In this document: piece after piece, positions 1 to 64,000 of the stretch
Layout: each line of letters begins with the position of its first letter
How positions within the stretch are numbered: the first letter of the stretch is position 1
NCBI GenBank assembly: GCA_041666205.1
Contig: JBAYHI010000001.1
Location: 90,894-154,893, forward strand
DNA length: 64,000 nt
Reading direction: 5' to 3'
DNA from: Patescibacteria group bacterium
Lineage (GTDB): Bacteria > Patescibacteriota > Patescibacteriia > UBA9934
Program-made: the position numbers and the translations under genes
The notes under the pieces: generated by a model
Told to the model about the DNA's origin: nothing
Seen by the model: the letters and a program-made list of their open reading frames with translations, nothing else
Databases searched by the model: none

Positions 1-180
1 GTAAACCAAGAAATCCCAATCGATTATAAGAACACGGATTTACTTAAGCGCTACGTTTCCTCGTTTGGAAAAATCGTTCCACGAAAACGAAGCGGACTCT
101 GCTCGCTCCATCAGCGCAAAATGAGCTTGGCCATCAAGCGCGCGCGCATCATGGCGCTCCTCCCATTCGTCCAAAAATAA
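1..180 (+). CDS. rpsR: 30S ribosomal protein S18, C-terminal fragment (5' end outside window)
   Basis: Frame 1 translates as ...[50 protein letters not shown], a typical S18 C-terminus; stop at 178-180. Confidence 0.8.
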
Positions 181-220
181 GAAAGACGAGCAGATCCCGC
201 AAGGATCTGCTCTTTGATTT

Positions 221-1057
221 ATGCTTTCCAAAGAAGATATTTTGCTTCGTAAATCCCGATGGGACGAATTGCTCGCATGTGTGCGAGAGTTTTTCGTGGC
301 GCGCGGATTTGTAGAGTTCCAAACGCCAATTCTTGTTAAAACGCCTGGCATGGAGCCAAACCTCGATCCATTCGAAGTCAATTTGAAGACCATGAATCCG
401 GTGAAAGAACAGAAAGCCGGTCTTATCACGTCGCCGGAGTATTCTTTGAAAAAACTCGTTGGCGCAGGATTTCCAAAAGTCTTCTCAATCACGCCAGTTT
501 TTCGCAATGGGGAAGCACTTGGGCCTCACAATACGCCAGAATTCATGATGGTTGAGTGGTATGCGCCCGGATCCTACGAAGACATGATGAAAGAAACCGA
601 AGAACTCTTCCATTCCTATCTCGGAGATGCACAATGGCCTCGCATTCGTCACGCTGACGCCAATTTTGATGAGTTCGGAGCGCCTCATATAAAGGAGGAA
701 CAATTTTTCATCACGCATTTCCCTGCAAAAGAAGCGTCTTTGGCAAAATTGTCCGAGGATGGCCAAACCGCACAGCGTTTTGAGGCATATTCGCATGGAC
801 TTGAGCTCTGCAATGGCTATGCAGAACTCACCGATCCGGTGGAACAACGTAAACGATTCGAAGCTGAACAAAAAGAGCGTACGCGCCTTGGAAAAACGGT
901 TTTCCCAATCAATGAAGAGTTTTTGGAGGCCCTCGGAAACATCAAATCCCCAATTTATGGGAACTCGGTAGGACTTGACCGACTCCTTATGCTCAAGTAT
1001 CGTACCGGCGACATTAACGACACCCAAATCTTCCCAGCAGACTCTCGCTGGCAATAA
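221..1057 (+). CDS. epmA: EF-P lysine lysyltransferase (class II LysRS catalytic-domain paralog, EpmA/GenX-like)
   Basis: 278 aa with class II aaRS motifs (FRNGE..., ELCNGYAEL, GLDRL); sits directly upstream of efp, as expected for the EF-P modification enzyme. Confidence 0.75.
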   Translation: MLSKEDILLRKSRWDELLACVREFFVARGFVEFQTPILVKTPGMEPNLDPFEVNLKTMNPVKEQKAGLITSPEYSLKKLVGAGFPKVFSITPVFRNGEALGPHNTPEFMMVEWYAPGSYEDMMKETEELFHSYLGDAQWPRIRHADANFDEFGAPHIKEEQFFITHFPAKEASLAKLSEDGQTAQRFEAYSHGLELCNGYAELTDPVEQRKRFEAEQKERTRLGKTVFPINEEFLEALGNIKSPIYGNSVGLDRLLMLKYRTGDINDTQIFPADSRWQ

Positions 1058-1060
1058 AAT

Positions 1061-1627
1061 ATGGCATCACCAAACGACGTAAAAAAAGGAACCGTCATTA
1101 ATTACGAGAACGATCTTTGGGTCGTTGTCTCGTTTCAGCGCGTTTCGCCTGGAAAGGGAAGCTCGTTTGTGCGTACGCGCATGAAATCTTTGACCTCGGG
1201 GAAAGTTTCGGAAAATAACTTCAAATCATCCGATAGCCTCACATTTGAAGACGTGATGTACAAAAAGATGCAATACATCTTTAGCGATGATATTTCTCTC
1301 ACGTTCATGGATGGCGGAACCTACGAGCAGGTGGCGCTTGACCGCGATGTGGTAGGGGACGACGCGAAATTCCTCAAGGAAGGCTTGGAAGTGATCGTCA
1401 TTATGCACGATGAGAAAGCAGTTTCCATGGAATTGCCACTAAAAATTGAATATACGGTCACGGTAACGGAGCCTGCATCAAAAGGCGATACAGTGTCTGG
1501 AAACGTTCAAAAAGACGCTACCATGGACAACGGTCTCGTGGTTCGCGTGCCGATTTTCATAAATCAAGGCGACGTTATCAAGGTTAATACCGAAAACGGC
1601 CAGTACGTCGAGCGCGTAAAACAATAA
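1061..1627 (+). CDS. efp: elongation factor P
   Basis: 188 aa; N-terminus MASPNDVKKGTVINYENDLWVVVSFQRVSPGKGSSFVRTRMKSL and overall length match EF-P (KOW-like plus OB domains). Confidence 0.9.
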   Translation: MASPNDVKKGTVINYENDLWVVVSFQRVSPGKGSSFVRTRMKSLTSGKVSENNFKSSDSLTFEDVMYKKMQYIFSDDISLTFMDGGTYEQVALDRDVVGDDAKFLKEGLEVIVIMHDEKAVSMELPLKIEYTVTVTEPASKGDTVSGNVQKDATMDNGLVVRVPIFINQGDVIKVNTENGQYVERVKQ

Positions 1628-1693
1628 AGAAGATAAAAAGTCCGGCCGGAAGGCTGGGCTTTTCTATTTGACAACATCAGATTGTGATACAAT

Positions 1694-3895
1694 GTGCTCA
1701 TTATGGCACGAAAGCGCAAGTATCGCCGACGTGGGGCAGAGAAACCCCGAGAAATAGAGGTCTCTGACGGAGTAAAACAAAGCATCATTGCCGTACTTTT
1801 GGCGTTACTCGGGATTCTTATTTTGCTTTCGTATTTCAAATTGGCTGGAACATTTGGAACTTCGGTTGACGATGCGCTTGCACTCGTTTTTGGTTGGGAT
1901 CGATGGATTTTTGGTTTCGCACTTTTCTTTTTGGGTCTCCGGCTTATTTTGCCACTCGAAAAACAGATTTCCGTTTGGACGGGGATTGGCGTAGCACTTT
2001 TCTTTTTATCATTCAATGGGATCATTAATCTTTTTAAAGCTGCGAGTATTACGGAACCGAGCTTGCTCGCGCCAAACGGTGGGTTAATGGGTATTTTAAT
2101 TTCATCGGTATTGGTTCAATATGTTGGTATTTGGGGAGCGGGCGCAATTGCGCTTGGGCTTTTGATCATTTCTGGCATTTTGATTTCCCATGTTTCTTTG
2201 CAAACTGTATTTAGCTTCCCAAAGCATCTCACCTCCATGAATTCTGCCATGAAGCGCACAAATGGCGATGATGAAGATGAGGAAGAGGAGATTCCGCGGG
2301 TTTTTGTTGGAGATGTTGATGCGGATGCAGATTCGAAAGAAGATAAAAAGTCGTCTTATATCGAAAGCACGGAAGAAGAAATTGAAGAGGAGTCGGTCAT
2401 GACCTCGAAAAATCGTCGCAAAATGGAAATTCCATTTGATCTCCTGGACGATAAGAGCTCGGAAGGGAAGTCTGGCGATGTAGAGCGTGGGCAAGAGGTC
2501 ATTAAGAAGACGTTTTTGAATTTTGGCATTGATGTTGAGATGGTTGATGTCCGAACAGGTCCAGCGGTTACGCAATATTCGCTTCGCCCGGCACAGGGGA
2601 TTAAACTTTCCCGCATCTTGGGATTGCAAAATGATTTAGCACTCGCTCTTGCTGCGCATCCGATTCGTATTGAGGCGCCAATTCCTGGGAAATCACTCGT
2701 GGGAATTGAAGTGCCAAACCAATCGGTTGGAATGGTTTGTTTGCGCGAAATGCTTGAATCAAAAGAATTCAAACATCGCAAAAATGAATTTACGTCGCCT
2801 CTTGGCAAAGATGTTTCAGGCGTGGTTACCTCACTTGTTGTCGACAAGGCTCCTCATACGCTCGTTGCCGGTGCAACTGGATCTGGAAAATCAGTATGTC
2901 TCAATGTCATCATCCTTTCGCTTTTGTATCAAAACGGGCCTGATGATTTGAAACTCATCATGATTGACCCAAAGCGTGTGGAGCTCGGCGTCTACGCGGG
3001 AATCCCACATTTGCTCGTCCCACCAATTACGAAAGTTGACGAAGCCATCAATGCGCTCAAATGGGCGGTGCGCGAAATGGAACGACGTCTTGATCACCTC
3101 GCGAAGTTCGGTGCCCGCGATATCGACGCCTACAATAAGAAGAGCGAGGAGCGCATGCCAAAGATTTTCATTATTATCGACGAACTTGCGGATCTCATGA
3201 GTCAAAATAAGCGCGATGTCGAAGCAGTGATTGTGCGCATCGCTCAAATGGCACGCGCGGCAGGCATTCACTTAGTGCTTGCCACCCAGCGACCGTCGGT
3301 GGACGTTATCACCGGTCTTATCAAAGCAAATATTCCTACGCGTCTCGCATTTGCCGTTGCCTCACAAGTCGATTCTAAAACGATTTTGGATATTTCTGGT
3401 GCTGAAAAATTGCTCGGGCGGGGCGACATGCTTCTTTCAACGCCGGAACTTTCAAAACCAAAGCGTTTGCAGGGCGCATATGTTTCGGATGAAGAGATCG
3501 AGCGTGTGATTAAATTCTTGAAAGCCGAAGGCGAGCCAGATTATAATTATCAAGTCACGGAAGATGTGCGAACCGGGGGAAGTGTGTTTTCGTCGGAAGA
3601 TTCTGACCCGTTGCTCGACGAAGCAATTCAAATTGTTTTGGAGTCTGGCAAGGCCTCTACGTCATTTTTGCAACGTCGCATGCGAATTGGATATTCGCGC
3701 GCTGCTCGCATCATTGATCTGATGGAGCAAGCGGGTGTGGTAGGGGAAGGGCAGGGCGCAAAACCACGTGAACTCTTGGTTGATCATTGGCCACCAGAAG
3801 GAAACCACCACGAAGCAGATGTGGATTTGCCATCTGACGTCATCGAAGAGGACGAAAACTGGGAAGAAAATGAAGAGGATGAGCAAAACGCCTAA
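1694..3895 (+). CDS. ftsK: DNA translocase FtsK/SpoIIIE
   Basis: 733 aa: N-terminal TM helices, acidic linker, Walker A GATGSGKS, the TQRPSVDVITGLIKANIPTRLAF motif, and a C-terminal gamma winged helix. Confidence 0.9.
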   Translation: MLIMARKRKYRRRGAEKPREIEVSDGVKQSIIAVLLALLGILILLSYFKLAGTFGTSVDDALALVFGWDRWIFGFALFFLGLRLILPLEKQISVWTGIGVALFFLSFNGIINLFKAASITEPSLLAPNGGLMGILISSVLVQYVGIWGAGAIALGLLIISGILISHVSLQTVFSFPKHLTSMNSAMKRTNGDDEDEEEEIPRVFVGDVDADADSKEDKKSSYIESTEEEIEEESVMTSKNRRKMEIPFDLLDDKSSEGKSGDVERGQEVIKKTFLNFGIDVEMVDVRTGPAVTQYSLRPAQGIKLSRILGLQNDLALALAAHPIRIEAPIPGKSLVGIEVPNQSVGMVCLREMLESKEFKHRKNEFTSPLGKDVSGVVTSLVVDKAPHTLVAGATGSGKSVCLNVIILSLLYQNGPDDLKLIMIDPKRVELGVYAGIPHLLVPPITKVDEAINALKWAVREMERRLDHLAKFGARDIDAYNKKSEERMPKIFIIIDELADLMSQNKRDVEAVIVRIAQMARAAGIHLVLATQRPSVDVITGLIKANIPTRLAFAVASQVDSKTILDISGAEKLLGRGDMLLSTPELSKPKRLQGAYVSDEEIERVIKFLKAEGEPDYNYQVTEDVRTGGSVFSSEDSDPLLDEAIQIVLESGKASTSFLQRRMRIGYSRAARIIDLMEQAGVVGEGQGAKPRELLVDHWPPEGNHHEADVDLPSDVIEEDENWEENEEDEQNA

Positions 3896-3900
3896 ACGGT

Positions 3901-4602
3901 ATGGGATTTGTCATGCGAAAACTGCAATGCCGTGAAGAACGCCTGGGCGATAAGCTCCGGGCGCTTCGTCGTGGCAAGGCAGTGACGCTTGAAATGCTCG
4001 AAACCATGACGCATGTGCAAAAGCGCTATTTGTATGCGCTCGAGCATGGCGCCTACGAAGCGCTTCCAGAGCCACTCTATACGCGCAACTTCATTCGATC
4101 CTATGCCCAAGCACTCCACGCCGACGAAGCGTATTTTCTAGAATTATTTGATGAAGAGAATGGCGTTTGCGATTGCGTTTCGCATTTACGCACGCCACTC
4201 CAGCGATTACACCTTATTAAACTCTACGTTTGGAATCGATTTGTAAAATTTGGCATGCTCGCCTTCGTTGCATTGGGGCTTGTAAGCTATTTGGGCTGGC
4301 AGGTGCAATCCATTATTGCGCCACCCGACATCATTCTCCTCTCGCCACTCAATGATTCCATGACGTCTTCTGCGGTTGTGACGGTTGAAGGATATGTTGA
4401 AAAAGAAACCACGGTTTACGTAAACGGCGCTCAGGTGCCGGTCGCAAGCGATCAAACATTTCAAACCGACATTGATTTATCAAAAGGGTTAAACGTCATT
4501 TCGATCGAAGCAGAACGTCGATATTCAAAGAAAGCGAGTATTTCGCGCAATGTTGTTTTTTATCCGGAAAACATTCCACAAGTATCCTTTATTTCTAACT
4601 AA
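3901..4602 (+). CDS. RodZ-like HTH (XRE-type) membrane protein
   Basis: N-terminal HTH (LRALRRGKAVTLEMLETMTHVQKRYLYALE), a central TM segment and a C-terminal domain, the architecture of RodZ/DUF4115 proteins. The start may be 3913. Confidence 0.5.
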   Translation: MGFVMRKLQCREERLGDKLRALRRGKAVTLEMLETMTHVQKRYLYALEHGAYEALPEPLYTRNFIRSYAQALHADEAYFLELFDEENGVCDCVSHLRTPLQRLHLIKLYVWNRFVKFGMLAFVALGLVSYLGWQVQSIIAPPDIILLSPLNDSMTSSAVVTVEGYVEKETTVYVNGAQVPVASDQTFQTDIDLSKGLNVISIEAERRYSKKASISRNVVFYPENIPQVSFISN

Positions 4603-4614
4603 GAGTGGGGTAGC

Positions 4615-5679
4615 GTGAATGATAGGGAGGACGATAGACGTCCTCTTTTAAAAATCACTATGACAGAAAAAAATGTTCGCGATGCACGACTCACTGCTGC
4701 TAATGCCGCAATCGAGCAAATCAAACAACGATTTGGTGAAGGCTCTATTATGCGCCTTGGGGAAGCGAAGGCGTTGAAAATTGATGTGATCCCAACCGGA
4801 TGTCTCTCGCTCGATTTAGCGCTTGGTGTTGGCGGTGTGCCGCGAGGGCGTATTATTGAAATTTATGGGCCGGAATCATCAGGAAAAACCACACTTGCTC
4901 AACATGTGGTTGCGGAATTGCAAAAAATCGGTGGCGTTGCCGCGTTTGTGGACGCGGAACATGCACTCGATCCGGAATATGCCAAAAAAATTGGTGTGAA
5001 TATCGATGAGCTCTATATTTCCCAGCCAGATACCGGTGAGCAAGCACTAGAAATTGTGGAAACGCTTGTAAGATCAAACGCCGTGGATGTGATTGTGATC
5101 GATTCCGTGGCAGCGCTCACGCCAAAAGCCGAAATCGAAGGCGAAATGGGGGATTCGCATATGGGTCTTCAGGCTCGACTTATGAGCCAGGCCCTTCGAA
5201 AGCTTGCAGGCATCATTTCCAAGAGCAATACAACGGTTATTTTTATCAATCAGATCCGCATGAAAATTGGCGTGATGTTTGGAAACCCGGAAACAACGCC
5301 TGGCGGAAATGCTCTGAAATTCTACGCGTCCGTTCGCATTGAAGTCCGTCGCGCTGCGCAAATCAAACAAGGCGAGCGCATTATTGGAAACCGAGTCAAG
5401 GCAAAAATCGTAAAAAATAAGGTAGCGCCTCCATTTCAGGCCTGTGAATTCGATATTATGTACAATGAGGGTATTTCCGTAACAGGCGATCTCATTGATT
5501 TGGGTACGCAATTTGGCAGCATTGAGAAGAAAGGGAATAGTTATGCGTTCGAAGGCGAGCGATTCGGCGTGGGGCGAGAAGCGGCGCGCAAGTATATGAC
5601 CGATAATCCCGAGTTTTTGGAGCGAGTGCGAACGGCGACCAAACTCGCCATTGATGCTTCAGCTGAAACACGAAAATAG
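4615..5679 (+). CDS. recA: recombinase RecA
   Basis: Walker [10 protein letters not shown], the VIDSVAAL and [32 protein letters not shown] blocks. The start may be the internal Met near 4660. Confidence 0.95.
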
Positions 5680-5693
5680 TGCACAAATCTGTA

Positions 5694-5722
5694 TTGACAG
5701 CAGACCTCACACGTTTTATTCT
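5694..5722 (+). promoter_or_regulatory. sigma70-like promoter (TTGACA-17-TATTCT) downstream of recA
   Basis: TTGACA at 5694-5699, a 17-nt spacer, TATTCT at 5717-5722. Confidence 0.4.
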
Positions 5723-5903
5723 AAAGACCTGCTTCCGAGTGATTCTTCTCAGGAACTGCGGGATGCGGGTCGATCGTTTTTAGACCATTGCCCGGACTCC
5801 CTGCCACGTGGTAGGGCCCCTCTCTCAAATTGTCCGAAGTATTGGTCTCAACCGTTAGGATCGCCTCCTCGTCCTGCAGTTTCTGAGAGAAATAATGGGA
5901 AGC

Positions 5904-5933
5904 TTGACGATTTTTGGTTTTGTCTGCTATACT
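5904..5933 (+). promoter_or_regulatory. sigma70-like promoter (TTGACG-18-TATACT) in the rpoB leader
   Basis: TTGACG at 5904-5909 and TATACT at 5928-5933, with an upstream TG giving an extended -10. Confidence 0.4.
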
Positions 5934-5995
5934 CGGGTCGCTTAGGTGACAGAACCAAACTTCGGACGAGAACAAGGGGAAGGGGAACTGTCAAC

Positions 5996-6121
5996 ATGCA
6001 AAAATTTTTTACAAATATTAGCCTCGTTTTCGGTGTGATTCCCCAACACCTCGTCGAGCGCGCATGTTTTGGAGGTAAGGCCATGCGACGTTCGGTACGA
6101 AAGAATACAGGAAAATTTTGA
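5996..6121 (+). CDS. candidate leader peptide (41 aa) upstream of rpoB
   Basis: ATG at 5996 after a G-rich SD-like AAGGGGAAGGGGAA. The ORF, MQKFFTNISLVFGVIPQHLVERACFGGKAMRRSVRKNTGKF, ends exactly where the attenuator-like hairpin begins. Confidence 0.25.
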   Translation: MQKFFTNISLVFGVIPQHLVERACFGGKAMRRSVRKNTGKF

Positions 6122-6122
6122 A

Positions 6123-6149
6123 GCTCGAATAACCTTCGAGTAGTTTTTT
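6123..6149 (+). terminator. attenuator-like intrinsic terminator about 20 nt upstream of rpoB
   Basis: Hairpin CTCGAA-TAACC-TTCGAG followed by TAGTTTTTT. Confidence 0.4.
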
Positions 6150-6167
6150 GTATATAAAAAAGTCTCT

Positions 6168-9100
6168 ATGATGAAAACCGCAGTGCAACAAGAGCGAAAG
6201 TACTTCACCCCGATCCGAGACGCCATGGATTTGCCAGATCTCATTGAAGTGCAGAAGGCATCATACGATTGGTTCCTCAAGGAAGGAATCCGAGATCTTT
6301 TTGACGAAGTATCTCCAATCAAAGATTTTATTGGTCGTGATTTGGAACTCTCATTTGAAGAGTTTTACGTCGATGAGCCAAAATTTGATGAAACAACCTC
6401 GAAGGCAAAAAATATTACCTTTGAAGCGCCACTTCGCGTAAAGGCAAGCCTCAAGAATGCACGCACAGGGGAAAAGAAGGAACAAGAAATTTTCTTGGGC
6501 GATATCCCGATCATGACGCCACGCGGCACATTCATTATTAACGGAATTGAGCGCGTGATTGTTTCACAGCTCGTGCGTTCGGCTGGAGCGTTTTTTACGG
6601 CAGAAGTCGTCCGCGGTCGCCGATATTATGGCGCAAAAATCATTCCAAACCGCGGAGCATGGCTTGAATTTGAAACCGATGTAAAAAATGTCATTTGGGT
6701 AAAAATTGATCGCAAACGCAAAGTGGCAATCACTGCGCTCATGCGTGCATTTGGGTATGGTACGGATGAAGAAATCCTTTCCTTCTTCAAAGATATTGAT
6801 ACCCATCCACTCAATAAATACATTGAAAGCACACTTGCAAAAGATGCTTCCAAAAATGAAGAGGAAGGCTTGAAAGAAGTTTATAAGCGTATTCGCCCAG
6901 GAGATTTGGCAACAGCCGATAATGCGCGCCAACTCATTCACTCCATGTTCTTCAACTTCGATCGCTACGATTTAGGGCCTGTTGGTCGCTATAAATTCAA
7001 TTTGCGTTTTGGCGTTGATAACCCCGAGGTTGGCGTTCGCGACGAAGCAAACCGTATTTTAGGAAAAGAAGATTTGGTAAAAATTGTCCGCGAAATCATT
7101 GAGCTCAATAATCGCCAAGGAGAACCAGACGATGTTGACCACCTTGGAAACCGACGTATTCGTGCGGTGGGTGAGCTCATTCAATCACGTTTCCGCATTG
7201 GGCTTGCTCGTATGGAGCGCATTGTGCGCGATCGTATGTCCACCCACGATGTGGAGAGCCTCACCCCAGGCAAACTCATCAATGCACGCCCGGTGATTGG
7301 TTCTTGCCGAGAGTTTTTCATGTCCTCACAGCTCTCACAGTTCATGGATCAAACCAATCCACTCTCAGAACTTGAGCACAAACGTCGTTTGTCCGCGATG
7401 GGTCAAGGGGGACTTTCTCGTGAACGCGCTGGATTTGAAGTCCGCGACGTACACACCACCCACTACGGCCGCATCTGCCCAGTCCAAACCCCAGAAGGAC
7501 CAAACATCGGTCTTGTGGGGCACTTGGCAAGCTATGCACGCATCAATAAATACGGTTTTATTGAAACGCCATATCGAAAAGTGATTGTTGAAAATGGTCG
7601 TGCAAAGGTCACAAATGACATTGAATACGTAAACGCTTTTAAAGAAGAGAAATCCGTTACTGCTCCAGCCTCTATTCCACTCGATAAAGACGGGTTTATT
7701 ATCGCGCCCATGGTTGAGGCACGTAAATTCGGGGAAGCAAAAACCGTTCCAGCAACCGAAGTCACGCTCATGGACGTATCAACCACGCAAATCGTATCCA
7801 TTGCCACGGCTTGTATTCCATTCTTGGAACACGACGACGCTACGCGTGCACTCATGGGTTCAAACATGCAACGTCAGGCCGTTCCTACCATTCGTCCACG
7901 CGCACCAATTATTGGAACAGGCATGGAGCGACGCGCAGCGCTTGATTCTGGCCACGTGCTTTTAGCAGAAGACGAAGGGGAAATCACCGTGGTAAATGGC
8001 GGCATGATTAAGGTCTTGTATAAAAAACTCGGGGAAGTCACGTATCGCCTCAATAAATTCGCTCGCTCAAACGCAAGTTCCTGCTTGAACCAGCGACCGG
8101 TTATTGTACCTGGCATCAAAGTGAAAAAAGGAGATGTGCTCGCAGATGGTCCATCGGTTGACCATGGTGAACTCGCTCTTGGGCAAAATATGCTCGTCGC
8201 CTTCATGAGCTGGGACGGCTATAACTACGACGACGCGGTTATCGTAAACGAGCGCGTGGTCGAAGACGATCGTTTTACAACCATCCACCTTGAAAATCAC
8301 ACCATTGACGTTCGCGACACAAAACTTGGGCCAGAAGTTGTAACGTCAGATATTCCAAACGTTTCTGAAGAAAAACTCAAAAATCTCGACACAGAAGGCA
8401 TTATCCGAATCGGGGCAGAAGTAAAATCTGGTGACATTTTGGTTGGAAAAATCACTCCAAAGGGTGAAACCGAACTTTCCGCTGAAGAAAAGCTTCTTCG
8501 CGCAATCTTCGGAGAAAAATCACGCGATGTGCGCGACTCTTCCATGTACATGCAACATGGCAATAAAGGTAAAGTCGTCGATATCAAGATTTTTTCTCGA
8601 GAGGATGGTGATAATTTGCCACCAGGCGTTATTAAGTCGATTCAAATTACAATCGCGGACCTTCGAAAACTCCAGGTTGGCGATAAGGTTGCGGGACGTC
8701 ACGGAAACAAGGGTGTTGTTTCAAAAGTTGTTCCAATCGAAGACATGCCTTATATGGAAGACGGGCGCGCCGTGGATGTCATTTTGACTCCACTTGGCGT
8801 TGTTTCTCGTATGAACATCGGTCAGATTTTGGAAGTTCACTTGGGTCTTGCTGCATATAAGCTGGGTTACAAAGTTGCAACACCGGTATTTGCGGGTGTG
8901 CAGGAGCCGGATATTCACAAAGAACTTGAAAAAGCTGGGTACCCAACAGGCGGTCAGATTACTTTGCACGACGGTCGTACAGGGGAAGCGTTCATGCACA
9001 AGATTACGGTTGGGATCATGTATATGCTGAAACTCAACCACATGGTTGAAGACAAGATGCACCAGCGCTCCATTGGTCCATATTCCTTGATTACGCAGCA

Positions 9101-9407
9101 ACCTCTTGGCGGAAAAGCGCAATTTGGTGGTCAGCGATTCGGTGAAATGGAAGTCTGGGCACTTGAAGCCTATGGCGCTGCGCACATGCTCCAAGAAATT
9201 CTCACGATTAAGTCCGACGACGTTCCTGGGCGTTCAAAAGCATACGAAGCCATTATTAAAGGAGAAACAATTCGTAAGGTGAACATCCCAGAATCCTTTA
9301 ACGTGCTTATTCGTGAGCTCAAAGGTCTTTGTATGGATGTGGAACTCTTGAAGGACAGCCACAAAGTTGAAATTGATTCAAGCAAAATCACGGCCTCAAA
9401 TCGCTAA
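6168..9407 (+). CDS. rpoB: DNA-directed RNA polymerase subunit beta
   Basis: 1079 aa with conserved rpoB blocks (the [17 protein letters not shown] motif and others). Confidence 0.97.
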
Positions 9408-9418
9408 ACGAAATACGT

Positions 9419-12400
9419 ATGGCATATAAATTAAACACACTCAAGAGCACGGATTTTGACTCCATTCGCCTTCGTTTGGCCTCACCAGACATTATGCGAT
9501 CTTGGTCGTATGGCGAAATCACAAAGCCAGAGACCATCAACTACCGTACACAAAAGCCAGAAAAGCATGGATTGTTTGCGGAAGAAATCTTTGGGCCAAC
9601 CAAAGATTGGGAATGTTATTGCGGCAAATACAAGAAAATTCGTTATAAAGGCATTATCTGCGATAAATGTGGCGTTGAGGTCACACAAGCGGTTGTTCGC
9701 CGTGAACGCATGGGGCATATTGAACTGGCGTCACCCGTTTCCCATATTTGGTTTTTGCGAGGCGTTCCGTCAAAAATCGGTACGATTCTTGACATGAGCG
9801 TTCAGTCACTCGAAAAAGTCATTTATTTCTCAAGCTTCATCATTACCGATATCGATGAACAAGCACTCGCACAAACCATCGAGCAGGTTGAAGCCGAATA
9901 CAAGTCAAAAAAGAAGATGATTGCCGGGGAAGAGAAGCGAGACATGATGCGTGTTGAAGAGAAATTCAAAGACGAGCCAAAAAAATTGATCGCAGAAAAA
10001 CAGCAAATTGCTGAAATTACGGAAAAGAAGCTCGAGGAATTGGAAGCAGATTTCTTGAGCGTGGATCGTGATCTCAAAGAGATGAAGATCATGAAGATCA
10101 TTCCAGAAACCACTTATCATGATTGGTCGATTCGATTTGGACACATTTTCAACGCGGGAATTGGCGCAGAAGCGGTTTTGAAGCTTCTTGAGCGCATTGA
10201 TGTTCCAAAAACGATCGAATTACTCGATAAAGAAATCGAAACAACGAAATCGCGCACAAAGCACGATCGTATTTTGCGACGTCTCAAACTCCTTCATAGC
10301 TTGGAGCGCACACAAATCAAGCCAGATTGGATGGTCTTGCGCGTGCTTCCAGTGATTCCAGCGGATTTGCGTCCAATGGTGCCACTCGATGGTGGACGAT
10401 TCGCAACATCAGATTTGAACGATTTGTATCGACGCGTCATCAACCGTAATAACCGCTTGAAGCGATTATATGCATTGAACGCGCCGGAAGTCATTACTCG
10501 AAACGAGAAGCGCATGCTTCAAGAAGCGGTTGATGCACTCATCGATAACTCGGCACGCGCGGCAAAAACCGTTGTCGCAGCCACTGGAAAGAAGCGTCAG
10601 CTCAAATCCCTTGCAGACATTTTGAAAGGAAAACAAGGTCGCTTCCGTCAGAACCTTCTTGGAAAACGCATCGACTATTCAGGGCGATCGGTGATTGTGG
10701 TTGGACCTCACTTGCACATTGATGAATGCGGACTTCCAAAGAAAATGGCACTTGAACTCTTTAAGCCATTCGTTATTTCCAAGCTTATTGCACGGGAATA
10801 CGTTCACAATATTCGCTCAGCCAACCGATTTATTGATTCCGATCGTCCAGAAGTTTGGGATATTTTGGAAGAAGTAACGGCTGATTCATTTGTGCTCTTG
10901 AACCGCGCTCCAACTCTTCACCGTTTGGGTATTCAAGCATTCCGTCCACTCCTCATTGAAGGAAAAGCTATTCAAGTCCACCCACTCGTTTGTGACGCGT
11001 ATAACGCTGACTTCGATGGAGACCAAATGGCCGTGCACGTTCCACTCACAGAAGAGGCTCGACGCGAAGCAAAAGAAATCATGCTCTCTATTCGCAACCT
11101 TTTGAAGCCATCTCACGGTGGGCCGGTTGCAACTCCAGGAAAAGATATTGCATGGGCAAGCTACTTCTTGACCATGGTCTTTACGCAGCCAGATGAAAAG
11201 AATTTGAAATCCTACGGATCTCCTGAGGAAGCAATGTATGCATGCGAAATGGGTAAAATCAAACTCCAGGATTGGATTCGTGTGCGACGCAATGGGGAAC
11301 TCCTCATTACAACTGTCGGACGTTTGACTGTGAATGCATTTTTCCCAGAAAAAATCGGGTTCATCAATGATGTTATTGGGAAAAAGCAACTCGCAAACAT
11401 TGTGCGCGACATTTTGGAGTTCTACGGACAGGAAAAAACAGCCCGAATTCTTGATGAAATCAAAGACTTAGGGTTTGCGAGCGCCACAAAGTTCGGATTT
11501 TCATGGGGCATGGGCGAACTTCCAGATATCAAAGAGAAAAAGGCGATTATTGAAGAAGGAGATCGAAAAGTACAGGAAGTGGAAAGCTTCTTTGCGCAAG
11601 GGTTGCTCACGCAAGGGGAGCGCCACGTACAAATCATCAAGATTTGGACTGATGTAAAAGATCAAATTGAGGAACTTTCAAAGAAATCGTTGCCTCTTGG
11701 AAGCTCAGCGCAAACCATGATTGAATCCGGTGCACGTGGTGCATGGGGTCAGCTCACACAAATGGTTGGAATGATCGGAATGAAAGCATCTCCATCGGGC
11801 GACATTATCGAGCTTCCAGTGAAATCTTCCTTCAAAGACGGCGTTGATGTGCTTGAATTCTTCATCTCGTCTCACGGTATTCGCAAAGGTCTTACCGATA
11901 CGGCTCTTAAGACTGCAAACGCCGGGTACCTCACGCGCCGTTTGGTTGATGTTTCACAAGATGTCACGGTCCATGATGAAGATTGCCAAGACGAAGAGGG
12001 CGTTGTCATGACACATAAAGAATCCGAAGAAATTGGGGAGCCACTCCTTGTTCGCATTCTTGGTCGCTACACACTCGATGATATCGTCATGCCGGGCGGA
12101 CGCAAGGTGATTGTAAAAGCAGGCGAACTCATCAAAGAAGATCATGTTCGTGAACTCAAAACTGCCAAGAAAGAACTTGATTCTGCACACGTTCGATCGG
12201 TCATGACTTGTAAAGCACGTCGAGGAATCTGTCAGAAGTGCTATGGCTATGATTTGGCCTACAATAAACTCGTGAAACTCGGTACATCGGTTGGAATCAT
12301 CGCAGCTCAATCCATCGGGGAGCCTGGTACTCAGCTCACCATGCGTACATTCCACACCGGTGGTGTTGCAGGAAAAGACATTACGCAAGGGTTGCCACGT

Positions 12401-13447
12401 GTTGAAGAGCTCTTTGAAGCTCGTATGCCAAAGCGTAAGGCCATCATGACTGAGGTTTCGGGTAAAGTTGAGGTTGAAGAAGCAGAGCGATCTGTTGAGC
12501 AAGCAGGAACAGGAAAACAGATTACCGATACCCGCCCAGGCCAGAAAATCGTCCGCATTCGCTATACTGCAACCGATGAGCGAACCTATTTGATCGGACG
12601 AGGCGGAAAAATCACTGTAAAAGAAGGCGAGAAGGTGTCGAAAGGCGATGTGCTCGGGGCACTTTCCACTGGCGAAAAGATTTTGTGCGAAAATGAAGGC
12701 GTTGTTTCCTCGGTTGCGAAAACCAAACTCGTTGTCGTATTTGAAGGACAAAAGATCCGTGAATACGTCATTCCACAAGGTTATTCCTTGTACGTGAAAA
12801 CGGGTGACGAAGTTCGCGCAGGTGATGTGCTCACGGAAGGTCACCTTGATTTGCAAGCCTTGTACAAGTACCAGGGCAAAGAAGCAGTAAAACGCTATCT
12901 CTCAAAGGAAATCTTGGCTATTTACGCGTCACAAGGCCAGAAACTCAACAATAAGCACATTGAAATTATTATTCGCCAGATGTTTAGTCGTGTTCGTATC
13001 ACGATTCCAGGCGACACCGACTTCTTGCCTGGCGAAGTGATTGAAAAGACAACACTCTATCAGGTTATTGATGGCTTGAAGAAAGGTCAAAAAGCCCCAG
13101 AGTACGAGGAATTGTTCCTCGGGATCACAAAAGTTTCTCTTTCAACGGAATCCTGGCTCTCAGCAGCTTCGTTCCAAGAGACTGCACGCGTTCTTATTAA
13201 CGCCGCAGTCACCGGTAAAGTTGATACGCTTTCGGGCCTTAAGGAAAACGTTATCATTGGCCGCTTGATTCCAGCGGGAACGGGGTTCAATGCCGTACTC
13301 GATGATGGAAGCGACGAAGAACAGGAAGACGAACTGATTCCAAAAGAAGCAGTCGCTGAAATCGAAAAAGAAATCAAAGAAGAAGGACCAGGCATGGGCA
13401 CGGTCGTGGTAGAAGAAGAGGTTGAAGAAATGAACGCCAAAGAATAA
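9419..13447 (+). CDS. rpoC: DNA-directed RNA polymerase subunit beta prime
   Basis: 1342 aa with the zinc-binding CxxC...CxxC N-terminus, the NADFDGD catalytic motif and the trigger loop. Confidence 0.97.
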   Translation: MAYKLNTLKSTDFDSIRLRLASPDIMRSWSYGEITKPETINYRTQKPEKHGLFAEEIFGPTKDWECYCGKYKKIRYKGIICDKCGVEVTQAVVRRERMGHIELASPVSHIWFLRGVPSKIGTILDMSVQSLEKVIYFSSFIITDIDEQALAQTIEQVEAEYKSKKKMIAGEEKRDMMRVEEKFKDEPKKLIAEKQQIAEITEKKLEELEADFLSVDRDLKEMKIMKIIPETTYHDWSIRFGHIFNAGIGAEAVLKLLERIDVPKTIELLDKEIETTKSRTKHDRILRRLKLLHSLERTQIKPDWMVLRVLPVIPADLRPMVPLDGGRFATSDLNDLYRRVINRNNRLKRLYALNAPEVITRNEKRMLQEAVDALIDNSARAAKTVVAATGKKRQLKSLADILKGKQGRFRQNLLGKRIDYSGRSVIVVGPHLHIDECGLPKKMALELFKPFVISKLIAREYVHNIRSANRFIDSDRPEVWDILEEVTADSFVLLNRAPTLHRLGIQAFRPLLIEGKAIQVHPLVCDAYNADFDGDQMAVHVPLTEEARREAKEIMLSIRNLLKPSHGGPVATPGKDIAWASYFLTMVFTQPDEKNLKSYGSPEEAMYACEMGKIKLQDWIRVRRNGELLITTVGRLTVNAFFPEKIGFINDVIGKKQLANIVRDILEFYGQEKTARILDEIKDLGFASATKFGFSWGMGELPDIKEKKAIIEEGDRKVQEVESFFAQGLLTQGERHVQIIKIWTDVKDQIEELSKKSLPLGSSAQTMIESGARGAWGQLTQMVGMIGMKASPSGDIIELPVKSSFKDGVDVLEFFISSHGIRKGLTDTALKTANAGYLTRRLVDVSQDVTVHDEDCQDEEGVVMTHKESEEIGEPLLVRILGRYTLDDIVMPGGRKVIVKAGELIKEDHVRELKTAKKELDSAHVRSVMTCKARRGICQKCYGYDLAYNKLVKLGTSVGIIAAQSIGEPGTQLTMRTFHTGGVAGKDITQGLPRVEELFEARMPKRKAIMTEVSGKVEVEEAERSVEQAGTGKQITDTRPGQKIVRIRYTATDERTYLIGRGGKITVKEGEKVSKGDVLGALSTGEKILCENEGVVSSVAKTKLVVVFEGQKIREYVIPQGYSLYVKTGDEVRAGDVLTEGHLDLQALYKYQGKEAVKRYLSKEILAIYASQGQKLNNKHIEIIIRQMFSRVRITIPGDTDFLPGEVIEKTTLYQVIDGLKKGQKAPEYEELFLGITKVSLSTESWLSAASFQETARVLINAAVTGKVDTLSGLKENVIIGRLIPAGTGFNAVLDDGSDEEQEDELIPKEAVAEIEKEIKEEGPGMGTVVVEEEVEEMNAKE

Positions 13448-13452
13448 GAACA

Positions 13453-13478
13453 AAAAGCGCTCCACACGGGGCGCTTTT
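13453..13478. terminator. bidirectional intrinsic terminator after rpoC
   Basis: AAAAGCGC-tccacacggg-GCGCTTTT: a stem flanked by an A-run and a T-run. Confidence 0.6.
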
Positions 13479-13536
13479 GTGATTGGCAAAGATAGTGATT
13501 TATGGTACGTTTTGCCAAGAACAAACCAATTTTTCT

Positions 13537-14253
13537 ATGAGCGGACATAGCAAATGGCATAATATTCAAAAGCGAAAAGGCGCAGTTGACGCAAAAAAGG
13601 GTCAGGCCTTTAGTAAGATCGCAAAAATGATCTCGATTGCTGCAAAAGAAGGCGGCGGCGATCAAAATAGCAACTTTTCTTTGCGTTTGGCAATCGAAAA
13701 AGCCAAAGAAGTGAACATGCCAAAAGATAATATCGACCGCGCTATTCAGCGGGGAACTGGCATTGGGCTCGATACCGTGCTCGAGCCGGTTGTCTACGAA
13801 GGGATGGGTCCGGGCGGAGTTGCATTGCTTGTAGAGGCAGTAACCGACAATAAAGCGCGCACCTATGGCAATGTGCGAAATTTGTTCACAAAACACGGCG
13901 CAAATATGGAGGCGCGCGTACTTTGGATGTTTGATCACAAAGGGGTTGTGCGTGCCAAGGGCATTCTTGAAGCAGGAAATCGCGATGAGATCGAGCTTGA
14001 ACTCATTGATGCTGGCGCTGAAGATGTGCAAGAAGATGAGGGGGTATTGGAGATTCTTTGCCCAGTTTCAAAATTGCAAACACTATCGGATTTTGTGAAA
14101 TCAAAAGGATTCACGGTGGAAGACGCACAAATTTCTTATATCCCAAAAAATCCTGTAACGGTTTCCGACGAAGACGGGGAAAAATTGAGTAATTTTATTG
14201 AGGCGCTCGAAGAAGATGAAGATGTGACGCAGGTTCATACGAGCGTGGCTTAG
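13537..14253 (+). CDS. yebC: YebC/PmpR family transcriptional regulator
   Basis: MSGHSKWHNIQKRKGAVDAKKGQAFSKIAK... is the canonical YebC N-terminus. The ORF-track start at 13483 is probably too early. Confidence 0.9.
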   Translation: MSGHSKWHNIQKRKGAVDAKKGQAFSKIAKMISIAAKEGGGDQNSNFSLRLAIEKAKEVNMPKDNIDRAIQRGTGIGLDTVLEPVVYEGMGPGGVALLVEAVTDNKARTYGNVRNLFTKHGANMEARVLWMFDHKGVVRAKGILEAGNRDEIELELIDAGAEDVQEDEGVLEILCPVSKLQTLSDFVKSKGFTVEDAQISYIPKNPVTVSDEDGEKLSNFIEALEEDEDVTQVHTSVA

Positions 14254-14257
14254 ACCC

Positions 14258-14758
14258 ATGAAAAAAGAACACCACATTGTTCTTGGCATTGATCCGGGCT
14301 ATGGTCGATGCGGTTTTGGCATTATTGAAGCGCAAAAATCCGATTGGAAATGCCTCGGGCATGGCGTTATTACCACGAGCAAAGAATCAGAACACGCACA
14401 GCGACTTTTTGAGATTTCAGAAGACGTACGCGTCATTATCAAAAAGTATCGCCCAACGCTCCTTGTAATTGAGGAGCTCTTTTTTTCCAAAAGCACGACA
14501 ACAGCACTTAAGGTTGCGGAAGTTCGGGGAGTTATTTTGGCACTCTCAAATGAATTGGGTCTTGATATTGTTGAGGTAAAGCCAAATGAAGTGAAGCTCG
14601 CTGTCACTGGCTACGGACGGGCAGAAAAATGCCAAGTGCAAGAGATGGTGAAGACCTTATTTGGGTTCAAAAAAATTCCTAAGCCCGACGACGCGGCTGA
14701 TGCACTCGCCATTGCATGGACCGGGGCTTCGCGCCGCATTTTTTCCGCAAAGCATTAG
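14258..14758 (+). CDS. ruvC: crossover junction endodeoxyribonuclease RuvC
   Basis: ILGIDPGYGRCGFGII, the catalytic acidic residues, and the typical size (166 aa), in the conserved position after yebC. Confidence 0.9.
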   Translation: MKKEHHIVLGIDPGYGRCGFGIIEAQKSDWKCLGHGVITTSKESEHAQRLFEISEDVRVIIKKYRPTLLVIEELFFSKSTTTALKVAEVRGVILALSNELGLDIVEVKPNEVKLAVTGYGRAEKCQVQEMVKTLFGFKKIPKPDDAADALAIAWTGASRRIFSAKH

Positions 14759-14795
14759 AAACCTGTAATGAATTCATGGTATCATTGGGGAAACT

Positions 14796-15314
14796 ATGGG
14801 GCGGTTTCGTTTGAAAAAATTATTGCGAAAGAAGCGGCGATTCTCATTTGATTTCTTTTTGCCGCTCGTTCGTTGGTTCCGGCCAAAACGCGATTATAAG
14901 AAATTTGGGCTAGCAATCCTTTTTTTGGCGGTTTTTTATCCATGTCTTGGATTTGCTTACTACGAGCTTTATTATGCGCGTGGAATCTATTTGCCTTCGC
15001 CGCGGGAATATCTGAAAGATCAATGCGAAGATCACAATTTAGACTTTACCTTGCTTGATTCGATCGTATTTTGCGAAAGTAATTGGAGAATGGTAAAAAA
15101 TTCTTCCTCAACGGCATTTGGTTATTTCCAAATTTTAGATGGAACTGAAGCTACAACCCCAATGTATGCCGAGGGCCTTCGAAAATTTGATCCATACGCA
15201 AATATCGATATGGGCGTTTACCTCTATGAGCGTGATGGGTGGTACCCATGGGCCACGTCAAAAGGATGTTGGTGGTGGAGGTATCAACGCTTGAGCGCGA
15301 CCGCAAAAAAATAA
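14796..15314 (+). CDS. lytic transglycosylase (SLT domain) with N-terminal membrane anchor
   Basis: The SLT catalytic signature CESNW (E-S) followed by AFGYFQIL, after a basic N-terminus and a TM segment. Confidence 0.6.
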   Translation: MGRFRLKKLLRKKRRFSFDFFLPLVRWFRPKRDYKKFGLAILFLAVFYPCLGFAYYELYYARGIYLPSPREYLKDQCEDHNLDFTLLDSIVFCESNWRMVKNSSSTAFGYFQILDGTEATTPMYAEGLRKFDPYANIDMGVYLYERDGWYPWATSKGCWWWRYQRLSATAKK

Positions 15315-15375
15315 CCCTTCTCGGGTTATTTTCAATATTCATGTGATGGCTTGCCATCCGTAGCCATGAAAAACT

Positions 15376-15410
15376 CGATTCGCGTCCTCCTTCGCTCTGT
15401 AAGAGCAGAG
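15376..15410 (+). repeat. family-2 structured repeat (CCTCCTTCGCTCTG-loop-CAGAGCTACGGAGGA)
   Basis: A 15-bp imperfect hairpin with a conserved internal mismatch block. Related copies lie at 15448-15485, 21384-21418, 33348-33383, 63110-63138 and 63557-63596. Confidence 0.6.
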
Positions 15411-15447
15411 CTACGGAGGACAACCCTCGTTTCAGCTGACAAACCAA

Positions 15448-15485
15448 CGATGGCTTGCCAACCGTAGCTTCAGCGATAGCTGAAG
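15448..15485 (-). repeat. family-2 structured repeat, inverted copy, abutting tRNA-Gly
   Basis: Reverse complement reads CCAACCTTCGCTTCAGC-TATC-GCTGAAGCTACGGTTGG. The 21-mer GATGGCTTGCCA(T/A)CCGTAGC also recurs at 15343 and 15450. Confidence 0.55.
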
Positions 15486-15492
15486 CGAAGGT

Positions 15493-15567
15493 TGGAGCGG
15501 GTGAACGGAATCGAACCGTCATCTTCAGCTTGGAAGGCTGACATAATAACCACTATACGACACCCGC
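15493..15567 (-). tRNA. tRNA-Gly (anticodon TCC)
   Basis: Reverse complement GCGGGTG...CAGCC-TTCCAAG-GCTGA...GGTTCGATTCC...CACCCGC-T-CCA is a cloverleaf with anticodon UCC. Confidence 0.8.
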
Positions 15568-15601
15568 AAAACCGAAAATATGATATCCTAAAACCATTGG
15601 A

Positions 15602-16984
15602 TTGTCTAGATTTCCTATGAAAAAGACTGTTTTTCTTTCGATTCCGTTTGTCTTAGTGTTTTTAGTCCTTTTGGGTGTCTTTTTCATATCAAAGAATGAG
15701 CAAGTCTCTCCAATCGAAGAGGAAAAAGGAAATCATTCCCAAATTGGACTCAATTTCATTCGATATTTTTGGGAAGAAGATGGGGAGCTCAAGGATTTCA
15801 GCGATCCGGCGTGGGTTGCGGAAGAATTTTCAGCGCTTGGCATTGGATTTCAGCGTCAATTGGTCACAGCGGATTTAACGTGGGGAAATATCGAACCGCA
15901 AGATGGTGCGTGGAACTTTGAGAGATCTGATGCGGTGCTCAAATCTACGACGGTTGAGCCAATCGTGACGCTTTTTGCCATGCAATACGCATCGCCTACG
16001 CCTCCATGGATGAAGCGAGGATGCACGTTCCAAAAAACCGTCGGTGCAGAGGCGCGGGATTATCTGGAAACGGTTGTGAAACGTTATGCGGACGACGTGA
16101 CATATTGGGAGATTGGCAATGAAATGGATCACTGGCGAGCGCTCGACGAGGCAGATGGACCAGCTGACATCACAAAATTGCCGTCCTGTTTGCCAAGCGA
16201 CGGATTCTCACCAGAAGAGCAGGGATTGTTTTTTAAACAAACAGCACAAATCATTCGCGACAATGATCCGGAAGCAATTATCCTCATGCCAGGAATGGCG
16301 GGTCTTAGCGACTACACGTTAAATACATGGTTTTACGGCGTTATTGCCGGCGGTGGCACGGATTGGTTCGATATCGTCAACTATCATTTCTATTCACCAT
16401 GGAATCAATTTTCGCCACTGCGAAAAAATCTCGATGCGTTCTTAAAAAATAATTTGCTCACTGGCAAACCAGTCTGGCTCACGGAAACTGGATCGACTTC
16501 GAGCCCGACGCTCACGCAACGCACAAATTATCCCAATAGCGAGGCGTCGCAAGCATCAGATATTTTCCGTCGCATCGTTCCTGCATACGCACTGGGCGAT
16601 GATGTGGTGCTCTGGCATACACATGTGAGCTCTCCTGACGAGCCTACAAATGATTGGAGGCTCTATGGCATCAACGATGACGATGGAAACCCGCAACAGG
16701 CGTATTATGCGTTTAAATTGCTTATCGACGAACTTCTGCCATTCACAAAGGTTGAAGTGATCAAAGAAGAAGGACAACGAGGACAAAATATCTACGAAAT
16801 TACACGTGAAGACGGCGCGGTAGTTTATGTGGCGTGGGGAGAAGGGGATCTATCCGTGTCCTCACTGGAACATGGCGTTTCAAAGATGACAGACGTTGCG
16901 TCAAATAATGAGAATTACTCCTGGTTGCCAGTTCGAAGTGAGGCGGTCGTATCCTTGTCAGATATCCCAATTTTGCTAGAATAG
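15602..16984 (+). CDS. glycoside hydrolase (clan GH-A TIM-barrel type) with N-terminal signal/anchor
   Basis: N-terminal hydrophobic segment; WEIGNEMDHW (the NE acid/base motif) and a later LTETGS (nucleophile Glu) are typical of GH-A families such as GH5/GH39. Confidence 0.55.
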   Translation: MSRFPMKKTVFLSIPFVLVFLVLLGVFFISKNEQVSPIEEEKGNHSQIGLNFIRYFWEEDGELKDFSDPAWVAEEFSALGIGFQRQLVTADLTWGNIEPQDGAWNFERSDAVLKSTTVEPIVTLFAMQYASPTPPWMKRGCTFQKTVGAEARDYLETVVKRYADDVTYWEIGNEMDHWRALDEADGPADITKLPSCLPSDGFSPEEQGLFFKQTAQIIRDNDPEAIILMPGMAGLSDYTLNTWFYGVIAGGGTDWFDIVNYHFYSPWNQFSPLRKNLDAFLKNNLLTGKPVWLTETGSTSSPTLTQRTNYPNSEASQASDIFRRIVPAYALGDDVVLWHTHVSSPDEPTNDWRLYGINDDDGNPQQAYYAFKLLIDELLPFTKVEVIKEEGQRGQNIYEITREDGAVVYVAWGEGDLSVSSLEHGVSKMTDVASNNENYSWLPVRSEAVVSLSDIPILLE

Positions 16985-16994
16985 CGTAGCAAAT

Positions 16995-17071
16995 CGGGCT
17001 GTAGCTCAGGTGGCTAGAGCGCTACGTTCGGGACGTAGAGGTCGCTGGTTCGAGTCCAGTCAGCCCGACCA
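16995..17071 (+). tRNA. tRNA-Pro (anticodon CGG)
   Basis: CGGGCTG...CTACG-TTCGGGA-CGTAG...GGTTCGAGTCC...CAGCCCG-A-CCA, with the C1:G72 pair characteristic of bacterial tRNA-Pro. Confidence 0.85.
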
Positions 17072-17212
17072 TGGAATATTTACCCAAGTTTGTCAGCTAC
17101 TGCGTTGCGGGTCCCTGAATTTTCCTCACCGTACATTTGGGTACGGCTCAGAAAATTCATCCCGCGCCTTGTATCTGTTAAACTTAGTAAATATTCGAAG
17201 AGCGGTTAGTGT

Positions 17213-17289
17213 CGGGCTGTAGCGCAGTTGGCTAGCGCGCTTGCATGGGGTGCAAGAGGTCGACGGTTCAAGTCCGTTCAGCCCGACCA
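17213..17289 (+). tRNA. tRNA-Pro (anticodon GGG)
   Basis: CGGGCTG...CTTGC-ATGGGGT-GCAAG...GGTTCAAGTCC...CAGCCCG-A-CCA. A paralog of the CGG copy; both carry the same 3' trailer TGGAA(T/C)ATTTACCCAAGT. Confidence 0.85.
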
Positions 17290-17372
17290 TGGAACATTTA
17301 CCCAAGTCAATTTTCAAAATTAGCGCATCCGATCCGGGTGCATTTTTGTTTGCTTCGCGCTATCATGGCGCT

Positions 17373-17933
17373 ATGCAAATTTATCTCCTCATCGTTAGCT
17401 ATTTGGTCATCTTCTGTATATGCGTGCTCATGATTGGCTTATTTATTTGGTGGATGAGTCTTATGCCAACGCGCGCGCCATTTATTCCGATCTCAAAGGA
17501 TGTTCTTCCAATGATTATTGATGCGCTCGAGCTCAAAGAGGGGAGCTATCTTGTCGATCTTGGATGTGGCGATGCGCGCGTCATTGAGGCTGCGTGGAAG
17601 AAAGAGCCCCGAGCGCGATTTTTGGGGGTTGATAATGCGCTTGCGCCAATTGTGATGGCAACATTGCGTTTGCGGAAATACAAAGCATCCACCATTACTC
17701 TAAAGAAGCAGAATATTTTTAAAACTGATCTCACGCCTATTTCACATGTATTCACCTTTCTTTTGCCAGGCCTCATGGATAAAATTTTGCCCAAGCTTGA
17801 AGCAGAGCTGGCACCAGGCACGCGAGTAGTTTCGTGCGATTTTCAATTTTCACAAAGGCCAGCAGATTTCATCATTGATTTGCATCGCAAAGATCATCAA
17901 CTCGGTCGCACACTTTACGTGTACATTTTCTAG
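17373..17933 (+). CDS. class I SAM-dependent methyltransferase with N-terminal TM helix
   Basis: Motif I VDLGCGDARV and the downstream fold. The ORF-track start at 17241 overlaps the tRNA, so the start was placed at the internal ATG at 17373. Confidence 0.55.
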   Translation: MQIYLLIVSYLVIFCICVLMIGLFIWWMSLMPTRAPFIPISKDVLPMIIDALELKEGSYLVDLGCGDARVIEAAWKKEPRARFLGVDNALAPIVMATLRLRKYKASTITLKKQNIFKTDLTPISHVFTFLLPGLMDKILPKLEAELAPGTRVVSCDFQFSQRPADFIIDLHRKDHQLGRTLYVYIF

Positions 17934-17964
17934 CCCTTGTGGCATGTCGGTTTGAGCGGTACAG

Positions 17965-18900
17965 TTGCAGTATATGGGGCAGAAATCTTGTGAGAAATTT
18001 CCAATTGAACCAATTCTCAAGGAATATTTTGATTCCTGGTCGCCAATTTTTCCAGTGGACGCTGGGCTCGTGAATTGCGTTTACACGTTCGAGGCAGGGG
18101 AGGAAAAATACGTACTCCGGGTTTATGCGCCAACGGCGTATATTGAGCGTTCAAAGGATTCACTTCTGGCAGAGCTAGATGTGATGGCATTGTTTGGAAG
18201 TACTGGGGTCCCGGTGCAAGAACCGATTCCAAATCGTTCTGGCGAGCTTGTAACAGCGGGGCAGGGGTATTTTGCAATTGTGTTCCAATATATCGAAGGC
18301 ACGCATGCATACGGCGCGCTTCTTCCAGTGCATTTTCGTGAAATGGGGGGTCTGATGGCAGATATGCATCGCGCTGCAATTGAACTGCGTCCAGCATGTG
18401 AAAAGAAGTGGGATGGGAAGGATTTTTGGGAGTATGTATGGGGATTGGGAGACTTAGAACGTGATGATTTAGGAGAGCTCCTGCTTGCGTCAAAAAAAGA
18501 TAAGGAGATTTTGGAGACGGCGAATCATTATTGTATCCACGGAGATTTTCATTTTGGAAATGTCTTGTTCAAGGGCAATACACTTGCGGCACTTTTGGAT
18601 TTTGATAATTATCGTTTGGGGGATGCAGCTGACGATATCGCACGATTTTTCGTGGCTGAACTTTCTTATGCAGAGCCAAATGTCTATTCGCAGAGCCAGG
18701 GAAAAATACAGGCTTTTTTCGAAGAATATCAGATTCATCGACCAATGGATCCTGCTGAGGTTCAGCTCCTTTTTGCCTACCTTCGCCTTCATGAGCTTTA
18801 CCAGACGATTCGTCTTGGTCACGAGAAGCCCGAGAAACTTCCTTATTTCCACGAGCAAATGCATGACCTTTGGGAATGGGTGAAAGAGATTTGTCATTAA
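17965..18900 (+). CDS. aminoglycoside/choline-kinase-type phosphotransferase (APH family)
   Basis: Brenner motif HGDFHFGNVLF and LLDFDN (the catalytic loop and DxD) of the APH/ChoK kinase fold. Confidence 0.65.
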   Translation: MQYMGQKSCEKFPIEPILKEYFDSWSPIFPVDAGLVNCVYTFEAGEEKYVLRVYAPTAYIERSKDSLLAELDVMALFGSTGVPVQEPIPNRSGELVTAGQGYFAIVFQYIEGTHAYGALLPVHFREMGGLMADMHRAAIELRPACEKKWDGKDFWEYVWGLGDLERDDLGELLLASKKDKEILETANHYCIHGDFHFGNVLFKGNTLAALLDFDNYRLGDAADDIARFFVAELSYAEPNVYSQSQGKIQAFFEEYQIHRPMDPAEVQLLFAYLRLHELYQTIRLGHEKPEKLPYFHEQMHDLWEWVKEICH

Positions 18901-18936
18901 ACAAAAAAGAGGCTCGATTGAGCTTCTCTTTTGGCA
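18901..18936 (+). terminator. intrinsic terminator after the APH-like gene
   Basis: AAAAGAGGCTCGATTGAGCTTCTCTTTT: a stem plus a T-run. Confidence 0.6.
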
Positions 18937-19031
18937 ATGCTTTGCGTGGCTATCACCGAGCTTAGCCTGCTTTTTGTTTCCGCGACGAACGCTCAGCGTT
19001 CGTCATCTCACAGAAACCGAGCTAAGCTCGG

Positions 19032-19108
19032 TGGTGGGTGTGGATGGACTCGAACCATCGACCTCAGTCTTATCAGGACTGCGCTCTAACCACCTGAGCT
19101 ACACACCC
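19032..19108 (-). tRNA. tRNA-Ile (anticodon GAT)
   Basis: Reverse complement GGGTGTGTAGCTCAGGTGGTTAGAGCGCAGTC-CTGATAA-GACTG...GGTTCGAGTCC...CACACCC-A-CCA. Confidence 0.9.
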
Positions 19109-19131
19109 ATTGATCAAAAAATTGTGCCGTT

Positions 19132-19161
19132 ATCATAACGAAAAACCCTTGAACCGTCAAG
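19132..19161 (-). promoter_or_regulatory. promoter for tRNA-Ile (TTGACG-18-TATGAT)
   Basis: On the minus strand, TTGACG is the reverse complement of 19156-19161 and TATGAT of 19132-19137. It is divergent from the tRNA-Pro/Phe promoter. Confidence 0.5.
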
Positions 19162-19171
19162 CGGAGTCCCT

Positions 19172-19200
19172 TGCAAGAAAAGCCGTTTTCTGATATATTC
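19172..19200 (+). promoter_or_regulatory. promoter for the tRNA-Pro(TGG)-tRNA-Phe pair (TTGCAA-17-TATATT)
   Basis: TTGCAA at 19172-19177 and TATATT at 19195-19200, about 10 nt before the tRNA 5' end. Confidence 0.55.
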
Positions 19201-19209
19201 TTTTCACAT

Positions 19210-19286
19210 TCGGGCTGTAGCTCAGATGGCTAGAGCGCCTGGTTTGGGACCAGGAGGTCGCTGGTTCGAGCCCAGTCAGCCCGACC
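19210..19286 (+). tRNA. tRNA-Pro (anticodon TGG)
   Basis: CGGGCTG...CCTGG-TTTGGGA-CCAGG...GGTTCGAGCCC...CAGCCCG-A-CCA. Confidence 0.85.
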
Positions 19287-19300
19287 ATGTAAAATTGAAG

Positions 19301-19376
19301 TGCCGAGGTAGCTCAGTGGTAGAGCAGAGGTCTGAAGAACCTCGTGTCGTGAGTTCAATTCTCACCCTCGGCACCA
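19301..19376 (+). tRNA. tRNA-Phe (anticodon GAA)
   Basis: GCCGAGGTAGCTCAGTGGTAGAGCAGAGGT-CTGAAGA-ACCTC...GAGTTCAATTCTCAC-CCTCGGC-A-CCA. Confidence 0.9.
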
Positions 19377-19426
19377 GATAAGAATGAATTCCCCGAGAGG
19401 GGATTTTTGATATAAAATATCTGCAT

Positions 19427-19897
19427 ATGATCTCATGCAAGAATAACCGAGACGAAGAAGTGATCCTCCCCAAGGAAAAATTTCGTTTTCGTCCAAGCGT
19501 CTATGGAATTATCCGCAATGGCGATAAGATTTGTATCTGCACCAATAAAGGAAACGGGAAGTATTGGTTTCCTGGTGGGGGAATAAATGTCTGTGAGTTA
19601 AGGAAGGATGCGCTTTTACGTGAAATTGATGAAGAAACCGGGCTCAAGAATGTACAAATTGGGCCATTAGTTGGGTCGCATGAGAATTTTTATTACTACG
19701 AGCCAACAGACGAAGCTTCTCATTATTATCTATTTTTCTATGAGTGCCAGACGAATGAGGTGACACTGAAAACCAATGAGGAAATTGATGACGATGAGGT
19801 GATAAATGTAAAATGGGTCAGTATTTCGGAACTAAAGAAAGACGATTTTTCGGGTTTGAACGATGAAATTTTCGGAATGATCCAGGCCCTCAAATAA
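19427..19897 (+). CDS. NUDIX hydrolase
   Basis: The Nudix box GGGINVCELRKDALLREIDEETGL (GX5EX7REUXEEXGU). The gene is flanked at 19383-19405 and 19912-19935 by copies of the same hairpin-plus-T-run element CCCCGAGAGGGGATTTTT. Confidence 0.8.
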   Translation: MISCKNNRDEEVILPKEKFRFRPSVYGIIRNGDKICICTNKGNGKYWFPGGGINVCELRKDALLREIDEETGLKNVQIGPLVGSHENFYYYEPTDEASHYYLFFYECQTNEVTLKTNEEIDDDEVINVKWVSISELKKDDFSGLNDEIFGMIQALK

Positions 19898-19999
19898 CAT
19901 GGAGTAAAAATTCTCCCCGAGAGGGGATTTTTTTGTTTATCTTGTCTCAAATAGGTTGATGCGATAGAATACGACCAATCTTATTCGTTATTATTTTTT

Positions 20000-20338
20000 A
20001 TGAAAAAGCCTCTTGTCATTGTTGGAGGACTCCTGCTCGCAGTCGGCCTCTTACTTGGGATCATGGGAACTGAACGGATGGTAAAATCTGGTGAGAGTTC
20101 TGATAGTGCCGCGTTTTACTATGTGATGTATGAAGATGCAATAAGCATCGAAGATTATGAAAGTGCTGATATGTACATGAATTGGGCGATTTCTGATTTT
20201 GATCTTTCCGATTCTCGCAAGGCAACGGCGATTGGTGAAGGGGTTACTAGTTTCGTATTATTGGCTGGTGGAGCAGTATTGCTCTTCTTGGGGCTTAAAG
20301 GAAAAAAGAATGGAAAGATGATGAAGCCAATGGTCTAG
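20000..20338 (+). CDS. small membrane protein (two predicted TM helices)
   Basis: Hydrophobic N- and C-terminal segments; followed by the terminator AACTTCC-tcgcaatgg-GGAAGTTTTTTT at 20349-20376. Confidence 0.45.
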   Translation: MKKPLVIVGGLLLAVGLLLGIMGTERMVKSGESSDSAAFYYVMYEDAISIEDYESADMYMNWAISDFDLSDSRKATAIGEGVTSFVLLAGGAVLLFLGLKGKKNGKMMKPMV

Positions 20339-20385
20339 AATTTTTAGAAAACTTCCTCGCAATGGGGAAGTTTTTTTATTGTCTA

Positions 20386-20430
20386 AAAACGCGAAGACTC
20401 CCGGCCAAGGAGTGGGGGAGTCTGAGGGGG
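20386..20430 (-). repeat. 45-bp hairpin/terminator repeat, copy 1 (3' of gene 20436-20840)
   Basis: Minus strand: CCCCTCAGACTCCCCCACTCCTTGGCCGGGAGTCTTCGCGTTTTT, i.e. stem GACTCCC...GGGAGTC plus a T-rich tail. A second copy at 20893-20937 differs by one base. Confidence 0.65.
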
Positions 20431-20435
20431 ACGTG

Positions 20436-20840
20436 CTAGTGGTCGAGTTCCGCCAACACGTTTGCCACGAGTTTGGCGAGCACCTGGCGCCGCAGGTCTG
20501 GGTATGAGTCGGCGATACTCACGAGGAGCCAGAGGGGCATGCCTTGGTGGTCGATTATTGCCCTGCAGACCTCGATCCTCAGATTTTTCGGTGTGAGGTT
20601 CCCGAAGAGGCGTTCGTTCACCTGGCCTCGATTGGCCCACCCTCTATTGAGGATCAGATTCATGGATCTTATCCCGAATCGGACGTCTCCGGCTCCACTT
20701 CGCATGATGAGCCACAGTTCATCAGCTGACGCGTCAGATCTACGTAGCAACGCATCGGCCATCTGTGGGGTACATCGGCCTTCTAGTACCCGGATCGTTA
20801 GCACGCTGGTTTCGAAATCGGCGAAGTTTTCTTCACCCAT
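20436..20840 (-). CDS. hypothetical protein, GC-rich island A, paralog 1 (about 134 aa)
   Basis: ATG at 20840 preceded by AAGGAGGAAT (SD). The codon usage is GC-rich and unlike the neighbours. The ORF-track 5' extension reads through the upstream repeat and is probably not translated. Confidence 0.5.
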   Translation of the reverse strand: MGEENFADFETSVLTIRVLEGRCTPQMADALLRRSDASADELWLIMRSGAGDVRFGIRSMNLILNRGWANRGQVNERLFGNLTPKNLRIEVCRAIIDHQGMPLWLLVSIADSYPDLRRQVLAKLVANVLAELDH

Positions 20841-20892
20841 TGTGAATTCCTCCTTGTTCAATTTTACAGATTGCCGTGGATAAAAACAACCC

Positions 20893-20937
20893 AAAAACGC
20901 GAAGACTCCCGGCCGAGGAGTGGGGGAGTCTGAGGGG
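20893..20937 (-). repeat. 45-bp hairpin/terminator repeat, copy 2 (3' of gene 20951-21355)
   Basis: Near-identical to 20386-20430, with a single A/G difference. Confidence 0.65.
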
Positions 20938-20950
20938 GGTTTGAGACCAT

Positions 20951-21355
20951 CTAGTGCGATGAAGCTTCCCATCGGAGCCTTGCCATGGTGCGGATGATGG
21001 TCGCCTCGGCTTCGTCGCGAAGCTCCGGAAATTCCTCGAAGATGTAGCCCAAGAGTCGTAACCCTGGGTCGAAGAGTTTGTCAGTTGGGCTTGCAGCCTT
21101 CGTGATGAGCCATCGTGCGACCGCGAGTCGCAAGGGGCGCACTCCATTCCATGCGTAGTTGTGATCGTAGAAAATACGCACGAAGAGCATCAAACACTCT
21201 GCTTCGTCGGCCCAGTTGTGGCGAATAAATTGTGCTTCCTTGAGGAGCTCGCCAAGCGCTTCGAGTCGCTTTTCAAGCGACGCCTGTTGGTCCCGAACAG
21301 TCTCGCGCAAACGATCTTCTTTATTATGGTCGTACAAGATGTGCCTCCGGGTCAA
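20951..21355 (-). CDS. hypothetical protein, GC-rich island A, paralog 2 (134 aa)
   Basis: By-eye alignment to 20436-20840 suggests distant paralogy: ADE(L/A)..L, NRGWANRG vs HNYAWNGV, YPDLRRQ vs FPELRDE near the C-terminus. Confidence 0.5.
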   Translation of the reverse strand: MTRRHILYDHNKEDRLRETVRDQQASLEKRLEALGELLKEAQFIRHNWADEAECLMLFVRIFYDHNYAWNGVRPLRLAVARWLITKAASPTDKLFDPGLRLLGYIFEEFPELRDEAEATIIRTMARLRWEASSH

Positions 21356-21383
21356 TTTAACCAGGGAATGTCTGGAAAATCAA

Positions 21384-21418
21384 CCCTCCTTTGCTCCGTA
21401 GAACGGAGCTTCGGAGGA
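21384..21418 (+). repeat. family-2 structured repeat copy between island A and the 16S terminator
   Basis: CCCTCCTTTGCTCCG-TAGAA-CGGAGCTTCGGAGGA. Confidence 0.55.
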
Positions 21419-21593
21419 TTATTTTTACTGAATGTCTTTTTGTAAAAATATAAATCTCCCTTTTGGGGAGTTTCTTATAACTCTAATCGACAATCTACAA
21501 TTTAGAACTATGTGATTACAACGTCTTATTTTCACAATTCCCGAAGGAATTATGAATCGACTTAATCATCTTGTAAAAAGATGAAGTTCCCTA

Positions 21594-23095
21594 GAAAGGA
21601 GGTAATCCATCCACAGCTTCCGCTACGGATGCCTTGTTACGACTTCGTCCCTATTGCTGGTTTTGCCTTCCGCCGCTCTACAGCGACGTTCGGGCACCAC
21701 CAACTCTCTTGACGTGACGGGCGGTGAGTACAAGACCTGAGAACGTATTCAAGGTGGCGTTATGATCCACCTTTACTAGCGATTCCAACTTCATGGAGTC
21801 GAGTTTCAGACTCCAATCCGAACTGAGATTGGTTTTGTGAGATTTGCTCCGCCTCGCGGCTTGGCTTCCCATTGTACCAACCATTGTACCATGCGTGTCG
21901 CCCTGGACGTAAGGGCCACGCTGATTTGACGTCATCCCCTCCTTCCTCCTTCTTGCGAAGGCAGTCTCCCGTGAAAATAATAACACAGGACAGGGGTTGC
22001 GCTCGTTACCCCACTTAAGGGTACACCTCACGGCACGAGCTGACGACAACCGTGCAGCACCTATCTAGCACCCTCGAAGGAGCCTTACTTTCATAAGGTT
22101 AGCAGCTAGTAGTTGAGCCCAGGTGAGGTTTCTCGTGTATCATCGAATTAAACCGCATGGTCCACCGCTTGTGCAGGTCCCCGTCTATTCCTTTGAGTTT
22201 TAACCTTGCGGTCGTACTTCCCAGGCGGAGTGCTTAACGCGTTAGCTTGTTTAAGCGGCACCAAGAGGGTCGATACTCTTGATACCTAGCACTCATCGTT
22301 TACGGCATGGACTACTGGGGTATCTAATCCCATTCGCTACCCATGCTTTCGTACAACAGTGTCAGGAACATTCTAGTTGGCTGCTTTCGCATTTGGTGTT
22401 CTACCTAATCTTAACGGATTTAACCCCTACACTAGGCATTCCGCCAACCTCTCTTGTCCTCGAGTCTTGCAGTATCACCCGCAGCCTCCAGGTTGAGCCT
22501 GAAGATTTAACGAATGACTTACAAAACCACCTACGTACTCTTTACGCCCAATAAATCCGGTCAACGCTCGGGGTCTCTGTATTACCGCTGCTGCTGGCAC
22601 AGAGTTAGCAACCCCTTTCTTCTAAGGTACCGTCATTAATTCGTCCCTTAGGACAGTCGTTTACGACCCGAAGGCCTTCATCCGACACGCGGCATCGCTC
22701 CGTCACACTTTCGTGCATTGCGGAATATTCTTGACTGCAGCCTCCCGTAGGAGTCTGGGCAGTATCTCAGTCCCAGTGAGCCGGGTCACGCTCTCACGCC
22801 CGGTATCCGTCATAGCCTTGGTGAGCCATTACCTCACCAACTAGCTGATAGAACATAGGCCCTTCCCGAACCGATAAATCTTTCAATGAGAATGACTTTC
22901 GTCCCCTCATCAGTATCGCGTATTAGCCCACGTTTCCATGGGTTATTCGCGAGTTCAGGGTAGGTTACCAATGCGTTACTCTCCCGTTTGCCACTAACAT
23001 CAGTGGAGCAAGCTCCACTAAAATTCGTTCGACTTGCATGCCTTAGACATGCCGCCAGCGTTCGACCTGAGCTAGGATCAAACTCTCATATATAG
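21594..23095 (-). rRNA. rrs: 16S ribosomal RNA
   Basis: The 5' end reads ...GAGAGTTTGATCCTAGCTCAG (reverse complement near 23067-23086), the 3' end ...GGATTACCTCCTTTCT (near 21595), and conserved internal blocks such as GTGCCAGCAGCCGCGGTAATAC are present. Confidence 0.9.
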
Positions 23096-23215
23096 TACTT
23101 TTGCAATCCCGAAGGATTGTTCAAAGCCTCTACTCAATAATAGACGTTGTAATCACACAATTTTAAATTGTTGTGGTTGTCGATTACAGTTGTGAAAGGC
23201 CGTATAACGAGCGGT

Positions 23216-23244
23216 ACTTTACCAGGAGCCTGAAAACCTGTCAA
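23216..23244 (-). promoter_or_regulatory. 16S rRNA promoter (TTGACA-17-TAAAGT)
   Basis: On the minus strand, TTGACA is the reverse complement of 23239-23244 and TAAAGT of 23216-23221, about 120 nt upstream of the 16S 5' end. The leader's UGUGAUUACAACGUCU can pair with the trailer at 21513-21528, a processing stem. Confidence 0.55.
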
Positions 23245-23285
23245 GGAAATATGGGTAAATCGTCAAAAAGAAAAACAGCACCGTT

Positions 23286-23954
23286 TTAGGTGCGTTTTTC
23301 TTGGGCATTTCGCCAGGCCTCAATTTCCTTGTGATTTCCCGATAAGAGCACAGGTGGGACATGTAAATCCTTCTTTTTTCGGCCGATTTTTAGCGTATAC
23401 GTTTCGGGCTTTGTGTACTGCGGATATTCGAGCACGCCGGCTTCTGTATGAGATTCTGCGTCGAGCGATTCTTTTGCTCCCAAGACGCCAGGAATTTGGC
23501 GCGCAATGGCGTCGCACATCACAAGGGCAGGGAGTTCACCACCGGTGAGAACGAAATCGCCAATGGAAAGCGCTTCATCTGCAATCGCATCCTCGACTCG
23601 CTGATCAATGCCTTCGTAGCGTCCGCAAATGAAGATAAGGTGACCATATTTTGCGAGTCGCACGGCGTCTTCTTGCGTGAATCGTTTTCCGCTCGCAGAC
23701 GTGATAATTACATGCGTTCCTTTTTTCTTGAATTTGCGTACGGCGTCGGCGATTGGTTGCACGGTCATAACCATACCCGGGCCTCCACCGTATGGGGTAT
23801 CGTCGACTTTGCCGTGTTTGTCTTTGGAAAATGCACGAATATCGTGCGCCTCAATGCGAATGAGTTTTTCTTTTTGCGCGCGACCCAAAATCGACGCCTC
23901 TGAATAAGGTGTGATTGTCTCTGGGAAGATTGTGAGGATGTCGTAGCGCTTCAT
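23286..23954 (-). CDS. trmD: tRNA (guanine37-N1)-methyltransferase
   Basis: MKRYDILTIFPE...GGGPGMVM...GRYEGIDQRV are TrmD hallmarks; followed on the minus strand by the terminator GCACCTAAAACGGTGCTGTTTTT. Confidence 0.9.
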   Translation of the reverse strand: MKRYDILTIFPETITPYSEASILGRAQKEKLIRIEAHDIRAFSKDKHGKVDDTPYGGGPGMVMTVQPIADAVRKFKKKGTHVIITSASGKRFTQEDAVRLAKYGHLIFICGRYEGIDQRVEDAIADEALSIGDFVLTGGELPALVMCDAIARQIPGVLGAKESLDAESHTEAGVLEYPQYTKPETYTLKIGRKKKDLHVPPVLLSGNHKEIEAWRNAQEKRT

Positions 23955-24021
23955 AATGTAGGCTATTTTTAGCATAAATTTTCGGTTTTGTAAAGCGATT
24001 TGGTATAATACTCGCAACAAT

Positions 24022-24234
24022 ATGCTAAAGAAATTCAAAAATCTCAAACATAATCACCAGCTCATTTTTAGTCTCATTATTATCTCGGGAGTAACCGGGG
24101 TTTGGCGGGGGATATGGGGACTGTTGGACGTCTTTTTCATTCCCGGTGATTTGACTCTAAGTTACTCGCTCTCACTCATTCTTGGCATTGTCATTATCAC
24201 AATCACGCACTATACGATTGATCGAATCGTCTAA
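24022..24234 (+). CDS. small hydrophobic protein (70 aa)
   Basis: An ORF with two predicted TM segments right after a TATAAT-like element; there is no homology-based support. Confidence 0.3.
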   Translation: MLKKFKNLKHNHQLIFSLIIISGVTGVWRGIWGLLDVFFIPGDLTLSYSLSLILGIVIITITHYTIDRIV

Positions 24235-24235
24235 A

Positions 24236-24273
24236 ATAAAAAAAATCACGGCCCCTTGCGGAGTCGTGATTTG
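24236..24273. repeat. bidirectional-terminator-like repeat, copy 1 (AAAAATCACGGCCCCTTGCGGAGTCGTGATTT)
   Basis: Stem ATCACG...CGTGAT flanked by an A-run and a T-run; a near-identical copy lies at 24626-24661. The perfect palindrome CCCCACGGCAGCTGCCGTGGGG at 24284-24305 lies between. Confidence 0.6.
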
Positions 24274-24324
24274 TAAAATTTAACCCCACGGCAGCTGCCG
24301 TGGGGCTTGAAGTGCGTCCCGGAT

Positions 24325-24534
24325 TTACCGAGGGATCTTCCGCAGATTGGCCGACATCGTCCAGCTGATCACCTCGACATGGTCGCTATCCCAGTGCACC
24401 GGAACACACCTGTATTCGGCTATTTCATCGTCCACATCATAGCCGGGATCAACTACGGTACCTCGCGAATCTCCACCGGAAGTCACTCTATCTCCGACCT
24501 CAAAACCGTAGTAGTTCCTGTAGTGGATGGGCAT
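24325..24534 (-). CDS. small hypothetical protein (about 69 aa) inside a repeat-flanked GC-rich cassette
   Basis: ATG at 24534 preceded by GAGGAGGAAGAC (SD); translates as MPIHYRNYYGFEVGDRVTSGGDSRGTVVDPGYDVDDEIAEYRCVPVHWDSDHVEVISWTMSANLRKIPR. Confidence 0.4.
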   Translation of the reverse strand: MPIHYRNYYGFEVGDRVTSGGDSRGTVVDPGYDVDDEIAEYRCVPVHWDSDHVEVISWTMSANLRKIPR

Positions 24535-24625
24535 GTCTTCCTCCTCACGATGCGCATTAGTTTTTAAGTACAGCACTTTATCATAATTGATGATTTTGTA
24601 TAGTGAAACATGTTTAACGCAAAAC

Positions 24626-24661
24626 AAAAATCACGGCCCCTCGCGGAGTCGTGATTTTTTT
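24626..24661. repeat. bidirectional-terminator-like repeat, copy 2
   Basis: AAAAATCACGGCCCCTCGCGGAGTCGTGATTTTTTT. Confidence 0.6.
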
Positions 24662-24666
24662 GTTGA

Positions 24667-25008
24667 CTAGAAGCTCAAGTTGTCGACGACAGTCGTATCG
24701 GCTTCCTCTTCGGCCACAGGAGCTGCGGCAACTGCTGCGCGTGGGGCTCGATTCATCCGTGAACCTTCTGGTTCATAGATTTTCAAGTTGACGCGAGCAT
24801 TTTCCTTGGCTCCAACAATCTTGAGAAGGGTTCGGATGGCGCGAGCGGTTTGACCCGATCGACCAATCACGTACCCCATATCCTCTGGATTGATGTGGAG
24901 GGTGATGAGGACTCCGCGTTCATCGATCGTTCGTTCTGTACGGACATCATCTGGGTGATTCACGATCTCCCGAACAATACCCTCAACGAACTGCTGATCC
25001 TTTTCCAT
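24667..25008 (-). CDS. KH-domain RNA-binding protein (KhpA/YlqC-like) with Ala/Glu-rich C-terminal tail
   Basis: VIGRSGQTARAIRTLL is a GxxG KH signature; it lies between rpsP and trmD, the conserved location of this family. Confidence 0.8.
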   Translation of the reverse strand: MEKDQQFVEGIVREIVNHPDDVRTERTIDERGVLITLHINPEDMGYVIGRSGQTARAIRTLLKIVGAKENARVNLKIYEPEGSRMNRAPRAAVAAAPVAEEEADTTVVDNLSF

Positions 25009-25160
25009 ACAATTCTTCAATAACGGTTTTAGTATTGCTATAAACTTCGTGGCGACCTTTATAACCAGGAAATTCACTAGCCCCAGTATCCTAACATGGT
25101 GAGGAAATGGGCGTCAATAAAAAATAGCCCGTCCTTTTCTGAGAGGAGGGGCCATCTTTT

Positions 25161-25511
25161 TTATGCAGCGACTGCTTCTTTTGCCGGAGCTTCTGCTTTT
25201 TTGGCTTCGAGCGCTGCGGCTCGGCGTTTTGTGATTTTTACGGACTTCACTTTTTCTGTGCTGAGGAGTTTTGCATCCACGAGCATATTGTGAACCGTAT
25301 TGGATGGCTGTGCGCCTTTTGCGAGCCATTCTGTAATGCGGTCGGCTTGCAATTCGATGCGTGGTGGGTTTGATCGGGGATCAAAGAGCCCAACAACTTC
25401 GATTGCTGGCGACCAGGGGTCGCGGTGGCTATTCTGCACAACCATGCGGTACTGTGGTTGGCTTCGTTTGCCAATGCGAGAAAGACGAATAGTAATCATA
25501 GGTAGCGCCAT
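25161..25511 (-). CDS. rpsP: 30S ribosomal protein S16 with Ala/Lys-rich C-terminal extension
   Basis: MITIRLSRIGKRSQPQYRMVVQNSHRDPWSPAIEVVGLFDPRS matches the S16 core. The start may be 25499 instead. Confidence 0.85.
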   Translation of the reverse strand: MALPMITIRLSRIGKRSQPQYRMVVQNSHRDPWSPAIEVVGLFDPRSNPPRIELQADRITEWLAKGAQPSNTVHNMLVDAKLLSTEKVKSVKITKRRAAALEAKKAEAPAKEAVAA

Positions 25512-25606
25512 GGTACGGAAATAGCCATCCTTTGTCAAGTCCTGCCACGGCAAAAAGAAAACCGCCTTGGAAGGCGGTTTTCGTAAGGGTTTGGCATGCC
25601 AAACTC

Positions 25607-28081
25607 TTACTGATGCGCTTCAGGCCCTCCAAATACACCCATATCGTTTCGGGTGCCATCCGGGTCGTTATATGCACTGGATGGGTTTCCAGCGTCTGTA
25701 CCGATACTGCTGGCTGCGAGACGTAGGTTACTATAAGCGGACGTGAACGTTGCTGCAAGTGGGATATCTCCGGTTCCTGCGGGGATTGTAACCCAGCTAT
25801 TTGCAGGCACAGGAGTGTAGACAAGGTTATATTCCGAGATTCCGGCAGCCGCCATAGAAGTATAGATGCCGTATTTGAATCCCTGAATAACATTGTTAAA
25901 TGCAAGGAAATTATTCGTTGGATTTGCATCGGAGTAAATGCCACTTACGGACCTGACACCCGCATTAGGGTCGTACATCGTATTATTGGCAATGATGATT
26001 CCAACCGAATTTGAGATATACACGCCATTTGGCGTGAGACTGGTGGAAAATGACGCATCGAGAATATTATTTTTGATTTGTGAGCCGTAGCCATTGAGGC
26101 AATATACCAGCGCTGATGTGGCATTCTTGATTGTGAACCCTTGCAATGTGGAACTCATGCCAAGTGTGACAGCACGCGCGGCTCCACCACCATTGAGGGT
26201 TACATGCTCAGCCGCTTCTCCAACCAATGAGACGCCGTCTGGCACGGTCAGCGCTCCAGAATACGTTGTGCCCGATTCAACGTAGACGGTTTCTCCAGAA
26301 CTTGCCGCGGCAAGTGCGCTTGCAACGTTTCCACTATAGTCGCTCGCAAATACCACGTCGCTGTTTGAGACAACCATGTCTGCTGTATTGCTCCAATCGC
26401 TGCATCCCGCGGTATTGCAGGCCTTGACGTGGTAGAAATATTCCGTGAGCAATGTTGTAGATGTTTGACCAAGAGTTGAGAGCATTACACCAGCAGAACA
26501 CCATCCTGTTGCGCTTGGGAAATCGCTTTGCGTATCCCATTCAAAACAGTAATACGTGGCTCCAGAAGATTCTGTCCATCCAAGATTGTATGCAGTTCCG
26601 TCAATCACGTAGGTGCCCGGGTCAGTCATAGTTGGTGCTGCGGGAATGCTAACCGGCGTCACGGTGATCGTTGAGTCTTCTACATTGCTCCACGCGCTAT
26701 TGCCGTAGGAATTACTTGCGCGAACACGCCAGTGATAGGTGGTTGATGTGGCAACGGTGAGGGAGCTCGTATAGGTTGTGGAGGCACCGTTATAGGCGAC
26801 TGTTGGACTAGAAAATGATGAGTTTGTATCGCGCTGAAGCTCATAGAGCGTGGCGCCACTGGGGCTTGTATAGGTGATTGTAAACGATGCCCCGCTCGCA
26901 ATGGGGCTCCCTGGGCCGGTGAGTACGGGTGCATCTGGAACCGTTGCGGGTGTGGATGATCCAGCTACAGTCAAATCAACCACGTTGCTCCATGCACCGT
27001 GCCCGATTGCATTGCGCCCTTGAACGCGCCAGTAATACGTTGTTGTGGATGATGGGGAAATGGAATGCGTGTAAGTGGTGCTGAGGCCTGAGTAAATTGT
27101 TGAGTATGTTGAGAATGCAGGGTCGGTTGATTGCTGGAGTACGTAGGTTGTAACTCCTGTGACCGCTGAATAGCTCAGGGTGAATGAAGCACCGGCAGTC
27201 GTTGAGGATCCTGGATCAGTAAGAACTGGAGCCGTTGGCACACCAACCGTACTTACGGTAATGTCCACGACATTACTCCAACTGCTTGTTCCAACGCCGT
27301 TTGAGGCGTTCACGCGGTAGTAATAGGTGGTTGTGGACACAGGGACAATATAGTCTGGCGTGGTTGTGCCGGATCCGGAAATAATATTGATTGGATCAGA
27401 GAACGAGGAGTCGTCGTCGCGTTGCAAGGTGTAGCGCGTGGCGTCGCTCGATGAGGTCCAAGAAAGCGTGAAATTTGTACCCGACGATACGCTCGATCCT
27501 GGGTCAGTGAGTGTTGGAGCGGTAGGGATTGTGCCAACAGGATCGGTATATCCTAAATCTGTATCAATGGTTGGCGTTGAATTTTTTTGTCCGGTTGGAT
27601 CGTATTGTGCAGTACTAGTGATGTCGGATCCGATGGAATAATGAGGGTAGAATGTGTCTGGAAGATCGTCGATTTTTGTATTCCACGCCGCGCCATAGAG
27701 GTTTGAAGCAAGCGATTCGGTTGTGACCCAGCGCAAAATACTTCCTCGCTCCACAACGTAGACTTTTGGCACGGTGATGAGTTTCACCATGCGCACCCCG
27801 GGACGATAGGTGACGTTGCCCACCAGTCGCATGGAGGCAAGCGTGGCGTCCGATACGGTATGAACGCCTGAGAAGTCGCTATACCAGGTGAAATAGGTTT
27901 TTTCGTTTGGGAAATTATAGCGATTGCCGTCGCTTGAATAATAGTAGACCGTTGAAAAACTGCCTTTGATTAAATCTCCAGCCGTTGGAGTGATTTCGGT
28001 TGCGTGCACGGACGTTGGAGTGAGTCCGAGAACACTCCCGAGTATCGCAACTGTGGCGATGAGTGAAAATAGACGTTTCAT
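25607..28081 (-). CDS. large secreted surface protein: signal peptide, about five fibronectin-III-like repeats, C-terminal right-handed beta-helix (pectate-lyase-like)
   Basis: 824 aa, Ser/Thr-rich. Shows N-terminal MKRLFSLIATVAILGSVLGLTPTSVHA, an internal repeat unit DPGSS..S(G/A)..F(T)L(S)(W/Y)...YY(Y/W)RV.A.N..G.(S/G)(A/S)WSNVVD., and NNxxxD-type beta-helix rungs at the C-terminus. Confidence 0.75.
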   Translation of the reverse strand: MKRLFSLIATVAILGSVLGLTPTSVHATEITPTAGDLIKGSFSTVYYYSSDGNRYNFPNEKTYFTWYSDFSGVHTVSDATLASMRLVGNVTYRPGVRMVKLITVPKVYVVERGSILRWVTTESLASNLYGAAWNTKIDDLPDTFYPHYSIGSDITSTAQYDPTGQKNSTPTIDTDLGYTDPVGTIPTAPTLTDPGSSVSSGTNFTLSWTSSSDATRYTLQRDDDSSFSDPINIISGSGTTTPDYIVPVSTTTYYYRVNASNGVGTSSWSNVVDITVSTVGVPTAPVLTDPGSSTTAGASFTLSYSAVTGVTTYVLQQSTDPAFSTYSTIYSGLSTTYTHSISPSSTTTYYWRVQGRNAIGHGAWSNVVDLTVAGSSTPATVPDAPVLTGPGSPIASGASFTITYTSPSGATLYELQRDTNSSFSSPTVAYNGASTTYTSSLTVATSTTYHWRVRASNSYGNSAWSNVEDSTITVTPVSIPAAPTMTDPGTYVIDGTAYNLGWTESSGATYYCFEWDTQSDFPSATGWCSAGVMLSTLGQTSTTLLTEYFYHVKACNTAGCSDWSNTADMVVSNSDVVFASDYSGNVASALAAASSGETVYVESGTTYSGALTVPDGVSLVGEAAEHVTLNGGGAARAVTLGMSSTLQGFTIKNATSALVYCLNGYGSQIKNNILDASFSTSLTPNGVYISNSVGIIIANNTMYDPNAGVRSVSGIYSDANPTNNFLAFNNVIQGFKYGIYTSMAAAGISEYNLVYTPVPANSWVTIPAGTGDIPLAATFTSAYSNLRLAASSIGTDAGNPSSAYNDPDGTRNDMGVFGGPEAHQ

Positions 28082-28123
28082 AGGAAAATTTTATTGCTTT
28101 CAGTATAGCAAAATTTCCCTCAT

Positions 28124-28337
28124 AAAAAAATTCGACGCCCGGCAGGGTGCCGGGCGGGTACGGGGGAGACACGACGGTTGAGACGGCGGGCTAGGTGAAC
28201 CCTGACGGGTGCATCCGACCTCCAAGTCCCTCTTGCGAGGGGTGAATCGACGAGCGGCGATCAGGTGGCGGCGACGCTGGTGGTGTAGGCCAAGGACACC
28301 TCGCGGGGCGCGAATGCACATGCTTCAGCGCATGAGC
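28124..28337 (-). ncRNA. candidate ~214-nt GC-rich structured RNA (promoter-to-terminator unit)
   Basis: Starts about 7 nt after the -10 of the promoter at 28344-28372 and ends at the hairpin GCCCGGCACCCTGCCGGGC plus U7 (plus-strand 28124-28158). No ORF with a credible SD spans it. It lies directly upstream of the surface-protein gene. Confidence 0.4.
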
Positions 28338-28343
28338 GCGAAA

Positions 28344-28372
28344 ATAATATGCCTTGCGGAAAGAGATGTCAA
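28344..28372 (-). promoter_or_regulatory. consensus-like sigma70 promoter (TTGACA-17-TATTAT)
   Basis: On the minus strand, TTGACA is the reverse complement of 28367-28372 and TATTAT of 28344-28349, in an AT-rich patch inside GC-rich DNA. Confidence 0.5.
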
Positions 28373-28499
28373 TAAAAAGAAGTGCCCGCCGGAGTGCCGG
28401 CGAGCGGGGAGCGGACAGGGGTCCGCTGAGAACGGTGTTACAGTTGCTGGTTGGTCAGCCCGCCACGTCCTCACGATCAAGCGGACGCGGCGGGCGGAG

Positions 28500-28616
28500 C
28501 TAGGACCCGGCGTTGAACACCGCGCCGGAGTCGTTCTGGACCTGGTTGTCGCCGTCGAAGTCGATGTTCAGACAGCGCTTGGACGCCGCGTTGGGCGGCG
28601 CGCGCGAGATCAGCAT
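28500..28616 (-). CDS. candidate 38-aa peptide with strong SD (MLISRAPPNAASKRCLNIDFDGDNQVQNDSGAVFNAGS)
   Basis: GGAGGT lies 7 nt upstream of the ATG at 28616. The peptide sits about 105 nt downstream of the promoter at 28729-28757 and is followed by a hairpin at about 28376-28402. Confidence 0.3.
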   Translation of the reverse strand: MLISRAPPNAASKRCLNIDFDGDNQVQNDSGAVFNAGS

Positions 28617-28728
28617 CTCGGCACCTCCATCAGGGGCGGGGATTTGGAGATCGAACGTTGTTTTTGCCGGCTCTACACCGTTCTGTCCCGGTTCATGCCG
28701 GGCGAGTTCGGTTTGAGCAAGCGCCAAA

Positions 28729-28757
28729 ATATAACCACTTTTTGTGGTTTTTGTCAA
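28729..28757 (-). promoter_or_regulatory. consensus-like sigma70 promoter (TTGACA-17-TTATAT) just downstream of the smc stop
   Basis: On the minus strand, TTGACA is the reverse complement of 28752-28757 and TTATAT of 28729-28734. Confidence 0.5.
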
Positions 28758-28774
28758 GAGCCCATGCCCTTGTA

Positions 28775-31081
28775 TTATCGTCGTGCGGTCGCTCCGTCGC
28801 CGATATCGCTCAAAGAGACCGAAAGCAAGTTTGAAATCCCGTCTTCGCCCATGCTAACGCCAAAAAGCTTGTCAGCCCGCTCCATGGTGGCGCGATTATG
28901 GGTAATGATGATGAATTGTGAGAATTTGCGCAGTTCCTCGAGGATATTGGCGAATCGCACGGTATTGGCTTCGTCGAGTGCTGCGTCTACTTCGTCGAGC
29001 ACAACGAATGGCGAGGGGTGCGTTGCCATAATCGCGCATAAAAGCGCCAAAGAGGTGAGCGCGCGTTCGCCACCGGAAAGTAAATTGAGCGACTTGAGGC
29101 GTTTGCCAGGGGGAGTTGCCAAAATTTCAATACCGGCAATTTCGGTGTGGCGATTTTTGAATCGGCGGATGATCTTTGATGCGATTTCCGTGTCTTGTTC
29201 TTCAAGCGCTTCTGCACCTACTTCAAATGCGCGATCAATTGCCACGTGCATGGCGTCGTCATTTTGTACTTCGGAGGTTTTGAGGAGTTTGCACGATCCG
29301 CCCCCGAATAAAATTGCAAAGTATTTTTGAAATTCAATATTGATTTGGGCAAACGCCTCCTCGCTTTGTTTTGCAATGCGATCCTCGAGCTCATCCACGA
29401 CTTTTTCAGTCTGCTCAATTGCTTCGTGCAAATCATGGAATTGCGTTTGCAAAAATGTTACGCGTTCATTTGTCTCCTTATATTCGGCAATGGTTTCTTC
29501 ATCGATACTTCCAATAAGCTCAAGCTGATGGCGAAGTTGCATGAGTTTGCCACGCGTTTCCTCGGGTGTCGTGTCGCGTTCTGTTGGTACTTGATTTTTG
29601 ATTTCGTCAAAAATTGTAGGATTCTGTTCTTGAATTTCACGTCGCAACCCTTCGAGTCGCGTTTCAACGCGTGCTTTCTCGAGTTCAATACGATTGCTTT
29701 CTTGCTCGAGCAAATACAAATCCGACTGAAGTTTTCGCAAATCACGCTGAAACGCAAAAAGCTCGGTTGGTTCGTGGCTTGTGACGGCTTTTTGCGCTGT
29801 TGTGAGTTTCTCTTCGGCAGTTTTGAGGTTTGCTCGTGCAATATCGGCGTCCGCCTTTGTCTTTGCGACAGTATTCTGAAGTGCTGGGTCAATGGGTTTT
29901 TGCTCAATCGCTGGTCGCGTAAGACGTTCGTGGAGATTTTTGATTTGATTATTGAATGTCTCCAGGCGCTCAAAAAGTGGTTGAACCTCCTCGAATACAT
30001 GGCACGATTTCAGTGAACTCAAAATTTCCTGGTGCTCAATTTTTAGTGAACTAATAATTTGTACAACCTCGTGCATGGGGAGTGGGGGACGAGGCGTTTG
30101 GCTCTTGAGCGTGGCGACTTCAAGATTTCGCTGCGCTTCAAAAACAGCGTGCTCGGCCGTGCGCAGTGCTTCGGATGCTTTGCGATACTCGTCTTGCAGC
30201 GGTTGCAAGCCATGATCGGGCGTTTGGCGAGCGCGCTCGAGGCGTTCCATTTCCAAAAGTTTCTGGTCTCCAGCTTGGAGTTCGGCAGTTTTTGCATTGG
30301 TATGCGTTTTTGCAACCTGCAATCGACTGTCGATGCCTCGAAGTTCCTCGGAAAGATCAAAAAATTGTGTGCCGTAGTATTTTTTTGAAAGAAGTTGCAA
30401 TTCATTTTCGATCACCTCACGTTTTTCCAGGCGCTTCACCTGTCGCTCGAGTAATCGAAGACGTGGTTCAGCTTCCGCAAGCAATCGCTCAATCTCGAGC
30501 AAATGTTCAGATGATTTTTCAAGACGCAAAAGCGACTGATGACGTTTCATTTGAAGTCCTCGCACGCCGGTAGCATCGTCAAAGAAGAGTTTTCGTTCTT
30601 CTGGCGAGGCAATGAGCACGTGATCGATCATCCCTTGCGCAATAACCGTATAGGATCGCTCACCAATGCCGGCTTCTGCAAGCAAAAGCTGAATATCCTG
30701 GAGTCGTGTGATTTTTCCATTCAATCGGTATTCCGACGATCCATCGCGGTATTGTCGGCGATTGAGTTCTACCTCGTCGTAGTCAACGCTCAAGGCGTGG
30801 TCGTGGTTATCAAAAAGAAGTGTGACTTCTGCGGCGCCTGAACGAGTTTTCCCTTCAGACCCGGAAAAAATCATGTCCTCGCTCTTTTTCCCCCGCAGTA
30901 ATTTCATGGATTGCTCACCTAGGCACCAACGAATCGCGTCGGCAATATTGGATTTCCCTGATCCATTTGGCCCAATAATCACCGTGAGGGCATGTCCATC
31001 GCCTTGCGATCGCGGCAAATCCAAAACCGTCTTTTTGGCAAATGTCTTAAATCCTTGGATTTCCATCCGAATGAGTCGCAT
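28775..31081 (-). CDS. smc: chromosome partition protein SMC (short form)
   Basis: N-terminal MRLIRMEIQGFKTF...GPNGSGKSN (Walker A), long coiled coils, and C-terminal LSGGERALTSLALLCA...VVLDEVDAALD (signature plus Walker B). Confidence 0.85.
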   Translation of the reverse strand: MRLIRMEIQGFKTFAKKTVLDLPRSQGDGHALTVIIGPNGSGKSNIADAIRWCLGEQSMKLLRGKKSEDMIFSGSEGKTRSGAAEVTLLFDNHDHALSVDYDEVELNRRQYRDGSSEYRLNGKITRLQDIQLLLAEAGIGERSYTVIAQGMIDHVLIASPEERKLFFDDATGVRGLQMKRHQSLLRLEKSSEHLLEIERLLAEAEPRLRLLERQVKRLEKREVIENELQLLSKKYYGTQFFDLSEELRGIDSRLQVAKTHTNAKTAELQAGDQKLLEMERLERARQTPDHGLQPLQDEYRKASEALRTAEHAVFEAQRNLEVATLKSQTPRPPLPMHEVVQIISSLKIEHQEILSSLKSCHVFEEVQPLFERLETFNNQIKNLHERLTRPAIEQKPIDPALQNTVAKTKADADIARANLKTAEEKLTTAQKAVTSHEPTELFAFQRDLRKLQSDLYLLEQESNRIELEKARVETRLEGLRREIQEQNPTIFDEIKNQVPTERDTTPEETRGKLMQLRHQLELIGSIDEETIAEYKETNERVTFLQTQFHDLHEAIEQTEKVVDELEDRIAKQSEEAFAQINIEFQKYFAILFGGGSCKLLKTSEVQNDDAMHVAIDRAFEVGAEALEEQDTEIASKIIRRFKNRHTEIAGIEILATPPGKRLKSLNLLSGGERALTSLALLCAIMATHPSPFVVLDEVDAALDEANTVRFANILEELRKFSQFIIITHNRATMERADKLFGVSMGEDGISNLLSVSLSDIGDGATARR

Positions 31082-31133
31082 AAGCGGTACAAGTATAACA
31101 GAAATTTTTATTTTGCTGTAAAATGATTTCCAT

Positions 31134-31520
31134 ATGCAAATCAAATGGCTTTTTGTTCTTCCGCTTTGCCTCCTTTTTGGGGCGGGCTGTTTTTCTAGCT
31201 CAGACGTGACCATCGATTATACGGATCCAAGCACCTATGAAAATGGGATGCCGATTGCGTATTACAATGTTTGGGTCGAGTCCGACGGGTTTGATGTGAC
31301 GTATATGGCTGTAAAACCCGGGCAGACGGTGCAGATTGATTTTCAGTGGGTGGATGGATTCCATACATTCGTGATCGATGAGTTCGGCTTCCGAACCGAG
31401 ATCGTGGAGGGTCAGATTGTGGAATTTGTAGCGCCCGATGCACCGGGGACATATCGCTATTATAGCGACGTAGACGATGCGGGCACGGGATTTGAAGGGG
31501 AACTCGTGATTTTGGAGTAA
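31134..31520 (+). CDS. lipoprotein, cupredoxin-like domain
   Basis: Lipobox LLFGAGC after a signal peptide; GFHTFVIDEFG and an overall beta-rich pattern resemble cupredoxin/EfeO-like folds. Confidence 0.45.
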   Translation: MQIKWLFVLPLCLLFGAGCFSSSDVTIDYTDPSTYENGMPIAYYNVWVESDGFDVTYMAVKPGQTVQIDFQWVDGFHTFVIDEFGFRTEIVEGQIVEFVAPDAPGTYRYYSDVDDAGTGFEGELVILE

Positions 31521-31563
31521 TTCTTGACTTCATTGCAATGCCGTCGTAGGATGCTTGGCTCTT

Positions 31564-32529
31564 ATGACGGTATTTTTGTATAAGAAAATCGCAGAAGAAA
31601 TCAACCGTGCTGACCATATTTTATTGTTGACCGATGAGCGCATTGATGGAGATACGATTGGCGCAACGCTTGGGATGTATCACGTGCTCAAGGAAATGGG
31701 GAAAGAAGTCGAAGTGTTTTCTCCTCGACCGCTGGATGGGCGTTTAGCATTTTTGCCAGGGGTTGAGGTGATTCAGCGTGACTCCGTGCTATTTGAGGAA
31801 ACGCATTTTGATTTGGCCATGATTTTTGACTGTGCGGATGGAAAATACATCGAGGAATATCGCAATACGCTAAAAAGCATCCCGCTCATCGTGTTTGATC
31901 ATCACGATAGCAATAAAGGATACGGCGCGCTCAATTTAATTGAACCGGATTCTGCTTCAGCTGCGGAAGTTGTGTGGCGGTTTGTGAAAAACGCTCACCT
32001 CCCAATGAATCGTCCAGCTGCGCAGTGTTTTTTGGCAGGGATTGTGACTGACACCGATGTGTTTTCAACGTCGAACACAAATATTCCTGCGCTCGAAGCC
32101 GCGCAAGATTTGTCTCGCCTTGGCGCAAAGCTCCAGGAAATCATTCGTGAGACGATCATGAACCGATCTGTTTCAACCTTGAAGCTCTGGGGACTCGCAT
32201 TTGAGCGACTTCATAAGAATCCTGAATTTGGTGCGATTGCAACAGCAATAACGCAAAAAGATTTATTCGATGTTGGTGCATGTGAAGATGATGTCCATAA
32301 GTTATCGAATTTTCTGAACGCGATGCTTGAGGGCTATGAAGTTGTGCTCGTGCTTTATGAAATGAAAGAGGGGAGTGTGAAGGGAAGTTTGCGATCTCAA
32401 ACCCAAGATGTTGCCAAAATGGCGGAGAAATACGGCGGAGGTGGGCATATTCGCGCAGCAGGATTTAAAATTCCAAACGTTTCTTTGGTGCTCGAGAATG
32501 GGGTTTGGCTTTGGAAATCTAGGGTTTGA
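31564..32529 (+). CDS. nrnA: DHH-family phosphoesterase (NrnA-like oligoribonuclease/pAp phosphatase)
   Basis: DHH motif (VFDHHDSN) and the DHHA1 GGGH motif (YGGGGHIRAAG). Confidence 0.75.
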   Translation: MTVFLYKKIAEEINRADHILLLTDERIDGDTIGATLGMYHVLKEMGKEVEVFSPRPLDGRLAFLPGVEVIQRDSVLFEETHFDLAMIFDCADGKYIEEYRNTLKSIPLIVFDHHDSNKGYGALNLIEPDSASAAEVVWRFVKNAHLPMNRPAAQCFLAGIVTDTDVFSTSNTNIPALEAAQDLSRLGAKLQEIIRETIMNRSVSTLKLWGLAFERLHKNPEFGAIATAITQKDLFDVGACEDDVHKLSNFLNAMLEGYEVVLVLYEMKEGSVKGSLRSQTQDVAKMAEKYGGGGHIRAAGFKIPNVSLVLENGVWLWKSRV

Positions 32530-32562
32530 CAGTTAGCAATAGCAAATGTAGACTGCTAAAAT

Positions 32563-33162
32563 ATGGAAAACGAAATTCAATCTCAATTTTTAATTCCAAC
32601 CGTTGTTGAAAAAACCAATTACGGTGAGCGATCCTACGACATTTATTCTCGACTTTTAAAGGATCGAATTATCTTTTTGGGTACGCCCATTGACGACAAT
32701 GTTGCCAATAGCATCATTGCTCAGTTACTTTTCTTGGCAAGCCAAGACAAAGAAAAAGAAATCAAACTCTATATCAACTCTCCGGGTGGATCGGTATCGG
32801 CTGGCCTCGCAATTTACGACACCATGCAATACATCAAACCTGATGTTTCAACCATTTGCGTGGGGCTTGCGGCAAGTATGGGCGCGGTGCTCCTCGCTGC
32901 CGGTGCGCCAGGGAAGCGTTTTGCTTTGCCAAACTCCGAAGTTATGATTCACCAGGTGCTTGGTGGGTTCAAGGGGCAAGCAACGGATATTAAAATTCAT
33001 GCCGAGCGCATCTTGAAAACAAAAGATCTCCTCAATGAAATTTTGGCAAAACACACGGGTCAGCCCATGAAAAAAGTCGAGGAAGATACGGATCGCGACC
33101 ACTTCTTGAGCGCCACGGAGGCAAAAAAATACGGGCTCATTGACAAGGTGATTGCGGGGTAG
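32563..33162 (+). CDS. clpP: ATP-dependent Clp protease proteolytic subunit
   Basis: The active-site region [16 protein letters not shown] plus the conserved His and Asp context, with typical ClpP length. No clpX follows. Confidence 0.95.
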
Positions 33163-33183
33163 GATTTCTGCCTTTTGGAGCGC

Positions 33184-33392
33184 TTGACAGGCCTGTGGCC
33201 GAGTGATAAACTGCGCTGTTTCTTACCTGTTTTTTTCAGCAGCCACGACAAGCATGGGGATATCGAGGCTGTCAGTTCCGGCTCCGGCTTGACCTGTACC
33301 GCTACGATATCTTCTTGGCTGCTGCAAATAATAGGGAAGAGAAAAAACCCTCCGAAGCTCTAATTTTACAGAGCGAAGGAGGGTTTTTTATT
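33184..33392 (+). ncRNA. candidate small RNA in the position normally occupied by clpX (promoter TTGACA-17-TAAACT at 33184-33212; terminated transcript of about 175 nt)
   Basis: A promoter 20 nt after the clpP stop; a long-range helix CAGCAGCC...GGCUGCUG; it ends in a family-2 repeat hairpin flanked by an A-run and a T-run (33340-33392). The overlapping ORF (33175-33363) starts inside the promoter. Confidence 0.35.
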
Positions 33393-33396
33393 CGTT

Positions 33397-33426
33397 GGGG
33401 CAGGTCACTGACCTGCCCGTACTGAC
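33397..33426. repeat. family-1 GC-rich palindromic element (GGGGCAGGTCACTGACCTGCCCGTAC)
   Basis: A 9-10-bp perfect stem. Relatives lie at 37613-37651, 43508-43558, 44709-44767 and 52688-52722, sharing CGTAGGGG...CCCGTACG termini. Confidence 0.6.
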
Positions 33427-33430
33427 ATTT

Positions 33431-35389
33431 TTATTCGGTTGGTGTTGCGTCGGCTGGAACGTCTGTGACTTCCAGAGGGGTTTCTTCGGCTACGGGTGTG
33501 GTCTCTGCCGTTGCTAACGTATCTGTTCCTTTGCCAACCATGCAGATTTTTGGAAGCGATCGATAAACAGACGTATAGTTTTTGGAGAATTGAGTGCCAT
33601 CGGCGTATTCTACGAAGTAGTCAAAACTCGTGGTCGCGCCCGCGTGAGGGGATTGGCAACGCTCAACGCCTGGCGCCAGATCGGTTGTTTCAATGCGTTG
33701 TGCTTCCCCGTATCCGGTCCATTGCAATACTTGCGGGGCGCTATAATAGCCTTTGCGACCATCGGAGGTTCCCCAAAATGTGAAATAGATAATTTGATTT
33801 GAGGTGTTTACCTCGGTTGTGAGCAAAATGTAATTTGCCGTATCATTGGTGAATTTCAAATCCGGCGCTGGATCGTAGAGAGTGGCATCGGTTCCTGGTT
33901 TACCATTGGTTGGATCGTTGTAGTAGGAAATCACGAGAGAATGATTTGTGCGTTCATCAACGCGCAGACCCGAATTCATGACCGCGCGGAATGCGGTTGT
34001 TCCAATCTGGCATAGTCCACCTCCGATTTCTGGTTTGATTTCTGTGCCTTTAATCACGAGCTCTGGCAGATATCCATCAGCCACGGTAAATGGGCGCAAA
34101 TGTTCAATGAGTGAAATCGTCTCCCCTGGGGCAACTAGAAGCCCGTCGAGTTTTGATGCACCATGTTTAATGTTTGCAATGCGATTACTCGGAGACCCAC
34201 CATAATCGGATGTTCCAACACCCAGGATTTCTTGAATACCCAAGTTATTCGTGCTTCCGGTTGTAATTTCCGGGGGAACAGATTTTACAATAATTGGCGT
34301 GGATAGCTCTGCGCTCCCAAGGATACCAAGTAGGGCTTCTTGCGTTGCCGTTTCATTGAGCGCAATGCCTTCAAGACTACTTACAAATTCTGTAACCCGC
34401 CCGTTTTCCATGGTGAATTTTGCGTCTCGAGGCGCTACGTCGATGTCTCCATGAATTTCGGAGAAGAACGCTGCGATTGCACTGGCGTCAAGCGAAACAA
34501 TGAGTTCTTCTTCCAGATTTTTTGCTGGCACAATCCAATTCGCAATTTGCTCTTGCGAGATATCCCAGGCGAAGTTTTTTTGTTCCTGTGACGTATAGGT
34601 GAGGGTATAGGGCGCAGTCTCAACGATCGCTTTGGCGGTATCCAGGAGTGTTTCCGCTTCGGCAACCGATACGGGATTTTGCGTCTTCTCAAGAGAGAGC
34701 GTGAGTTTTTCCAGAGAAAAATCCTTCATGTCGGTTTGCAGGGTTTGCATGGCACTGTCGAGCGTGAGCTCTTCGCCAATGGTTCCTTCTTTTGCGCTCA
34801 CAACAATTTCATCTCCCTCAAAAACGACTTGGAAGTCCGTGACCATGCCTGGAGTTTCCTGATCGCCAAATAAGCGTTCGATTTCTTGTTGAATGGTTGC
34901 AGTATCGATGGTAATTTCCGGATCAATGGATACCCCTGTTGCAATGACCGAGCTTCCAACGAGCAAATGACGGGAAAAATTGGCGTCGCGTCCGGCAGAA
35001 AATGCTTTTTCCACAGCAGTATTTGCGTTGAAAGACACGAGATCGCGAATGAGATCAGGATCGGTTGACCCGCTCATGCGTAAATTGATTTTTTCGTTTG
35101 TGCCGTCAGGCCCTACCACGGTAAGACCGGCCTCGAGCATGTCGCGGTAGATTTTATTGAGGTAATCTTGTGCTTCCAGCTTAGTCATGGAGCCAACGGA
35201 AACATCGCCAACCGTGACGTGCGGATAAATGCGATTTTCAAAAACCTTGGCATAGGCAAGCAGGGAACTACCTGCTGTTAGAGCGCAGACCACAATCACC
35301 CCAAAGCCGATGGCGAATTTTTTACTGTGCTTGGCAAACCAGAGGCCTATTTTTTTGAAAAACGATCCGATTGCGTTGAAAATTTTCAT
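33431..35389 (-). CDS. VanW-family protein (N-terminal TM anchor)
   Basis: C-terminal VanW signature GGGLCQIGTTAFRAVMNSGL, with preceding repeats consistent with PG-binding-4/G5-like regions. Confidence 0.75.
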   Translation of the reverse strand: MKIFNAIGSFFKKIGLWFAKHSKKFAIGFGVIVVCALTAGSSLLAYAKVFENRIYPHVTVGDVSVGSMTKLEAQDYLNKIYRDMLEAGLTVVGPDGTNEKINLRMSGSTDPDLIRDLVSFNANTAVEKAFSAGRDANFSRHLLVGSSVIATGVSIDPEITIDTATIQQEIERLFGDQETPGMVTDFQVVFEGDEIVVSAKEGTIGEELTLDSAMQTLQTDMKDFSLEKLTLSLEKTQNPVSVAEAETLLDTAKAIVETAPYTLTYTSQEQKNFAWDISQEQIANWIVPAKNLEEELIVSLDASAIAAFFSEIHGDIDVAPRDAKFTMENGRVTEFVSSLEGIALNETATQEALLGILGSAELSTPIIVKSVPPEITTGSTNNLGIQEILGVGTSDYGGSPSNRIANIKHGASKLDGLLVAPGETISLIEHLRPFTVADGYLPELVIKGTEIKPEIGGGLCQIGTTAFRAVMNSGLRVDERTNHSLVISYYNDPTNGKPGTDATLYDPAPDLKFTNDTANYILLTTEVNTSNQIIYFTFWGTSDGRKGYYSAPQVLQWTGYGEAQRIETTDLAPGVERCQSPHAGATTSFDYFVEYADGTQFSKNYTSVYRSLPKICMVGKGTDTLATAETTPVAEETPLEVTDVPADATPTE

Positions 35390-35754
35390 ACATGTTTTCG
35401 AATAGGGACGCGCATTTCACCATGGCTTTTTTGCATTGTCAATGTAAGCACGCCATTTTTGAAAATTGCATCTGCCGAATCAGGATTTACGTGGTGTGGC
35501 AGAATAATCGAGCGCGAGAATCGACCCCAGAAACACTCCTCAAAATGGAAGGTGGCGTCGTGATACTCTTCGTTACTCTTCCGCTCCCCCCGGATGGTCA
35601 CCAAATCATTGGTTACATTGATTTCCAAGTCGTCGGGTTCTACGCCGGCAATCGCTGCACGAATAATAATCGCATCTGCTTTTTCAATCACATCAACAGC
35701 GAGTTGGCCTTCCTCGCCTTGGGTCCAAGCGTCAGATTGAAATTCCGTTTGCAT
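35386..35754 (-). CDS. Hsp20/alpha-crystallin small heat-shock protein
   Basis: Alpha-crystallin domain pattern (AIDV/VDV... GVLTLTM, then a C-terminal I-x-I-like PIRK). Confidence 0.85.
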   Translation of the reverse strand: MQTEFQSDAWTQGEEGQLAVDVIEKADAIIIRAAIAGVEPDDLEINVTNDLVTIRGERKSNEEYHDATFHFEECFWGRFSRSIILPHHVNPDSADAIFKNGVLTLTMQKSHGEMRVPIRKHV

Positions 35755-35756
35755 AT

Positions 35757-36458
35757 CTACGATCGCAAATCAAATCGGCGAATATACTCATACAAGGGCC
35801 CGAGCGCCAATCCAAACGTGGCAGACCAAATGAGGAGATCAACCGGAATATTCCAAAGCGTTGTATTGCTAAGAAGCGGGGCAATCGTAAAATCGATCTC
35901 TGCAAAATAGGATGCCATGCTCGCTGCAATAAAGACGACGATGGTGGTAAGGACCATGCTCCAAATACAATCCAAAAGCAGATCGTGACGATTTGCAACC
36001 ATGAGCATTGCAAGAATTGCTGCCACAAGCAGGGCAGCATACGGAAGAGGGAGCGGAAGCGTGACAACCAAAAATGCGATAGCCCAGAGGAATGCGAATA
36101 ACAGCCCAAACAATCGCAAAAACCAAAATTGCGCATGACTTTCTTCCTCGCGCGGTTTACGTCGCAGGCGATATGGGAGTCGGTGATAGTGTTTGCCAAA
36201 AATCACGTGGAAGAGCGTGCCTGCGAGCCCGGCCAAGAAAAACGCGAATAAAAAATCCGCAATCGTCACACGCGAAAACGTGAAGGCGATTTTTTCGCCA
36301 TGGGTGCCAAGCACGAGCATGAGCGGAAATAGAAATGCCACCATGCCGCCAAGCACGAGCATTTCACGCCGCAATTCCTTGAGAGAAACAAAGACAAAAA
36401 CCCACACCGCAATCAAAACCAAAATCACGAGGTGATAGTACGTGAAGAGTGACCACAT
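35757..36458 (-). CDS. polytopic integral membrane protein, function unknown
   Basis: About 7 hydrophobic segments; no recognisable catalytic motif. Confidence 0.5.
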   Translation of the reverse strand: MWSLFTYYHLVILVLIAVWVFVFVSLKELRREMLVLGGMVAFLFPLMLVLGTHGEKIAFTFSRVTIADFLFAFFLAGLAGTLFHVIFGKHYHRLPYRLRRKPREEESHAQFWFLRLFGLLFAFLWAIAFLVVTLPLPLPYAALLVAAILAMLMVANRHDLLLDCIWSMVLTTIVVFIAASMASYFAEIDFTIAPLLSNTTLWNIPVDLLIWSATFGLALGPLYEYIRRFDLRS

Positions 36459-36548
36459 ATTGCTCTTATTTTACACTAAGTTTCGCAAAGTGAGCAGGGG
36501 AAAAGTGTGCGCAGTGGAAAAATAGAGCTTTTTCGTTTATGCTATGGC

Positions 36549-37598
36549 CATATGGCACAACCTTTTTCTTCCGAAAACACGACGCGTTGGTTCTTTTTAA
36601 TCATCGCGGTTATTGTTTTGTACCTTTTTTGGAGCATTATTTCGCCCTACGCGATGGCACTCGCAACTGCAATTATTTTTGCCATGATTTTTGCGCCGGT
36701 CGAGAAATGGATTCGAAAATATGCGCGTTCGCCAAAGCTATCCTCGTTTTTGGTTGTGCTGGGTGTCTGTGTGGTTGTGCTCGCTCCGCTTTCTGGCATT
36801 GCAATTTTAATTGCCGAGCAATCATCCGACATTGTGCAGATGTCTATTGCTGATGGTGGATGGCTTTCTACGTTTGACCCGGCAAAAAATCCGCTGTTCT
36901 TGATGCTTCCGGGTGTTGTGCAAGAGCAGGTGATGGCGCTCAATTTTGTGGAGATTGGGAAAAGCGCTGCGCAATGGGTCTTTGAAAATCTCGGAAACGT
37001 TTTCTCCCGCGGCACGAGCTTCATTATTTCGTTTGGTATTTTCCTCATGAGTTTCTATTTCTTCCTCACTGAACGCGAGGGGATTTACAAGCAGGCGCTC
37101 GAACTCAGTCCTTTTAAAAATAAAATCGACGATGGGATTATTCGCAGAATCATTGGCACCGTGCGCTCGATTGTTTTGGGTGCGCTAATCATTGCGTTGG
37201 TGCAAGCAACGCTTGGAAGTATTGGAATGACGATTTTTGGCGTGCCGGGTGCCTTGCTTTGGGGAGCGCTTTTGATTGTTGCTTCGCAAGTGCCTGTGGT
37301 TGGAACAAGCGCGATTATGATTCCCGCAATTGCGTATTTGGCACTCACAGGGCACCCACTCAATGCGCTTGGACTTTTGATTTGGGCCGTGATTGCAGTA
37401 GGATCGATTGATAATTTGCTTTCGCCGTTTATTGTTGGATCGCAAACCAAGATGCCAACAATCTTTGTACTGATTTCGATTCTTGGCGGATTGCAGTTCT
37501 TCGGGCCAATTGGATTTATTTTAGGGCCGACGGTTTTGGCCGGTGTATTTGTGATCATCGATTTGTACAAGAGCGGAATTTTGGCGAGCGCAAAATAG
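36549..37598 (+). CDS. AI-2E family transporter (PerM/YhhT-like permease)
   Basis: Eight-TM topology with the characteristic central loop and C-terminal GGLQFFGPIGFILGPTVLA. The start was placed at MAQPF (the ORF-track start is 36507). Confidence 0.7.
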   Translation, partial: HMAQPFSSENTTRWFFLIIAVIVLYLFWSIISPYAMALATAIIFAMIFAPVEKWIRKYARSPKLSSFLVVLGVCVVVLAPLSGIAILIAEQSSDIVQMSIADGGWLSTFDPAKNPLFLMLPGVVQEQVMALNFVEIGKSAAQWVFENLGNVFSRGTSFIISFGIFLMSFYFFLTEREGIYKQALELSPFKNKIDDGIIRRIIGTVRSIVLGALIIALVQATLGSIGMTIFGVPGALLWGALLIVASQVPVVGTSAIMIPAIAYLALTGHPLNALGLLIWAVIAVGSIDNLLSPFIVGSQTKMPTIFVLISILGGLQFFGPIGFILGPTVLAGVFVIIDLYKSGILASAK

Positions 37599-37612
37599 AA
37601 ATTCATGATTTT

Positions 37613-37651
37613 CCGTAGGGGCAGGTCGCGACCTGCCCGTACGAAAACGAT
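37613..37651. repeat. family-1 GC-rich palindromic element (CCGTAGGGGCAGGTCGCGACCTGCCCGTACG)
   Basis: A near-perfect 15-bp inverted repeat at the left boundary of GC-rich island D. Confidence 0.65.
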
Positions 37652-37739
37652 TTTCGTTTTCAAAAAAAAAACGACCCCTCCGGCCGAGACGTGGTGTGGC
37701 GGAGGGGCAGGGGGAGGGGCGCCCCGGGAGTGGGCGGAG

Positions 37740-38270
37740 CTACATGCCGGCGTTGCCCAGGGGGCCGAAGGGAATCGGATCGGTCGCGAAGGCTGGCGGG
37801 CGAAGCTTGAGCAGGGCGGAGCACAGTGATCGCTCTTCGGTGAGTACCTCGGTTCTTCTCTTCTCCATCGTCTGGATGGCGAGGTCGATGAGTGCCTGGA
37901 TCTTGTTGCCGAAGTACCACGAGGTTTCTCCGATCTTCATCACGAAGACGATCTCGTGGTTGTTGTCTCGCTCTGCGACGTAGATGAACTTTTCCTCGTC
38001 CCGTAGACCGCCACGGTAATACGTGACGATCTGTTCGGGCATCACAAGCCTCGCGATGACGGTGAATTTGAAGTAGGTCTTGTCCACGTCAAATTCAGTG
38101 GGGAACATCTCGCTGAGAGGCAGAGACACAGGTCCTCCAATATCCAGCAATTGCCGGAACGGTGGTGAACGGTAGGCGGAAATGGGGAATTGGTCAAGGT
38201 CTTGAGGTGCGTGAACAAAAACTCCCCATATTCGCACCGTCTTTTCAATTCTTGGAGAGAGCCAAGTCAT
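37740..38270 (-). CDS. hypothetical protein D1 (176 aa), GC-rich island D
   Basis: A long ORF with GC-rich codon usage, last gene of a co-oriented run; no recognisable motif. Confidence 0.45.
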   Translation of the reverse strand: MTWLSPRIEKTVRIWGVFVHAPQDLDQFPISAYRSPPFRQLLDIGGPVSLPLSEMFPTEFDVDKTYFKFTVIARLVMPEQIVTYYRGGLRDEEKFIYVAERDNNHEIVFVMKIGETSWYFGNKIQALIDLAIQTMEKRRTEVLTEERSLCSALLKLRPPAFATDPIPFGPLGNAGM

Positions 38271-38331
38271 GAATAAACGGCACGAATGTGGGGAGTTTGA
38301 TTTTGCAGGGAAGCGAGCGCTCGAAGAATGG

Positions 38332-38610
38332 TTAGTTCTCGAGCACTCGCCAGAAGATCGCGTCGACGATCTCGGTGACCGGACCGCCCTCGTATTCGGA
38401 GAGGTGGTCGATTTCCGAGAGAAGGCGGAATTCGATCTCCGCGCCGTTTTCCTCGATGAGGATTAGGCACGAGAGACTAATCACCTCGCGATCGTCGAGC
38501 AGATACCCTGCGCCGCAAGCGCAGGAATGCCGGTACTCGTTCCCGTACTGCTTGGGGAGCCGAAGCTCCCCGTGGCAAAACGGGCAAACGAACGGGGGCC
38601 ACTCGGGCAT
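38332..38610 (-). CDS. hypothetical small zinc-ribbon protein D2 (about 92 aa)
   Basis: ATG at 38610 preceded by GGAGGATCCC (SD); CPFCHGE...HSCACG gives a CxxC...CxC candidate zinc ribbon. Confidence 0.5.
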   Translation of the reverse strand: MPEWPPFVCPFCHGELRLPKQYGNEYRHSCACGAGYLLDDREVISLSCLILIEENGAEIEFRLLSEIDHLSEYEGGPVTEIVDAIFWRVLEN

Positions 38611-38752
38611 GGGATCCTCCGAATTTTTAACTCTCAAGACCTACGATTGCTCGCGGGTCTATTCGAGTCCCGGATGTTTAGTACATCCGGGGAGACGACC
38701 TCCAAAGTTGAAGGATTTTGCCACAGATCGCTGTGGCCCGGTTTCGGTGGGG

Positions 38753-39298
38753 CTAGAAGTCGTTGTCGCCGTCTTCCTCCTCGACCGTGTGGCGGTGGAT
38801 GACCACGACCTCGTCGGGATCGCATCCCTCGCCACACTCCACCGGGGTTTCTTCCTGCTCCTCAGTGAGCGGGAATTCCCTTTGGATGCGTTCGGAGTCG
38901 ATGCCAGCGGCCTCGGCGCGGTCTCGCGCGGAGGAGATCGCATGCCACGGGCCGGCGTCGATCTCGACCTCGAGTTGCATGCTGGAATTTTGGGGCTTGC
39001 ACCACACCAACCGTGCTTTCGACGATCCGCCCCCGTATTCGACATAGTAGTATCCCGGACCCTTCCACACGAATTCGATGGGGGCAGGGCCGTGCTGGGG
39101 GTCGAAGTTATCCTCGTCGGCCTCAGCTGCTTCGAACGCCGTCTCGACGGCGACGAGGATCGAGCACGGGTCCACCTCGGTGAGCATGAAGTGCTTGGGG
39201 GCGAGGCCCCCGAAGCGACCGGCCGCGGCCTTGAATGCCACAACCGCTTCAGTGAGCTGCTCGACGCCATAAACCACCCGCAGAATTTTCTGGAACAT
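38753..39298 (-). CDS. hypothetical acidic protein D3 (181 aa)
   Basis: ATG at 39298 preceded by AAGGAGAT (SD); the acidic C-terminus contains ECGEGCDPDE. The longer overlapping Ser/Arg-rich ORFs on this and the other strand look like GC-driven artifacts. Confidence 0.5.
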   Translation of the reverse strand: MFQKILRVVYGVEQLTEAVVAFKAAAGRFGGLAPKHFMLTEVDPCSILVAVETAFEAAEADEDNFDPQHGPAPIEFVWKGPGYYYVEYGGGSSKARLVWCKPQNSSMQLEVEIDAGPWHAISSARDRAEAAGIDSERIQREFPLTEEQEETPVECGEGCDPDEVVVIHRHTVEEEDGDNDF

Positions 39299-39397
39299 CT
39301 CGATCTCCTTCGAACTCCCATTTTTTTATCCGCTGGGATAGCGGGTTGCTGGATCTCTTGCCTTTGCTCGCTCCGACCCCTCTGGTCGGTTTACAGG

Positions 39398-39451
39398 CAT
39401 CGGCTTGAAAGTCCCACCGCAATCCTTGATTGAATCAAGGACTCTGGTGGG
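39398..39451 (-). promoter_or_regulatory. conserved intergenic element copy 1 (CATYGGCTTGAAAGTCCCAYC...TCTGGTGGG) containing the perfect 17-bp palindrome CCTTGATTGAATCAAGG
   Basis: It shares both ends with the copy at 39986-40042. The palindrome at 39424-39441 sits about 100 nt upstream of D3. Confidence 0.45.
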
Positions 39452-39492
39452 CGGGAAGACGATCGGTCTGCCTTCCCAAGAAGTTGTGCGAC

Positions 39493-39924
39493 TCAGTTGC
39501 AGTCGCTATCGTTCCAGTCGACGCGACCATCACAGTCGTCGTCGATTTGGTTACTGCAATACTCACTTTCTGGACCACCCGGGCGGGTGGTCGCATCGTT
39601 GTCGTTGCAGTCGTCGTCGTTGGCGACGTACCCGATCGGCTGCTCGCACGACTCGAAATCGTGTCGCTGGTCCCCGAAGTCGTCGTTGTCCAAATCGCGG
39701 AACCAGGTTTCTGCGTCGACCGCGTCGTTTTCGTCGATGTTGTCGTCGCAGTCGTTGTCGATTCCGTCGCAGTACTCGTCCGCGTCGGGGTAGACGTCGA
39801 CATCCTCGTCGTCGCAGTCGCCGTCGATCACTGCGTACCCGTCACCGTCGAAATCGGCATATTCCGGGGGCAGTTCCGTGCAAGCGGACAGAGCGAGGAA
39901 CAGGGCGATGATGTTACGGTACAT
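39493..39924 (-). CDS. secreted lipoprotein D4 with Asp/Cys-rich calcium-binding-type repeats (thrombospondin-type-3-like DxDxDGxxDxxD / DCDD motifs)
   Basis: Signal peptide with lipobox LSAC, then repeated DGDGYAVIDGDCDDEDVD, DGIDNDCDDNIDEND and NDDDCNDND blocks. Confidence 0.55.
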   Translation of the reverse strand: MYRNIIALFLALSACTELPPEYADFDGDGYAVIDGDCDDEDVDVYPDADEYCDGIDNDCDDNIDENDAVDAETWFRDLDNDDFGDQRHDFESCEQPIGYVANDDDCNDNDATTRPGGPESEYCSNQIDDDCDGRVDWNDSDCN

Positions 39925-39985
39925 GGCTTCTCCTGAAAGCGGATCTTTCGCTTCTGCTCATTCCGACCGATATGGCCGAAGAAAG

Positions 39986-40042
39986 CATTGGCTTGAAAGT
40001 CCCATCACATGACTCGAACATGCGTTCAAGTAATCTGGTGGG
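39986..40042 (-). promoter_or_regulatory. conserved intergenic element copy 2, with the imperfect palindrome TTGAACGCATGTTCGA
   Basis: Same flanks as copy 1 (GGCTTGAAAGTCCCA and TCTGGTGGG), about 60 nt upstream of D4. Confidence 0.45.
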
Positions 40043-40121
40043 TCCCCGACAGTCGTAGTGAGTCGGGAACACGTTCGCCATTTCACGTAGCCTTGAAACG
40101 GTGATAAAGAGGCTTGAGCTT

Positions 40122-40409
40122 CTAGAGCTCGATCGCGTAGGTCGAGAACGCGTTCCGCATCCCGAGGTTGAAGTCCTCCGGGACCGGGACGCGGGGCAGG
40201 TTGGTCTGGGCCTCGATGACCCGCACCTTCTCCTCACCCCAGACGTGGATGTAGAGCTCGGGCGTCTGGGTCTCGTAGAGCCGCTCGACGCGGGCGCGTT
40301 CTGCTGCCTCGTCGGCCGTTGGCCTGCGGTACACGCTGTGACACGGCTCATTGCCATTGAAGAATTGGATGACGTAGATGGTCTTGGGGGTCTGGGTCGT
40401 CTCTTCCAC
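40122..40409 (-). CDS. hypothetical protein D5 (95 aa, GTG start)
   Basis: GTG at 40409 preceded by AGGAGAGACC (SD); first gene after the upstream promoter/RNA unit. Confidence 0.4.
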   Translation of the reverse strand: MEETTQTPKTIYVIQFFNGNEPCHSVYRRPTADEAAERARVERLYETQTPELYIHVWGEEKVRVIEAQTNLPRVPVPEDFNLGMRNAFSTYAIEL

Positions 40410-40561
40410 GGTCTCTCCTGGCCGTCCAATGCATGGATCGGCTGAAGGGTCTTCCGACTACGAATCAAGAGCGGAGCGCTCAAGACCCAGTCGGAGAACT
40501 GAACGCTCCATTTTGCGAGCGTCGTCGATGCGATGAATGAATCATCGGTTCGCGACGCTTA

Positions 40562-40777
40562 CAAAAAACAGAGCTTTTCCTTATTCTTTGAAAGAAAGAG
40601 GAAAAACTCTGTTTTTCGAGTATCAAACTCGAAATGACCAACTGGGAATTGCTTCCCTTATTGATCTGCCTTGTCACCCCAGGCTCGGGCTCTCTCTTAG
40701 GACTAATGGATTCTACCGGACGTTTCGTGTTTCTTTTAAGCAGTGAATCAACCGTAACTTTCTCTCATCTCAACCAC
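40562..40777 (-). ncRNA. candidate ~216-nt RNA or regulated leader upstream of island D
   Basis: Starts about 7 nt after the TATAGT of the promoter at 40784-40812 and ends in a 15-bp-stem intrinsic terminator (AACAGAGUUUUUCCU...AGGAAAAGCUCUGUU plus U6, plus-strand 40561-40625). It contains the GNRA-capped hairpin GGGAAGCAAUUCCC and no ORF with an SD. Confidence 0.4.
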
Positions 40778-40783
40778 GCATAT

Positions 40784-40812
40784 ACTATACCATAATTTGG
40801 AGCTTTTGTCAA
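40784..40812 (-). promoter_or_regulatory. consensus-like sigma70 promoter (TTGACA-17-TATAGT) between tRNA-Glu and island D
   Basis: On the minus strand, TTGACA is the reverse complement of 40807-40812 and TATAGT of 40784-40789; AT-rich UP-like sequence lies upstream. Confidence 0.5.
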
Positions 40813-40975
40813 CCGTAGAATTTGGCTAAAAGCCTTATTTTAAGCCAAATTTTTAGGTTTTTGGCTAACTTTTGAGGGCGAAAAAGGGCCGGGAATCCGA
40901 ACCCCTATCAATCCGGGTTCGATTCCAGATACGAACAATCCCTCATAGCTCCAGCTTTGCTGGAGCGACGAGGGA

Positions 40976-41050
40976 TGGTGACCCTACCGGGAATCGAACC
41001 CGGATTGCAGGCTTGAAAAGCCCGCGTCCTAACCGTTAGACGATAGGGCC
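40976..41050 (-). tRNA. tRNA-Glu (anticodon TTC)
   Basis: Reverse complement GGCCCTATCGTCTAACGGTTAGGACGCGGGC-TTTTCAA-GCCTG...CCGGGTTCGATTCCCGG-TAGGGTC-A-CCA. Confidence 0.8.
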
Positions 41051-41158
41051 GAAATGCGGGAGTAGAATATGATAATTTTTGGTTTCTGTCAATAAATCCT
41101 TCATAAACGGCAAAACCCTCCTTCGTCCCGTCAAACGGGACTCCGGAGGGCGAGAGGG

Positions 41159-42583
41159 CTAGCGCGAAGTGACGAGGTCATTCCGGCGGTAGACGCGGAA
41201 CGCGTCGTTGTCGAACGACTCCATGGTGTAGTGATCCTGGAGCCACTCGGCGAACTCCGGCCAGGCCTTGAACTTATCGTATCCGCGAGGATCGCTCGCT
41301 TTCGCGGTTACGAAGTAGTCCGGTGGACGCAGTTGCACTTCCGAAAAGAATCGGTCGCGCATGCCACGTCTTGTTTTGGAATCCGATCCCATGAAGAGAC
41401 ACAGGTCGTACTGCATCCCTGTCGCAGGAAGTCTTCCTGTGCGGAACAGCGCGTTTGGCACGTCATCGACGAATGCCAACGGCTGGATCCGCGCGTCGCG
41501 TGGGAGTTTCTCGATCACTCCCATGAGAGACGGCGTTGCGGGATACGCTTCCTCAAGGGCGCGCACATGCGCTTCGTCGCTTGGCACGAAGTACATGACG
41601 GGCCAGGTGAGCGCAAGCCCCACCGCGATCATTCTCACCCCAATCCATTCGAGGCGTTGCGCTGTTTCCATGAGCGCGAGCGATCCGAATGCGACCAGAG
41701 GAATGAAGTGGTAGGGGAACCCTTTATTTTGCGCCACCACGTGGACGATTCCGAGAAGTGCCATGGACCACATCACGTTATGGCGTGATGGCGACCGAAT
41801 GAGCGCGAGCGTACTGACGAGCAGCACGAGCGCCATGAAGGTGAACCGCATCCACATGGGGGTGGACGGCATGAAGCCGTAGGAATGATCCCCGGCGTAG
41901 AACGGCGTCAGCTCAGTCATGGTCCACACGAAGTCGGGCATCACCTGGATTTTTTCAATCCATGCGATGGTGACAACCCAGGGGATGGCAATTCCTGGCA
42001 GCACCCACCACCGTTTTGCTTGTTTGGTCGTGAGCGCAAAGATGGCAAGCGGAACTGCAAACAGGATGGCGTTCACCTTCACGGTTGACGCGTATCCAAT
42101 CAGCAGCCCCGCCATTACCATGCTCGTTTTTCCACGTTTGGCGAAGATGAGCGTAGCGGCGCCAAGGAAGCAGCAGACCACCACGAGCTCGCGCTGCATG
42201 GTGCCGTTGGCTCCAAGAAACATGAGGTGGAACCCGACAAAGCACAGTGCGGGCGCCAGTCGGAAGTTATTTCCGGCCCCAAGTCTCCACAGAAGCCAGG
42301 CGCAGAGCGCAAGCACGAGTTGATCCGCGATGCGGAAACACTCGTCCGCCAGACTCACGGTGAGAAGTGCCGCGAAATAGAGGATGGTCCCGGGCTGGTT
42401 GAACTCGATGAGGACCTTGTAGGGCGTCATGCCCTGCATGATCCACCAAGTGGAACAGCGGAGTTTCTGCGTATCCGGTCCAATACTCATGTGAATGCTT
42501 GCGATGGAGATGGCCCCGAGGAGCCCAATCACCAACGCTGCAAGAATCGTCCACCAATTCAGAAACCGCTTATTGGAATTCAC
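41159..42583 (-). CDS. polytopic membrane glycosyltransferase (GT-C fold, ArnT/PMT-like family 39 type)
   Basis: 474 aa with about 11 TM segments, an early loop carrying an acidic pair (LADE) and a large C-terminal soluble domain. GC-rich codon usage. This is a family-level guess only. Confidence 0.5.
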   Translation of the reverse strand: MNSNKRFLNWWTILAALVIGLLGAISIASIHMSIGPDTQKLRCSTWWIMQGMTPYKVLIEFNQPGTILYFAALLTVSLADECFRIADQLVLALCAWLLWRLGAGNNFRLAPALCFVGFHLMFLGANGTMQRELVVVCCFLGAATLIFAKRGKTSMVMAGLLIGYASTVKVNAILFAVPLAIFALTTKQAKRWWVLPGIAIPWVVTIAWIEKIQVMPDFVWTMTELTPFYAGDHSYGFMPSTPMWMRFTFMALVLLVSTLALIRSPSRHNVMWSMALLGIVHVVAQNKGFPYHFIPLVAFGSLALMETAQRLEWIGVRMIAVGLALTWPVMYFVPSDEAHVRALEEAYPATPSLMGVIEKLPRDARIQPLAFVDDVPNALFRTGRLPATGMQYDLCLFMGSDSKTRRGMRDRFFSEVQLRPPDYFVTAKASDPRGYDKFKAWPEFAEWLQDHYTMESFDNDAFRVYRRNDLVTSR

Positions 42584-42662
42584 GGGAAACCTCGATGTAA
42601 AGGTGCGATGAACTAACGATCCTAGCGCAAAAAATTGAAAAAGTCAATCATTTGCCTAAAAC

Positions 42663-42689
42663 AAAACGCTCCCGGCAAGGGAGCGTTTT
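42663..42689. terminator. bidirectional intrinsic terminator after the SPFH gene
   Basis: AAAACGCTCCC-ggcaa-GGGAGCGTTTT. Confidence 0.65.
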
Positions 42690-42700
42690 GATGGAATGGA

Positions 42701-43450
42701 TTATTGATTCTTTTTGAAACCTTCCAAAGCGTGCAAGATTTCAATTGGCATCGCAAAGATGATTGTATTGGATGCATCGCTTGAAACGTCATTGATGGTG
42801 GAAAGCGTTCGCAAGTGAAGGGCACCAGGTGCGCTCGAAAGCGTGGTGGCAGCTTGGCGGAGGTTTTCCGCAGCTTGCACTTCCCCTTGAGCTTTAATGA
42901 CGACAGCACGTCGTTCACGTTCAGCTTCGGCTTGTTTTCCGATGGTTCGTTTCATTTCTTCTGGCAAGTTGATGTCTTTGAGTTCCACGTTTTCTACACG
43001 GATACCCCATGGATCTGTGAGACTATCAACAATCTCTTTGATCTTGAGGGATGCACTTTCTCGGTTTGAGAGAAGTTCATCGAGCTCCATTGCTCCAACC
43101 ACGTTTCGCATGGTGGTTTGCGCTAGCTGGCTTACCGCATAGGTGAAGTTTTCAACTTCAATCACGGCTTTGGAAGCGTCGCTTACTTTGTAGTAAATAA
43201 CCGCATTGATACGAGCGGAAACGTTGTCTTTGGTAATCGCTTCCTGATCGGGTACGTCAACCGCTTTGATACGAATATCAACACGCGCCATGCTTTGAAT
43301 AACAGGAAAAACAATGTGCCAACCAGGTTCAAGCACTTTTGTGAATTTTCCAAGCTGGAATTTCACCCCGCGCTGATATTGGTTGACCTGCTTAATGCTT
43401 GCAAGAACAAGGACGAGGGCAAAGGTTGCAATGAAATAAAGGAATTCCAT
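42701..43450 (-). CDS. SPFH/band-7 (stomatin/prohibitin-like) protein
   Basis: N-terminal TM anchor, an SPFH core, and the coiled-coil ERERRAVVIKAQGE region. Confidence 0.85.
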   Translation of the reverse strand: MEFLYFIATFALVLVLASIKQVNQYQRGVKFQLGKFTKVLEPGWHIVFPVIQSMARVDIRIKAVDVPDQEAITKDNVSARINAVIYYKVSDASKAVIEVENFTYAVSQLAQTTMRNVVGAMELDELLSNRESASLKIKEIVDSLTDPWGIRVENVELKDINLPEEMKRTIGKQAEAERERRAVVIKAQGEVQAAENLRQAATTLSSAPGALHLRTLSTINDVSSDASNTIIFAMPIEILHALEGFKKNQ

Positions 43451-43507
43451 AGATTTGCCGTTTATTGGCTTATGAAAACGCTAGCAGAAAAATGGGAAAA
43501 AGTAAAG

Positions 43508-43558
43508 CGTAGGGGTCGGGTCTCCCGACCCGGCGGGCGAGGGAACCTCGCCCGTACG
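43508..43558. repeat. family-1 GC-rich palindromic element (compound, two hairpins)
   Basis: CGTAGGGG-TCGGGTCTCCCGACCC-GGCGGGCGAGGGAACCTCGCCCGTACG, with the further palindrome ACGTTGCCTGCAACGT downstream. Confidence 0.6.
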
Positions 43559-43679
43559 ACGATTCGCCGTAGGGACGTTGCCTGCAACGTAAAATCCTGT
43601 GTCATTGCGAGGACGACCGAAGGGAGGACGAAGCAATCTACTGGCGGAGAGTAAGAATTTTCGCTATTATTGACCGAGT

Positions 43680-44708
43680 ATGGTTCGAATTTTGGGAATT
43701 GAATCGAGTTGCGATGAAACCGCGCTAGCGCTCGTTGTTCGAAATGAAATCGATTTATTGGCCGTTGAGAAAAGCGAAGTGCTTTCACAGGTGAAAATTC
43801 ACAAGGAATATGGTGGCGTGGTGCCCGAGGTTGCGGCGCGCATGCATTTGCAAGCCATTTTCCCCATGCTCGAGCATGAAATCAATCACGCGGGCGAGGG
43901 GATCGATGCGATTTGCGTCACGGCTGGCCCTGGACTCCCGCCAGCGCTTCGCACCGGCGTTGAAGTTGCCAAGGCGCTTGCGTGGCTTTGGAAAAAGCCT
44001 CTTATTCCTTTGAGTCACATGGAAGGCCACATTTACGCAAATTGGCTTGCCGAGGGCACCACGCCACAATTCCCAGCGCTTTGTCTTATTGTCTCCGGCG
44101 GGCACACTGAGCTCATTCTCATGCGCGGTCATGGCCAGTTCGAGCGTCTGGGGGAAACGCTCGACGACGCTGCTGGCGAAGCATTCGATAAGGGCGCGAA
44201 AATGCTCGGCCTCCCATATCCCGGAGGCCCAAATATCGCGCGCTTGGCAGAAAGCGGGAATCCAATCGCATTTGATTTTCCTCGCGGACTTTTGAAAGAG
44301 CCAAATTTGAATTTTAGTTTTGCCGGACTCAAAACGTCGCTTCTTTATCTTTTACGAAAAAACGAAGAGAAGATGCAGGACGAATTTTTTATGGCAGATA
44401 TCGCCGCATCGTATCAAGAAGCCATTATTGACGTGCTATTAAAAAAGACCGCGCGCGCTGTGGCTCAGTATCGCCCGCAAAGTGTCCTCTTGGCTGGTGG
44501 GGTTGCGGCAAATACGGAACTGCGTGCACGATTTGAAAAAGAAATCGGCAGAAAATTTGGGGTTGCCACGCATGTTCCGCTCATTCCGTATGCCATGGAT
44601 AATGCGGCTATGATTGCGGCGGCAGGGTGTTTCCGATTTGGGAATGAGAAGAATTATATCGATCCGCTGGCATTAAAGGCGGATCCGAATCTCGATTTAA
44701 CGAATTAA
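43680..44708 (+). CDS. tsaD: tRNA N6-adenosine threonylcarbamoyltransferase
   Basis: MVRILGIESSCDETALAL... and the HxxGH metal-binding motifs of Kae1/TsaD. Confidence 0.95.
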   Translation: MVRILGIESSCDETALALVVRNEIDLLAVEKSEVLSQVKIHKEYGGVVPEVAARMHLQAIFPMLEHEINHAGEGIDAICVTAGPGLPPALRTGVEVAKALAWLWKKPLIPLSHMEGHIYANWLAEGTTPQFPALCLIVSGGHTELILMRGHGQFERLGETLDDAAGEAFDKGAKMLGLPYPGGPNIARLAESGNPIAFDFPRGLLKEPNLNFSFAGLKTSLLYLLRKNEEKMQDEFFMADIAASYQEAIIDVLLKKTARAVAQYRPQSVLLAGGVAANTELRARFEKEIGRKFGVATHVPLIPYAMDNAAMIAAAGCFRFGNEKNYIDPLALKADPNLDLTN

Positions 44709-44767
44709 TCGCCGTACGGGCGGGGTTTCCCCGCCCGATCGGGTCGGGGGACCCGACCCCTACGGCG
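44709..44767. repeat. family-1 GC-rich palindromic element (compound) between tsaD and tsaE
   Basis: CGCCGTACGGGCGGGGTTTCCCCGCCC-GATC-GGGTCGGGGGACCCGACCCCTACGGCG: outer inverted termini with two internal hairpins. Confidence 0.6.
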
Positions 44768-44778
44768 AATCAAGAAGT

Positions 44779-45195
44779 ATGATCTACGAATCCCATAGCG
44801 CAGAACAAACCAAAAAAATCGCTTTTGATTTTGCGAAAACCCTTCACGGCGGGGAGGTGATTGAACTCCTGGGTGATTTAGGTGCTGGTAAAACCACGTT
44901 CGTGCAAGGCGTAGCGCAGGCGCTCGGCACAACCGCGCGCGTCAAAAGTCCGACGTTTACCATCATGCATGAATACCCGGTGAACCACGAGAATATTAAA
45001 AAAATTGTTCACCTTGATTTGTATCGCTTTAAAGAAAGTGTTCAACTCGAAGCATTGGCTTTAGAAGATGAGCAGGGAAGTGATTCAGTCATCTTCATTG
45101 AGTGGCCAAATACGGTTGAGGTATTGCCGGTGCCCACGACGCAGAAAATTCAGTTTGAATGGGTGGGTGAAAACGAGCGAAAAATTGAAATATAA
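44779..45195 (+). CDS. tsaE: tRNA threonylcarbamoyladenosine biosynthesis ATPase TsaE
   Basis: P-loop [13 protein letters not shown] and the typical size (138 aa). Confidence 0.85.
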
Positions 45196-45197
45196 AA

Positions 45198-45224
45198 TCC
45201 CCTCAACGGAGGGGATTTTTTTAA
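45198..45224. terminator. intrinsic terminator (AATCCCCTC-aacg-GAGGGGATTTTTTT)
   Basis: Hairpin plus T-run between the convergent tsaE and the minus-strand hypothetical gene; related to the CCCCGAGAGGGGATTTTT elements around the Nudix gene. Confidence 0.6.
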
Positions 45225-46063
45225 GCGGCTTGTTGTTTTGTCTCTTGTTCTGGATGAGGATTTGTTTTTTTCCGTAATTGTTTGATATCACGAATTGTCT
45301 GAATGGCATGCAGATATTCTTCTGCGTTGTCGTAGAAGCTTGTTAAACGATCGAAGAGTAAATTTGATCTACTGAGTGTGAATTTTTTTTCTAGTACATT
45401 CCCAAGGTGTTCAACTGGTTCTAGCTGAGGGGTATCAAATTCCGTTGTGATTCCCGTCTCTTCCGGCGTCAAATCACCGGCATAAATTACCCCTGGAAAA
45501 CGGTCTACATTTTCATCTTGTTCCTTTTTTGCCTCGTGTTGTTGACGCATGAGTGGTTGATTCTCAAGTTTTTTTAAATTTTCTGCACGAATCCGCAAGA
45601 CCTCTGGGCTTGATTCAAGAAGTTTTTTTTGTTTTAAGAAATTCTCTTCATTTTTTTGTCTTGCAGTCTCTTTATGGCGAAAATATTCCTCAAAAGAATA
45701 GACGGGGATTTCCGGGTCGAGTTCATATAAGAGATTTTGCAGTTCGAGAAATCGCTCTTCATACGCCCGGTATTGTCGTTTGAGTTCTGCAAGAGATAAT
45801 TCACCCATGCGATATTGATGTTCCCATCGTTGCGCTTTTCCATACAGATCCGGCTCTGATGGATTTTTTTCAAAATAAGACGTGAGCGCAGCCGATTCAA
45901 AATTTATGCGCGGGCGTTCAATGTCGACTCGACCCTTGCGAGGTTTAATGATTGTTTCTCCATCACTTGTGACTTCAGGGGTGAGTCTTTTTTCTTTCGG
46001 GCGGATTGGGGGAGGCGACAAAACAATTTTTTCAAATTCAGAACCTCGCATGCGTTCGTGCAT
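45221..46063 (-). CDS. hypothetical protein (280 aa, charged, coiled-coil-rich)
   Basis: A long ORF with backbone-like codon usage; no motif recognised. Confidence 0.45.
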   Translation of the reverse strand: MHERMRGSEFEKIVLSPPPIRPKEKRLTPEVTSDGETIIKPRKGRVDIERPRINFESAALTSYFEKNPSEPDLYGKAQRWEHQYRMGELSLAELKRQYRAYEERFLELQNLLYELDPEIPVYSFEEYFRHKETARQKNEENFLKQKKLLESSPEVLRIRAENLKKLENQPLMRQQHEAKKEQDENVDRFPGVIYAGDLTPEETGITTEFDTPQLEPVEHLGNVLEKKFTLSRSNLLFDRLTSFYDNAEEYLHAIQTIRDIKQLRKKTNPHPEQETKQQAA

Positions 46064-46067
46064 AGAT

Positions 46068-47822
46068 TTATCCGACGATGCGTAACACCTCGTCGATGGA
46101 TGTTAATCCCTCCGCGGCTTTTAAAACGCCGTCTTGAGCCATTGTAACCATTCCTTGTTTTTGCGCAACTTCGCGCATGGCGTATTCGGAAATATTGCTC
46201 TCAAGAATGAATTTTTCAATGGCTGCGTCTTTAATGAGAATTTCGTAGAGCCCGATGCGTCCTTTATAACCCGTGCCACTGCAGACATCGCATCCTTTTG
46301 CCGTGAAGAATTTCACCGTGCTCAAATCAGGTTTTGTTTCGCCCGAGGTTTCTGGAATGGTTGCAATCAGTTCCTCAACTTTTTTCTTGGTGTCCGCATC
46401 GAGTGTTACTGGCGTTTTACATTTATCGCAGAGCCGTCGCGCCAAGCGCTGACCCATGATGGCGTTAATGGCTGGCGCGAGCAAGAATGGCTTCACGCCC
46501 ATGGAAACAAATCGCGGAATGGCGCCTGCGGCATCGTTGGTGTGGATGGTCGAGAGCATCAAGTGACCGGTGAGGGAGGCTTGAATGGCCGTTTCGGCCG
46601 TTTCCAAATCGCGAATTTCTCCAACCATGATGATGTCAGGGTCTTGGCGCAGAATAGATTTCAAGCCTTTTGCAAACGTATAATCTTTGCTTGTGTCGAT
46701 CTGGGATTGATTGATGCCTTGAATCTTATATTCAATTGGATCTTCCAACGTGATGATTTTTACGCCCGGTTCATTGAGGCGCTCCAAAATTGCGTAAAGC
46801 GTGGTGGTTTTACCAGATCCGGTTGGACCGGTGGTCACAATCATGCCGTGAGGTTTGACGATTTCCGCTTCAAGACGTTTTAGGGACGCGGGGCGGAATC
46901 CAAGATTGGCAAATTCGAGTTTAACGGATTCGGTATTTAAAATACGCAAGACAACAGATTCCCCCCAGGCAGTCGGAAGCGTTGAAACACGAACGTCGAT
47001 TTTGTTCTTTTTTTGGTAAATCGTAAATCGTCCATCTTGCGGGCGATCCACAATATTAATTTTGAGGCCGGCAATGAGTTTGATGCGACTGATAATCTTT
47101 TTCCACTGTGAGCTGTCCAAGACAGCGGCTTCTTGCAAAATGCCGTCCACACGGAATCGAATGGCAATGCCAACTTCTTCTGCCTCAACGTGAATGTCGG
47201 ACGACCCGAGTTTGAGTGCTGCCGCAATTACGATTGCCAGTACGTCGGTCATGTTAGCGCCCGATAGCACCGTGGCAATGTCGCCGATTTTCTCCATCTT
47301 TTTTTGATACTCCGCGAGTTCTTCTTCTTTGATTTGCACGCCCTTAATGACTGCTTTGATTTTGGGAAGATTTGCGTAGAGTTTAAAACCTTCTTGGAAA
47401 CTTTCTTCCGTAATTTTATAAAGGGCGCCGTGGGCTTTATTGCGTTCGCCCAGTTGAAACACCAAATCTTTCACACGTTGATCGCTCGGATCAATGGCGG
47501 CCACGCGAAATTCCGATCCGGTAAATAAAAATGAAATCACCTTGAGCTCCGTGGATTGTGCTTCTGGAATGAGGGTGAGTGCATCGGGCGAAATAGGGAA
47601 GCCCTTCAAATTCACATATTCAACGCCAAGCATGCTGGCTTGTGATTGTGCTTCTGCTTCTTTCCCTGCGAGCTCAACGTGTTGCATTTTTTCTTCGAGC
47701 TTTCCTTCTGTTTTTTGAACCGAAGAAATATCAGCAGGTTTTGCCAAGGGAATCGGGGCCTGACCAGCAGGAGGAGTTGCTGGCGCCATTAAATCTTCAA
47801 TCGAGGGGAGATCTTGCGTCAT
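46068..47822 (-). CDS. pilB: type IV pilus / type II secretion assembly ATPase (GspE/PilB family)
   Basis: Walker A GPTGSGKTTT, Asp box, His box, and the tetracysteine CDKC...CDVC motif. Confidence 0.9.
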   Translation of the reverse strand: MTQDLPSIEDLMAPATPPAGQAPIPLAKPADISSVQKTEGKLEEKMQHVELAGKEAEAQSQASMLGVEYVNLKGFPISPDALTLIPEAQSTELKVISFLFTGSEFRVAAIDPSDQRVKDLVFQLGERNKAHGALYKITEESFQEGFKLYANLPKIKAVIKGVQIKEEELAEYQKKMEKIGDIATVLSGANMTDVLAIVIAAALKLGSSDIHVEAEEVGIAIRFRVDGILQEAAVLDSSQWKKIISRIKLIAGLKINIVDRPQDGRFTIYQKKNKIDVRVSTLPTAWGESVVLRILNTESVKLEFANLGFRPASLKRLEAEIVKPHGMIVTTGPTGSGKTTTLYAILERLNEPGVKIITLEDPIEYKIQGINQSQIDTSKDYTFAKGLKSILRQDPDIIMVGEIRDLETAETAIQASLTGHLMLSTIHTNDAAGAIPRFVSMGVKPFLLAPAINAIMGQRLARRLCDKCKTPVTLDADTKKKVEELIATIPETSGETKPDLSTVKFFTAKGCDVCSGTGYKGRIGLYEILIKDAAIEKFILESNISEYAMREVAQKQGMVTMAQDGVLKAAEGLTSIDEVLRIVG

Positions 47823-48880
47823 GTACGAGAAAATAAGGAGAAAAATTTTCGACTCAGATGTTCAAGTGCCGGATGCCATTTAATAAATCGCAATCGTTGC
47901 GCGCATTCCACCCAAACGGCGTAGTTGAAGGTGGTAATAAATGCGGTGTAGAGAAGCCCGGCTGTTACAATCAGGAGAAATCCAAGGATGGAAAAAATCG
48001 TGGATCCGGCGCCAACGCCCCAAGCAATGAGCACGGCCGAGAGAAGTCCCAGAGGAATGTAGAGCACAAAGAGAATGAGAATTCCCACGAATGCGACCAC
48101 AAGGTTGAGAAGATAAAGCAAGAGCCCAAGTTCAATCGCGAGCAACCAGTGATGGCGCAAGAGGCGACTTGTATCTTTCAGTGCGTCAACGATCGATTTT
48201 CCTGCATGCACAATATCTACAATGAGGAGCATGCCAAATAGATTGATGATGAGAAAGAGCGGAATGAGCAGGGTATAGAATGCGGCAAAAATGAGCATGT
48301 GCGCATCGGGGTTGGTCTCAAGAAGCCAGCCCAATGGGAATGATGCACCAAGCACAAGCAGCACGAGGATGATGATGACAGAAAGGTTTACGCCCGCAAG
48401 ACGGAACAGATGCAGATGATGCACGCCCGCAAGTAATTCTCGCCACGAAAGATGCGTTTGCATGACCGATGCGCGATACACGCCTTTCACGAGCACCTGC
48501 TGAGCAATAAGGGAACACACAATCACGAGTGCGATTGCAGCAACACCAAGCACGATGCTCAAAATCGTGCGCCAGGAATCTTCCACCATGAGTTGTTGCG
48601 CCCATTCAAGAATCCATGGGAATTGATCAACAAGGACTTGTTTCATGGCCGTGCCCATTTCATTGGCAGGTTCTAGGCGCCAAAAAATATTGAGGACTTG
48701 TTGGAAGACGGCGCCGGAATTTAAGAGCGACGCAAAAATCGCAAATACCCACAATTCCTTGTGCTGTCTTGCGATTTTCCACGCTCGTTCCAAAATCGTG
48801 TGATAGATGTCGAGGGTAGAACCAAACCGTAATAATTGCATACCTCCAAAAAACAAAAACGCTCCATGGGTATTATACAC
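47819..48880 (-). CDS. polytopic membrane protein, translationally coupled to pilB (possible pilus-associated)
   Basis: Its stop overlaps the pilB start by 4 nt; about 8 hydrophobic segments; not clearly GspF/PilC. Confidence 0.45.
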   Translation of the reverse strand: MYNTHGAFLFFGGMQLLRFGSTLDIYHTILERAWKIARQHKELWVFAIFASLLNSGAVFQQVLNIFWRLEPANEMGTAMKQVLVDQFPWILEWAQQLMVEDSWRTILSIVLGVAAIALVIVCSLIAQQVLVKGVYRASVMQTHLSWRELLAGVHHLHLFRLAGVNLSVIIILVLLVLGASFPLGWLLETNPDAHMLIFAAFYTLLIPLFLIINLFGMLLIVDIVHAGKSIVDALKDTSRLLRHHWLLAIELGLLLYLLNLVVAFVGILILFVLYIPLGLLSAVLIAWGVGAGSTIFSILGFLLIVTAGLLYTAFITTFNYAVWVECAQRLRFIKWHPALEHLSRKFFSLFSRT

Positions 48881-48897
48881 GGAGCGCCTTTCTTCTT

Positions 48898-50748
48898 CTA
48901 CTGTGACGGTCGAATCTCCAGGCTTGGGCGCGGGGCGTGTGGACCAACAATCGCTTCGAATGCTTCTTTTTCGATTGTTTCGGTCTTCAAGAGCGCTTCC
49001 ACGACCGCATCGAGTTTTGCGCGTTCCTTGTGGATGATTGCGGTTGCGCGATCGAGCGCTTCGCCAACGAGTCGTCGCACTTCGGCATCGATGTCTTGCG
49101 CGGTTTTTTCGGAATAGTCACGCTTCTCGTGAATTTCTTTCCCAAGGAAGATGAGCTCCTCGGTTTCTCCGTAGGTTCGAGCTCCAAGCGATTCGCTCAT
49201 GCCGTATTGGGTTGCATACGATTTTGCCATCTGTGTGACTTTTTTCAAATCATTGGATGGCCCGGTTGAAACGTCGCCAAAAATCGCGCGCTCCACGGCG
49301 TATCCACCCAAGATCATGGCCATATCGTCGAGGAATTCCTGGCGATGGTGAATTTTTTTGTCTTCACTTGGCAAACTCATGGTGTAGCCTGCTGCCATGC
49401 CACGCGAGATAATGGAAATTTTGTGCACGTCGTCGGCGCAGGGAAGGAAGTGACCAACGATGGCGTGGCCAGCTTCGTGGTAGGCCGTGATTTTTCGTTC
49501 ATCGGGCGAGAGCACCGAGCTTTTGCGCTCAGGCCCCAGCATGACTTTTTCAATCGCATTGAGTAAGTGGATCTGTGAAATTTTCTTTTTATTTTCGCGT
49601 GCCGCAAGAATGGCGCCTTCGTTCATGATGTTCATGAGATCGGCTCCGGAGAATCCAATCGTGCGCTCGGCAATGCGGCGAAGCGCCACATCTTCTTCGA
49701 GCGGTTTACCCACCGCATGCGTTTGCAAGATTTGTTCGCGCTCCACGAGGTTTGGCAAATCAAGCGTGACTTGGCGATCAAATCGGCCCGGGCGCAAAAG
49801 CGCGGGGTCAAGCACATCGGGTCGGTTTGTGGCAGCAATTACAATCACTCCGCTATTTGGATCAAATCCATCCATCTCCACCAAGATTTGATTGAGCGTT
49901 TGCTCACGTTCATCGTGTCCGCCCCCAAGCCCTGCGCCACGCTGACGTCCCACCGCATCGATTTCATCGATGAAGATAATACATGGTGCGGTCTTTTTTG
50001 CTTTCGCAAATAAATCGCGCACACGCGAGGCGCCAACGCCCACGAACATTTCCACAAATTCCGATCCGGAGATGTGGAAAAATGGTACGTTTGCTTCGCC
50101 CGCAACCGCGCGCGCGAGAAGCGTTTTTCCGGTTCCAGGTCGACCCATCAGCAAGACGCCTTTTGGAATCTTGGCGCCGACCTCGATATATTTTTTTGGA
50201 TGCTTCAAAAAGTCTACGATTTCGGTGAGTTCTTCTTTTGCTTCTTTTGCACCCGCCACATCTTTGAACGTGACTTTATTCTTTTTTGAACTTGCTTCTT
50301 TTGCATGCGCTTGTCCAAATGAGAGCGCTTTATTATTTGCGCCTTGCATCTGCCGAGAAATCAGCCAGAAAACGACCACAAATCCAATCAAGAACAAAAG
50401 GGTTGGCAAAATTGATTTCATGATGGAAATCGCAGCGCTTGGATCCTTTGTTTCAATTTGGACTTTTTGCAATTGCTCGGTGGTGACGCCGTAATTGGTG
50501 AGAAGCTCGGAAAGGGATTGGCTTGATTCTTTTTTTGCCAAGAAGGTTGTGCCGTTTTGATCAATAATGGTGAGAAGATCTTCTTGCACCGTTACAGACG
50601 CCACATCGCCCGCTTCAATTTTTTCAATGAAGTTCGTGGTTGAGATGGTTTCTGGTTTATCGGTTTTTAGCTGATACGAAGAAAAAATCACGCCCAGCGC
50701 AACGATCATAAGGAGGAAGATGATGAGATTTTTTGAAAGGGGTTTCAT
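48898..50748 (-). CDS. ftsH: ATP-dependent zinc metalloprotease FtsH
   Basis: N-terminal TM, AAA module (GPPGTGKT, second region of homology), and the HEAGH zinc site. Confidence 0.95.
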
Positions 50749-50861
50749 AAGGGTATTTGAAGCGGAATCGTATCATGGGATTTCGGGTTTGAGAAGGGGT
50801 ATCATTTTATCGTCATCGAGATAGAAATGAATTATAATGGTCTCAGATAATTAGAGATTTT

Positions 50862-52559
50862 ATGGTATTTAGCGAGCGTGCTTCAGGGGATGGAGCGTCA
50901 CAATCGGAAACGCGGAAAAATCAACCCGACGTTATTTCCGCAGCGATGGAACAACATGGTCGCGTGGAGCAGCAAACCATGCTCAAATTAATTGAGGATG
51001 GACATGAAAAAGAGGTCATGCAGTTTCTGGAGGATTTTACCGGAGTCAACAAAGAGATTGCGCTGAAACTAATTGATCGTGGTTCTTTTTTGTGGGTGCT
51101 TGCTCAAAAAGAACGGTTTGACGATCTTGATGACAATGAGATTGCAGAACGGTTGATAAAAACGTCGCAGGGGAGTTCATTTGCTGGGTATTTACGCGAG
51201 TTTAACGATCTCAATAATGACACGGCTCTGGCACTCGTAAAGGAAGGCTATGGGTGGACGATTGGAAGAAGTCCTCAAAAATTTCATCAGTTGAGTGAAG
51301 AGGTTGGGTTGGGACTTATTCGATCCGGAGACGGAACGTTTATTGCGCAGCATGTAGAATTATTTCGTGATGTAGATGAGAAAAAATTTGCGCTCGCATT
51401 TCTAGAAAAACAAAACATCCGTGCCTTTTTCCAGATGGCTAGTCGTATCGATTTTTCATTAAAAGAAAAAGAAGATATCCAAGCAACGATGGGGGAGGCG
51501 CTTCATACATTTATCACGTCCGCAAGTGAGCAGGCCGTGCGAACGCGCGACTATGACTCACTGTTATTATTTGCTGAATGGGAAGCAGAACCCATCCTCA
51601 AACCAGAGGCTGTAACAAAGCAAATACATCAACTCATAAAAGATGAGAATTATGTAGCCGCCTCTTCACTGCTTACGTATGCGAATCGTTTTGCAATGCC
51701 GTTGGATGAATCCGTTAAACAGAAAATTTCATTAGGGTTTGCCAAGGAGATGGAGGCACGTGAGCGTCGACAAGAACGGAGATTAGATGAGAAAAAAGAA
51801 CGGATTGTGATGCATGAGATGGCTCAATTCTACGCAGATCAATATGTGAACGCTTCGCTAAAAGGCATGATAGGGACCGTACAAAGAATAAAACCGTACG
51901 GATATGAATTGCCGTTTAGAGATTTAGTAGTTCTCAATGATTTTGATACAGCAATTCAAAAACACACGCATGAAATTTTTACCTGGATGCGCGAATACCT
52001 TGTACGGGCGGTTTTTTCAGAATTGAGAATTCAAAGACAACTCGAGTCTTCCGAGAGAGATGTTCGACCGGCGCGCGTTTCACATACAGGGATCGACGAA
52101 GAATCCGCGGAAGCCTTTTTGCGACTCGCTACGGAGGAAGAAATCCGGACCTATCTTTGCAGGGCAAAAGAACGATTTCTTGAGAATAACTGGCGGCCTA
52201 CATTTGGTGGAAAACCGTGGGCAAATGTTGCAGAGGCGGCCGAGCGTATGTGGAAATCTGCGGAGGCACGAGGGATTTATGGGGAGGATGTTTGTGTGGA
52301 CATCGTATTTGATCTCGAACACAATACGGGATCGGTTTTTGATAAAGATTCCAAGCGTATCAAAAAAAGTGAAGAGGATAAAAAATTCTCAAATGCAAAG
52401 CGTGATGCGCATTCCGCAGAAGAATTGGCACAAAAAATTCAAGATCAAGCGGGACGTGACGATATCGCACAATCCCTACGCCATCGGACTGCGGTTCTTC
52501 GAAAAATTGAATCCAAGGTCAATGAATTGGCTGAGGAATATACCAAACACATTTCATAG
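50862..52559 (+). CDS. hypothetical protein (565 aa, alpha-helical)
   Basis: A long ORF; no motif recognised. Confidence 0.45.
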   Translation: MVFSERASGDGASQSETRKNQPDVISAAMEQHGRVEQQTMLKLIEDGHEKEVMQFLEDFTGVNKEIALKLIDRGSFLWVLAQKERFDDLDDNEIAERLIKTSQGSSFAGYLREFNDLNNDTALALVKEGYGWTIGRSPQKFHQLSEEVGLGLIRSGDGTFIAQHVELFRDVDEKKFALAFLEKQNIRAFFQMASRIDFSLKEKEDIQATMGEALHTFITSASEQAVRTRDYDSLLLFAEWEAEPILKPEAVTKQIHQLIKDENYVAASSLLTYANRFAMPLDESVKQKISLGFAKEMEARERRQERRLDEKKERIVMHEMAQFYADQYVNASLKGMIGTVQRIKPYGYELPFRDLVVLNDFDTAIQKHTHEIFTWMREYLVRAVFSELRIQRQLESSERDVRPARVSHTGIDEESAEAFLRLATEEEIRTYLCRAKERFLENNWRPTFGGKPWANVAEAAERMWKSAEARGIYGEDVCVDIVFDLEHNTGSVFDKDSKRIKKSEEDKKFSNAKRDAHSAEELAQKIQDQAGRDDIAQSLRHRTAVLRKIESKVNELAEEYTKHIS

Positions 52560-52599
52560 GAAACAAAAAACCACCCGATTGCTCGAGTGGTTTTTCATT

Positions 52600-53856
52600 T
52601 TAGGCTTCTGCGACTGGGGTTTCTTCTGGTTTTGTTTCGACAATTGCCTCGGCAATCGGTGGCGCGATTTCTTCCGATTTTTCTTCCTGAGCGGGCAGGT
52701 CGCGACCTGCCCCTACGGCGACGTCCTCTTTTGTTTCCTCTGGTTTTGCGTCCAGCGCCTTGATTGAAAGACCAAGACGATGTTCTTGTGGTTCAATCGA
52801 GACGATTTTGAATTTTCGTACTTCACCGATCTTTGCGACCGTGGAGAAATCTGTGACCGGTTTGCTTGAAAGTTCTGACACGTGGGCAAGGCCGTGAATG
52901 TCGCGGTCAAGCTCCACGAAAAGTCCGAATGGATTGTACTTGAGGACTTTTCCTTCAACCACATCGCCAATCTGATAGCGTGACCCTACGCCGGCCCATG
53001 GATCTTCCATAAGTTTTTTCATGGAAAGGAAGATCTTGCTTCCTTCAATGCCCACGATTTGTGCTTTTACGAGCTGACCGACTTTCAAGATGTCGCGTGG
53101 GTGATCAATACGCTGCCAAGCGATTTCTGAAATGTGTACGAGTCCTTCGAGAGGCGATGCGTTCTCCCCCTGTGGGTGGAATTTTACGAATGCACCAAAG
53201 TCTGCAAGGGCGGTGACTTCACCTTCAATCACATCGCCTGTTTTGATTTGAGAAATAACAGCATGTTGCTCGTCTTCCCAAACGGCTTTTTCAGAGACAA
53301 TGAGCTTCTCTTCGGTTTCATTGAGGTCAAGCACTTTTACGCGCATGGTGGTGCCAATGAAGGAATTGAGCTTATCGAGAATTTTTTGTTTGTCGCCACC
53401 GGTGACACGTGGATAATTTTCTGGAGCAAGTTGTGAGACTGGCAAAAATCCATTGATGTGGCCGAGTTTTACAATGAGCCCACCTTTATTTGCGTCAATG
53501 ACTTTTGCGTCAACCGTCATATTGACCTGCAAGTTGTCGCGCAAGGTCTGCCAGGATTTCTTATTGCCGGCGTAGAGGAATGAAAGTTCCATTTCGCCAT
53601 TTTCGTTTTCCAAATTGATTACGGTTGCTTCTACTTCGGATCCGATTTTCAAATCCGTATAGGTTCCGCTGTCGGTAAACAATTCTTTTCCGCGTACCAC
53701 GCCCGTGGTGAGCCCACCAACGTCAATACGAACTTCACGCCCTTTTGTGGAAAGCACGCGTCCTTTAATAAGATCCCCAACTTTTGGGATATTTAAAAAC
53801 TCGCCTTGGCTCAAAAGCTCGGCAAGTTCATTCTGTTTTGCGATTTCTTCTGTCAT
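52600..53856 (-). CDS. rpsA: 30S ribosomal protein S1
   Basis: Four S1 (OB) repeats and an acidic C-terminal tail; a family-1 palindrome lies in frame inside the tail (see 52688-52722). Confidence 0.85.
   Translation of the reverse strand: MTEEIAKQNELAELLSQGEFLNIPKVGDLIKGRVLSTKGREVRIDVGGLTTGVVRGKELFTDSGTYTDLKIGSEVEATVINLENENGEMELSFLYAGNKKSWQTLRDNLQVNMTVDAKVIDANKGGLIVKLGHINGFLPVSQLAPENYPRVTGGDKQKILDKLNSFIGTTMRVKVLDLNETEEKLIVSEKAVWEDEQHAVISQIKTGDVIEGEVTALADFGAFVKFHPQGENASPLEGLVHISEIAWQRIDHPRDILKVGQLVKAQIVGIEGSKIFLSMKKLMEDPWAGVGSRYQIGDVVEGKVLKYNPFGLFVELDRDIHGLAHVSELSSKPVTDFSTVAKIGEVRKFKIVSIEPQEHRLGLSIKALDAKPEETKEDVAVGAGRDLPAQEEKSEEIAPPIAEAIVETKPEETPVAEA
52688..52722. repeat. family-1 GC-rich palindromic element embedded in frame in the rpsA 3' coding region
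   Basis: GAGCGGGCAGGTCGCGACCTGCCCCTACGGCGACG encodes ...VAVGAGRDLPAQ... within the S1 C-terminal tail. Confidence 0.6.
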
Positions 53857-53996
53857 ATTTTTTGTCCTGCCAGCGTTTCGTCCTCTTCAAGAGGACTCTG
53901 GGCCAACAGGTATTAAGAATTAAATGTGCGGGAAGTGTAGCGAAATTCGGATTTTATGTCAATACATGGTACCCTTTTTCTATTCACTTATTTTTT

Positions 53997-54695
53997 ATGG
54001 ATCACCCACATCAACACTTTTTGGACGAATTTCGTATCGCAATCGATAAATTGGTTCCTCTCATTCCAAAGGAACTCAAAGAGGAGGCAGAAACGCTCTT
54101 AGCCGAACTTTCCGCAAATCCAGAGATTTCAGAGCGCCAAATCCACCAAGCGCTTGTGCTTGTAGGACGCAAAGAATATCCCTACCGCCACGCCTACCAT
54201 GAACTCTGCGAAGGCGACGAGGAGAAACGACTGCAATCAATTGTGTTTGAGCGCCTCGAGCCAGCGGTGCGGACAAAAATCGAAGACGTCACGAAAAATG
54301 GCGTCATGATCGATGATTTTGTTGCAAGCAAATTATTTGAAGAACAACTTACTGCAGAGGAACGCCATCAAATCGAGCAGGCGATTTTTGCAGCCGAAGA
54401 TGTGCTCGAGCACCAATGCAATGAACGCGCTGAACAACGCAAATTGCAATACGATGAGCTTGTCAAAAAATATCAAGAACAGGTAAATCGTATTCAGGGC
54501 ATGATCGATACCCTCAAAACAATGGCAGAAAAAGATCCAAAATGGAAAGGAGAAATCGAAAGCGTCGTTGATCGTTTGGAAGAAGGGTGGTCGCTCGTGG
54601 AACGTGATCCGGAAGAGGAAGAGGTCAAGAAAGAAATTGAATCGTGGTCGGCAATTTTTGCCGAAGGAAAAGGAGAAGAGGGCGGGATCATCTAG
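53997..54695 (+). CDS. hypothetical acidic protein (232 aa)
   Basis: The internal ATG at 53997 (MDHPHQHF...) was chosen over the ORF-track start at 53784, which runs back into the rpsA promoter region. Confidence 0.4.
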   Translation: MDHPHQHFLDEFRIAIDKLVPLIPKELKEEAETLLAELSANPEISERQIHQALVLVGRKEYPYRHAYHELCEGDEEKRLQSIVFERLEPAVRTKIEDVTKNGVMIDDFVASKLFEEQLTAEERHQIEQAIFAAEDVLEHQCNERAEQRKLQYDELVKKYQEQVNRIQGMIDTLKTMAEKDPKWKGEIESVVDRLEEGWSLVERDPEEEEVKKEIESWSAIFAEGKGEEGGII

Positions 54696-54763
54696 ACCAT
54701 TTTTCTCTGTACGAATGGAGGGTTTCGTGCTACAATAGCCCCATCTTTTGTTTGTAAAACCCT

Positions 54764-55414
54764 ATGCAAATTACCTGGCACGGACTTTCTTGTTTTGAAA
54801 TCAGCGCAAAACCGGGCGCAACAGATGTAACGGTTATTACCGATCCGTTTTCTGATGAAGCGGGCATAAAGACTCCCCGGTCCATGAAAGCGGCCATGGT
54901 GATTGTGTCCCACGATAGTCCGCTGGCAAGCAATGTGGTTGCGGTTGCCGGGCCCGAGGAAAACTCTCGCCCGTTTCCTGTTGTGCATGCTGGGGAGTAT
55001 GAGGTGCAGGGGATTTTTGCAACCGGTATTCGTGTGCCAAAAAAAGACGGCACCGAGCATACGATTTATCGTATTTTTGCCGAAGGCATTAAAGTTGCTT
55101 TTTTGGGCGCGCTCGATCGCGCTCTAACCGAAGAAGAAAATAAAACCCTTGGCGACATTGATATTTTGCTTGTGCCTGTTGGCGGCGGCCCTGTGCTTGG
55201 AACCGATGCTGCGCAAGATGTTGTGAATCAGGTGGAGCCACGCTTGGTGGTGCCGTATTATACGATGGTGCCTGGGTGTACCTTGACGCTCGACTCTGTA
55301 GAGCCATTCTGCAAGGAATTATCCTGCAGTCGCGAAGACGCACCGAAATTCAAAATCAGCAAAGCCGGATTACCCGAAGAAGAAATGAAAATGGTTGTCT
55401 TGTCCAAAGAATAG
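54764..55414 (+). CDS. metallo-beta-lactamase-fold hydrolase (YtkL/UPF0173-like)
   Basis: MQITWHGLSCFEI... with VIVSHDS (an HxD-type metal site variant) and a downstream His/Asp pattern. Confidence 0.6.
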   Translation: MQITWHGLSCFEISAKPGATDVTVITDPFSDEAGIKTPRSMKAAMVIVSHDSPLASNVVAVAGPEENSRPFPVVHAGEYEVQGIFATGIRVPKKDGTEHTIYRIFAEGIKVAFLGALDRALTEEENKTLGDIDILLVPVGGGPVLGTDAAQDVVNQVEPRLVVPYYTMVPGCTLTLDSVEPFCKELSCSREDAPKFKISKAGLPEEEMKMVVLSKE

Positions 55415-55417
55415 CCT

Positions 55418-55834
55418 ATGCAACTTGCGCGCCCTGTCAATCGGAAAAAAGAGCGCATGGCGATGATCCTCATCGTCGCCATTGGACTATTGGTTTTTTT
55501 GATTTGGCTCTTTCAACTGGGGGTGCTGTTTTCAAAAGGCGCGGAAACCATTCCGCAAGAAATCGGTGTATCGCGGGCAAATTTGCAAGCAGGGATTGAT
55601 TATGCAAAATCCTTGCAAGAAGCACTCCCAATTGCCGATGGAAGTCTTTCCGATATTATCGATCAAGGAAAAACCATTACCGATTCGGTTGCAGAGCAAA
55701 GTCTGATGGAGTCCATTGCAAATGCGCTCAAGGGAAAATATGAAGAACAACATGCGGACGTAAAAATTCAGGCGGGGTTGCCAAAAGCAGGGGACGCCAC
55801 CTGGACGATTGATCCAACATTAAACGCTCAATAA
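55418..55834 (+). CDS. hypothetical membrane-anchored protein (138 aa)
   Basis: One TM segment near the N-terminus. Confidence 0.4.
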
Positions 55835-55847
55835 TTTCGCACGGACT

Positions 55848-58397
55848 ATGCCAAACCAAGAAGAAGAGAAAAAAGAACCCATTGACGTCGGCAATGCCGG
55901 GGAACTCATTTCTCAATCCATCACCGAAGAAATGCAGCGCTCGTACCTCGACTACGCCATGAGCGTCATTGTTTCGCGTGCGCTTCCCGATGTGCGCGAT
56001 GGCTTGAAGCCGGTGCAACGTCGAATTTTGTATGCAATGTGGAGCATTGGACTTCGATCAAACGCAAAATTCCGAAAGTCGGCAAACGTGGTTGGGGAAG
56101 TGATGGCAAAATATCACCCGCACGGCGACTCTTCTATTTACGAAGCCATGGTTCGCATGGCGCAGGATTTTTCGTATCGACATCCGCTGGTGCGAGGCCA
56201 AGGGAACTTTGGTTCCATGGACGGCGATTCCGCTGCTGCCATGCGTTATACCGAAGCAAAACTGGAATCCGATGCGGAAGAACTTCTTTTTGATATTGAA
56301 AAAAACACGGTCAATTTTCAACCAAACTACGATGGCGCACACCAAGAACCGATGGTTTTGCCGTCAAAATATCCAAACCTCCTCGTGAATGGCACGCTTG
56401 GGATTGCGGTTGGGATGGCAACGAGCATTCCTCCGCACAATTTGCGTGAGGTGTGTAATGCCACCATTGCGCTCATCGACAAGCCAACCATTACGCTCGA
56501 TGAGCTCATGGAACATATTCAAGGCCCAGATTTTCCAACCGGTGCCACGGTGTATGGGGTGCGCGATATTAAAGCCGCCTATGCCACCGGGCGCGGGGGA
56601 GTAGTGGTGCGCGCAAACGCCGAAATTTCAGAAAATAAGCGTGGGGTTTCGCAAATCATTATTTCCGAAATTCCGTACATGCTCAATAAGGCCACGCTCG
56701 TGGAAAAAATTGCGGATTTGGTTCACGAAAAGAAAGTCGATGGCATTAAAGATTTGCGCGATGAATCCAATAAAGACGGTGTGCGCGTTGTGGTGGAGCT
56801 CAAAAAAGATGCGTATCCGAAAAAAGTATTGAATCAACTCTATCAACTCACGCCGCTCCAGACCGCATTTCACTTCAATGTGGTTGCGCTTGTCGATGGC
56901 ATTCAGCCTCGCACGTTGGCGCTCAAAACGATTCTTGAGGAACACATCAAACATCGCCGTGAAGTGGTGCGACGTCGCACAGAATACGATTTGGCCCGAG
57001 CCGAAGAGCGCGCCCATATTTTGGAGGGGCTCATGATTGCGCTTGCAAAAATCGATCAGGTGATCGCCACGATCAAGAAATCCTCTGATAAAGACGAAGC
57101 GCGCGTGAACCTCATGTCCAAGTTCAAAATGACTGAGCGTCAGGCCGTGGCAATTCTTGAAATGCGTTTGCAAAGCTTGGCAAACCTCGAGCAACTCAAA
57201 ATTGAAACCGAGTACAAGGAAAAAATGGATTTGATTGCAGAACTCGAAGCCATCCTCAAATCTGAAAAGCGCATGCTTGCCGTGATTCGCAAAGAATACG
57301 AAGAATTGCGCGACAAATATGGAAACGATCGTCGCACGCGCATTATCAAGGCGGGCGTGAAGGATTTTTCCATGGAAGATCTCATTCCCGATACGCAAAC
57401 AATTGTCATGATGACCAAAGATGGGTACATCAAGCGCATGAGCCCAGACACCTTCCGCGCACAAAGCCGTGGAGGCAAAGGCGTTTCGGGCGTCACCACA
57501 AAAGAAGAAGATAGTGTTGCCTCGATTTTCTCGTCTTCCACACACCAAGACATCATGTTCTTCACGACGCGCGGTCGCGTATTCAAATTAAAAGTGTACG
57601 AAATCCCTGAGGCATCACGCACGGCCAAGGGTCAAGCGATTGTGAATTTCTTGGAGCTCGCCCCTGGCGAATCCGTAACCGCCACTATGAATTCAAACGA
57701 CATGCAGTCAACCAGCTATATTTTCATGGTCACAAAATTGGGCACGGTGAAGAAAACCGACATGAAAGATTTCGAAAACGTGCGTCGATCTGGTCTCATC
57801 GCCTTGAAACTCCGCGATGGCGATTCGCTCGAATGGGTGATGGGGACAACTGGGGAAGACGACATTGTGCTTGTTACGCGCGATGGGATGTCGATTCGCT
57901 TTAATGAAAAAGATGTGCGCCCCATGGGTCGCACGGCTTCGGGCGTGCGCGGACTCCGTCTCAAGGGCGATGATCAGATTATTAGCATGGGACTTCTCAC
58001 GAAAAACGATATCAAAGACGGGCGCCTCCTCTTGGTTGCGAGCGAACACGGCTATGGAAAACGCACGCCTATGCGCGAATATAAAGTGCAACGCCGTGGC
58101 GGTTCAGGGATCAAAACCGGTAACATTACCTCAAAAACGGGTAAATTGGTTGCTGCACACCTCGTCAAAAAAGACGATAAGCGCGATTTGCTCGTGATGT
58201 CGTCTGCGGGGCAGGTGATTCGCACAGCATCAAACGCGGTTTCAACGCTTGGGCGTGCAACGCAGGGCGTGCGCATTATGCGCTTCAAAAAGCCGGGCGA
58301 TAGCGTTGCAAGCGTGGCGTTCCTGGATCCTGAAGAAGCACAAAAAGAAATCAAAAAGATTGAAAAAGAAATTGGGGTAGAGGAAGAGAAAAAATAA
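55848..58397 (+). CDS. gyrA: DNA gyrase subunit A
   Basis: Active-site region [10 protein letters not shown] with the catalytic Tyr, QRD-like [19 protein letters not shown], and C-terminal beta-pinwheel repeats. gyrB is not adjacent. Confidence 0.95.
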
Positions 58398-58399
58398 AT

Positions 58400-59236
58400 A
58401 TGTTTCCTGAATTTCATCAGACTTATATTTCGTACGGGGGCTCGTACGATTGGGTTGAGGCTATCATGGCAGTGTTAACTCTTATAGCGGTGGGGGTGGC
58501 TTTGTTTCAAGAATGGTTTCGGCGTCTTTTTCAGAGGGTTAACGCGACAAATATTCATCTCATTTTTGATTCGAATCACCCGTATCGTGTTTGCATCCAA
58601 GATGTTGAAACTAGCGGTGTTTGGATCCCGGCAGTATTTTATCGACTGAAGATTGAGAATAAAGGGAAAAATATTTTACGTAGTGCACAAGTTTTTTTGG
58701 AGCATTGTGAAAAACAAAACAAACACGGTGGGTGGGAAGATCGAAGAATTTTGCCAATGCCTTTGCAATGGAGTTATCTCCAGGAGCGGAAAGACGTGAC
58801 GAAGAGAATCGCATCTGATATTTTTGGGGGAGGAGAGCAATTTCTAGACTTTGGAGATTTTCAGGTATTGGATGCTTTTTTTCCAAATCCTCGATTTCGT
58901 TTGAAGACAATGGTTGCCTCAACGAAAATAACTTCTCGCAAAGGACTTTTGAAAGATTTTTGGATTTCTCCACAGGATTTTGAAAGTGGCATCTACCGTT
59001 TTAAATTAAAGGTGTATGGAAGCAACCTTTCAAAACCAATAGACTTCAGAGTTGAATTAGAGTTATTCGATTTCGATAATAAATGTAGAGAGTTTCTAAA
59101 AAATCCGGAAAAAAATATTGACGACATCGTAAGACTTCATATATGTACACGCAAAAAACATTCGCCTTGCCAGAACTCAAGGGTTTATCGCAAAAACAAA
59201 TTGACGCGCACCTCAAGCTCTACGAAGGGTACGTGA
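58400..59236 (+). CDS. hypothetical protein (AT-rich; 3' end overlaps the SOD start)
   Basis: The ORF overlaps 59143-59236; the start and stop are uncertain and the region is AT-richer than its surroundings. Confidence 0.35.
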   Translation: MFPEFHQTYISYGGSYDWVEAIMAVLTLIAVGVALFQEWFRRLFQRVNATNIHLIFDSNHPYRVCIQDVETSGVWIPAVFYRLKIENKGKNILRSAQVFLEHCEKQNKHGGWEDRRILPMPLQWSYLQERKDVTKRIASDIFGGGEQFLDFGDFQVLDAFFPNPRFRLKTMVASTKITSRKGLLKDFWISPQDFESGIYRFKLKVYGSNLSKPIDFRVELELFDFDNKCREFLKNPEKNIDDIVRLHICTRKKHSPCQNSRVYRKNKLTRTSSSTKGT

Positions 59237-59712
59237 AAAATACCAATGCGCTTTTGGAAAAATTAGAGGCGCTTCGTGGCTCGGAGAGCTCACCCGAGTT
59301 TTCTGAACTCACGCGTCGACTTGGCTTTGAGTGGAATGGCATGCGCTTACACGAATATTATTTCGAGCAATTTGAAAACGCGGGTGTAGGCGATGCACAT
59401 ACACTTGAGGAAAAATTGACTGCACAATTTGGGAGCATGGATGCATGGAAAAAAGAGTTCCTGCGCATCGGCATGATGCGGGGGATTGGCTGGGCATTGC
59501 TTGTGCAAGACGAGCGCACCGGAGTGCTCTTGAATCATTGGGTTTCAGATCACGAAGTTGGGCACTTGGCTGGCGTGCGCATTTTACTCGCCATGGACGT
59601 TTGGGAGCACGCCTATTTGCTCGATTATCTGCCCGCGGAGCGACAAAAATATCTCGACGCATTTTTTGAGAACGTGAACTGGGGAGTGGTAGAAAAACGA
59701 TTCGTTAAATAG
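59143..59712 (+). CDS. Fe/Mn superoxide dismutase family protein (divergent N-terminus)
   Basis: C-terminal signature DVWEHAYLLDY with the Asp and His ligands, and ALPEL near the N-terminus; only one His is visible in the first helix. Confidence 0.7.
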   Translation: MYTQKTFALPELKGLSQKQIDAHLKLYEGYVKNTNALLEKLEALRGSESSPEFSELTRRLGFEWNGMRLHEYYFEQFENAGVGDAHTLEEKLTAQFGSMDAWKKEFLRIGMMRGIGWALLVQDERTGVLLNHWVSDHEVGHLAGVRILLAMDVWEHAYLLDYLPAERQKYLDAFFENVNWGVVEKRFVK

Positions 59713-59715
59713 TTT

Positions 59716-59756
59716 TTGAAGGAAGAACCGTTGACATGGGCGGTTCTTTTTGATAT
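59716..59756 (+). promoter_or_regulatory. SOD terminator hairpin overlapping a TTGACA-17-TATTCT promoter
   Basis: GAAGAACCG-ttgacatgg-GCGGTTCTTTTT is a hairpin plus T-run, and the same bases read TTGACA-17-TATTCT, the same hexamers as the promoter at 5694. Confidence 0.4.
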
Positions 59757-59792
59757 TCTCGCGTTTGCCAATAACGGCAGCTTGGAGGTCCT

Positions 59793-60146
59793 TTGCGAAG
59801 AGCTCGTGGTGGCCCGTTGGTCGTTGTGCTTGCGAGAGGTGGTCGGTTCAAGGACGATAAGGACGAGTTGCGCACGCAACTCTCCGAAGTTCTGCGGGTC
59901 GAGCCGGACCAGATTCAATTCCGGCAAGTCGCATCGGCACATCTCCCTGCGCATGTCGTGAAGGTGAAGATCTCAGAGTCCGTGCTTCCCATTGGGGAGC
60001 AGGATATCGAACGACTCCTGCGCAACAGGATCCCGAAGTACGCTTCGTGGTTCAAGGTCATCATCCGTCGACAGCCTTCGATCATTCGTACTGACTCCGG
60101 TCGTCCACCTGCGCACCGCCGGGCCCCCGTGCAGATGGGCCGTTAG
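59793..60146 (+). CDS. hypothetical basic protein (117 aa, TTG start) in GC-rich island E
   Basis: GGAGGT lies 3 nt before the TTG at 59793; followed by a hairpin terminator at 60166-60200. The start is uncertain (alternative GTG at 59806). Confidence 0.3.
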   Translation: MRRARGGPLVVVLARGGRFKDDKDELRTQLSEVLRVEPDQIQFRQVASAHLPAHVVKVKISESVLPIGEQDIERLLRNRIPKYASWFKVIIRRQPSIIRTDSGRPPAHRRAPVQMGR

Positions 60147-60203
60147 CTCATCATCGTCTCCCCGTCGCCGACCCTCCTAGGGCCGGCGTCGCTGTTTTTA
60201 TTG

Positions 60204-60236
60204 GCATAATTCCTTGACTTTTTGTCAAAATTATGC
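60204..60236. promoter_or_regulatory. 33-bp inverted repeat GCATAATTccTTGACtttttGTCAAaaTTATGC (candidate operator/promoter)
   Basis: Nested palindromes GCATAATT/AATTATGC and TTGAC/GTCAA, about 70 nt upstream of gene 60305-60784. Two further hairpins (GCCAAT-acag-ATTGGC, CATCTGCC-accttc-GGCAGATG) lie in the 5' UTR. Confidence 0.4.
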
Positions 60237-60304
60237 TACCTTTCCCGGTCGCCAATACAGATTGGCAACACCATCTGCCACCTTCGGCAGATGAAGGAGG
60301 AATG

Positions 60305-60784
60305 ATGGAAAGCCAGGAGGGCCGTGTTTGGAAGTACTATTCCGCAAAACGGAAGTTGCACGAGCAGATGATGTCTCTTGAAGGTACGCGCGAAGTTGAA
60401 GTCCCAGACATCTTGATTCTCGAGGCGGATGCATCACAGATCCTTGTCACGTTCGTGACCTGGATCATGGATCAGAGTGGTTCCGCTGATATCAAGATTC
60501 CTGTTAGCGGGATGGTCCGGCATCTGGGAACCCCTATCGTCGTGCACTGCGGTTTTCTCATGCAGTGGCCCGTCGATGCGCTCGATGAGTGGGTCGAAAC
60601 GAGTATTGAACTGAATGCATTCCACAAGCGCCGGGTCGTTCAGAGGGCGCGGGCATTCAAGGAAGGATCCATTACCCCGAACCTCATGCAGATCGTGGTC
60701 GATACAGATGCAGATTATTGCGACCAGAACGAGTTCATGACGCAGGTTGTGACTCTGCTCCAGGAGCGCTACAAGAACGCCTAG
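60305..60784 (+). CDS. hypothetical protein (about 160 aa) in GC-rich island E
   Basis: AAGGAGGA is followed by two ATGs; the start was placed at the second (60305) for spacing. No motif recognised. Confidence 0.4.
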   Translation: MESQEGRVWKYYSAKRKLHEQMMSLEGTREVEVPDILILEADASQILVTFVTWIMDQSGSADIKIPVSGMVRHLGTPIVVHCGFLMQWPVDALDEWVETSIELNAFHKRRVVQRARAFKEGSITPNLMQIVVDTDADYCDQNEFMTQVVTLLQERYKNA

Positions 60785-60954
60785 TCTCGTTATTGCCCTG
60801 AAATGAGTGTCCAGTGAACAGAAGAAACCTTGAAATTCCTGAAGATCCTATGGATTGGTTGATCACGGGAATACGAACTTGCTGTCCTACGTCGCGCCCC
60901 GCGGGCAACTGCGGGGACTTATTTTACAAAAATTTCGGGGATTCGGGCTCATTC

Positions 60955-60983
60955 TTGACGAAATATGCAATTTCGCATACACT
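60955..60983 (+). promoter_or_regulatory. promoter for rpmF (TTGACG-17-TACACT), preceded by the terminator GCCCCGCGGGCAACTGCGGGGAC plus T-run
   Basis: Hexamers at 60955-60960 and 60978-60983; the terminator hairpin lies at about 60893-60926. Confidence 0.5.
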
Positions 60984-61002
60984 GCCCGCATATTAATTGA
61001 CT

Positions 61003-61263
61003 ATGCCATTACCAGCATTTAGAAACTCACGATCAAAAGTTCGCCGACGTCGCTCCCATTTGGCTTTGAGCGCAATCAATCTTGCGGTTTGTCCAAAATG
61101 TGAAGCGCCAATTTTACCTCATCATGCCTGCGAGAAATGCGGAAATTACCGCAACCGCACCATGAAAGGCAAAACCAAAAATGTGGAAAAAGTTTTGGAG
61201 AAAAAGACCAAAGCCAAGGCGCCAAAAGCAAAGAAAGCCAAAGCCGAGGAACCAAAAGCCTAA
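61003..61263 (+). CDS. rpmF: 50S ribosomal protein L32 with Lys/Ala-rich C-terminal extension
   Basis: MPLPAFRNSRSKVRRRRSH...CPKCEAPILPHHACEKCGNY (CxxC...CxxC zinc ribbon) is the L32 signature. Confidence 0.8.
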   Translation: MPLPAFRNSRSKVRRRRSHLALSAINLAVCPKCEAPILPHHACEKCGNYRNRTMKGKTKNVEKVLEKKTKAKAPKAKKAKAEEPKA

Positions 61264-61331
61264 ATTGAAAATGTCCGGGCTTGCCCCGGGCATTTTGAAT
61301 TCCAGGCAATTTGGATTATACTGCTACCGTT

Positions 61332-61820
61332 ATGTCGAATCGCCACCTTGCACGTACCATGGCAATGCAATGCCTATTTCAATGGGATTTCCGCGGAAAA
61401 CACACCGCAAATCTCCCAGAGATTATTGAGCATGTAAAAACGGAATTTGCTCCTGATTTTGACGAGGGAGGTTATGTTGCCACGCAAGTGCAAGGCGTCA
61501 TGGACCACATTGAAGAGATCGATGAGCTTCTCAACAAATTTGCGCCGGAATGGAATATTGGCGAGATGACCAATACGGACCGGAATATTTTGCGCCTGGG
61601 CGTTTACGAACTCAAATGGGATGAGAAGATCCCTTCCAAGGTCGCCATCAATGAAGCCATTGAACTTGGCAAAGCGTTCGGTGGCGATGCATCAGGCAAA
61701 TTTGTGAATGGTGTTTTGGGTGCAATATTCAAAGATATGGCAGAGCGCGGAGAGCAAAAGCATATCGATGAATCACAAACCGAAGAAAAAAATGAAGAGG
61801 CCCCAGCGGCCACTGTATGA
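61332..61820 (+). CDS. nusB: transcription antitermination factor NusB
   Basis: [14 protein letters not shown]...ILRLGVYEL... is the NusB helical fold pattern. The start was placed at MSNRH (61332). Confidence 0.85.
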
Positions 61821-62509
61821 CCAATAATTTGAAGGCCTTTGCAAAGAAAATTGGCATTCCATTTGCGGAAGATAGTCACTTGCGCCAAGCGCTCGTGCAC
61901 CGATCGTACTTGAATGAGCATGCCGATTTCGAACTTGCGCACAATGAGCGTTTAGAGTTTTTAGGCGACGCTGTGCTTGAACTCGTGGTCACCGAATACC
62001 TCTACAACCACTACGACAACCCAGAAGGCGAGCTGACCAACTGGCGCGCAGCCATGGTTAACGGCGCAAATCTAGCGAAAGTTGCGCATACGCTTGGAAT
62101 CGAAGAGCACTTGTATTTATCCAAAGGCGAGGAAAAAGAAACCAATCCAAAGGCGCGCAATTATATTCTTGCTAATGCCATGGAAGCAATTATCGGATCG
62201 GTTTACATTGATTTTGGATGGGATGAGGCAAAACGATTTATTTTGGCAAAGATTGTTTCCACGCTCCCAGAGATCATGGATAAAAAACTCTACATCGATC
62301 CAAAGAGTCGTTTCCAAGAAGAAGCGCAGTCGCGCACAGCCACCACGCCAAATTATAAAGTGGTTGAAGAAACCGGCCCGGATCATAATAAGATTTTCCG
62401 CGTGGGCGTTTATCTTGGGAAAGATCTGGTGGCAGAGGGGACTGGCACCTCAAAACAAGAAGCGCAAATTGATGCAGCAAAGAATGCACTTGAAGCCAAG
62501 GCGTGGTAG
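61817..62509 (+). CDS. rnc: ribonuclease III
   Basis: RNase III signature [11 protein letters not shown], catalytic acidic residues, and a C-terminal dsRBD. Overlaps the nusB stop by 4 nt. Confidence 0.95.
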
Positions 62510-62612
62510 AAAAAATGATAAACAAAAAAGCGGCAGATAAACTGCTGCTTTTTTACCGCCAGAATTCTTGATTTTTTCAAGAACTCTGGTAGGCTCCTGA
62601 CCCGTGTGGTGG

Positions 62613-62894
62613 TCAGAAGAAGACTTGGACGTTGGGTTCGTCGCGATGCTTGATCATGTAGTAGATGAAGACGGTGGCTATAGAGCCACAATAGATCAAG
62701 TAGACGATGGCGAGCGGAGCCAAGAAGGAGACAGGGCCACCCGCCCAGCCAGGACCGAATACACCGTTCAATACGACGTACACCATGAAAACCATGGCGC
62801 CTGAGATGGCTGCGGTGAGGTACATCGCCATAGCGGCGATACCCATGATCATGCCGGCAAGGGCGGCATAAATCAACGGACTTTTCCTGTTCAT
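62613..62894 (-). CDS. small membrane protein (93 aa, three TM), GC-rich
   Basis: ATG at 62894 preceded by AGGAGGACTCTC (SD); a bidirectional terminator at 62519-62560 separates it from rnc. Confidence 0.45.
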   Translation of the reverse strand: MNRKSPLIYAALAGMIMGIAAMAMYLTAAISGAMVFMVYVVLNGVFGPGWAGGPVSFLAPLAIVYLIYCGSIATVFIYYMIKHRDEPNVQVFF

Positions 62895-63033
62895 GAGAGT
62901 CCTCCTGGTAGATCGAGTTACTCTTGAGTTGCGGATTACATTGGAACAGAAAATTGATGTTTCGTCAAGCCTTATTCGTTGACATTACTGCAAAAATTAG
63001 ATATGATCTTCGCACGGTTTGGCTTTTGAACAC

Positions 63034-63110
63034 GCGGCGTTAGCTCAGCTGGATAGAGCGTCTGGCTTCGGACCAGAAGGTCGGGGGTTCAAATCCTCCA
63101 CGCCGCACCA
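63034..63110 (+). tRNA. tRNA-Arg (anticodon TCG)
   Basis: GCGGCGTTAGCTCAGCTGGATAGAGCGTCTGG-CTTCGGA-CCAGA-AGGTC-GGGGGTTCAAATCCTCC-ACGCCGC-A-CCA; the promoter TTGACA-17-TATGAT lies at about 62996-63024. The anticodon reading is moderately confident. Confidence 0.7.
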
Positions 63111-63138
63111 GCCTTCGCTTCCTTTGGAAGCTACGGCT
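63110..63138 (+). repeat. family-2 structured repeat (degenerate copy) immediately 3' of tRNA-Arg
   Basis: AGCCTTCGCTTCCTTTGGAAGCTACGGCT. Confidence 0.5.
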
Positions 63139-63296
63139 GGCAGGCCATCGCGAAAAAGATTCATAGATTTAGCGAATGTATGAATTTAGATGGATTGCAA
63201 GGAAAAAATCGAGCAATGAGGAGACGTACCTATATGGTACGACGACGAAATGCACAGATTTTTGACGAAGCAAGCCGCTAAATTCATAATGAGCAT

Positions 63297-63371
63297 ATGC
63301 ACCGATAGCTCAGCGGTAGAGCAGGTGGCTCTTAACCACTTGGTCGGGGGTTCAAATCCCTCTCGGTGCAC
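63297..63371 (+). tRNA. tRNA-Lys (anticodon CTT)
   Basis: GCACCGATAGCTCAGCGGTAGAGCAGGTGG-CTCTTAA-CCACT...GGTTCAAATCCCTC-TCGGTGC-A-CCA; the promoter TTGACG-17-CATAAT is upstream, and the terminator CACTCAGG-ttgac-CCTGGGTGTTTTT follows. Confidence 0.85.
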
Positions 63372-63538
63372 CACAAAAACACTCAGGTTGACCCTGGGTG
63401 TTTTTGTATGAATCAAAGCAAACCAACTGCTTGGTTTGCGTAGGGATTTTGAACGCCGGAGCCATATTCTGCCAGCAGGCAGAATGGCGAGGCGGTGGCT
63501 AGGTCAAAGCAAGTGACGACGAGCTTTGAGCCGAAGCC

Positions 63539-63558
63539 AAATCCCTCTCGGTGCACCA
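63539..63558 (+). repeat. direct repeat of the last 20 nt of tRNA-Lys (AAATCCCTCTCGGTGCACCA)
   Basis: Identical to 63352-63371; it lies 168 bp downstream and is followed by a family-2 repeat (63557-63596) and a second copy of the tRNA-Lys terminator type (about 63620-63660). Confidence 0.6.
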
Positions 63559-63596
63559 TCCCCCTTCGCTCAACTTCGTTGAGCTACGGAGGGATG
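63557..63596 (+). repeat. family-2 structured repeat (CATCCCCCTTCGCTCAAC-ttcg-GTTGAGCTACGGAGGGATG)
   Basis: Carries the conserved CCTTCGCT...AGCTACGG blocks around an internal hairpin. Confidence 0.55.
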
Positions 63597-63697
63597 TCCC
63601 CAACGAAGCCCGAGTTTAACGAGGGCGAAGTGGAGACAAAAAGATACTCAAGTTTACCTTGGGTATTTTTTTAATTCTTGCTATACTCACCTCATCT

Positions 63698-63898
63698 ATG
63701 CTCGATTTTTTACTCGTGACCGCTATCATTTTTATTGTGGGGCCCTTGCTTGTGATTGAAGGCTTTGCCATCTGGATCTTTTTGGCATTTTCACGAGCCG
63801 ATAAACTCGCCACCAGCGTTACGCGCATGGCAGGGTGGTGGATTCTTGGAGGGATCGTTATTTTAATTATTTATTTCATTTTGCGGGCGTTCTCATAA
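63698..63898 (+). CDS. small membrane protein (66 aa), possibly leaderless
   Basis: ATG about 10 nt after a TATACT -10 box; two hydrophobic segments; no other support. Confidence 0.3.
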   Translation: MLDFLLVTAIIFIVGPLLVIEGFAIWIFLAFSRADKLATSVTRMAGWWILGGIVILIIYFILRAFS

Positions 63899-64000
63899 CT
63901 ATGGATCGCATTTACATTTTGGGAATTCTTTTTCTTGTCTTTGCTCTATTTGCCATCTTTATCGGGAGGAAGCGAGGCTTTTTTGCGTTAATCGCATTGG

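Follow-up and report, generated by a model that had tools for sequence, protein, structure and literature searches.

In chromosomal integron arrays and CALINs (e.g., the Vibrio superintegron), co-oriented orphan ORFs follow an upstream promoter and are parted by VCR/attC repeats, with attC acting through its bottom strand. Elements between genes are also described from other settings: RNase III processing hairpins lie between the cistrons of phage T7 early mRNA, Cluster K mycobacteriophages carry the intergenic motifs SAS/ESAS, and pneumococcal BOX elements and REP/BIME are intergenic repeats, modular in build and folded in RNA. tRNA-associated genomic islands are tRNA-adjacent and combine atypical GC content and codon usage with accessory or orphan cargo that varies between relatives (PMC2704930). 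The locus described here resembles each of these systems in some respects and departs from each in others.

The locus lies in a 64-kb stretch of DNA (the window) from a metagenome-assembled genome of Patescibacteria/Uhrbacteria, between a tRNA-Glu gene and an AI-2E permease gene. It comprises five co-oriented ORFs, g1 to g5 (40409-37740), on the minus strand, as are all features below unless stated. The GC content of positions 37600-40600 is 0.53-0.63 versus ~0.47 on either flank (400-nt windows), and the mean of the whole window is 0.482. This surplus is located at the third codon positions of exactly the g1-g5 frames, whose GC3 is 0.76-0.90 (GC1 0.55-0.68, GC2 0.35-0.41), whereas 32 backbone genes have a GC3 of 0.477±0.055 (range 0.33-0.64), which places g1-g5 at z = 5.1-7.6. 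The codon-composition comparison had been suggested in an earlier reading made without database searches (the sequence-only reading), and it bears out the claim made there that five minus-strand ORFs are GC-richer than the backbone. Since the alternative-frame ORFs overlapping g1-g5 have no GC3 periodicity, the five are real coding frames and not chance ORFs in GC-rich DNA. The good Shine-Dalgarno (SD) sites noticed earlier were found at 5/5 genes, as AGGAG(A/G) 3-5 nt upstream of the start. Spacer GC is 0.50-0.55, and the GC3 jump of 30-60 points is limited to the ORFs. So sharp a compositional switch in a metagenome-assembled genome could point to an assembly or binning chimera. However, the block is flanked by backbone on both sides inside one 288-kb contig, both block junctions are 100% identical in independent assemblies from ENA, Logan, and JGI, and a related genome (L004) has the spacer modules at the same locus; we consider a chimera highly improbable. 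All copies of the locus are identical among the assemblies compared.

None of the five products was assigned to a housekeeping family by profile searches, as the sequence-only reading had anticipated. The 95-aa g1 (40122..40409; GTG start, SD AGGAGA, GC3 0.90) has no family match in Pfam, NCBIfam, PHROGs, or PADLOC, and phage/plasmid tblastn was empty. The secreted lipoprotein with Asp/Cys repeats proposed earlier is g2 (39493..39924; 143 aa), which has the lipobox LSAC and MopE-type Asp/Cys metal-binding repeats (PF11617, E 1.7e-14, 54 bits vs a Pfam cut-off of 27), weakly matches the NCBIfam acidic double-disulfide repeat, and is named 'MopE-related protein' in the NCBI annotation. MopE itself (PDB 2VOV) is a copper-binding surface protein of Methylococcus capsulatus. 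It shares the PF11617 motif with g2, which is likewise predicted to be surface-anchored, but g2 has little beyond the repeats and its similarity to MopE is marginal (E 0.09). Judging from these signals, g2 is likely a membrane-anchored, surface-exposed lipoprotein, and it is the only one of g1-g5 with a likely surface role; the other four are small, probably cytoplasmic proteins. Two of these were present as described before, namely the acidic 181-aa g3 (38753..39298), which contains ECGEGCDPDE, and the 92-aa g4 (38332..38610), with an N-terminal CxxC...CxC zinc ribbon (CPFC...CAC). The only match of g3 among 5.8 billion clustered proteins is g3 itself, and it has no family match in Pfam, NCBIfam, PHROGs, or PADLOC. 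For g4, the Lar zinc-ribbon match is sub-threshold (17.5 bits vs a Pfam cut-off of 28.6), and neither a PDB relative nor any above-threshold family, phage, or plasmid match was found. With regard to g5, the 176-aa ORF reported earlier exists (38270-37740), but translation most likely starts at GTG 38150, giving 136 aa (37740..38150). This candidate start carries the SD GGAGGA, and GC3 falls from 0.78 to 0.69 when the first 47 codons of the ORF are counted, so those codons are not GC3-rich; the NCBI annotation has 129 aa. An exhaustive HMMER search against 1.84 billion representatives returned g5 alone, and its single NCBIfam match is far sub-threshold (12.3 bits vs a cut-off of 93); g3 and g5 are thus strict orphans. 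Across g1, g3, g4, and g5, there was no Pfam match above threshold and no PHROGs, PADLOC, or phage/plasmid tblastn match. Structure prediction, another suggestion of the earlier reading, was carried out with AF2 and gave a pLDDT of 33 for g3 (single-sequence model) and 39.5 for g5.

Different cargo fills the AI-2E/tRNA-Glu slot in five related genomes, and in three this cargo is partly foreign in composition. In L004 (AI-2E 74% identical), the slot contains >9 kb of orphan genes with a GC of 0.55-0.72, and in L018 (AI-2E 55% identical; backbone GC3 ~0.2), genes with a GC3 of 0.60-0.83 together with a DEAD-box helicase. In L005 and L022, too, tRNA-Glu follows downstream of the AI-2E gene, after a low-GC Fic gene in the former and after TrmB regulators and small ORFs spanning 4.7 kb in the latter. 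No protein similarity was detected between the genes of the window and any ORF of the related slot loci. Every related genome examined has other cargo at this place, and the change of cargo from genome to genome makes the slot look like an acquired accessory region. Together with the foreign composition and the orphan status of g3 and g5, this supports the earlier proposal of an acquired accessory module. A pairwise comparison of an 813-aa protein of L004 with a 524-aa protein of L018 showed them to be 27% identical across 225 aa (E 2e-4); this distant relation hints at some shared island ancestry rather than independent captures.

The conserved right-hand anchor of the slot is tRNA-Glu(UUC) (40976..41050; ARAGORN; Rfam tRNA, 62.9 bits). 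Both this gene and the promoter that had been read on the same side were verified, the latter as a sigma-70-type TTGACA-17-(TG)TATAGT with an extended TG and 11/12 positions (40784..40812). As a boundary, this side stands with respect to its AT-rich promoter region, but not with respect to composition, since a neighbouring GC-rich gene lies beyond the tRNA (41159..42583; GC3 0.73), encoding a 474-aa multi-pass membrane protein without a family match in Pfam, NCBIfam, PHROGs, or PADLOC. At the other end, the GC-rich island stops at the intrinsic terminator of g5 (37662..37700; GC hairpin and T10). The palindromic element previously proposed as the boundary there was located at 37610..37647 (no strand assigned), as a backbone element flanked by the convergent g5 and AI-2E genes; it recurs at 52688-52718, likewise between convergent genes. 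Next to the tRNA is an inverted partial copy of its T-arm (40909..40931, plus strand; 18 nt exact, 21/23 overall), surrounding the trailer hairpin of the tRNA at 40935-40979. This copy is not the direct repeat that an att site would have.

The array shares with tRNA-associated genomic islands its position beside a tRNA, strongly atypical GC and codon usage, accessory or orphan cargo, and content that varies among relatives, and it differs from them in having GC-rich DNA on both sides of the tRNA and no mobility genes. An integrative element that has decayed, whether a tRNA-targeting island or a prophage remnant, would have lost its integrase and att sites, leaving the five genes as cargo and the spacers as its regulatory signals. 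The foreign GC beside tRNA-Glu and the inverted T-arm fragment are in line with such an origin, as are the distant protein family shared by the GC-rich islands of L004 and L018, the helicase in L018, and the small acidic orphans and zinc-ribbon protein, which are typical as mobile-element cargo. Yet neither an integrase nor any other recombinase lies inside roughly 10 kb to the left or right of the block (annotated stretches, 28.7 to ~56 kb of the window), the tRNA-Glu 3' end has no direct repeat, PHROGs detected no phage genes, and phage/plasmid tblastn and viral-contig scans were without a real match. We regard this origin as unlikely, and given the same missing integrase and repeat, the tRNA-directed integration implied by the earlier view of tRNA-Glu as a hotspot is not supported. 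The suggested conflict system likewise found no support, as neither PADLOC (no defence genes) nor PHROGs gave matches.

The leader RNA that had been placed behind its own promoter was found as a leader or small RNA of ~220 nt (40555..40777), without an Rfam family match. Its 3' part contains a conserved hairpin, UUCGAGUUUnnUACUCGAA (40633-40613), after which come a terminator hairpin of 26 bp (40616-40564) and U6, and the conserved intrinsic terminator spans 40616-40558. An AT-rich/GC-rich boundary at ~40555 separates it from the hairpin-rich 5' UTR of g1 (40410..40554; GC 0.57). In L004, a counterpart promoter (TTGACA-17-TATTCT) precedes a homologous leader, which is kept up to the terminator; similarity breaks off right after CTGTTTTTTGTAA. 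The promoter and leader are placed mid-array in L004, and the AT-rich promoter/leader is one of several conserved modules travelling with the arrays, not mere backbone.

Further modules lie between the genes. Spacer 1, before g2 (39943..40069), consists of a variable-sequence hairpin P1 (40069-40043), a conserved hairpin P2 (40042-40000), and an extended hairpin P3 (39999-39943); spacer 2, before g3 (39355..39477), repeats the series (P1 39477-39452, P2 39451-39412, P3 39411-39355). Module B, which precedes g4, is a conserved spacer of several hairpins (38631..38694; fold z -4.9) and matches L004 12732-12795, and module C, an intrinsic terminator after g4 made of a 37-bp hairpin and then UUUUUGUU (38219..38298; fold z -5.65), matches L004 13890-13960, both at 81% identity. 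Four spacer modules are common to the window and L004 (74-81% identity, BLASTN), and the four spacers fold far more stably than shuffles (z -3.75 to -5.65). P2 covaries, and all six of its copies are on the coding strand; of its 16 pairs, 5 show compensatory double changes, with 93.8% paired overall versus 34-50% in slid controls, and 0/500 shuffles match the observed score. In 6/6 copies, the sense strand folds more stably than the antisense strand and carries G-U pairs. P3 is kept in three copies, and L004 has a 231-nt module at two places (94% identical), whose copies start at the stop codons of ORFs unrelated to one another and finish exactly at the P2 3' end. The modules are carried by two genomes only: a 19-mer-based scan of metagenomes, like four viral scans, yielded only chance matches. 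No further copy was present elsewhere in the 64-kb window; unlike BOX and REP/BIME, which they resemble as short, strongly folded, intergenic modules combined in varying orders, they are restricted to the array and not scattered. They also recall the T7 RNase III hairpins and SAS/ESAS in being conserved ~16-20 bp coding-strand hairpins with an internal loop between consecutive genes, but here phage genes are absent, the host is a Patescibacterium, and cleavage is putative.

Like chromosomal integrons and CALINs, the array has an upstream promoter and unrelated, mostly orphan, co-oriented ORFs parted by imperfect palindromes whose ends are conserved and whose centres vary. P2 and its flanks might then be a non-canonical attC-type site on which some recombinase acts, and each ORF with its spacer a mobile cassette; the same module types join different genes in the two genomes, and similarity breaks exactly at the hairpin 3' end and at the preceding stop codon. 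Against such a capture platform, the R''/R' core pair (RYYYAAC...GTTRRRY) was found on neither strand, IntI-like or other integrases are absent from the annotated parts of the window, modules B and C (2/4 spacers) have no P2, several spacer types occur including true terminators, and the hairpin is mRNA-sense, its G-U pairs favouring the sense strand, unlike bottom-strand attC. We think it quite unlikely.

It could also be argued that the genes are native to Uhrbacteria, lineage-specific, fast-evolving, and vertically inherited, and that their GC rose locally, e.g., where recombination is frequent and gene conversion is GC-biased. The spacer divergence is about that of the backbone between the window genome and L004, the GC of the clade ranges widely (0.33 to 0.57), and one GC-rich lipoprotein of L004 has a 31%-identical relative in L005, a higher-GC Uhrbacteria-like contig. 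Nonetheless, a GC3 jump of this size far exceeds reported gene-conversion effects and is confined to the ORFs, and slot gene content is wholly different from genome to genome; we give this account little credence.

The reading that we favour, with moderate confidence, is an accessory gene array gained by horizontal transfer, in a recombination-prone AI-2E/tRNA-Glu slot of one Uhrbacteria lineage, with modular RNA spacers joining the genes. No donor was identified, and the conserved spacers could instead be ordinary regulatory sequences, passed on vertically in an old locus with fast turnover. The genes would be lineage orphans whose evolution took place in a far GC-richer genome, joined by the promoter with its leader/terminator, the P1-P2-P3 sets before g2 and g3, module B before g4, and module C after it. 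A simple operon with the single five-gene transcript considered in the sequence-only reading is unlikely because of the leader terminator and the 37-bp U-run hairpin between g4 and g5. Transcription from the 40812 promoter would reach g1-g4 only by read-through of the leader terminator, which would make their expression conditional, in the manner of attenuation, and g5 may be expressed separately or through read-through. In the mRNA, P2 and P3 may mark places between cistrons where the transcript is processed or stabilised, much like RNase III sites, and the modules may also serve as homology joints for gene swapping, since they are the only sequences common to different arrays. The conserved structured spacers, which join unrelated GC-rich ORFans in L004, are a new observation and the most distinctive feature of the locus, one that the sequence-only reading did not notice, and they are probably both RNA processing/stability signals and recombination joints.

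Five minus-strand ORFs (g1–g5, from 40409 down to 37740) lie between an AI-2E permease gene (36507–37598, plus strand), whose homologues are named Candidatus Uhrbacteria, and tRNA-Glu(UUC) (41050–40976, minus strand); the window is part of a Patescibacteria MAG, in which this region carries the NCBI locus tags WCT24_00655–00685. In 400-nt windows, GC content rises from ~0.47 to 0.53–0.63 exactly across 37600–40600 (whole-window mean, 0.482), and the GC-rich DNA starts ~420 nt downstream of the 3' end of the tRNA. The excess is held by the third codon positions of the five frames (GC3 0.76–0.90, with GC1 > GC2), which stand at z = 5.1–7.6 when compared with a backbone GC3 of 0.477±0.055 (n = 32 genes). 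Alternative ORFs overlapping g1–g5 were without GC3 periodicity. Together with the GC3 excess, this argues that the five frames are real coding sequences whose evolution took place under a high-GC regime. AGGAG(A/G) was found 3–5 nt before the start codon of each gene. The composition windows, the GC3 z-scores and these sites all agree with the GC-rich five-gene block described in the sequence-only reading. Both block junctions were 100% identical in independent ENA, Logan and JGI assemblies (groundwater samples ERZ27249449, SRR6484324 and JGI 3300037810), and the block is therefore not a chimera. The start of g5 is probably GTG 38150, which would give a protein of 136 aa (129 aa in the NCBI annotation). 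With the 47 codons at the beginning of the 176-aa ORF counted in, GC3 falls from 0.78 to 0.69; these codons also overlap a conserved hairpin.

Two further GC-rich features were observed in the window. A palindrome with a GGGCAGGTCGCGACCTGCCC core occurs at 37610–37647 and 52688–52718, both times between convergent gene ends, and probably represents a shared terminator acting in both directions or a REP-like backbone element. A stretch of ~650 nt (28100–28750; GC 0.60–0.675) separates the gene of an 824-aa surface-repeat protein from an SMC gene; it held no convincing ORF, returned one insignificant match from Rfam at E<=1, and is possibly a structured RNA not yet described or the decayed remains of a GC-rich insert.

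The sole product of assignable character was g2 (143 aa), predicted to be a surface-anchored lipoprotein with metal-binding repeats. It carries a lipobox (LSAC) and MopE-type Asp/Cys repeats (Pfam PF11617, E 1.7e-14; 54.2 bits against a gathering threshold of 27; two stretches matched), which make a surface role probable. PDB sequence searches returned insignificant matches only, except for a marginal match of g2 to MopE itself (PDB 2VOV). The remaining products, g1 (95 aa), g3 (181 aa), g4 (92 aa) and g5, had no Pfam match over threshold and no PHROGs match, and tblastn of 50,697 phage and 72,556 plasmid records gave no match to them. An N-terminal zinc ribbon was seen in g4 (sole Pfam match Lar, sub-threshold), and g5 gave the only NCBIfam match among these four, far below threshold. 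Searches for g3 among 5.8 billion clustered proteins and for g5 by exhaustive HMMER over 1.84 billion representatives each recovered only the query itself. Single-sequence AlphaFold2 models of g3 (pLDDT 33) and g5 (pLDDT 39.5) were unusable.

On the far side of the tRNA, a 474-aa multi-pass membrane protein is encoded at 41159–42583 (minus strand; GC3 0.73); this gene has a promoter-like site and a terminator of its own. The protein matched no family, and its gene has the look of a second foreign one beside this tRNA. Neither g1, g3, g4 and g5 nor the full set of six GC-rich proteins (g1–g5 and the membrane protein) gave a PADLOC match, the latter at E<=0.1. A known defence system was thus ruled out, and the suggestion that the block might be a conflict system was not borne out.

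We located related genomes through the AI-2E protein and found that the DNA downstream of its gene differs in all five (L004, L005, L018, L020 and L022), so that the interval from AI-2E to tRNA-Glu constitutes a conserved variable slot. In the sister genome L004 (contig JBAZUI010000006.1; AI-2E 74% identical), two low-GC coiled-coil genes are followed by >9 kb of minus-strand ORFs with GC of 0.55–0.72; these encode, in order, a 221-aa lipoprotein and proteins of 124, 175, 813, 499 and 119 aa (GC3 0.70–0.94), and none of them matched Pfam. L018 (JBPLBH010000008.1; AI-2E 55%) carries genes of GC3 0.60–0.83, including a DEAD-box helicase, in a backbone of GC3 ~0.2. The interval holds a low-GC Fic gene before tRNA-Glu in L005 (CAYFME010000008.1; AI-2E 51%), and 4.7 kb of TrmB regulators and small ORFs before tRNA-Glu in L022 (AI-2E 51%). 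Repeatedly, the slot holds cargo whose composition is foreign to the host, with L004, L018 and L005 as the clearest cases. When the six GC-rich proteins of the window were compared with all ORFs of the related loci (local phmmer), nothing was found at E<=1, and the membrane protein accordingly had no relative there.

Several observations concern the relatives themselves. The compositional contrast in L018 is extreme across 11000–17000, where the four genes directly past AI-2E have the high GC3 values. Two large orphans of the GC-rich islands, at L004 15536–17965 (809–813 aa) and L018 11236–12810 (524 aa), have a distant relationship by pairwise comparison (27% identity over 225 aa, E 2e-4), with an IRWF motif and basic C-terminal tails in common; within L004, the 499-aa and 813-aa genes have a common 5' UTR and start context. 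L005 encodes a 31%-identical relative of the GC-rich lipoprotein of L004. Its record is titled 'uncultured Gammaproteobacteria bacterium', yet AI-2E leads to tRNA-Glu as in the window and in the Uhrbacteria contig L022, and the taxonomic label may be wrong.

Four spacer modules are common to the window and L004 at 74–81% identity (BLASTN), though the proteins between them are unrelated, and the promoter-leader region is likewise common to both; the modules are known from these two genomes only. All four window spacers folded much better than shuffled controls (z from −3.75 to −5.65). Compared with the covariance models of Rfam 15, leader and spacers matched no family: across 36500–43500 the tRNA alone attained the gathering score, and the remaining hits at E<=1 (far-sub-threshold eukaryotic microRNA models and a Pseudomonas leader model) were taken as chance.

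The best-defined element is a hairpin, P2, with the sequence CCCACC(A/G)GA...TG(C/T)G(G/A)TGGGA. It occurs in two of the four window spacers, before g2 (40042–40000) and before g3 (39451–39412), and four times in L004; all six copies lie between ORFs and on the coding strand, which is the minus strand in the window. Its 16-bp stem is 93.8% paired (34–50% in slid controls) with compensatory double changes at 5 pairs, and none of 500 shuffles reached the observed score. The sense fold was more stable than the antisense fold in 6/6 copies, by 3.4–11.5 kcal/mol, owing to G-U pairs on the sense strand, and this preference points to a role in RNA. A small hairpin (P1) precedes every P2 with sequences unrelated between copies, and a conserved extended hairpin (P3) follows P2 in three copies. 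In L004, a 231-nt module is present at two places (94% identical), starts at the stop codons of two unrelated ORFs and extends precisely to the 3' end of P2, which therefore marks a modular junction. In one L004 copy of P2, the loop contains an inserted small palindromic repeat that leaves the stem undisturbed.

That repeat, of ~40 nt (GTCATTGCGAGGACGACC..GGGAGGACGAAGCAATC), was also observed at different places in the window (43601–43640) and in L004 (11039–11078), where the two copies are 95% identical; the copy in the P2 loop, at L004 ~18065–18115, is the third. The repeat resembles a miniature mobile element of palindromic type.

Known identities for P2 were considered and set aside. Its sequence has no tandem G-A pairs, as a K-turn would, and no U-run, as a terminator would. 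The sequence GGGACTTTCAAGCC after P2 was considered as a displaced att fragment from the anticodon arm of tRNA-Glu and dropped, given agreement at 12/14 positions, no further similarity and no repeat of the tRNA 3' end. A metagenome scan with the strict 19-mer GGGACTTTCAAGCCRATGC returned 10 loci, all of them seed-only matches in unrelated coding DNA and attributable to chance.

The sequence-only reading had also proposed that the five genes form a single operon. A predicted promoter (TTGACA-17-TATAGT) precedes a leader of ~220 nt, which ends in a conserved hairpin (40633–40613) followed by a 26-bp terminator and U6; similarity between the window and L004 leaders ends directly past this terminator. 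Module B, a multi-hairpin element at 38631–38694, lies upstream of g4. Between g4 and g5, module C (38298–38219) comprises a 37-bp hairpin and then a U-run, and is a predicted strong intrinsic terminator; in L004 it closes the upstream string of genes just before the promoter-leader module. Because the leader terminator and module C intervene, g1–g5 are unlikely to be a simple operon. The leader terminator would instead make expression of g1–g4 conditional by attenuation, and in a polycistronic RNA the hairpins P2 and P3 may serve for processing or stabilisation, much as RNase III sites do. In L004, ~600 nt with GC of ~0.5 and many hairpins (12100–12730) separate module B from the low-GC genes; no ORF there showed codon periodicity, no Rfam family matched, and the stretch is possibly a non-coding RNA or a gene in decay.

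The block shares tRNA adjacency, atypical composition and content that varies among relatives with tRNA-linked islands. Integrase or recombinase domains were absent from the six GC-rich proteins (Pfam) and from the annotated genes of the window at 1–24 kb and 28.7 to ~56 kb, and neither a second copy of the 26-nt tRNA-Glu 3' end (<=3 mismatches) nor a flanking direct repeat was found. An inverted copy of the tRNA T-arm was observed at 40909–40931 (plus strand; against 40985–41007), 45 nt past the tRNA 3' end, with 18 nt exact (40909–40926) and 21/23 overall; it encloses a trailer hairpin (40935–40979) and is absent at the tRNA-Glu of L005. A canonical tRNA-integrating island was ruled out: no integrase was found in the six proteins or in the annotated stretches covered, the tRNA 3' end is not directly repeated, and only the inverted 18-nt T-arm copy exists. 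The proposed integration at tRNA-Glu is not supported. The main rival explanation of the block is a decayed integrative element. The distant relationship between the 813-aa and 524-aa GC-rich proteins of L004 and L018 hints at shared element ancestry; the searches for integrase genes and tRNA repeats, as noted, came back negative. A prophage was ruled out, considering that PHROGs and the phage records gave nothing and that four scans of viral contigs, based on the 19-mer, a 16-mer from module B, a pattern for P2 and the hairpin of the leader, yielded either no match or chance matches only.

Integron attC sites carry R'' (RYYYAAC) and R' (GTTRRRY) cores and recombine as a fold of the bottom strand, complementary to the cassette mRNA; CALINs do not require an adjacent IntI. 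P2 resembles such sites as an imperfect palindrome with conserved ends and a variable centre, placed between co-oriented ORFs, but differs in that its fold is favoured on the sense strand. No R''/R' core pair was found on either strand of 37600–40830, and no IntI or tyrosine recombinase is annotated in the covered parts of the window. These absences, together with the sense-strand fold, rule out an integron or CALIN with canonical attC sites. A literature search on integrons, genomic islands and GC-rich islands in Patescibacteria or Uhrbacteria found nothing relevant.

Our best reading is that the block is an acquired accessory array in a recombination-prone slot, wired for expression by reusable structured linker modules, which may also supply homology for gene exchange. 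The earlier notion of an acquired accessory module thus stands in part: foreign GC3 and the variable slot support it, whereas its operon, tRNA-integration and conflict-system elements lack support. A bolder proposal, which we consider rather unlikely, is that Uhrbacteria possess an undescribed gene-cassette platform, an integron analogue without IntI/attC, whose fixed slot captures and shuffles unrelated high-GC genes through P1-P2-P3, modules B and C and the promoter-leader, these doubling as recombination sites and as signals for RNA processing or expression. The conserved, structured spacers found between unrelated orphan genes represent a new feature that can be tested.

The genomes of Patescibacteria are tiny, and a dependence on other cells is presumed; to our knowledge, little is understood of how these bacteria gain genes. 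The locus points to a defined slot in which orphan genes of foreign composition are taken up again and again, at least one of them encoding a predicted surface lipoprotein, and to reusable folded linkers that would connect these genes into an expressed array. Should the linkers turn out not to be recombination or processing signals, the locus would be an ordinary genomic island without an integrase. If they are such signals, they would provide a marker by which accessory-gene arrays of uncultivated bacteria could be searched for, and a route to how Patescibacteria vary their surface and interaction proteins.

Follow-up and report, generated by a model that had tools for sequence, protein, structure and literature searches.

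The window analysed here is a stretch of 64,000 nucleotides from the genome of a Patescibacteria group bacterium, whose closest tsaD relatives belong to MAGs labelled 'Patescibacteria group' and to Candidatus Uhrbacteria; the window sequence is also present in an NCBI MAG, a JGI contig and a Logan contig. On the minus strand, the genes for an SPFH/Band_7 protein and a 474-aa PMT_2-like membrane protein are followed by a tRNA-Glu(UUC) gene (41050-40976), a predicted non-coding RNA of about 216 nt (40562..40777), five small GC-rich genes and a terminator. The tRNA-Glu gene, the upstream neighbour of the RNA, carries att-like scars in the window, with a perfect 21-nt repeat in another locus (L083), and a scan of genome contigs with the adjacent 474-aa protein found no relatives. 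Downstream of the RNA, a GC-rich spacer with no promoter-like site (40410..40561, minus strand), which ends in an AGGAGAG Shine-Dalgarno sequence, leads to the GTG start codon (40409) of the first of the five genes, p95 (40122..40409, minus strand). The 95-aa product of p95 is an orphan: its sole homolog among 1.8 billion representatives is a 69-aa protein encoded downstream of the same RNA in a related genome (L002, see below), and a third match of this search, P0125, was rejected as low-complexity. No family matches were found for p95, and its AF2 model (pLDDT 76.5) has no PDB fold match. The remaining co-oriented cluster (37662..39924, minus strand) encodes a MopE-like lipoprotein (143 aa) and the proteins p181, p92 and p129 (181, 92 and 129 aa), and is closed by a terminator (37686-37672 and a T-run, minus strand) that faces a convergent AI-2E transporter gene. 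Judged by consensus scan only, there is no minus-strand promoter-like site anywhere from 40560 to 37672, and when the island genes were scanned against PHROG, Pfam and NCBIfam, no phage- or antiterminator-like match emerged.

The RNA is preceded by a sigma-70-type promoter (40784..40812, minus strand), which consists of TTGACA (40812-40807), 17 nt and the extended −10 TGgTATAGT, the −10 ending at 40784. In the consensus scan, this promoter matched 11 of 12 consensus positions in addition to the TG of the extended −10; sites with 11 matches occur five times in 128 kb (both strands of the window) and the TG extension is found only at this one. The AT-rich DNA upstream of it (40811..40868, not assigned to a strand) has phased A-tracts, in which TTAGCCAAA/TTTGGCTAA occurs three times, and an imperfect inverted repeat of 21 nt abutting the −35, and is a candidate for either curved UP-like DNA or a regulator site. 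In L002 and in a second related locus, L087, the homologous promoter is likewise preceded by similar A-tract repeats (TGGCTAA/TAGCTAAAA). Repeats of that type are also seen upstream of other strong promoters in related genomes.

Transcription is predicted to start near 40777 and to run to a U-tract at about 40562, and the fold of the whole RNA has a z-score of −2.9. From its 5′ end, the RNA contains a conserved segment, GAGAUGAGAGAAAG (40758..40771), a purine tract, AAGAGAGAG (40690..40698), and, immediately 3′ of the tract, an H-type pseudoknot module of the form CCC-GA-GCCU-G-GGG-UGACA-AGGC (40668..40689), the core of the family described below. These are followed by hairpin H3 with its GCAA tetraloop cap (40636..40666), by hairpin H4 (UUCGAGU-UUGAU-ACUCGAA, 40615..40633) and by an intrinsic terminator (40562..40614), all on the minus strand. 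The terminator is composed of 16 bp, a 2x2 internal loop and 5 bp (40614-40566), then U6 to about 40562, and the 5′ arm of its apical part reads CCUCUUUCUUUC. Compared to shuffles, the terminator hairpin has a z-score of −7.6, and its fold energy ranks fourth among the 288 T-run-adjacent hairpins in the window. Its U-G pairs favour a minus-strand transcript; a plus-strand reading was rejected, since these would turn into A-C and the promoter is conserved on the minus strand. A protein-coding reading was rejected as well, since the frame of the only long internal ORF (40677-40480), which crosses the terminator, is broken by 1-nt indels in L002.

All elements that the first-pass annotation had read from this DNA are present where it placed them, namely a near-consensus promoter, a transcript of about 216 nt with no SD-preceded ORF, a distance of about 150 nt from the terminator to the first gene (152 nt from the U-tract to the GTG at 40409), a GNRA-capped hairpin (GGGAAGCAAUUCCC, 40657-40644, within H3) and the motif AAGGCAGAU, which corresponds to the 3′ strand of the pseudoknot hairpin together with its 3′ junction. 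The terminator is longer and stronger than the 15-bp stem given for it, with 16 bp, a loop and 5 bp, i.e., 21 bp.

We then examined the conservation of the RNA. A synteny search around tsaD in 80 GTDB representatives found it near tsaD in L002 only, which is the closest genome in GTDB (tsaD 77% identical) and carries the ortholog at L002:3461-3242. The two copies are 82-86% identical from the −10 to the U-tract, rising to 93% in the 3′ domain and to 100% over a 42-nt block that includes AAGGCAGAU. Outside, identity falls to 37% ahead of the −35 and to 43% beyond the U-tract. The flanks of the L002 RNA cannot be aligned to those in the window, and the spacer at 40410..40561 shares with L002 only a 13-nt word. 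In the consensus fold of the two sequences, all 52 predicted pairs are kept, with two compensatory, three wobble and no disruptive changes. One compensatory and one wobble change fall in H3, the former being a G-C to U-A exchange in the GNRA hairpin, and the terminator likewise has one of each. Since all 52 pairs are preserved and 1-nt indels break the only long internal ORF, the RNA is non-coding and under selection. Its surroundings in L002 are different: it lies 3.6 kb from the tRNA-Glu gene, an interval that encodes a GNAT-domain protein and a TrmB regulator divergent from the RNA, the latter having no counterpart in the window, and 1.08 kb (1083 nt) upstream of the gene for the 69-aa p95 homolog. 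The spacer between the RNA and this gene contains GC-rich REP-like repeats, which are found at other places in the window as well.

A covariance model of the window and L002 sequences was run on the loci fetched via tsaD homologs and gave weak matches at L087:8495-8316 (25.5 bits), L093:13117-12851 (23.5 bits; the same sequence in L094 and L095) and L093:4227-4061 (17 bits). Hence, there are four further copies in three related Patescibacteria genomes, i.e., L002, L087, L093-A and the variant L093-B, of which the last three are divergent and lie at other genomic positions; the five copies amount to four independent loci in four genomes, with two copies inside the one 21-kb locus L093, ahead of unrelated genes. 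This sample comes from within 10 kb of tsaD in a few relatives, and statistics on the context of the copies are correspondingly thin. Neither blastn, nhmmer nor the covariance model detected a paralog in the window, and a pseudoknot-only covariance model found no further member in the fetched loci. A weak match of the first model in L011 was a generic hairpin with a terminator and was rejected, as was an exact 20-mer of the invariant core in L082, the only match in JGI metagenome contigs, which is a chance occurrence in a contig that is unrelated and poor in ORFs. The motif is also missing from the long leaders behind other strong promoters of related loci (L091, L093 at 5640, L096), which are therefore not family members. 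Two core patterns searched in IMG/VR, as well as blastn against phage and plasmid collections, returned nothing, and no account of an RNA of this kind in Patescibacteria turned up in a literature search.

The copies share a common plan: phased A-tract DNA, a TTGACA-17-TGnTATA(G/T)T promoter, an optional 5′ domain, the purine tract, the pseudoknot, zero to two hairpins, and a terminator of 19-23 bp followed by U5-6. Each of the promoter features (−35, spacing, TG and −10) is kept in L002, L087, L093-A and L093-B. The 5′ conserved segment reads AAGAUGAAAAA in L087 and AAGAUGAGAA in L093-B and is missing in the short copy L093-A, and the copies that have the 5′ domain share AAGAUGA(G/A)A in it. 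H3 is present only in the window and L002, while a hairpin equivalent to H4 directly before the terminator is also found in L087 and L093-A. The purine tract takes the forms AAGAGAGAG, GGAGAGA, GAAGAGGGAG and GGGGAGAGAG. Every family member has 8 or more purines among the 10 positions, a content that no chance descriptor match or shuffle reaches. When a descriptor of the motif was applied to 3 Mb of loci, only family members showed the motif together with a purine-rich 5′ tract (0/5 shuffles).

Support for the pseudoknot, whose family consensus is CCC-NN-stem-N-GGG-NNACA-stem, comes mainly from its inner stem, P3. This stem is GCCU:AGGC in the window and L002, UAUUCC:GGAAUA in L087, GUCC:GGAC in L093-A and CCAUCC:GGAUGG in L093-B, so that three of four aligned pairs change on both sides in a four-sequence alignment; all cells are paired (100%), compared to 68% or less with slid partners. 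Similarly, the CCC:GGG pseudoknot stem becomes CCGC:GCGG in L093-B, with both sides changed together, and unconstrained folding of the window and L087 copies independently gives P3 as the MFE hairpin. An initial RNAalifold model from two sequences, which consisted of a CCCG/UGGG hairpin and a long-range GUYAC/GUGAC helix, was replaced by the pseudoknot after the L087 and L093 copies had been added. The terminators of the five copies are 19-23 bp long with energies of −24 to −28 kcal/mol and are unrelated in sequence; they lie 53, 54, 18, 20 and 7 nt from the pseudoknot, and the copies as a whole measure 120-216 nt.

An Rfam/Infernal scan, as proposed in the first-pass annotation, assigned the RNA to no known family. 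Rfam 15 (4227 models, including 6S, SRP, T-box and all riboswitch classes) was run permissively on the region and on the L087 and L093 copies, none of which matched anything at E≤10, and in gathering mode on the whole window, where only the tRNA-Glu passed; the rest were miRNA or Y-RNA-like hairpin matches on the terminator at about one third of the gathering score. It is thus very improbable that the locus holds something ordinary, be it a divergent housekeeping RNA (6S, SRP, RNase P, tmRNA, T-box), a small protein gene or a chance promoter and hairpin: AAGGCAGAU and GGAAGCA occur in E. coli 4.5S RNA too, which is probably why the first-pass annotation picked out the motif, but the Rfam matches are limited to the tRNA and spurious miRNA-type hairpins, SRP and 6S identity is rejected by structure as well (a multi-hairpin fold and no 6S-like rod; a GNRA hairpin that lacks the SRP symmetric loop and is missing from three of the five copies), the internal ORF is broken in L002, and conservation and covariation across four genomes rule out a chance promoter-plus-hairpin. 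In summary, anatomy, conservation and covariation at the level of sequence show a functional structured RNA, which is a member of a small, undescribed family of putative pseudoknot leaders in Patescibacteria.

We next looked at the genes that follow the copies. All five copies are co-oriented with the next ORF, and four of the five lie 46-152 nt from it: counted from the last U to the start codon, the distance is 152 nt in the window (p95), about 100 nt in L087 (a129, 129 aa), 46 nt in L093-A (a 71-aa membrane protein) and 49-65 nt in L093-B (a 143-aa protein with a weak STIV_B116-like match), the fifth being L002 with its 1083 nt. The first downstream ORF has a Shine-Dalgarno sequence at each copy, and a consensus scan, on which this point depends, found no promoter-like site between terminator and ORF at any of them. 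In the seven-gene cluster of L087, which extends to a terminator at 3914, the scan likewise found no strong promoter-like site (9 of 12 matches or fewer). With the exception of p95 and its homolog in L002, no relationship was seen among the downstream genes of different loci; they encode orphans, lipoproteins, small membrane proteins and one viral-like DNA-binding protein, and their G+C content exceeds that of the respective genomes. L089 and other related contigs have a single gene in place of the RNA and the seven genes of L087, and the L093-B segment ends in a large serine recombinase. The settings of the copies therefore look island-like. The hypothesis that the RNA marks an integration site was rejected, as no repeat of its 3′ end was found at the island border.

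The RNA is constantly positioned before promoterless ORFs, occurs twice within a single locus and, in L093, leaves no room for a promoter, all of which argues for a cis-acting conditional terminator over an unrelated sRNA gene. Taking all the evidence together, we put the probability at about one half that the RNA is such a terminator for a promoterless gene cluster, most likely controlled by factor-dependent antitermination. The first-pass annotation had left the choice between an independent sRNA and a ligand- or protein-controlled, riboswitch-like attenuator; of these, attenuation is favoured, with five of five copies co-oriented, four of five at 46-152 nt and no intervening promoter-like site, but the riboswitch-like part is not supported, as the controlled genes are unrelated, no conserved mutually exclusive structure was found and the distance from core to terminator ranges from 7 to 54 nt.

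From the sequence of the leader, we infer that termination is conditional. The strong promoter would fire, and RNA polymerase would by default halt at the long terminator, freeing an RNA of about 216 nt. When the core, i.e., the GAGAG tract and the CCC/GGG pseudoknot with its GGGNNACA loop, is engaged, the polymerase would read through into p95 and the four further genes; this engagement as the event that flips termination is speculative. Since 7 to 54 nt and zero, one or two optional hairpins separate the core from the terminator, the core probably acts at a distance, as a phage nut or put site does, by recruiting a factor to the elongating polymerase or by acting on the polymerase directly, and this scheme would involve no overlapping antiterminator helix. 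It is the variable distance that makes antitermination by a factor the most likely mode, and action at variable distance on a strong terminator in accessory DNA resembles nut, put and qut, which favours factor-dependent or RNA-mediated antitermination. Alternatively, the GAGAG tract may capture the CU-rich apical arm before the terminator hairpin nucleates: this 5′ arm is CU-rich in all five copies (CUCUUUC, UCUCUC, CUCUC, UUCUC), and the purine tract is complementary to it in each of them (5-10 bp, −6.6 to −13.3 kcal/mol). Such pairing could block nucleation of the hairpin, or it could merely be compositional, reflecting low-complexity sequence.

Several observations speak against a conditional terminator. 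The terminators are much stronger than typical regulated ones, no conserved antiterminator helix appears in truncated folds, and searches with Pfam, NCBIfam and PHROG found no antitermination factor (N, Q or NusG paralog) among the flanking genes of the copies. In addition, conservation stops exactly at the U-tract, as expected for a free-standing RNA gene, and in L002 the RNA is separated from the nearest gene by 1.08 kb of non-coding DNA with repeats.

These last two points also count for the strongest rival, a free-standing gene for a trans-acting sRNA with its own promoter and a constitutive terminator, which would sit at the edge of variable islands by chance or as a landmark, like tRNA and tmRNA genes, with only incidental downstream read-through. 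The promoter and the very strong terminator bound the conserved block exactly, the upstream neighbours differ in L002, the presence of modular hairpins in some copies only (H3, H4, the 5′ domain) is a typical outcome of sRNA evolution, and the neighbouring tRNA-Glu with its att-like scars marks the region as an insertion hotspot. We nevertheless consider this explanation, which keeps substantial weight, possible rather than probable, since all five copies are co-oriented with the next ORF, which is not the gene-independent position expected of such an sRNA. Moreover, the gaps of 46-65 nt at L093-A and L093-B contain no promoter-like site, so that the genes there appear to depend on read-through, and in the window no promoter-like site occurs on the minus strand of the whole cluster. 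A landmark role is not supported by any repeat of the RNA 3′ end at the island boundary, and the 64-kb window holds no convincing target complementarity (none >14 nt), although targets may be located beyond it. The two explanations can coexist, as in attenuation-derived sRNAs.

A more specific proposal, which we offer tentatively and regard as rather unlikely in its full form, is that of a pseudoknot-based antitermination system specific to Patescibacteria. Here, the leader would make the polymerase terminator-resistant, either alone, as put RNA does, or together with a lineage-specific factor, and would serve as a common on-switch for promoterless accessory or mobile cassettes with genes for surface lipoproteins and orphan proteins in these episymbiotic bacteria, while the 120-216-nt by-product might double as an sRNA.

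Less probable still is a metabolite- or ion-sensing riboswitch, in which the pseudoknot would be the aptamer and the ligand would toggle the terminator via a mutually exclusive helix. In favour of such a device, the 5′ leader carries, ahead of its intrinsic terminator, a compact H-type pseudoknot whose loop nucleotides are invariant and whose helices covary (P3 and the pseudoknot stem, in only four to five sequences), and in each of the five copies the GAGAG tract is able to base-pair with the 5′ arm at the terminator apex. However, this pairing leaves a basal stem of 15-16 bp intact, and a core-terminator distance of 7-54 nt with whole hairpins inserted would not be tolerated by a switching helix; no exclusive antiterminator/terminator pair at a fixed register was seen in the family. 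The downstream genes share neither function nor homology between loci, and hence form no consistent functional class, and no Rfam riboswitch model matches even at E≤10. The lack of a common gene function, the variable gap and the lack of a conserved antiterminator together make a metabolite riboswitch unlikely.

The RNA is therefore read here as most likely an antitermination-type gate for accessory gene cassettes, as far as the sequence comparisons go. Candidate Phyla Radiation bacteria have tiny genomes and few recognisable regulators, and genetic tools are lacking for them; to our knowledge, regulatory RNAs have hardly been described in this group. If the proposed role is correct, a promoter-leader-terminator module that is reused before island genes would be among the first lineage-specific gene-control devices in these bacteria, and would show a route by which acquired promoterless genes, such as those for lipoproteins and surface proteins, join host control. 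The pseudoknot core comprises only about 22-33 nt and is thus directly testable in vitro, and the family descriptor and covariance model provide a search handle for accessory-gene cassettes across Patescibacteria.

Compared to known systems, the RNA resembles stand-alone sRNAs in its own strong promoter, U-tailed terminator, size (120-216 nt), modular hairpins and narrow phylogenetic range, but it is always upstream of and co-oriented with an ORF that has no promoter-like site, and what is conserved in it is a pseudoknot and not, as in sRNAs, a single-stranded seed. Its layout is reminiscent of the preQ1-I, SAM-II, fluoride and guanidine-III riboswitch classes. Like the attenuating pseudoknot riboswitches (preQ1-I, SAM-II/V, fluoride, guanidine-III), it places a small pseudoknot in a 5′ leader before an intrinsic terminator; unlike them, it has an Rfam-negative consensus, no common gene function and an unfixed spacing to the terminator, and its 19-23-bp terminator is far stronger than the usual expression platforms. 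Protein-dependent leaders and operon-polarity suppressors (LoaP, EAR, RfaH/ops; LicT/SacY RAT, PyrR) are also found upstream of long accessory operons, and their dedicated factor lets the polymerase pass terminators. In contrast to the RAT and PyrR sites, which overlap the terminator, the core described here does not; ops differs in being a DNA element, and no LoaP or RfaH homolog was found in the loci examined.

The closest parallels are the phage antitermination leaders, i.e., the lambda PL/PR leaders with nut and N, lambda PR′-qut-tR′ with Q, which yields the 194-nt '6S' transcript, and the put RNA of HK022. In Stx phages, the StxS sRNA is a short terminated RNA that arises as the default product of a Q-type leader (PMC7547250). 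The family differs from these leaders in that no N-, Q- or NusG-paralog-like gene lies beside any copy, no boxA was recognised, and the core is an H-type pseudoknot with a purine tract in place of the phage boxB pentaloop hairpin or the two put stem-loops; in addition, the host is a Patescibacterium and the system is known from sequence alone. What it shares with them is a promoter-proximal structured RNA followed by an efficient terminator, with an RNA of about 200 nt as the default product and, as predicted here, expression of the downstream genes on read-through. As in the phage leaders, the recognition element would lie at a variable distance from the terminator, and several copies stand ahead of unrelated genes in mobile or island DNA; variable core-terminator spacing and multi-copy use before unrelated genes would be compatible with a processive-antitermination site, and the 5′ untranslated position ahead of a co-oriented gene that lacks its own promoter-like site in the consensus scan, together with an intrinsic terminator (19-23 bp and U5-6) inside the leader in all five copies, is the arrangement expected of a regulatory leader.

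Besides a hairpin, the 3' flank of the tRNA-Glu gene (window 40885-40975) carries the T-arm as an inverted copy (GGAATCGAACCCGGATT) and a direct copy that is degenerate (GGGGTTCGGATTCCCGG), and in a locus from a related genome (L083:6852-7040) the 3' end of the tRNA is repeated as a 21-nt perfect direct repeat 170 nt downstream. The repeats 3' of tRNA-Glu at these two loci look like att scars; if they are, tRNA-Glu would be an integration hotspot in this clade. The tRNA-Glu gene is adjoined by the gene for a PMT_2-like membrane protein, and we compared the window copy (41159-42583) with that of the related locus L002 (L002:7270-8742). The two proteins are only ~21-22% identical, whereas the neighbouring SPFH protein is 92% identical, and the G+C content of the PMT_2-like gene is above that of the genome. 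This gene is, from sequence comparison, hypervariable or replaced, and its product is probably surface-related.

In a relative whose tsaD is 67% identical, the contig that carries P0014 (JGI 3300072015) has an island-free gene order: ClpP, VanW, HSP20, a 233-aa protein, DsbA, AI-2E, a 368-aa protein, a 670-nt gap, Band_7, TsaD and TsaE. This gap is the candidate site for the ancestral arrangement of tRNA-Glu and the RNA. Elsewhere in the window, a complete 16S rRNA gene lies on the minus strand (21595-23093), with tRNA-Ile ~2.5 kb downstream, and Rfam detected neither 23S nor 5S rRNA anywhere in the 64 kb. The genes for the rRNAs seem to be unlinked.

In several related genomes, TGGCTAA/TAGCTAAAA-type repeats with a phasing of ~10-11 bp lie directly 5' of TTGACA-17-TGnTATAnT promoters (window 40821-40868, L002:3500-3560 and L087:8530-8600, as well as near L091 7060, L093 5660 and L096 6010). 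They also precede strong promoters that do not drive the pseudoknot leader RNA family. These phased repeats might act as curved DNA of the UP type, or a shared regulator might bind there.

A repeated compound hairpin of ~58 nt, GC-rich and with the pattern CGCCGTACGGGCGGGG..CCCCGCCC..GGGTCGGGGGACCCGACCCCTACGGCG, is found in intergenic regions on either side of tsaD (window 43508-43570 and 44711-44768), and a related palindrome is found at the end of the island (37610-37647). Copies are also present (L002:2863-2918) within the 1.08-kb spacer between the L002 RNA and its 69-aa p95 homolog gene. In sequence, this repeat is REP- or MITE-like. Within the island, the spacers 3' of p95 and of the MopE-like gene share a repeated element of ~60 nt (window 39985-40042 and 39397-39451), consisting of a hairpin, CCCACCAGA..CTTGA..TCAAG..GGTGGG, followed by ACTTTCAAGCC(A/G)ATGC. 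Much of the p92-p129 spacer is taken up by an imperfect inverted repeat (38219-38298; 37 nt, 78% complementary, 6-nt loop). The spacers between all five island genes are unusually regular, at 140-200 nt, and by analogy this regularity is reminiscent of cassette junctions.
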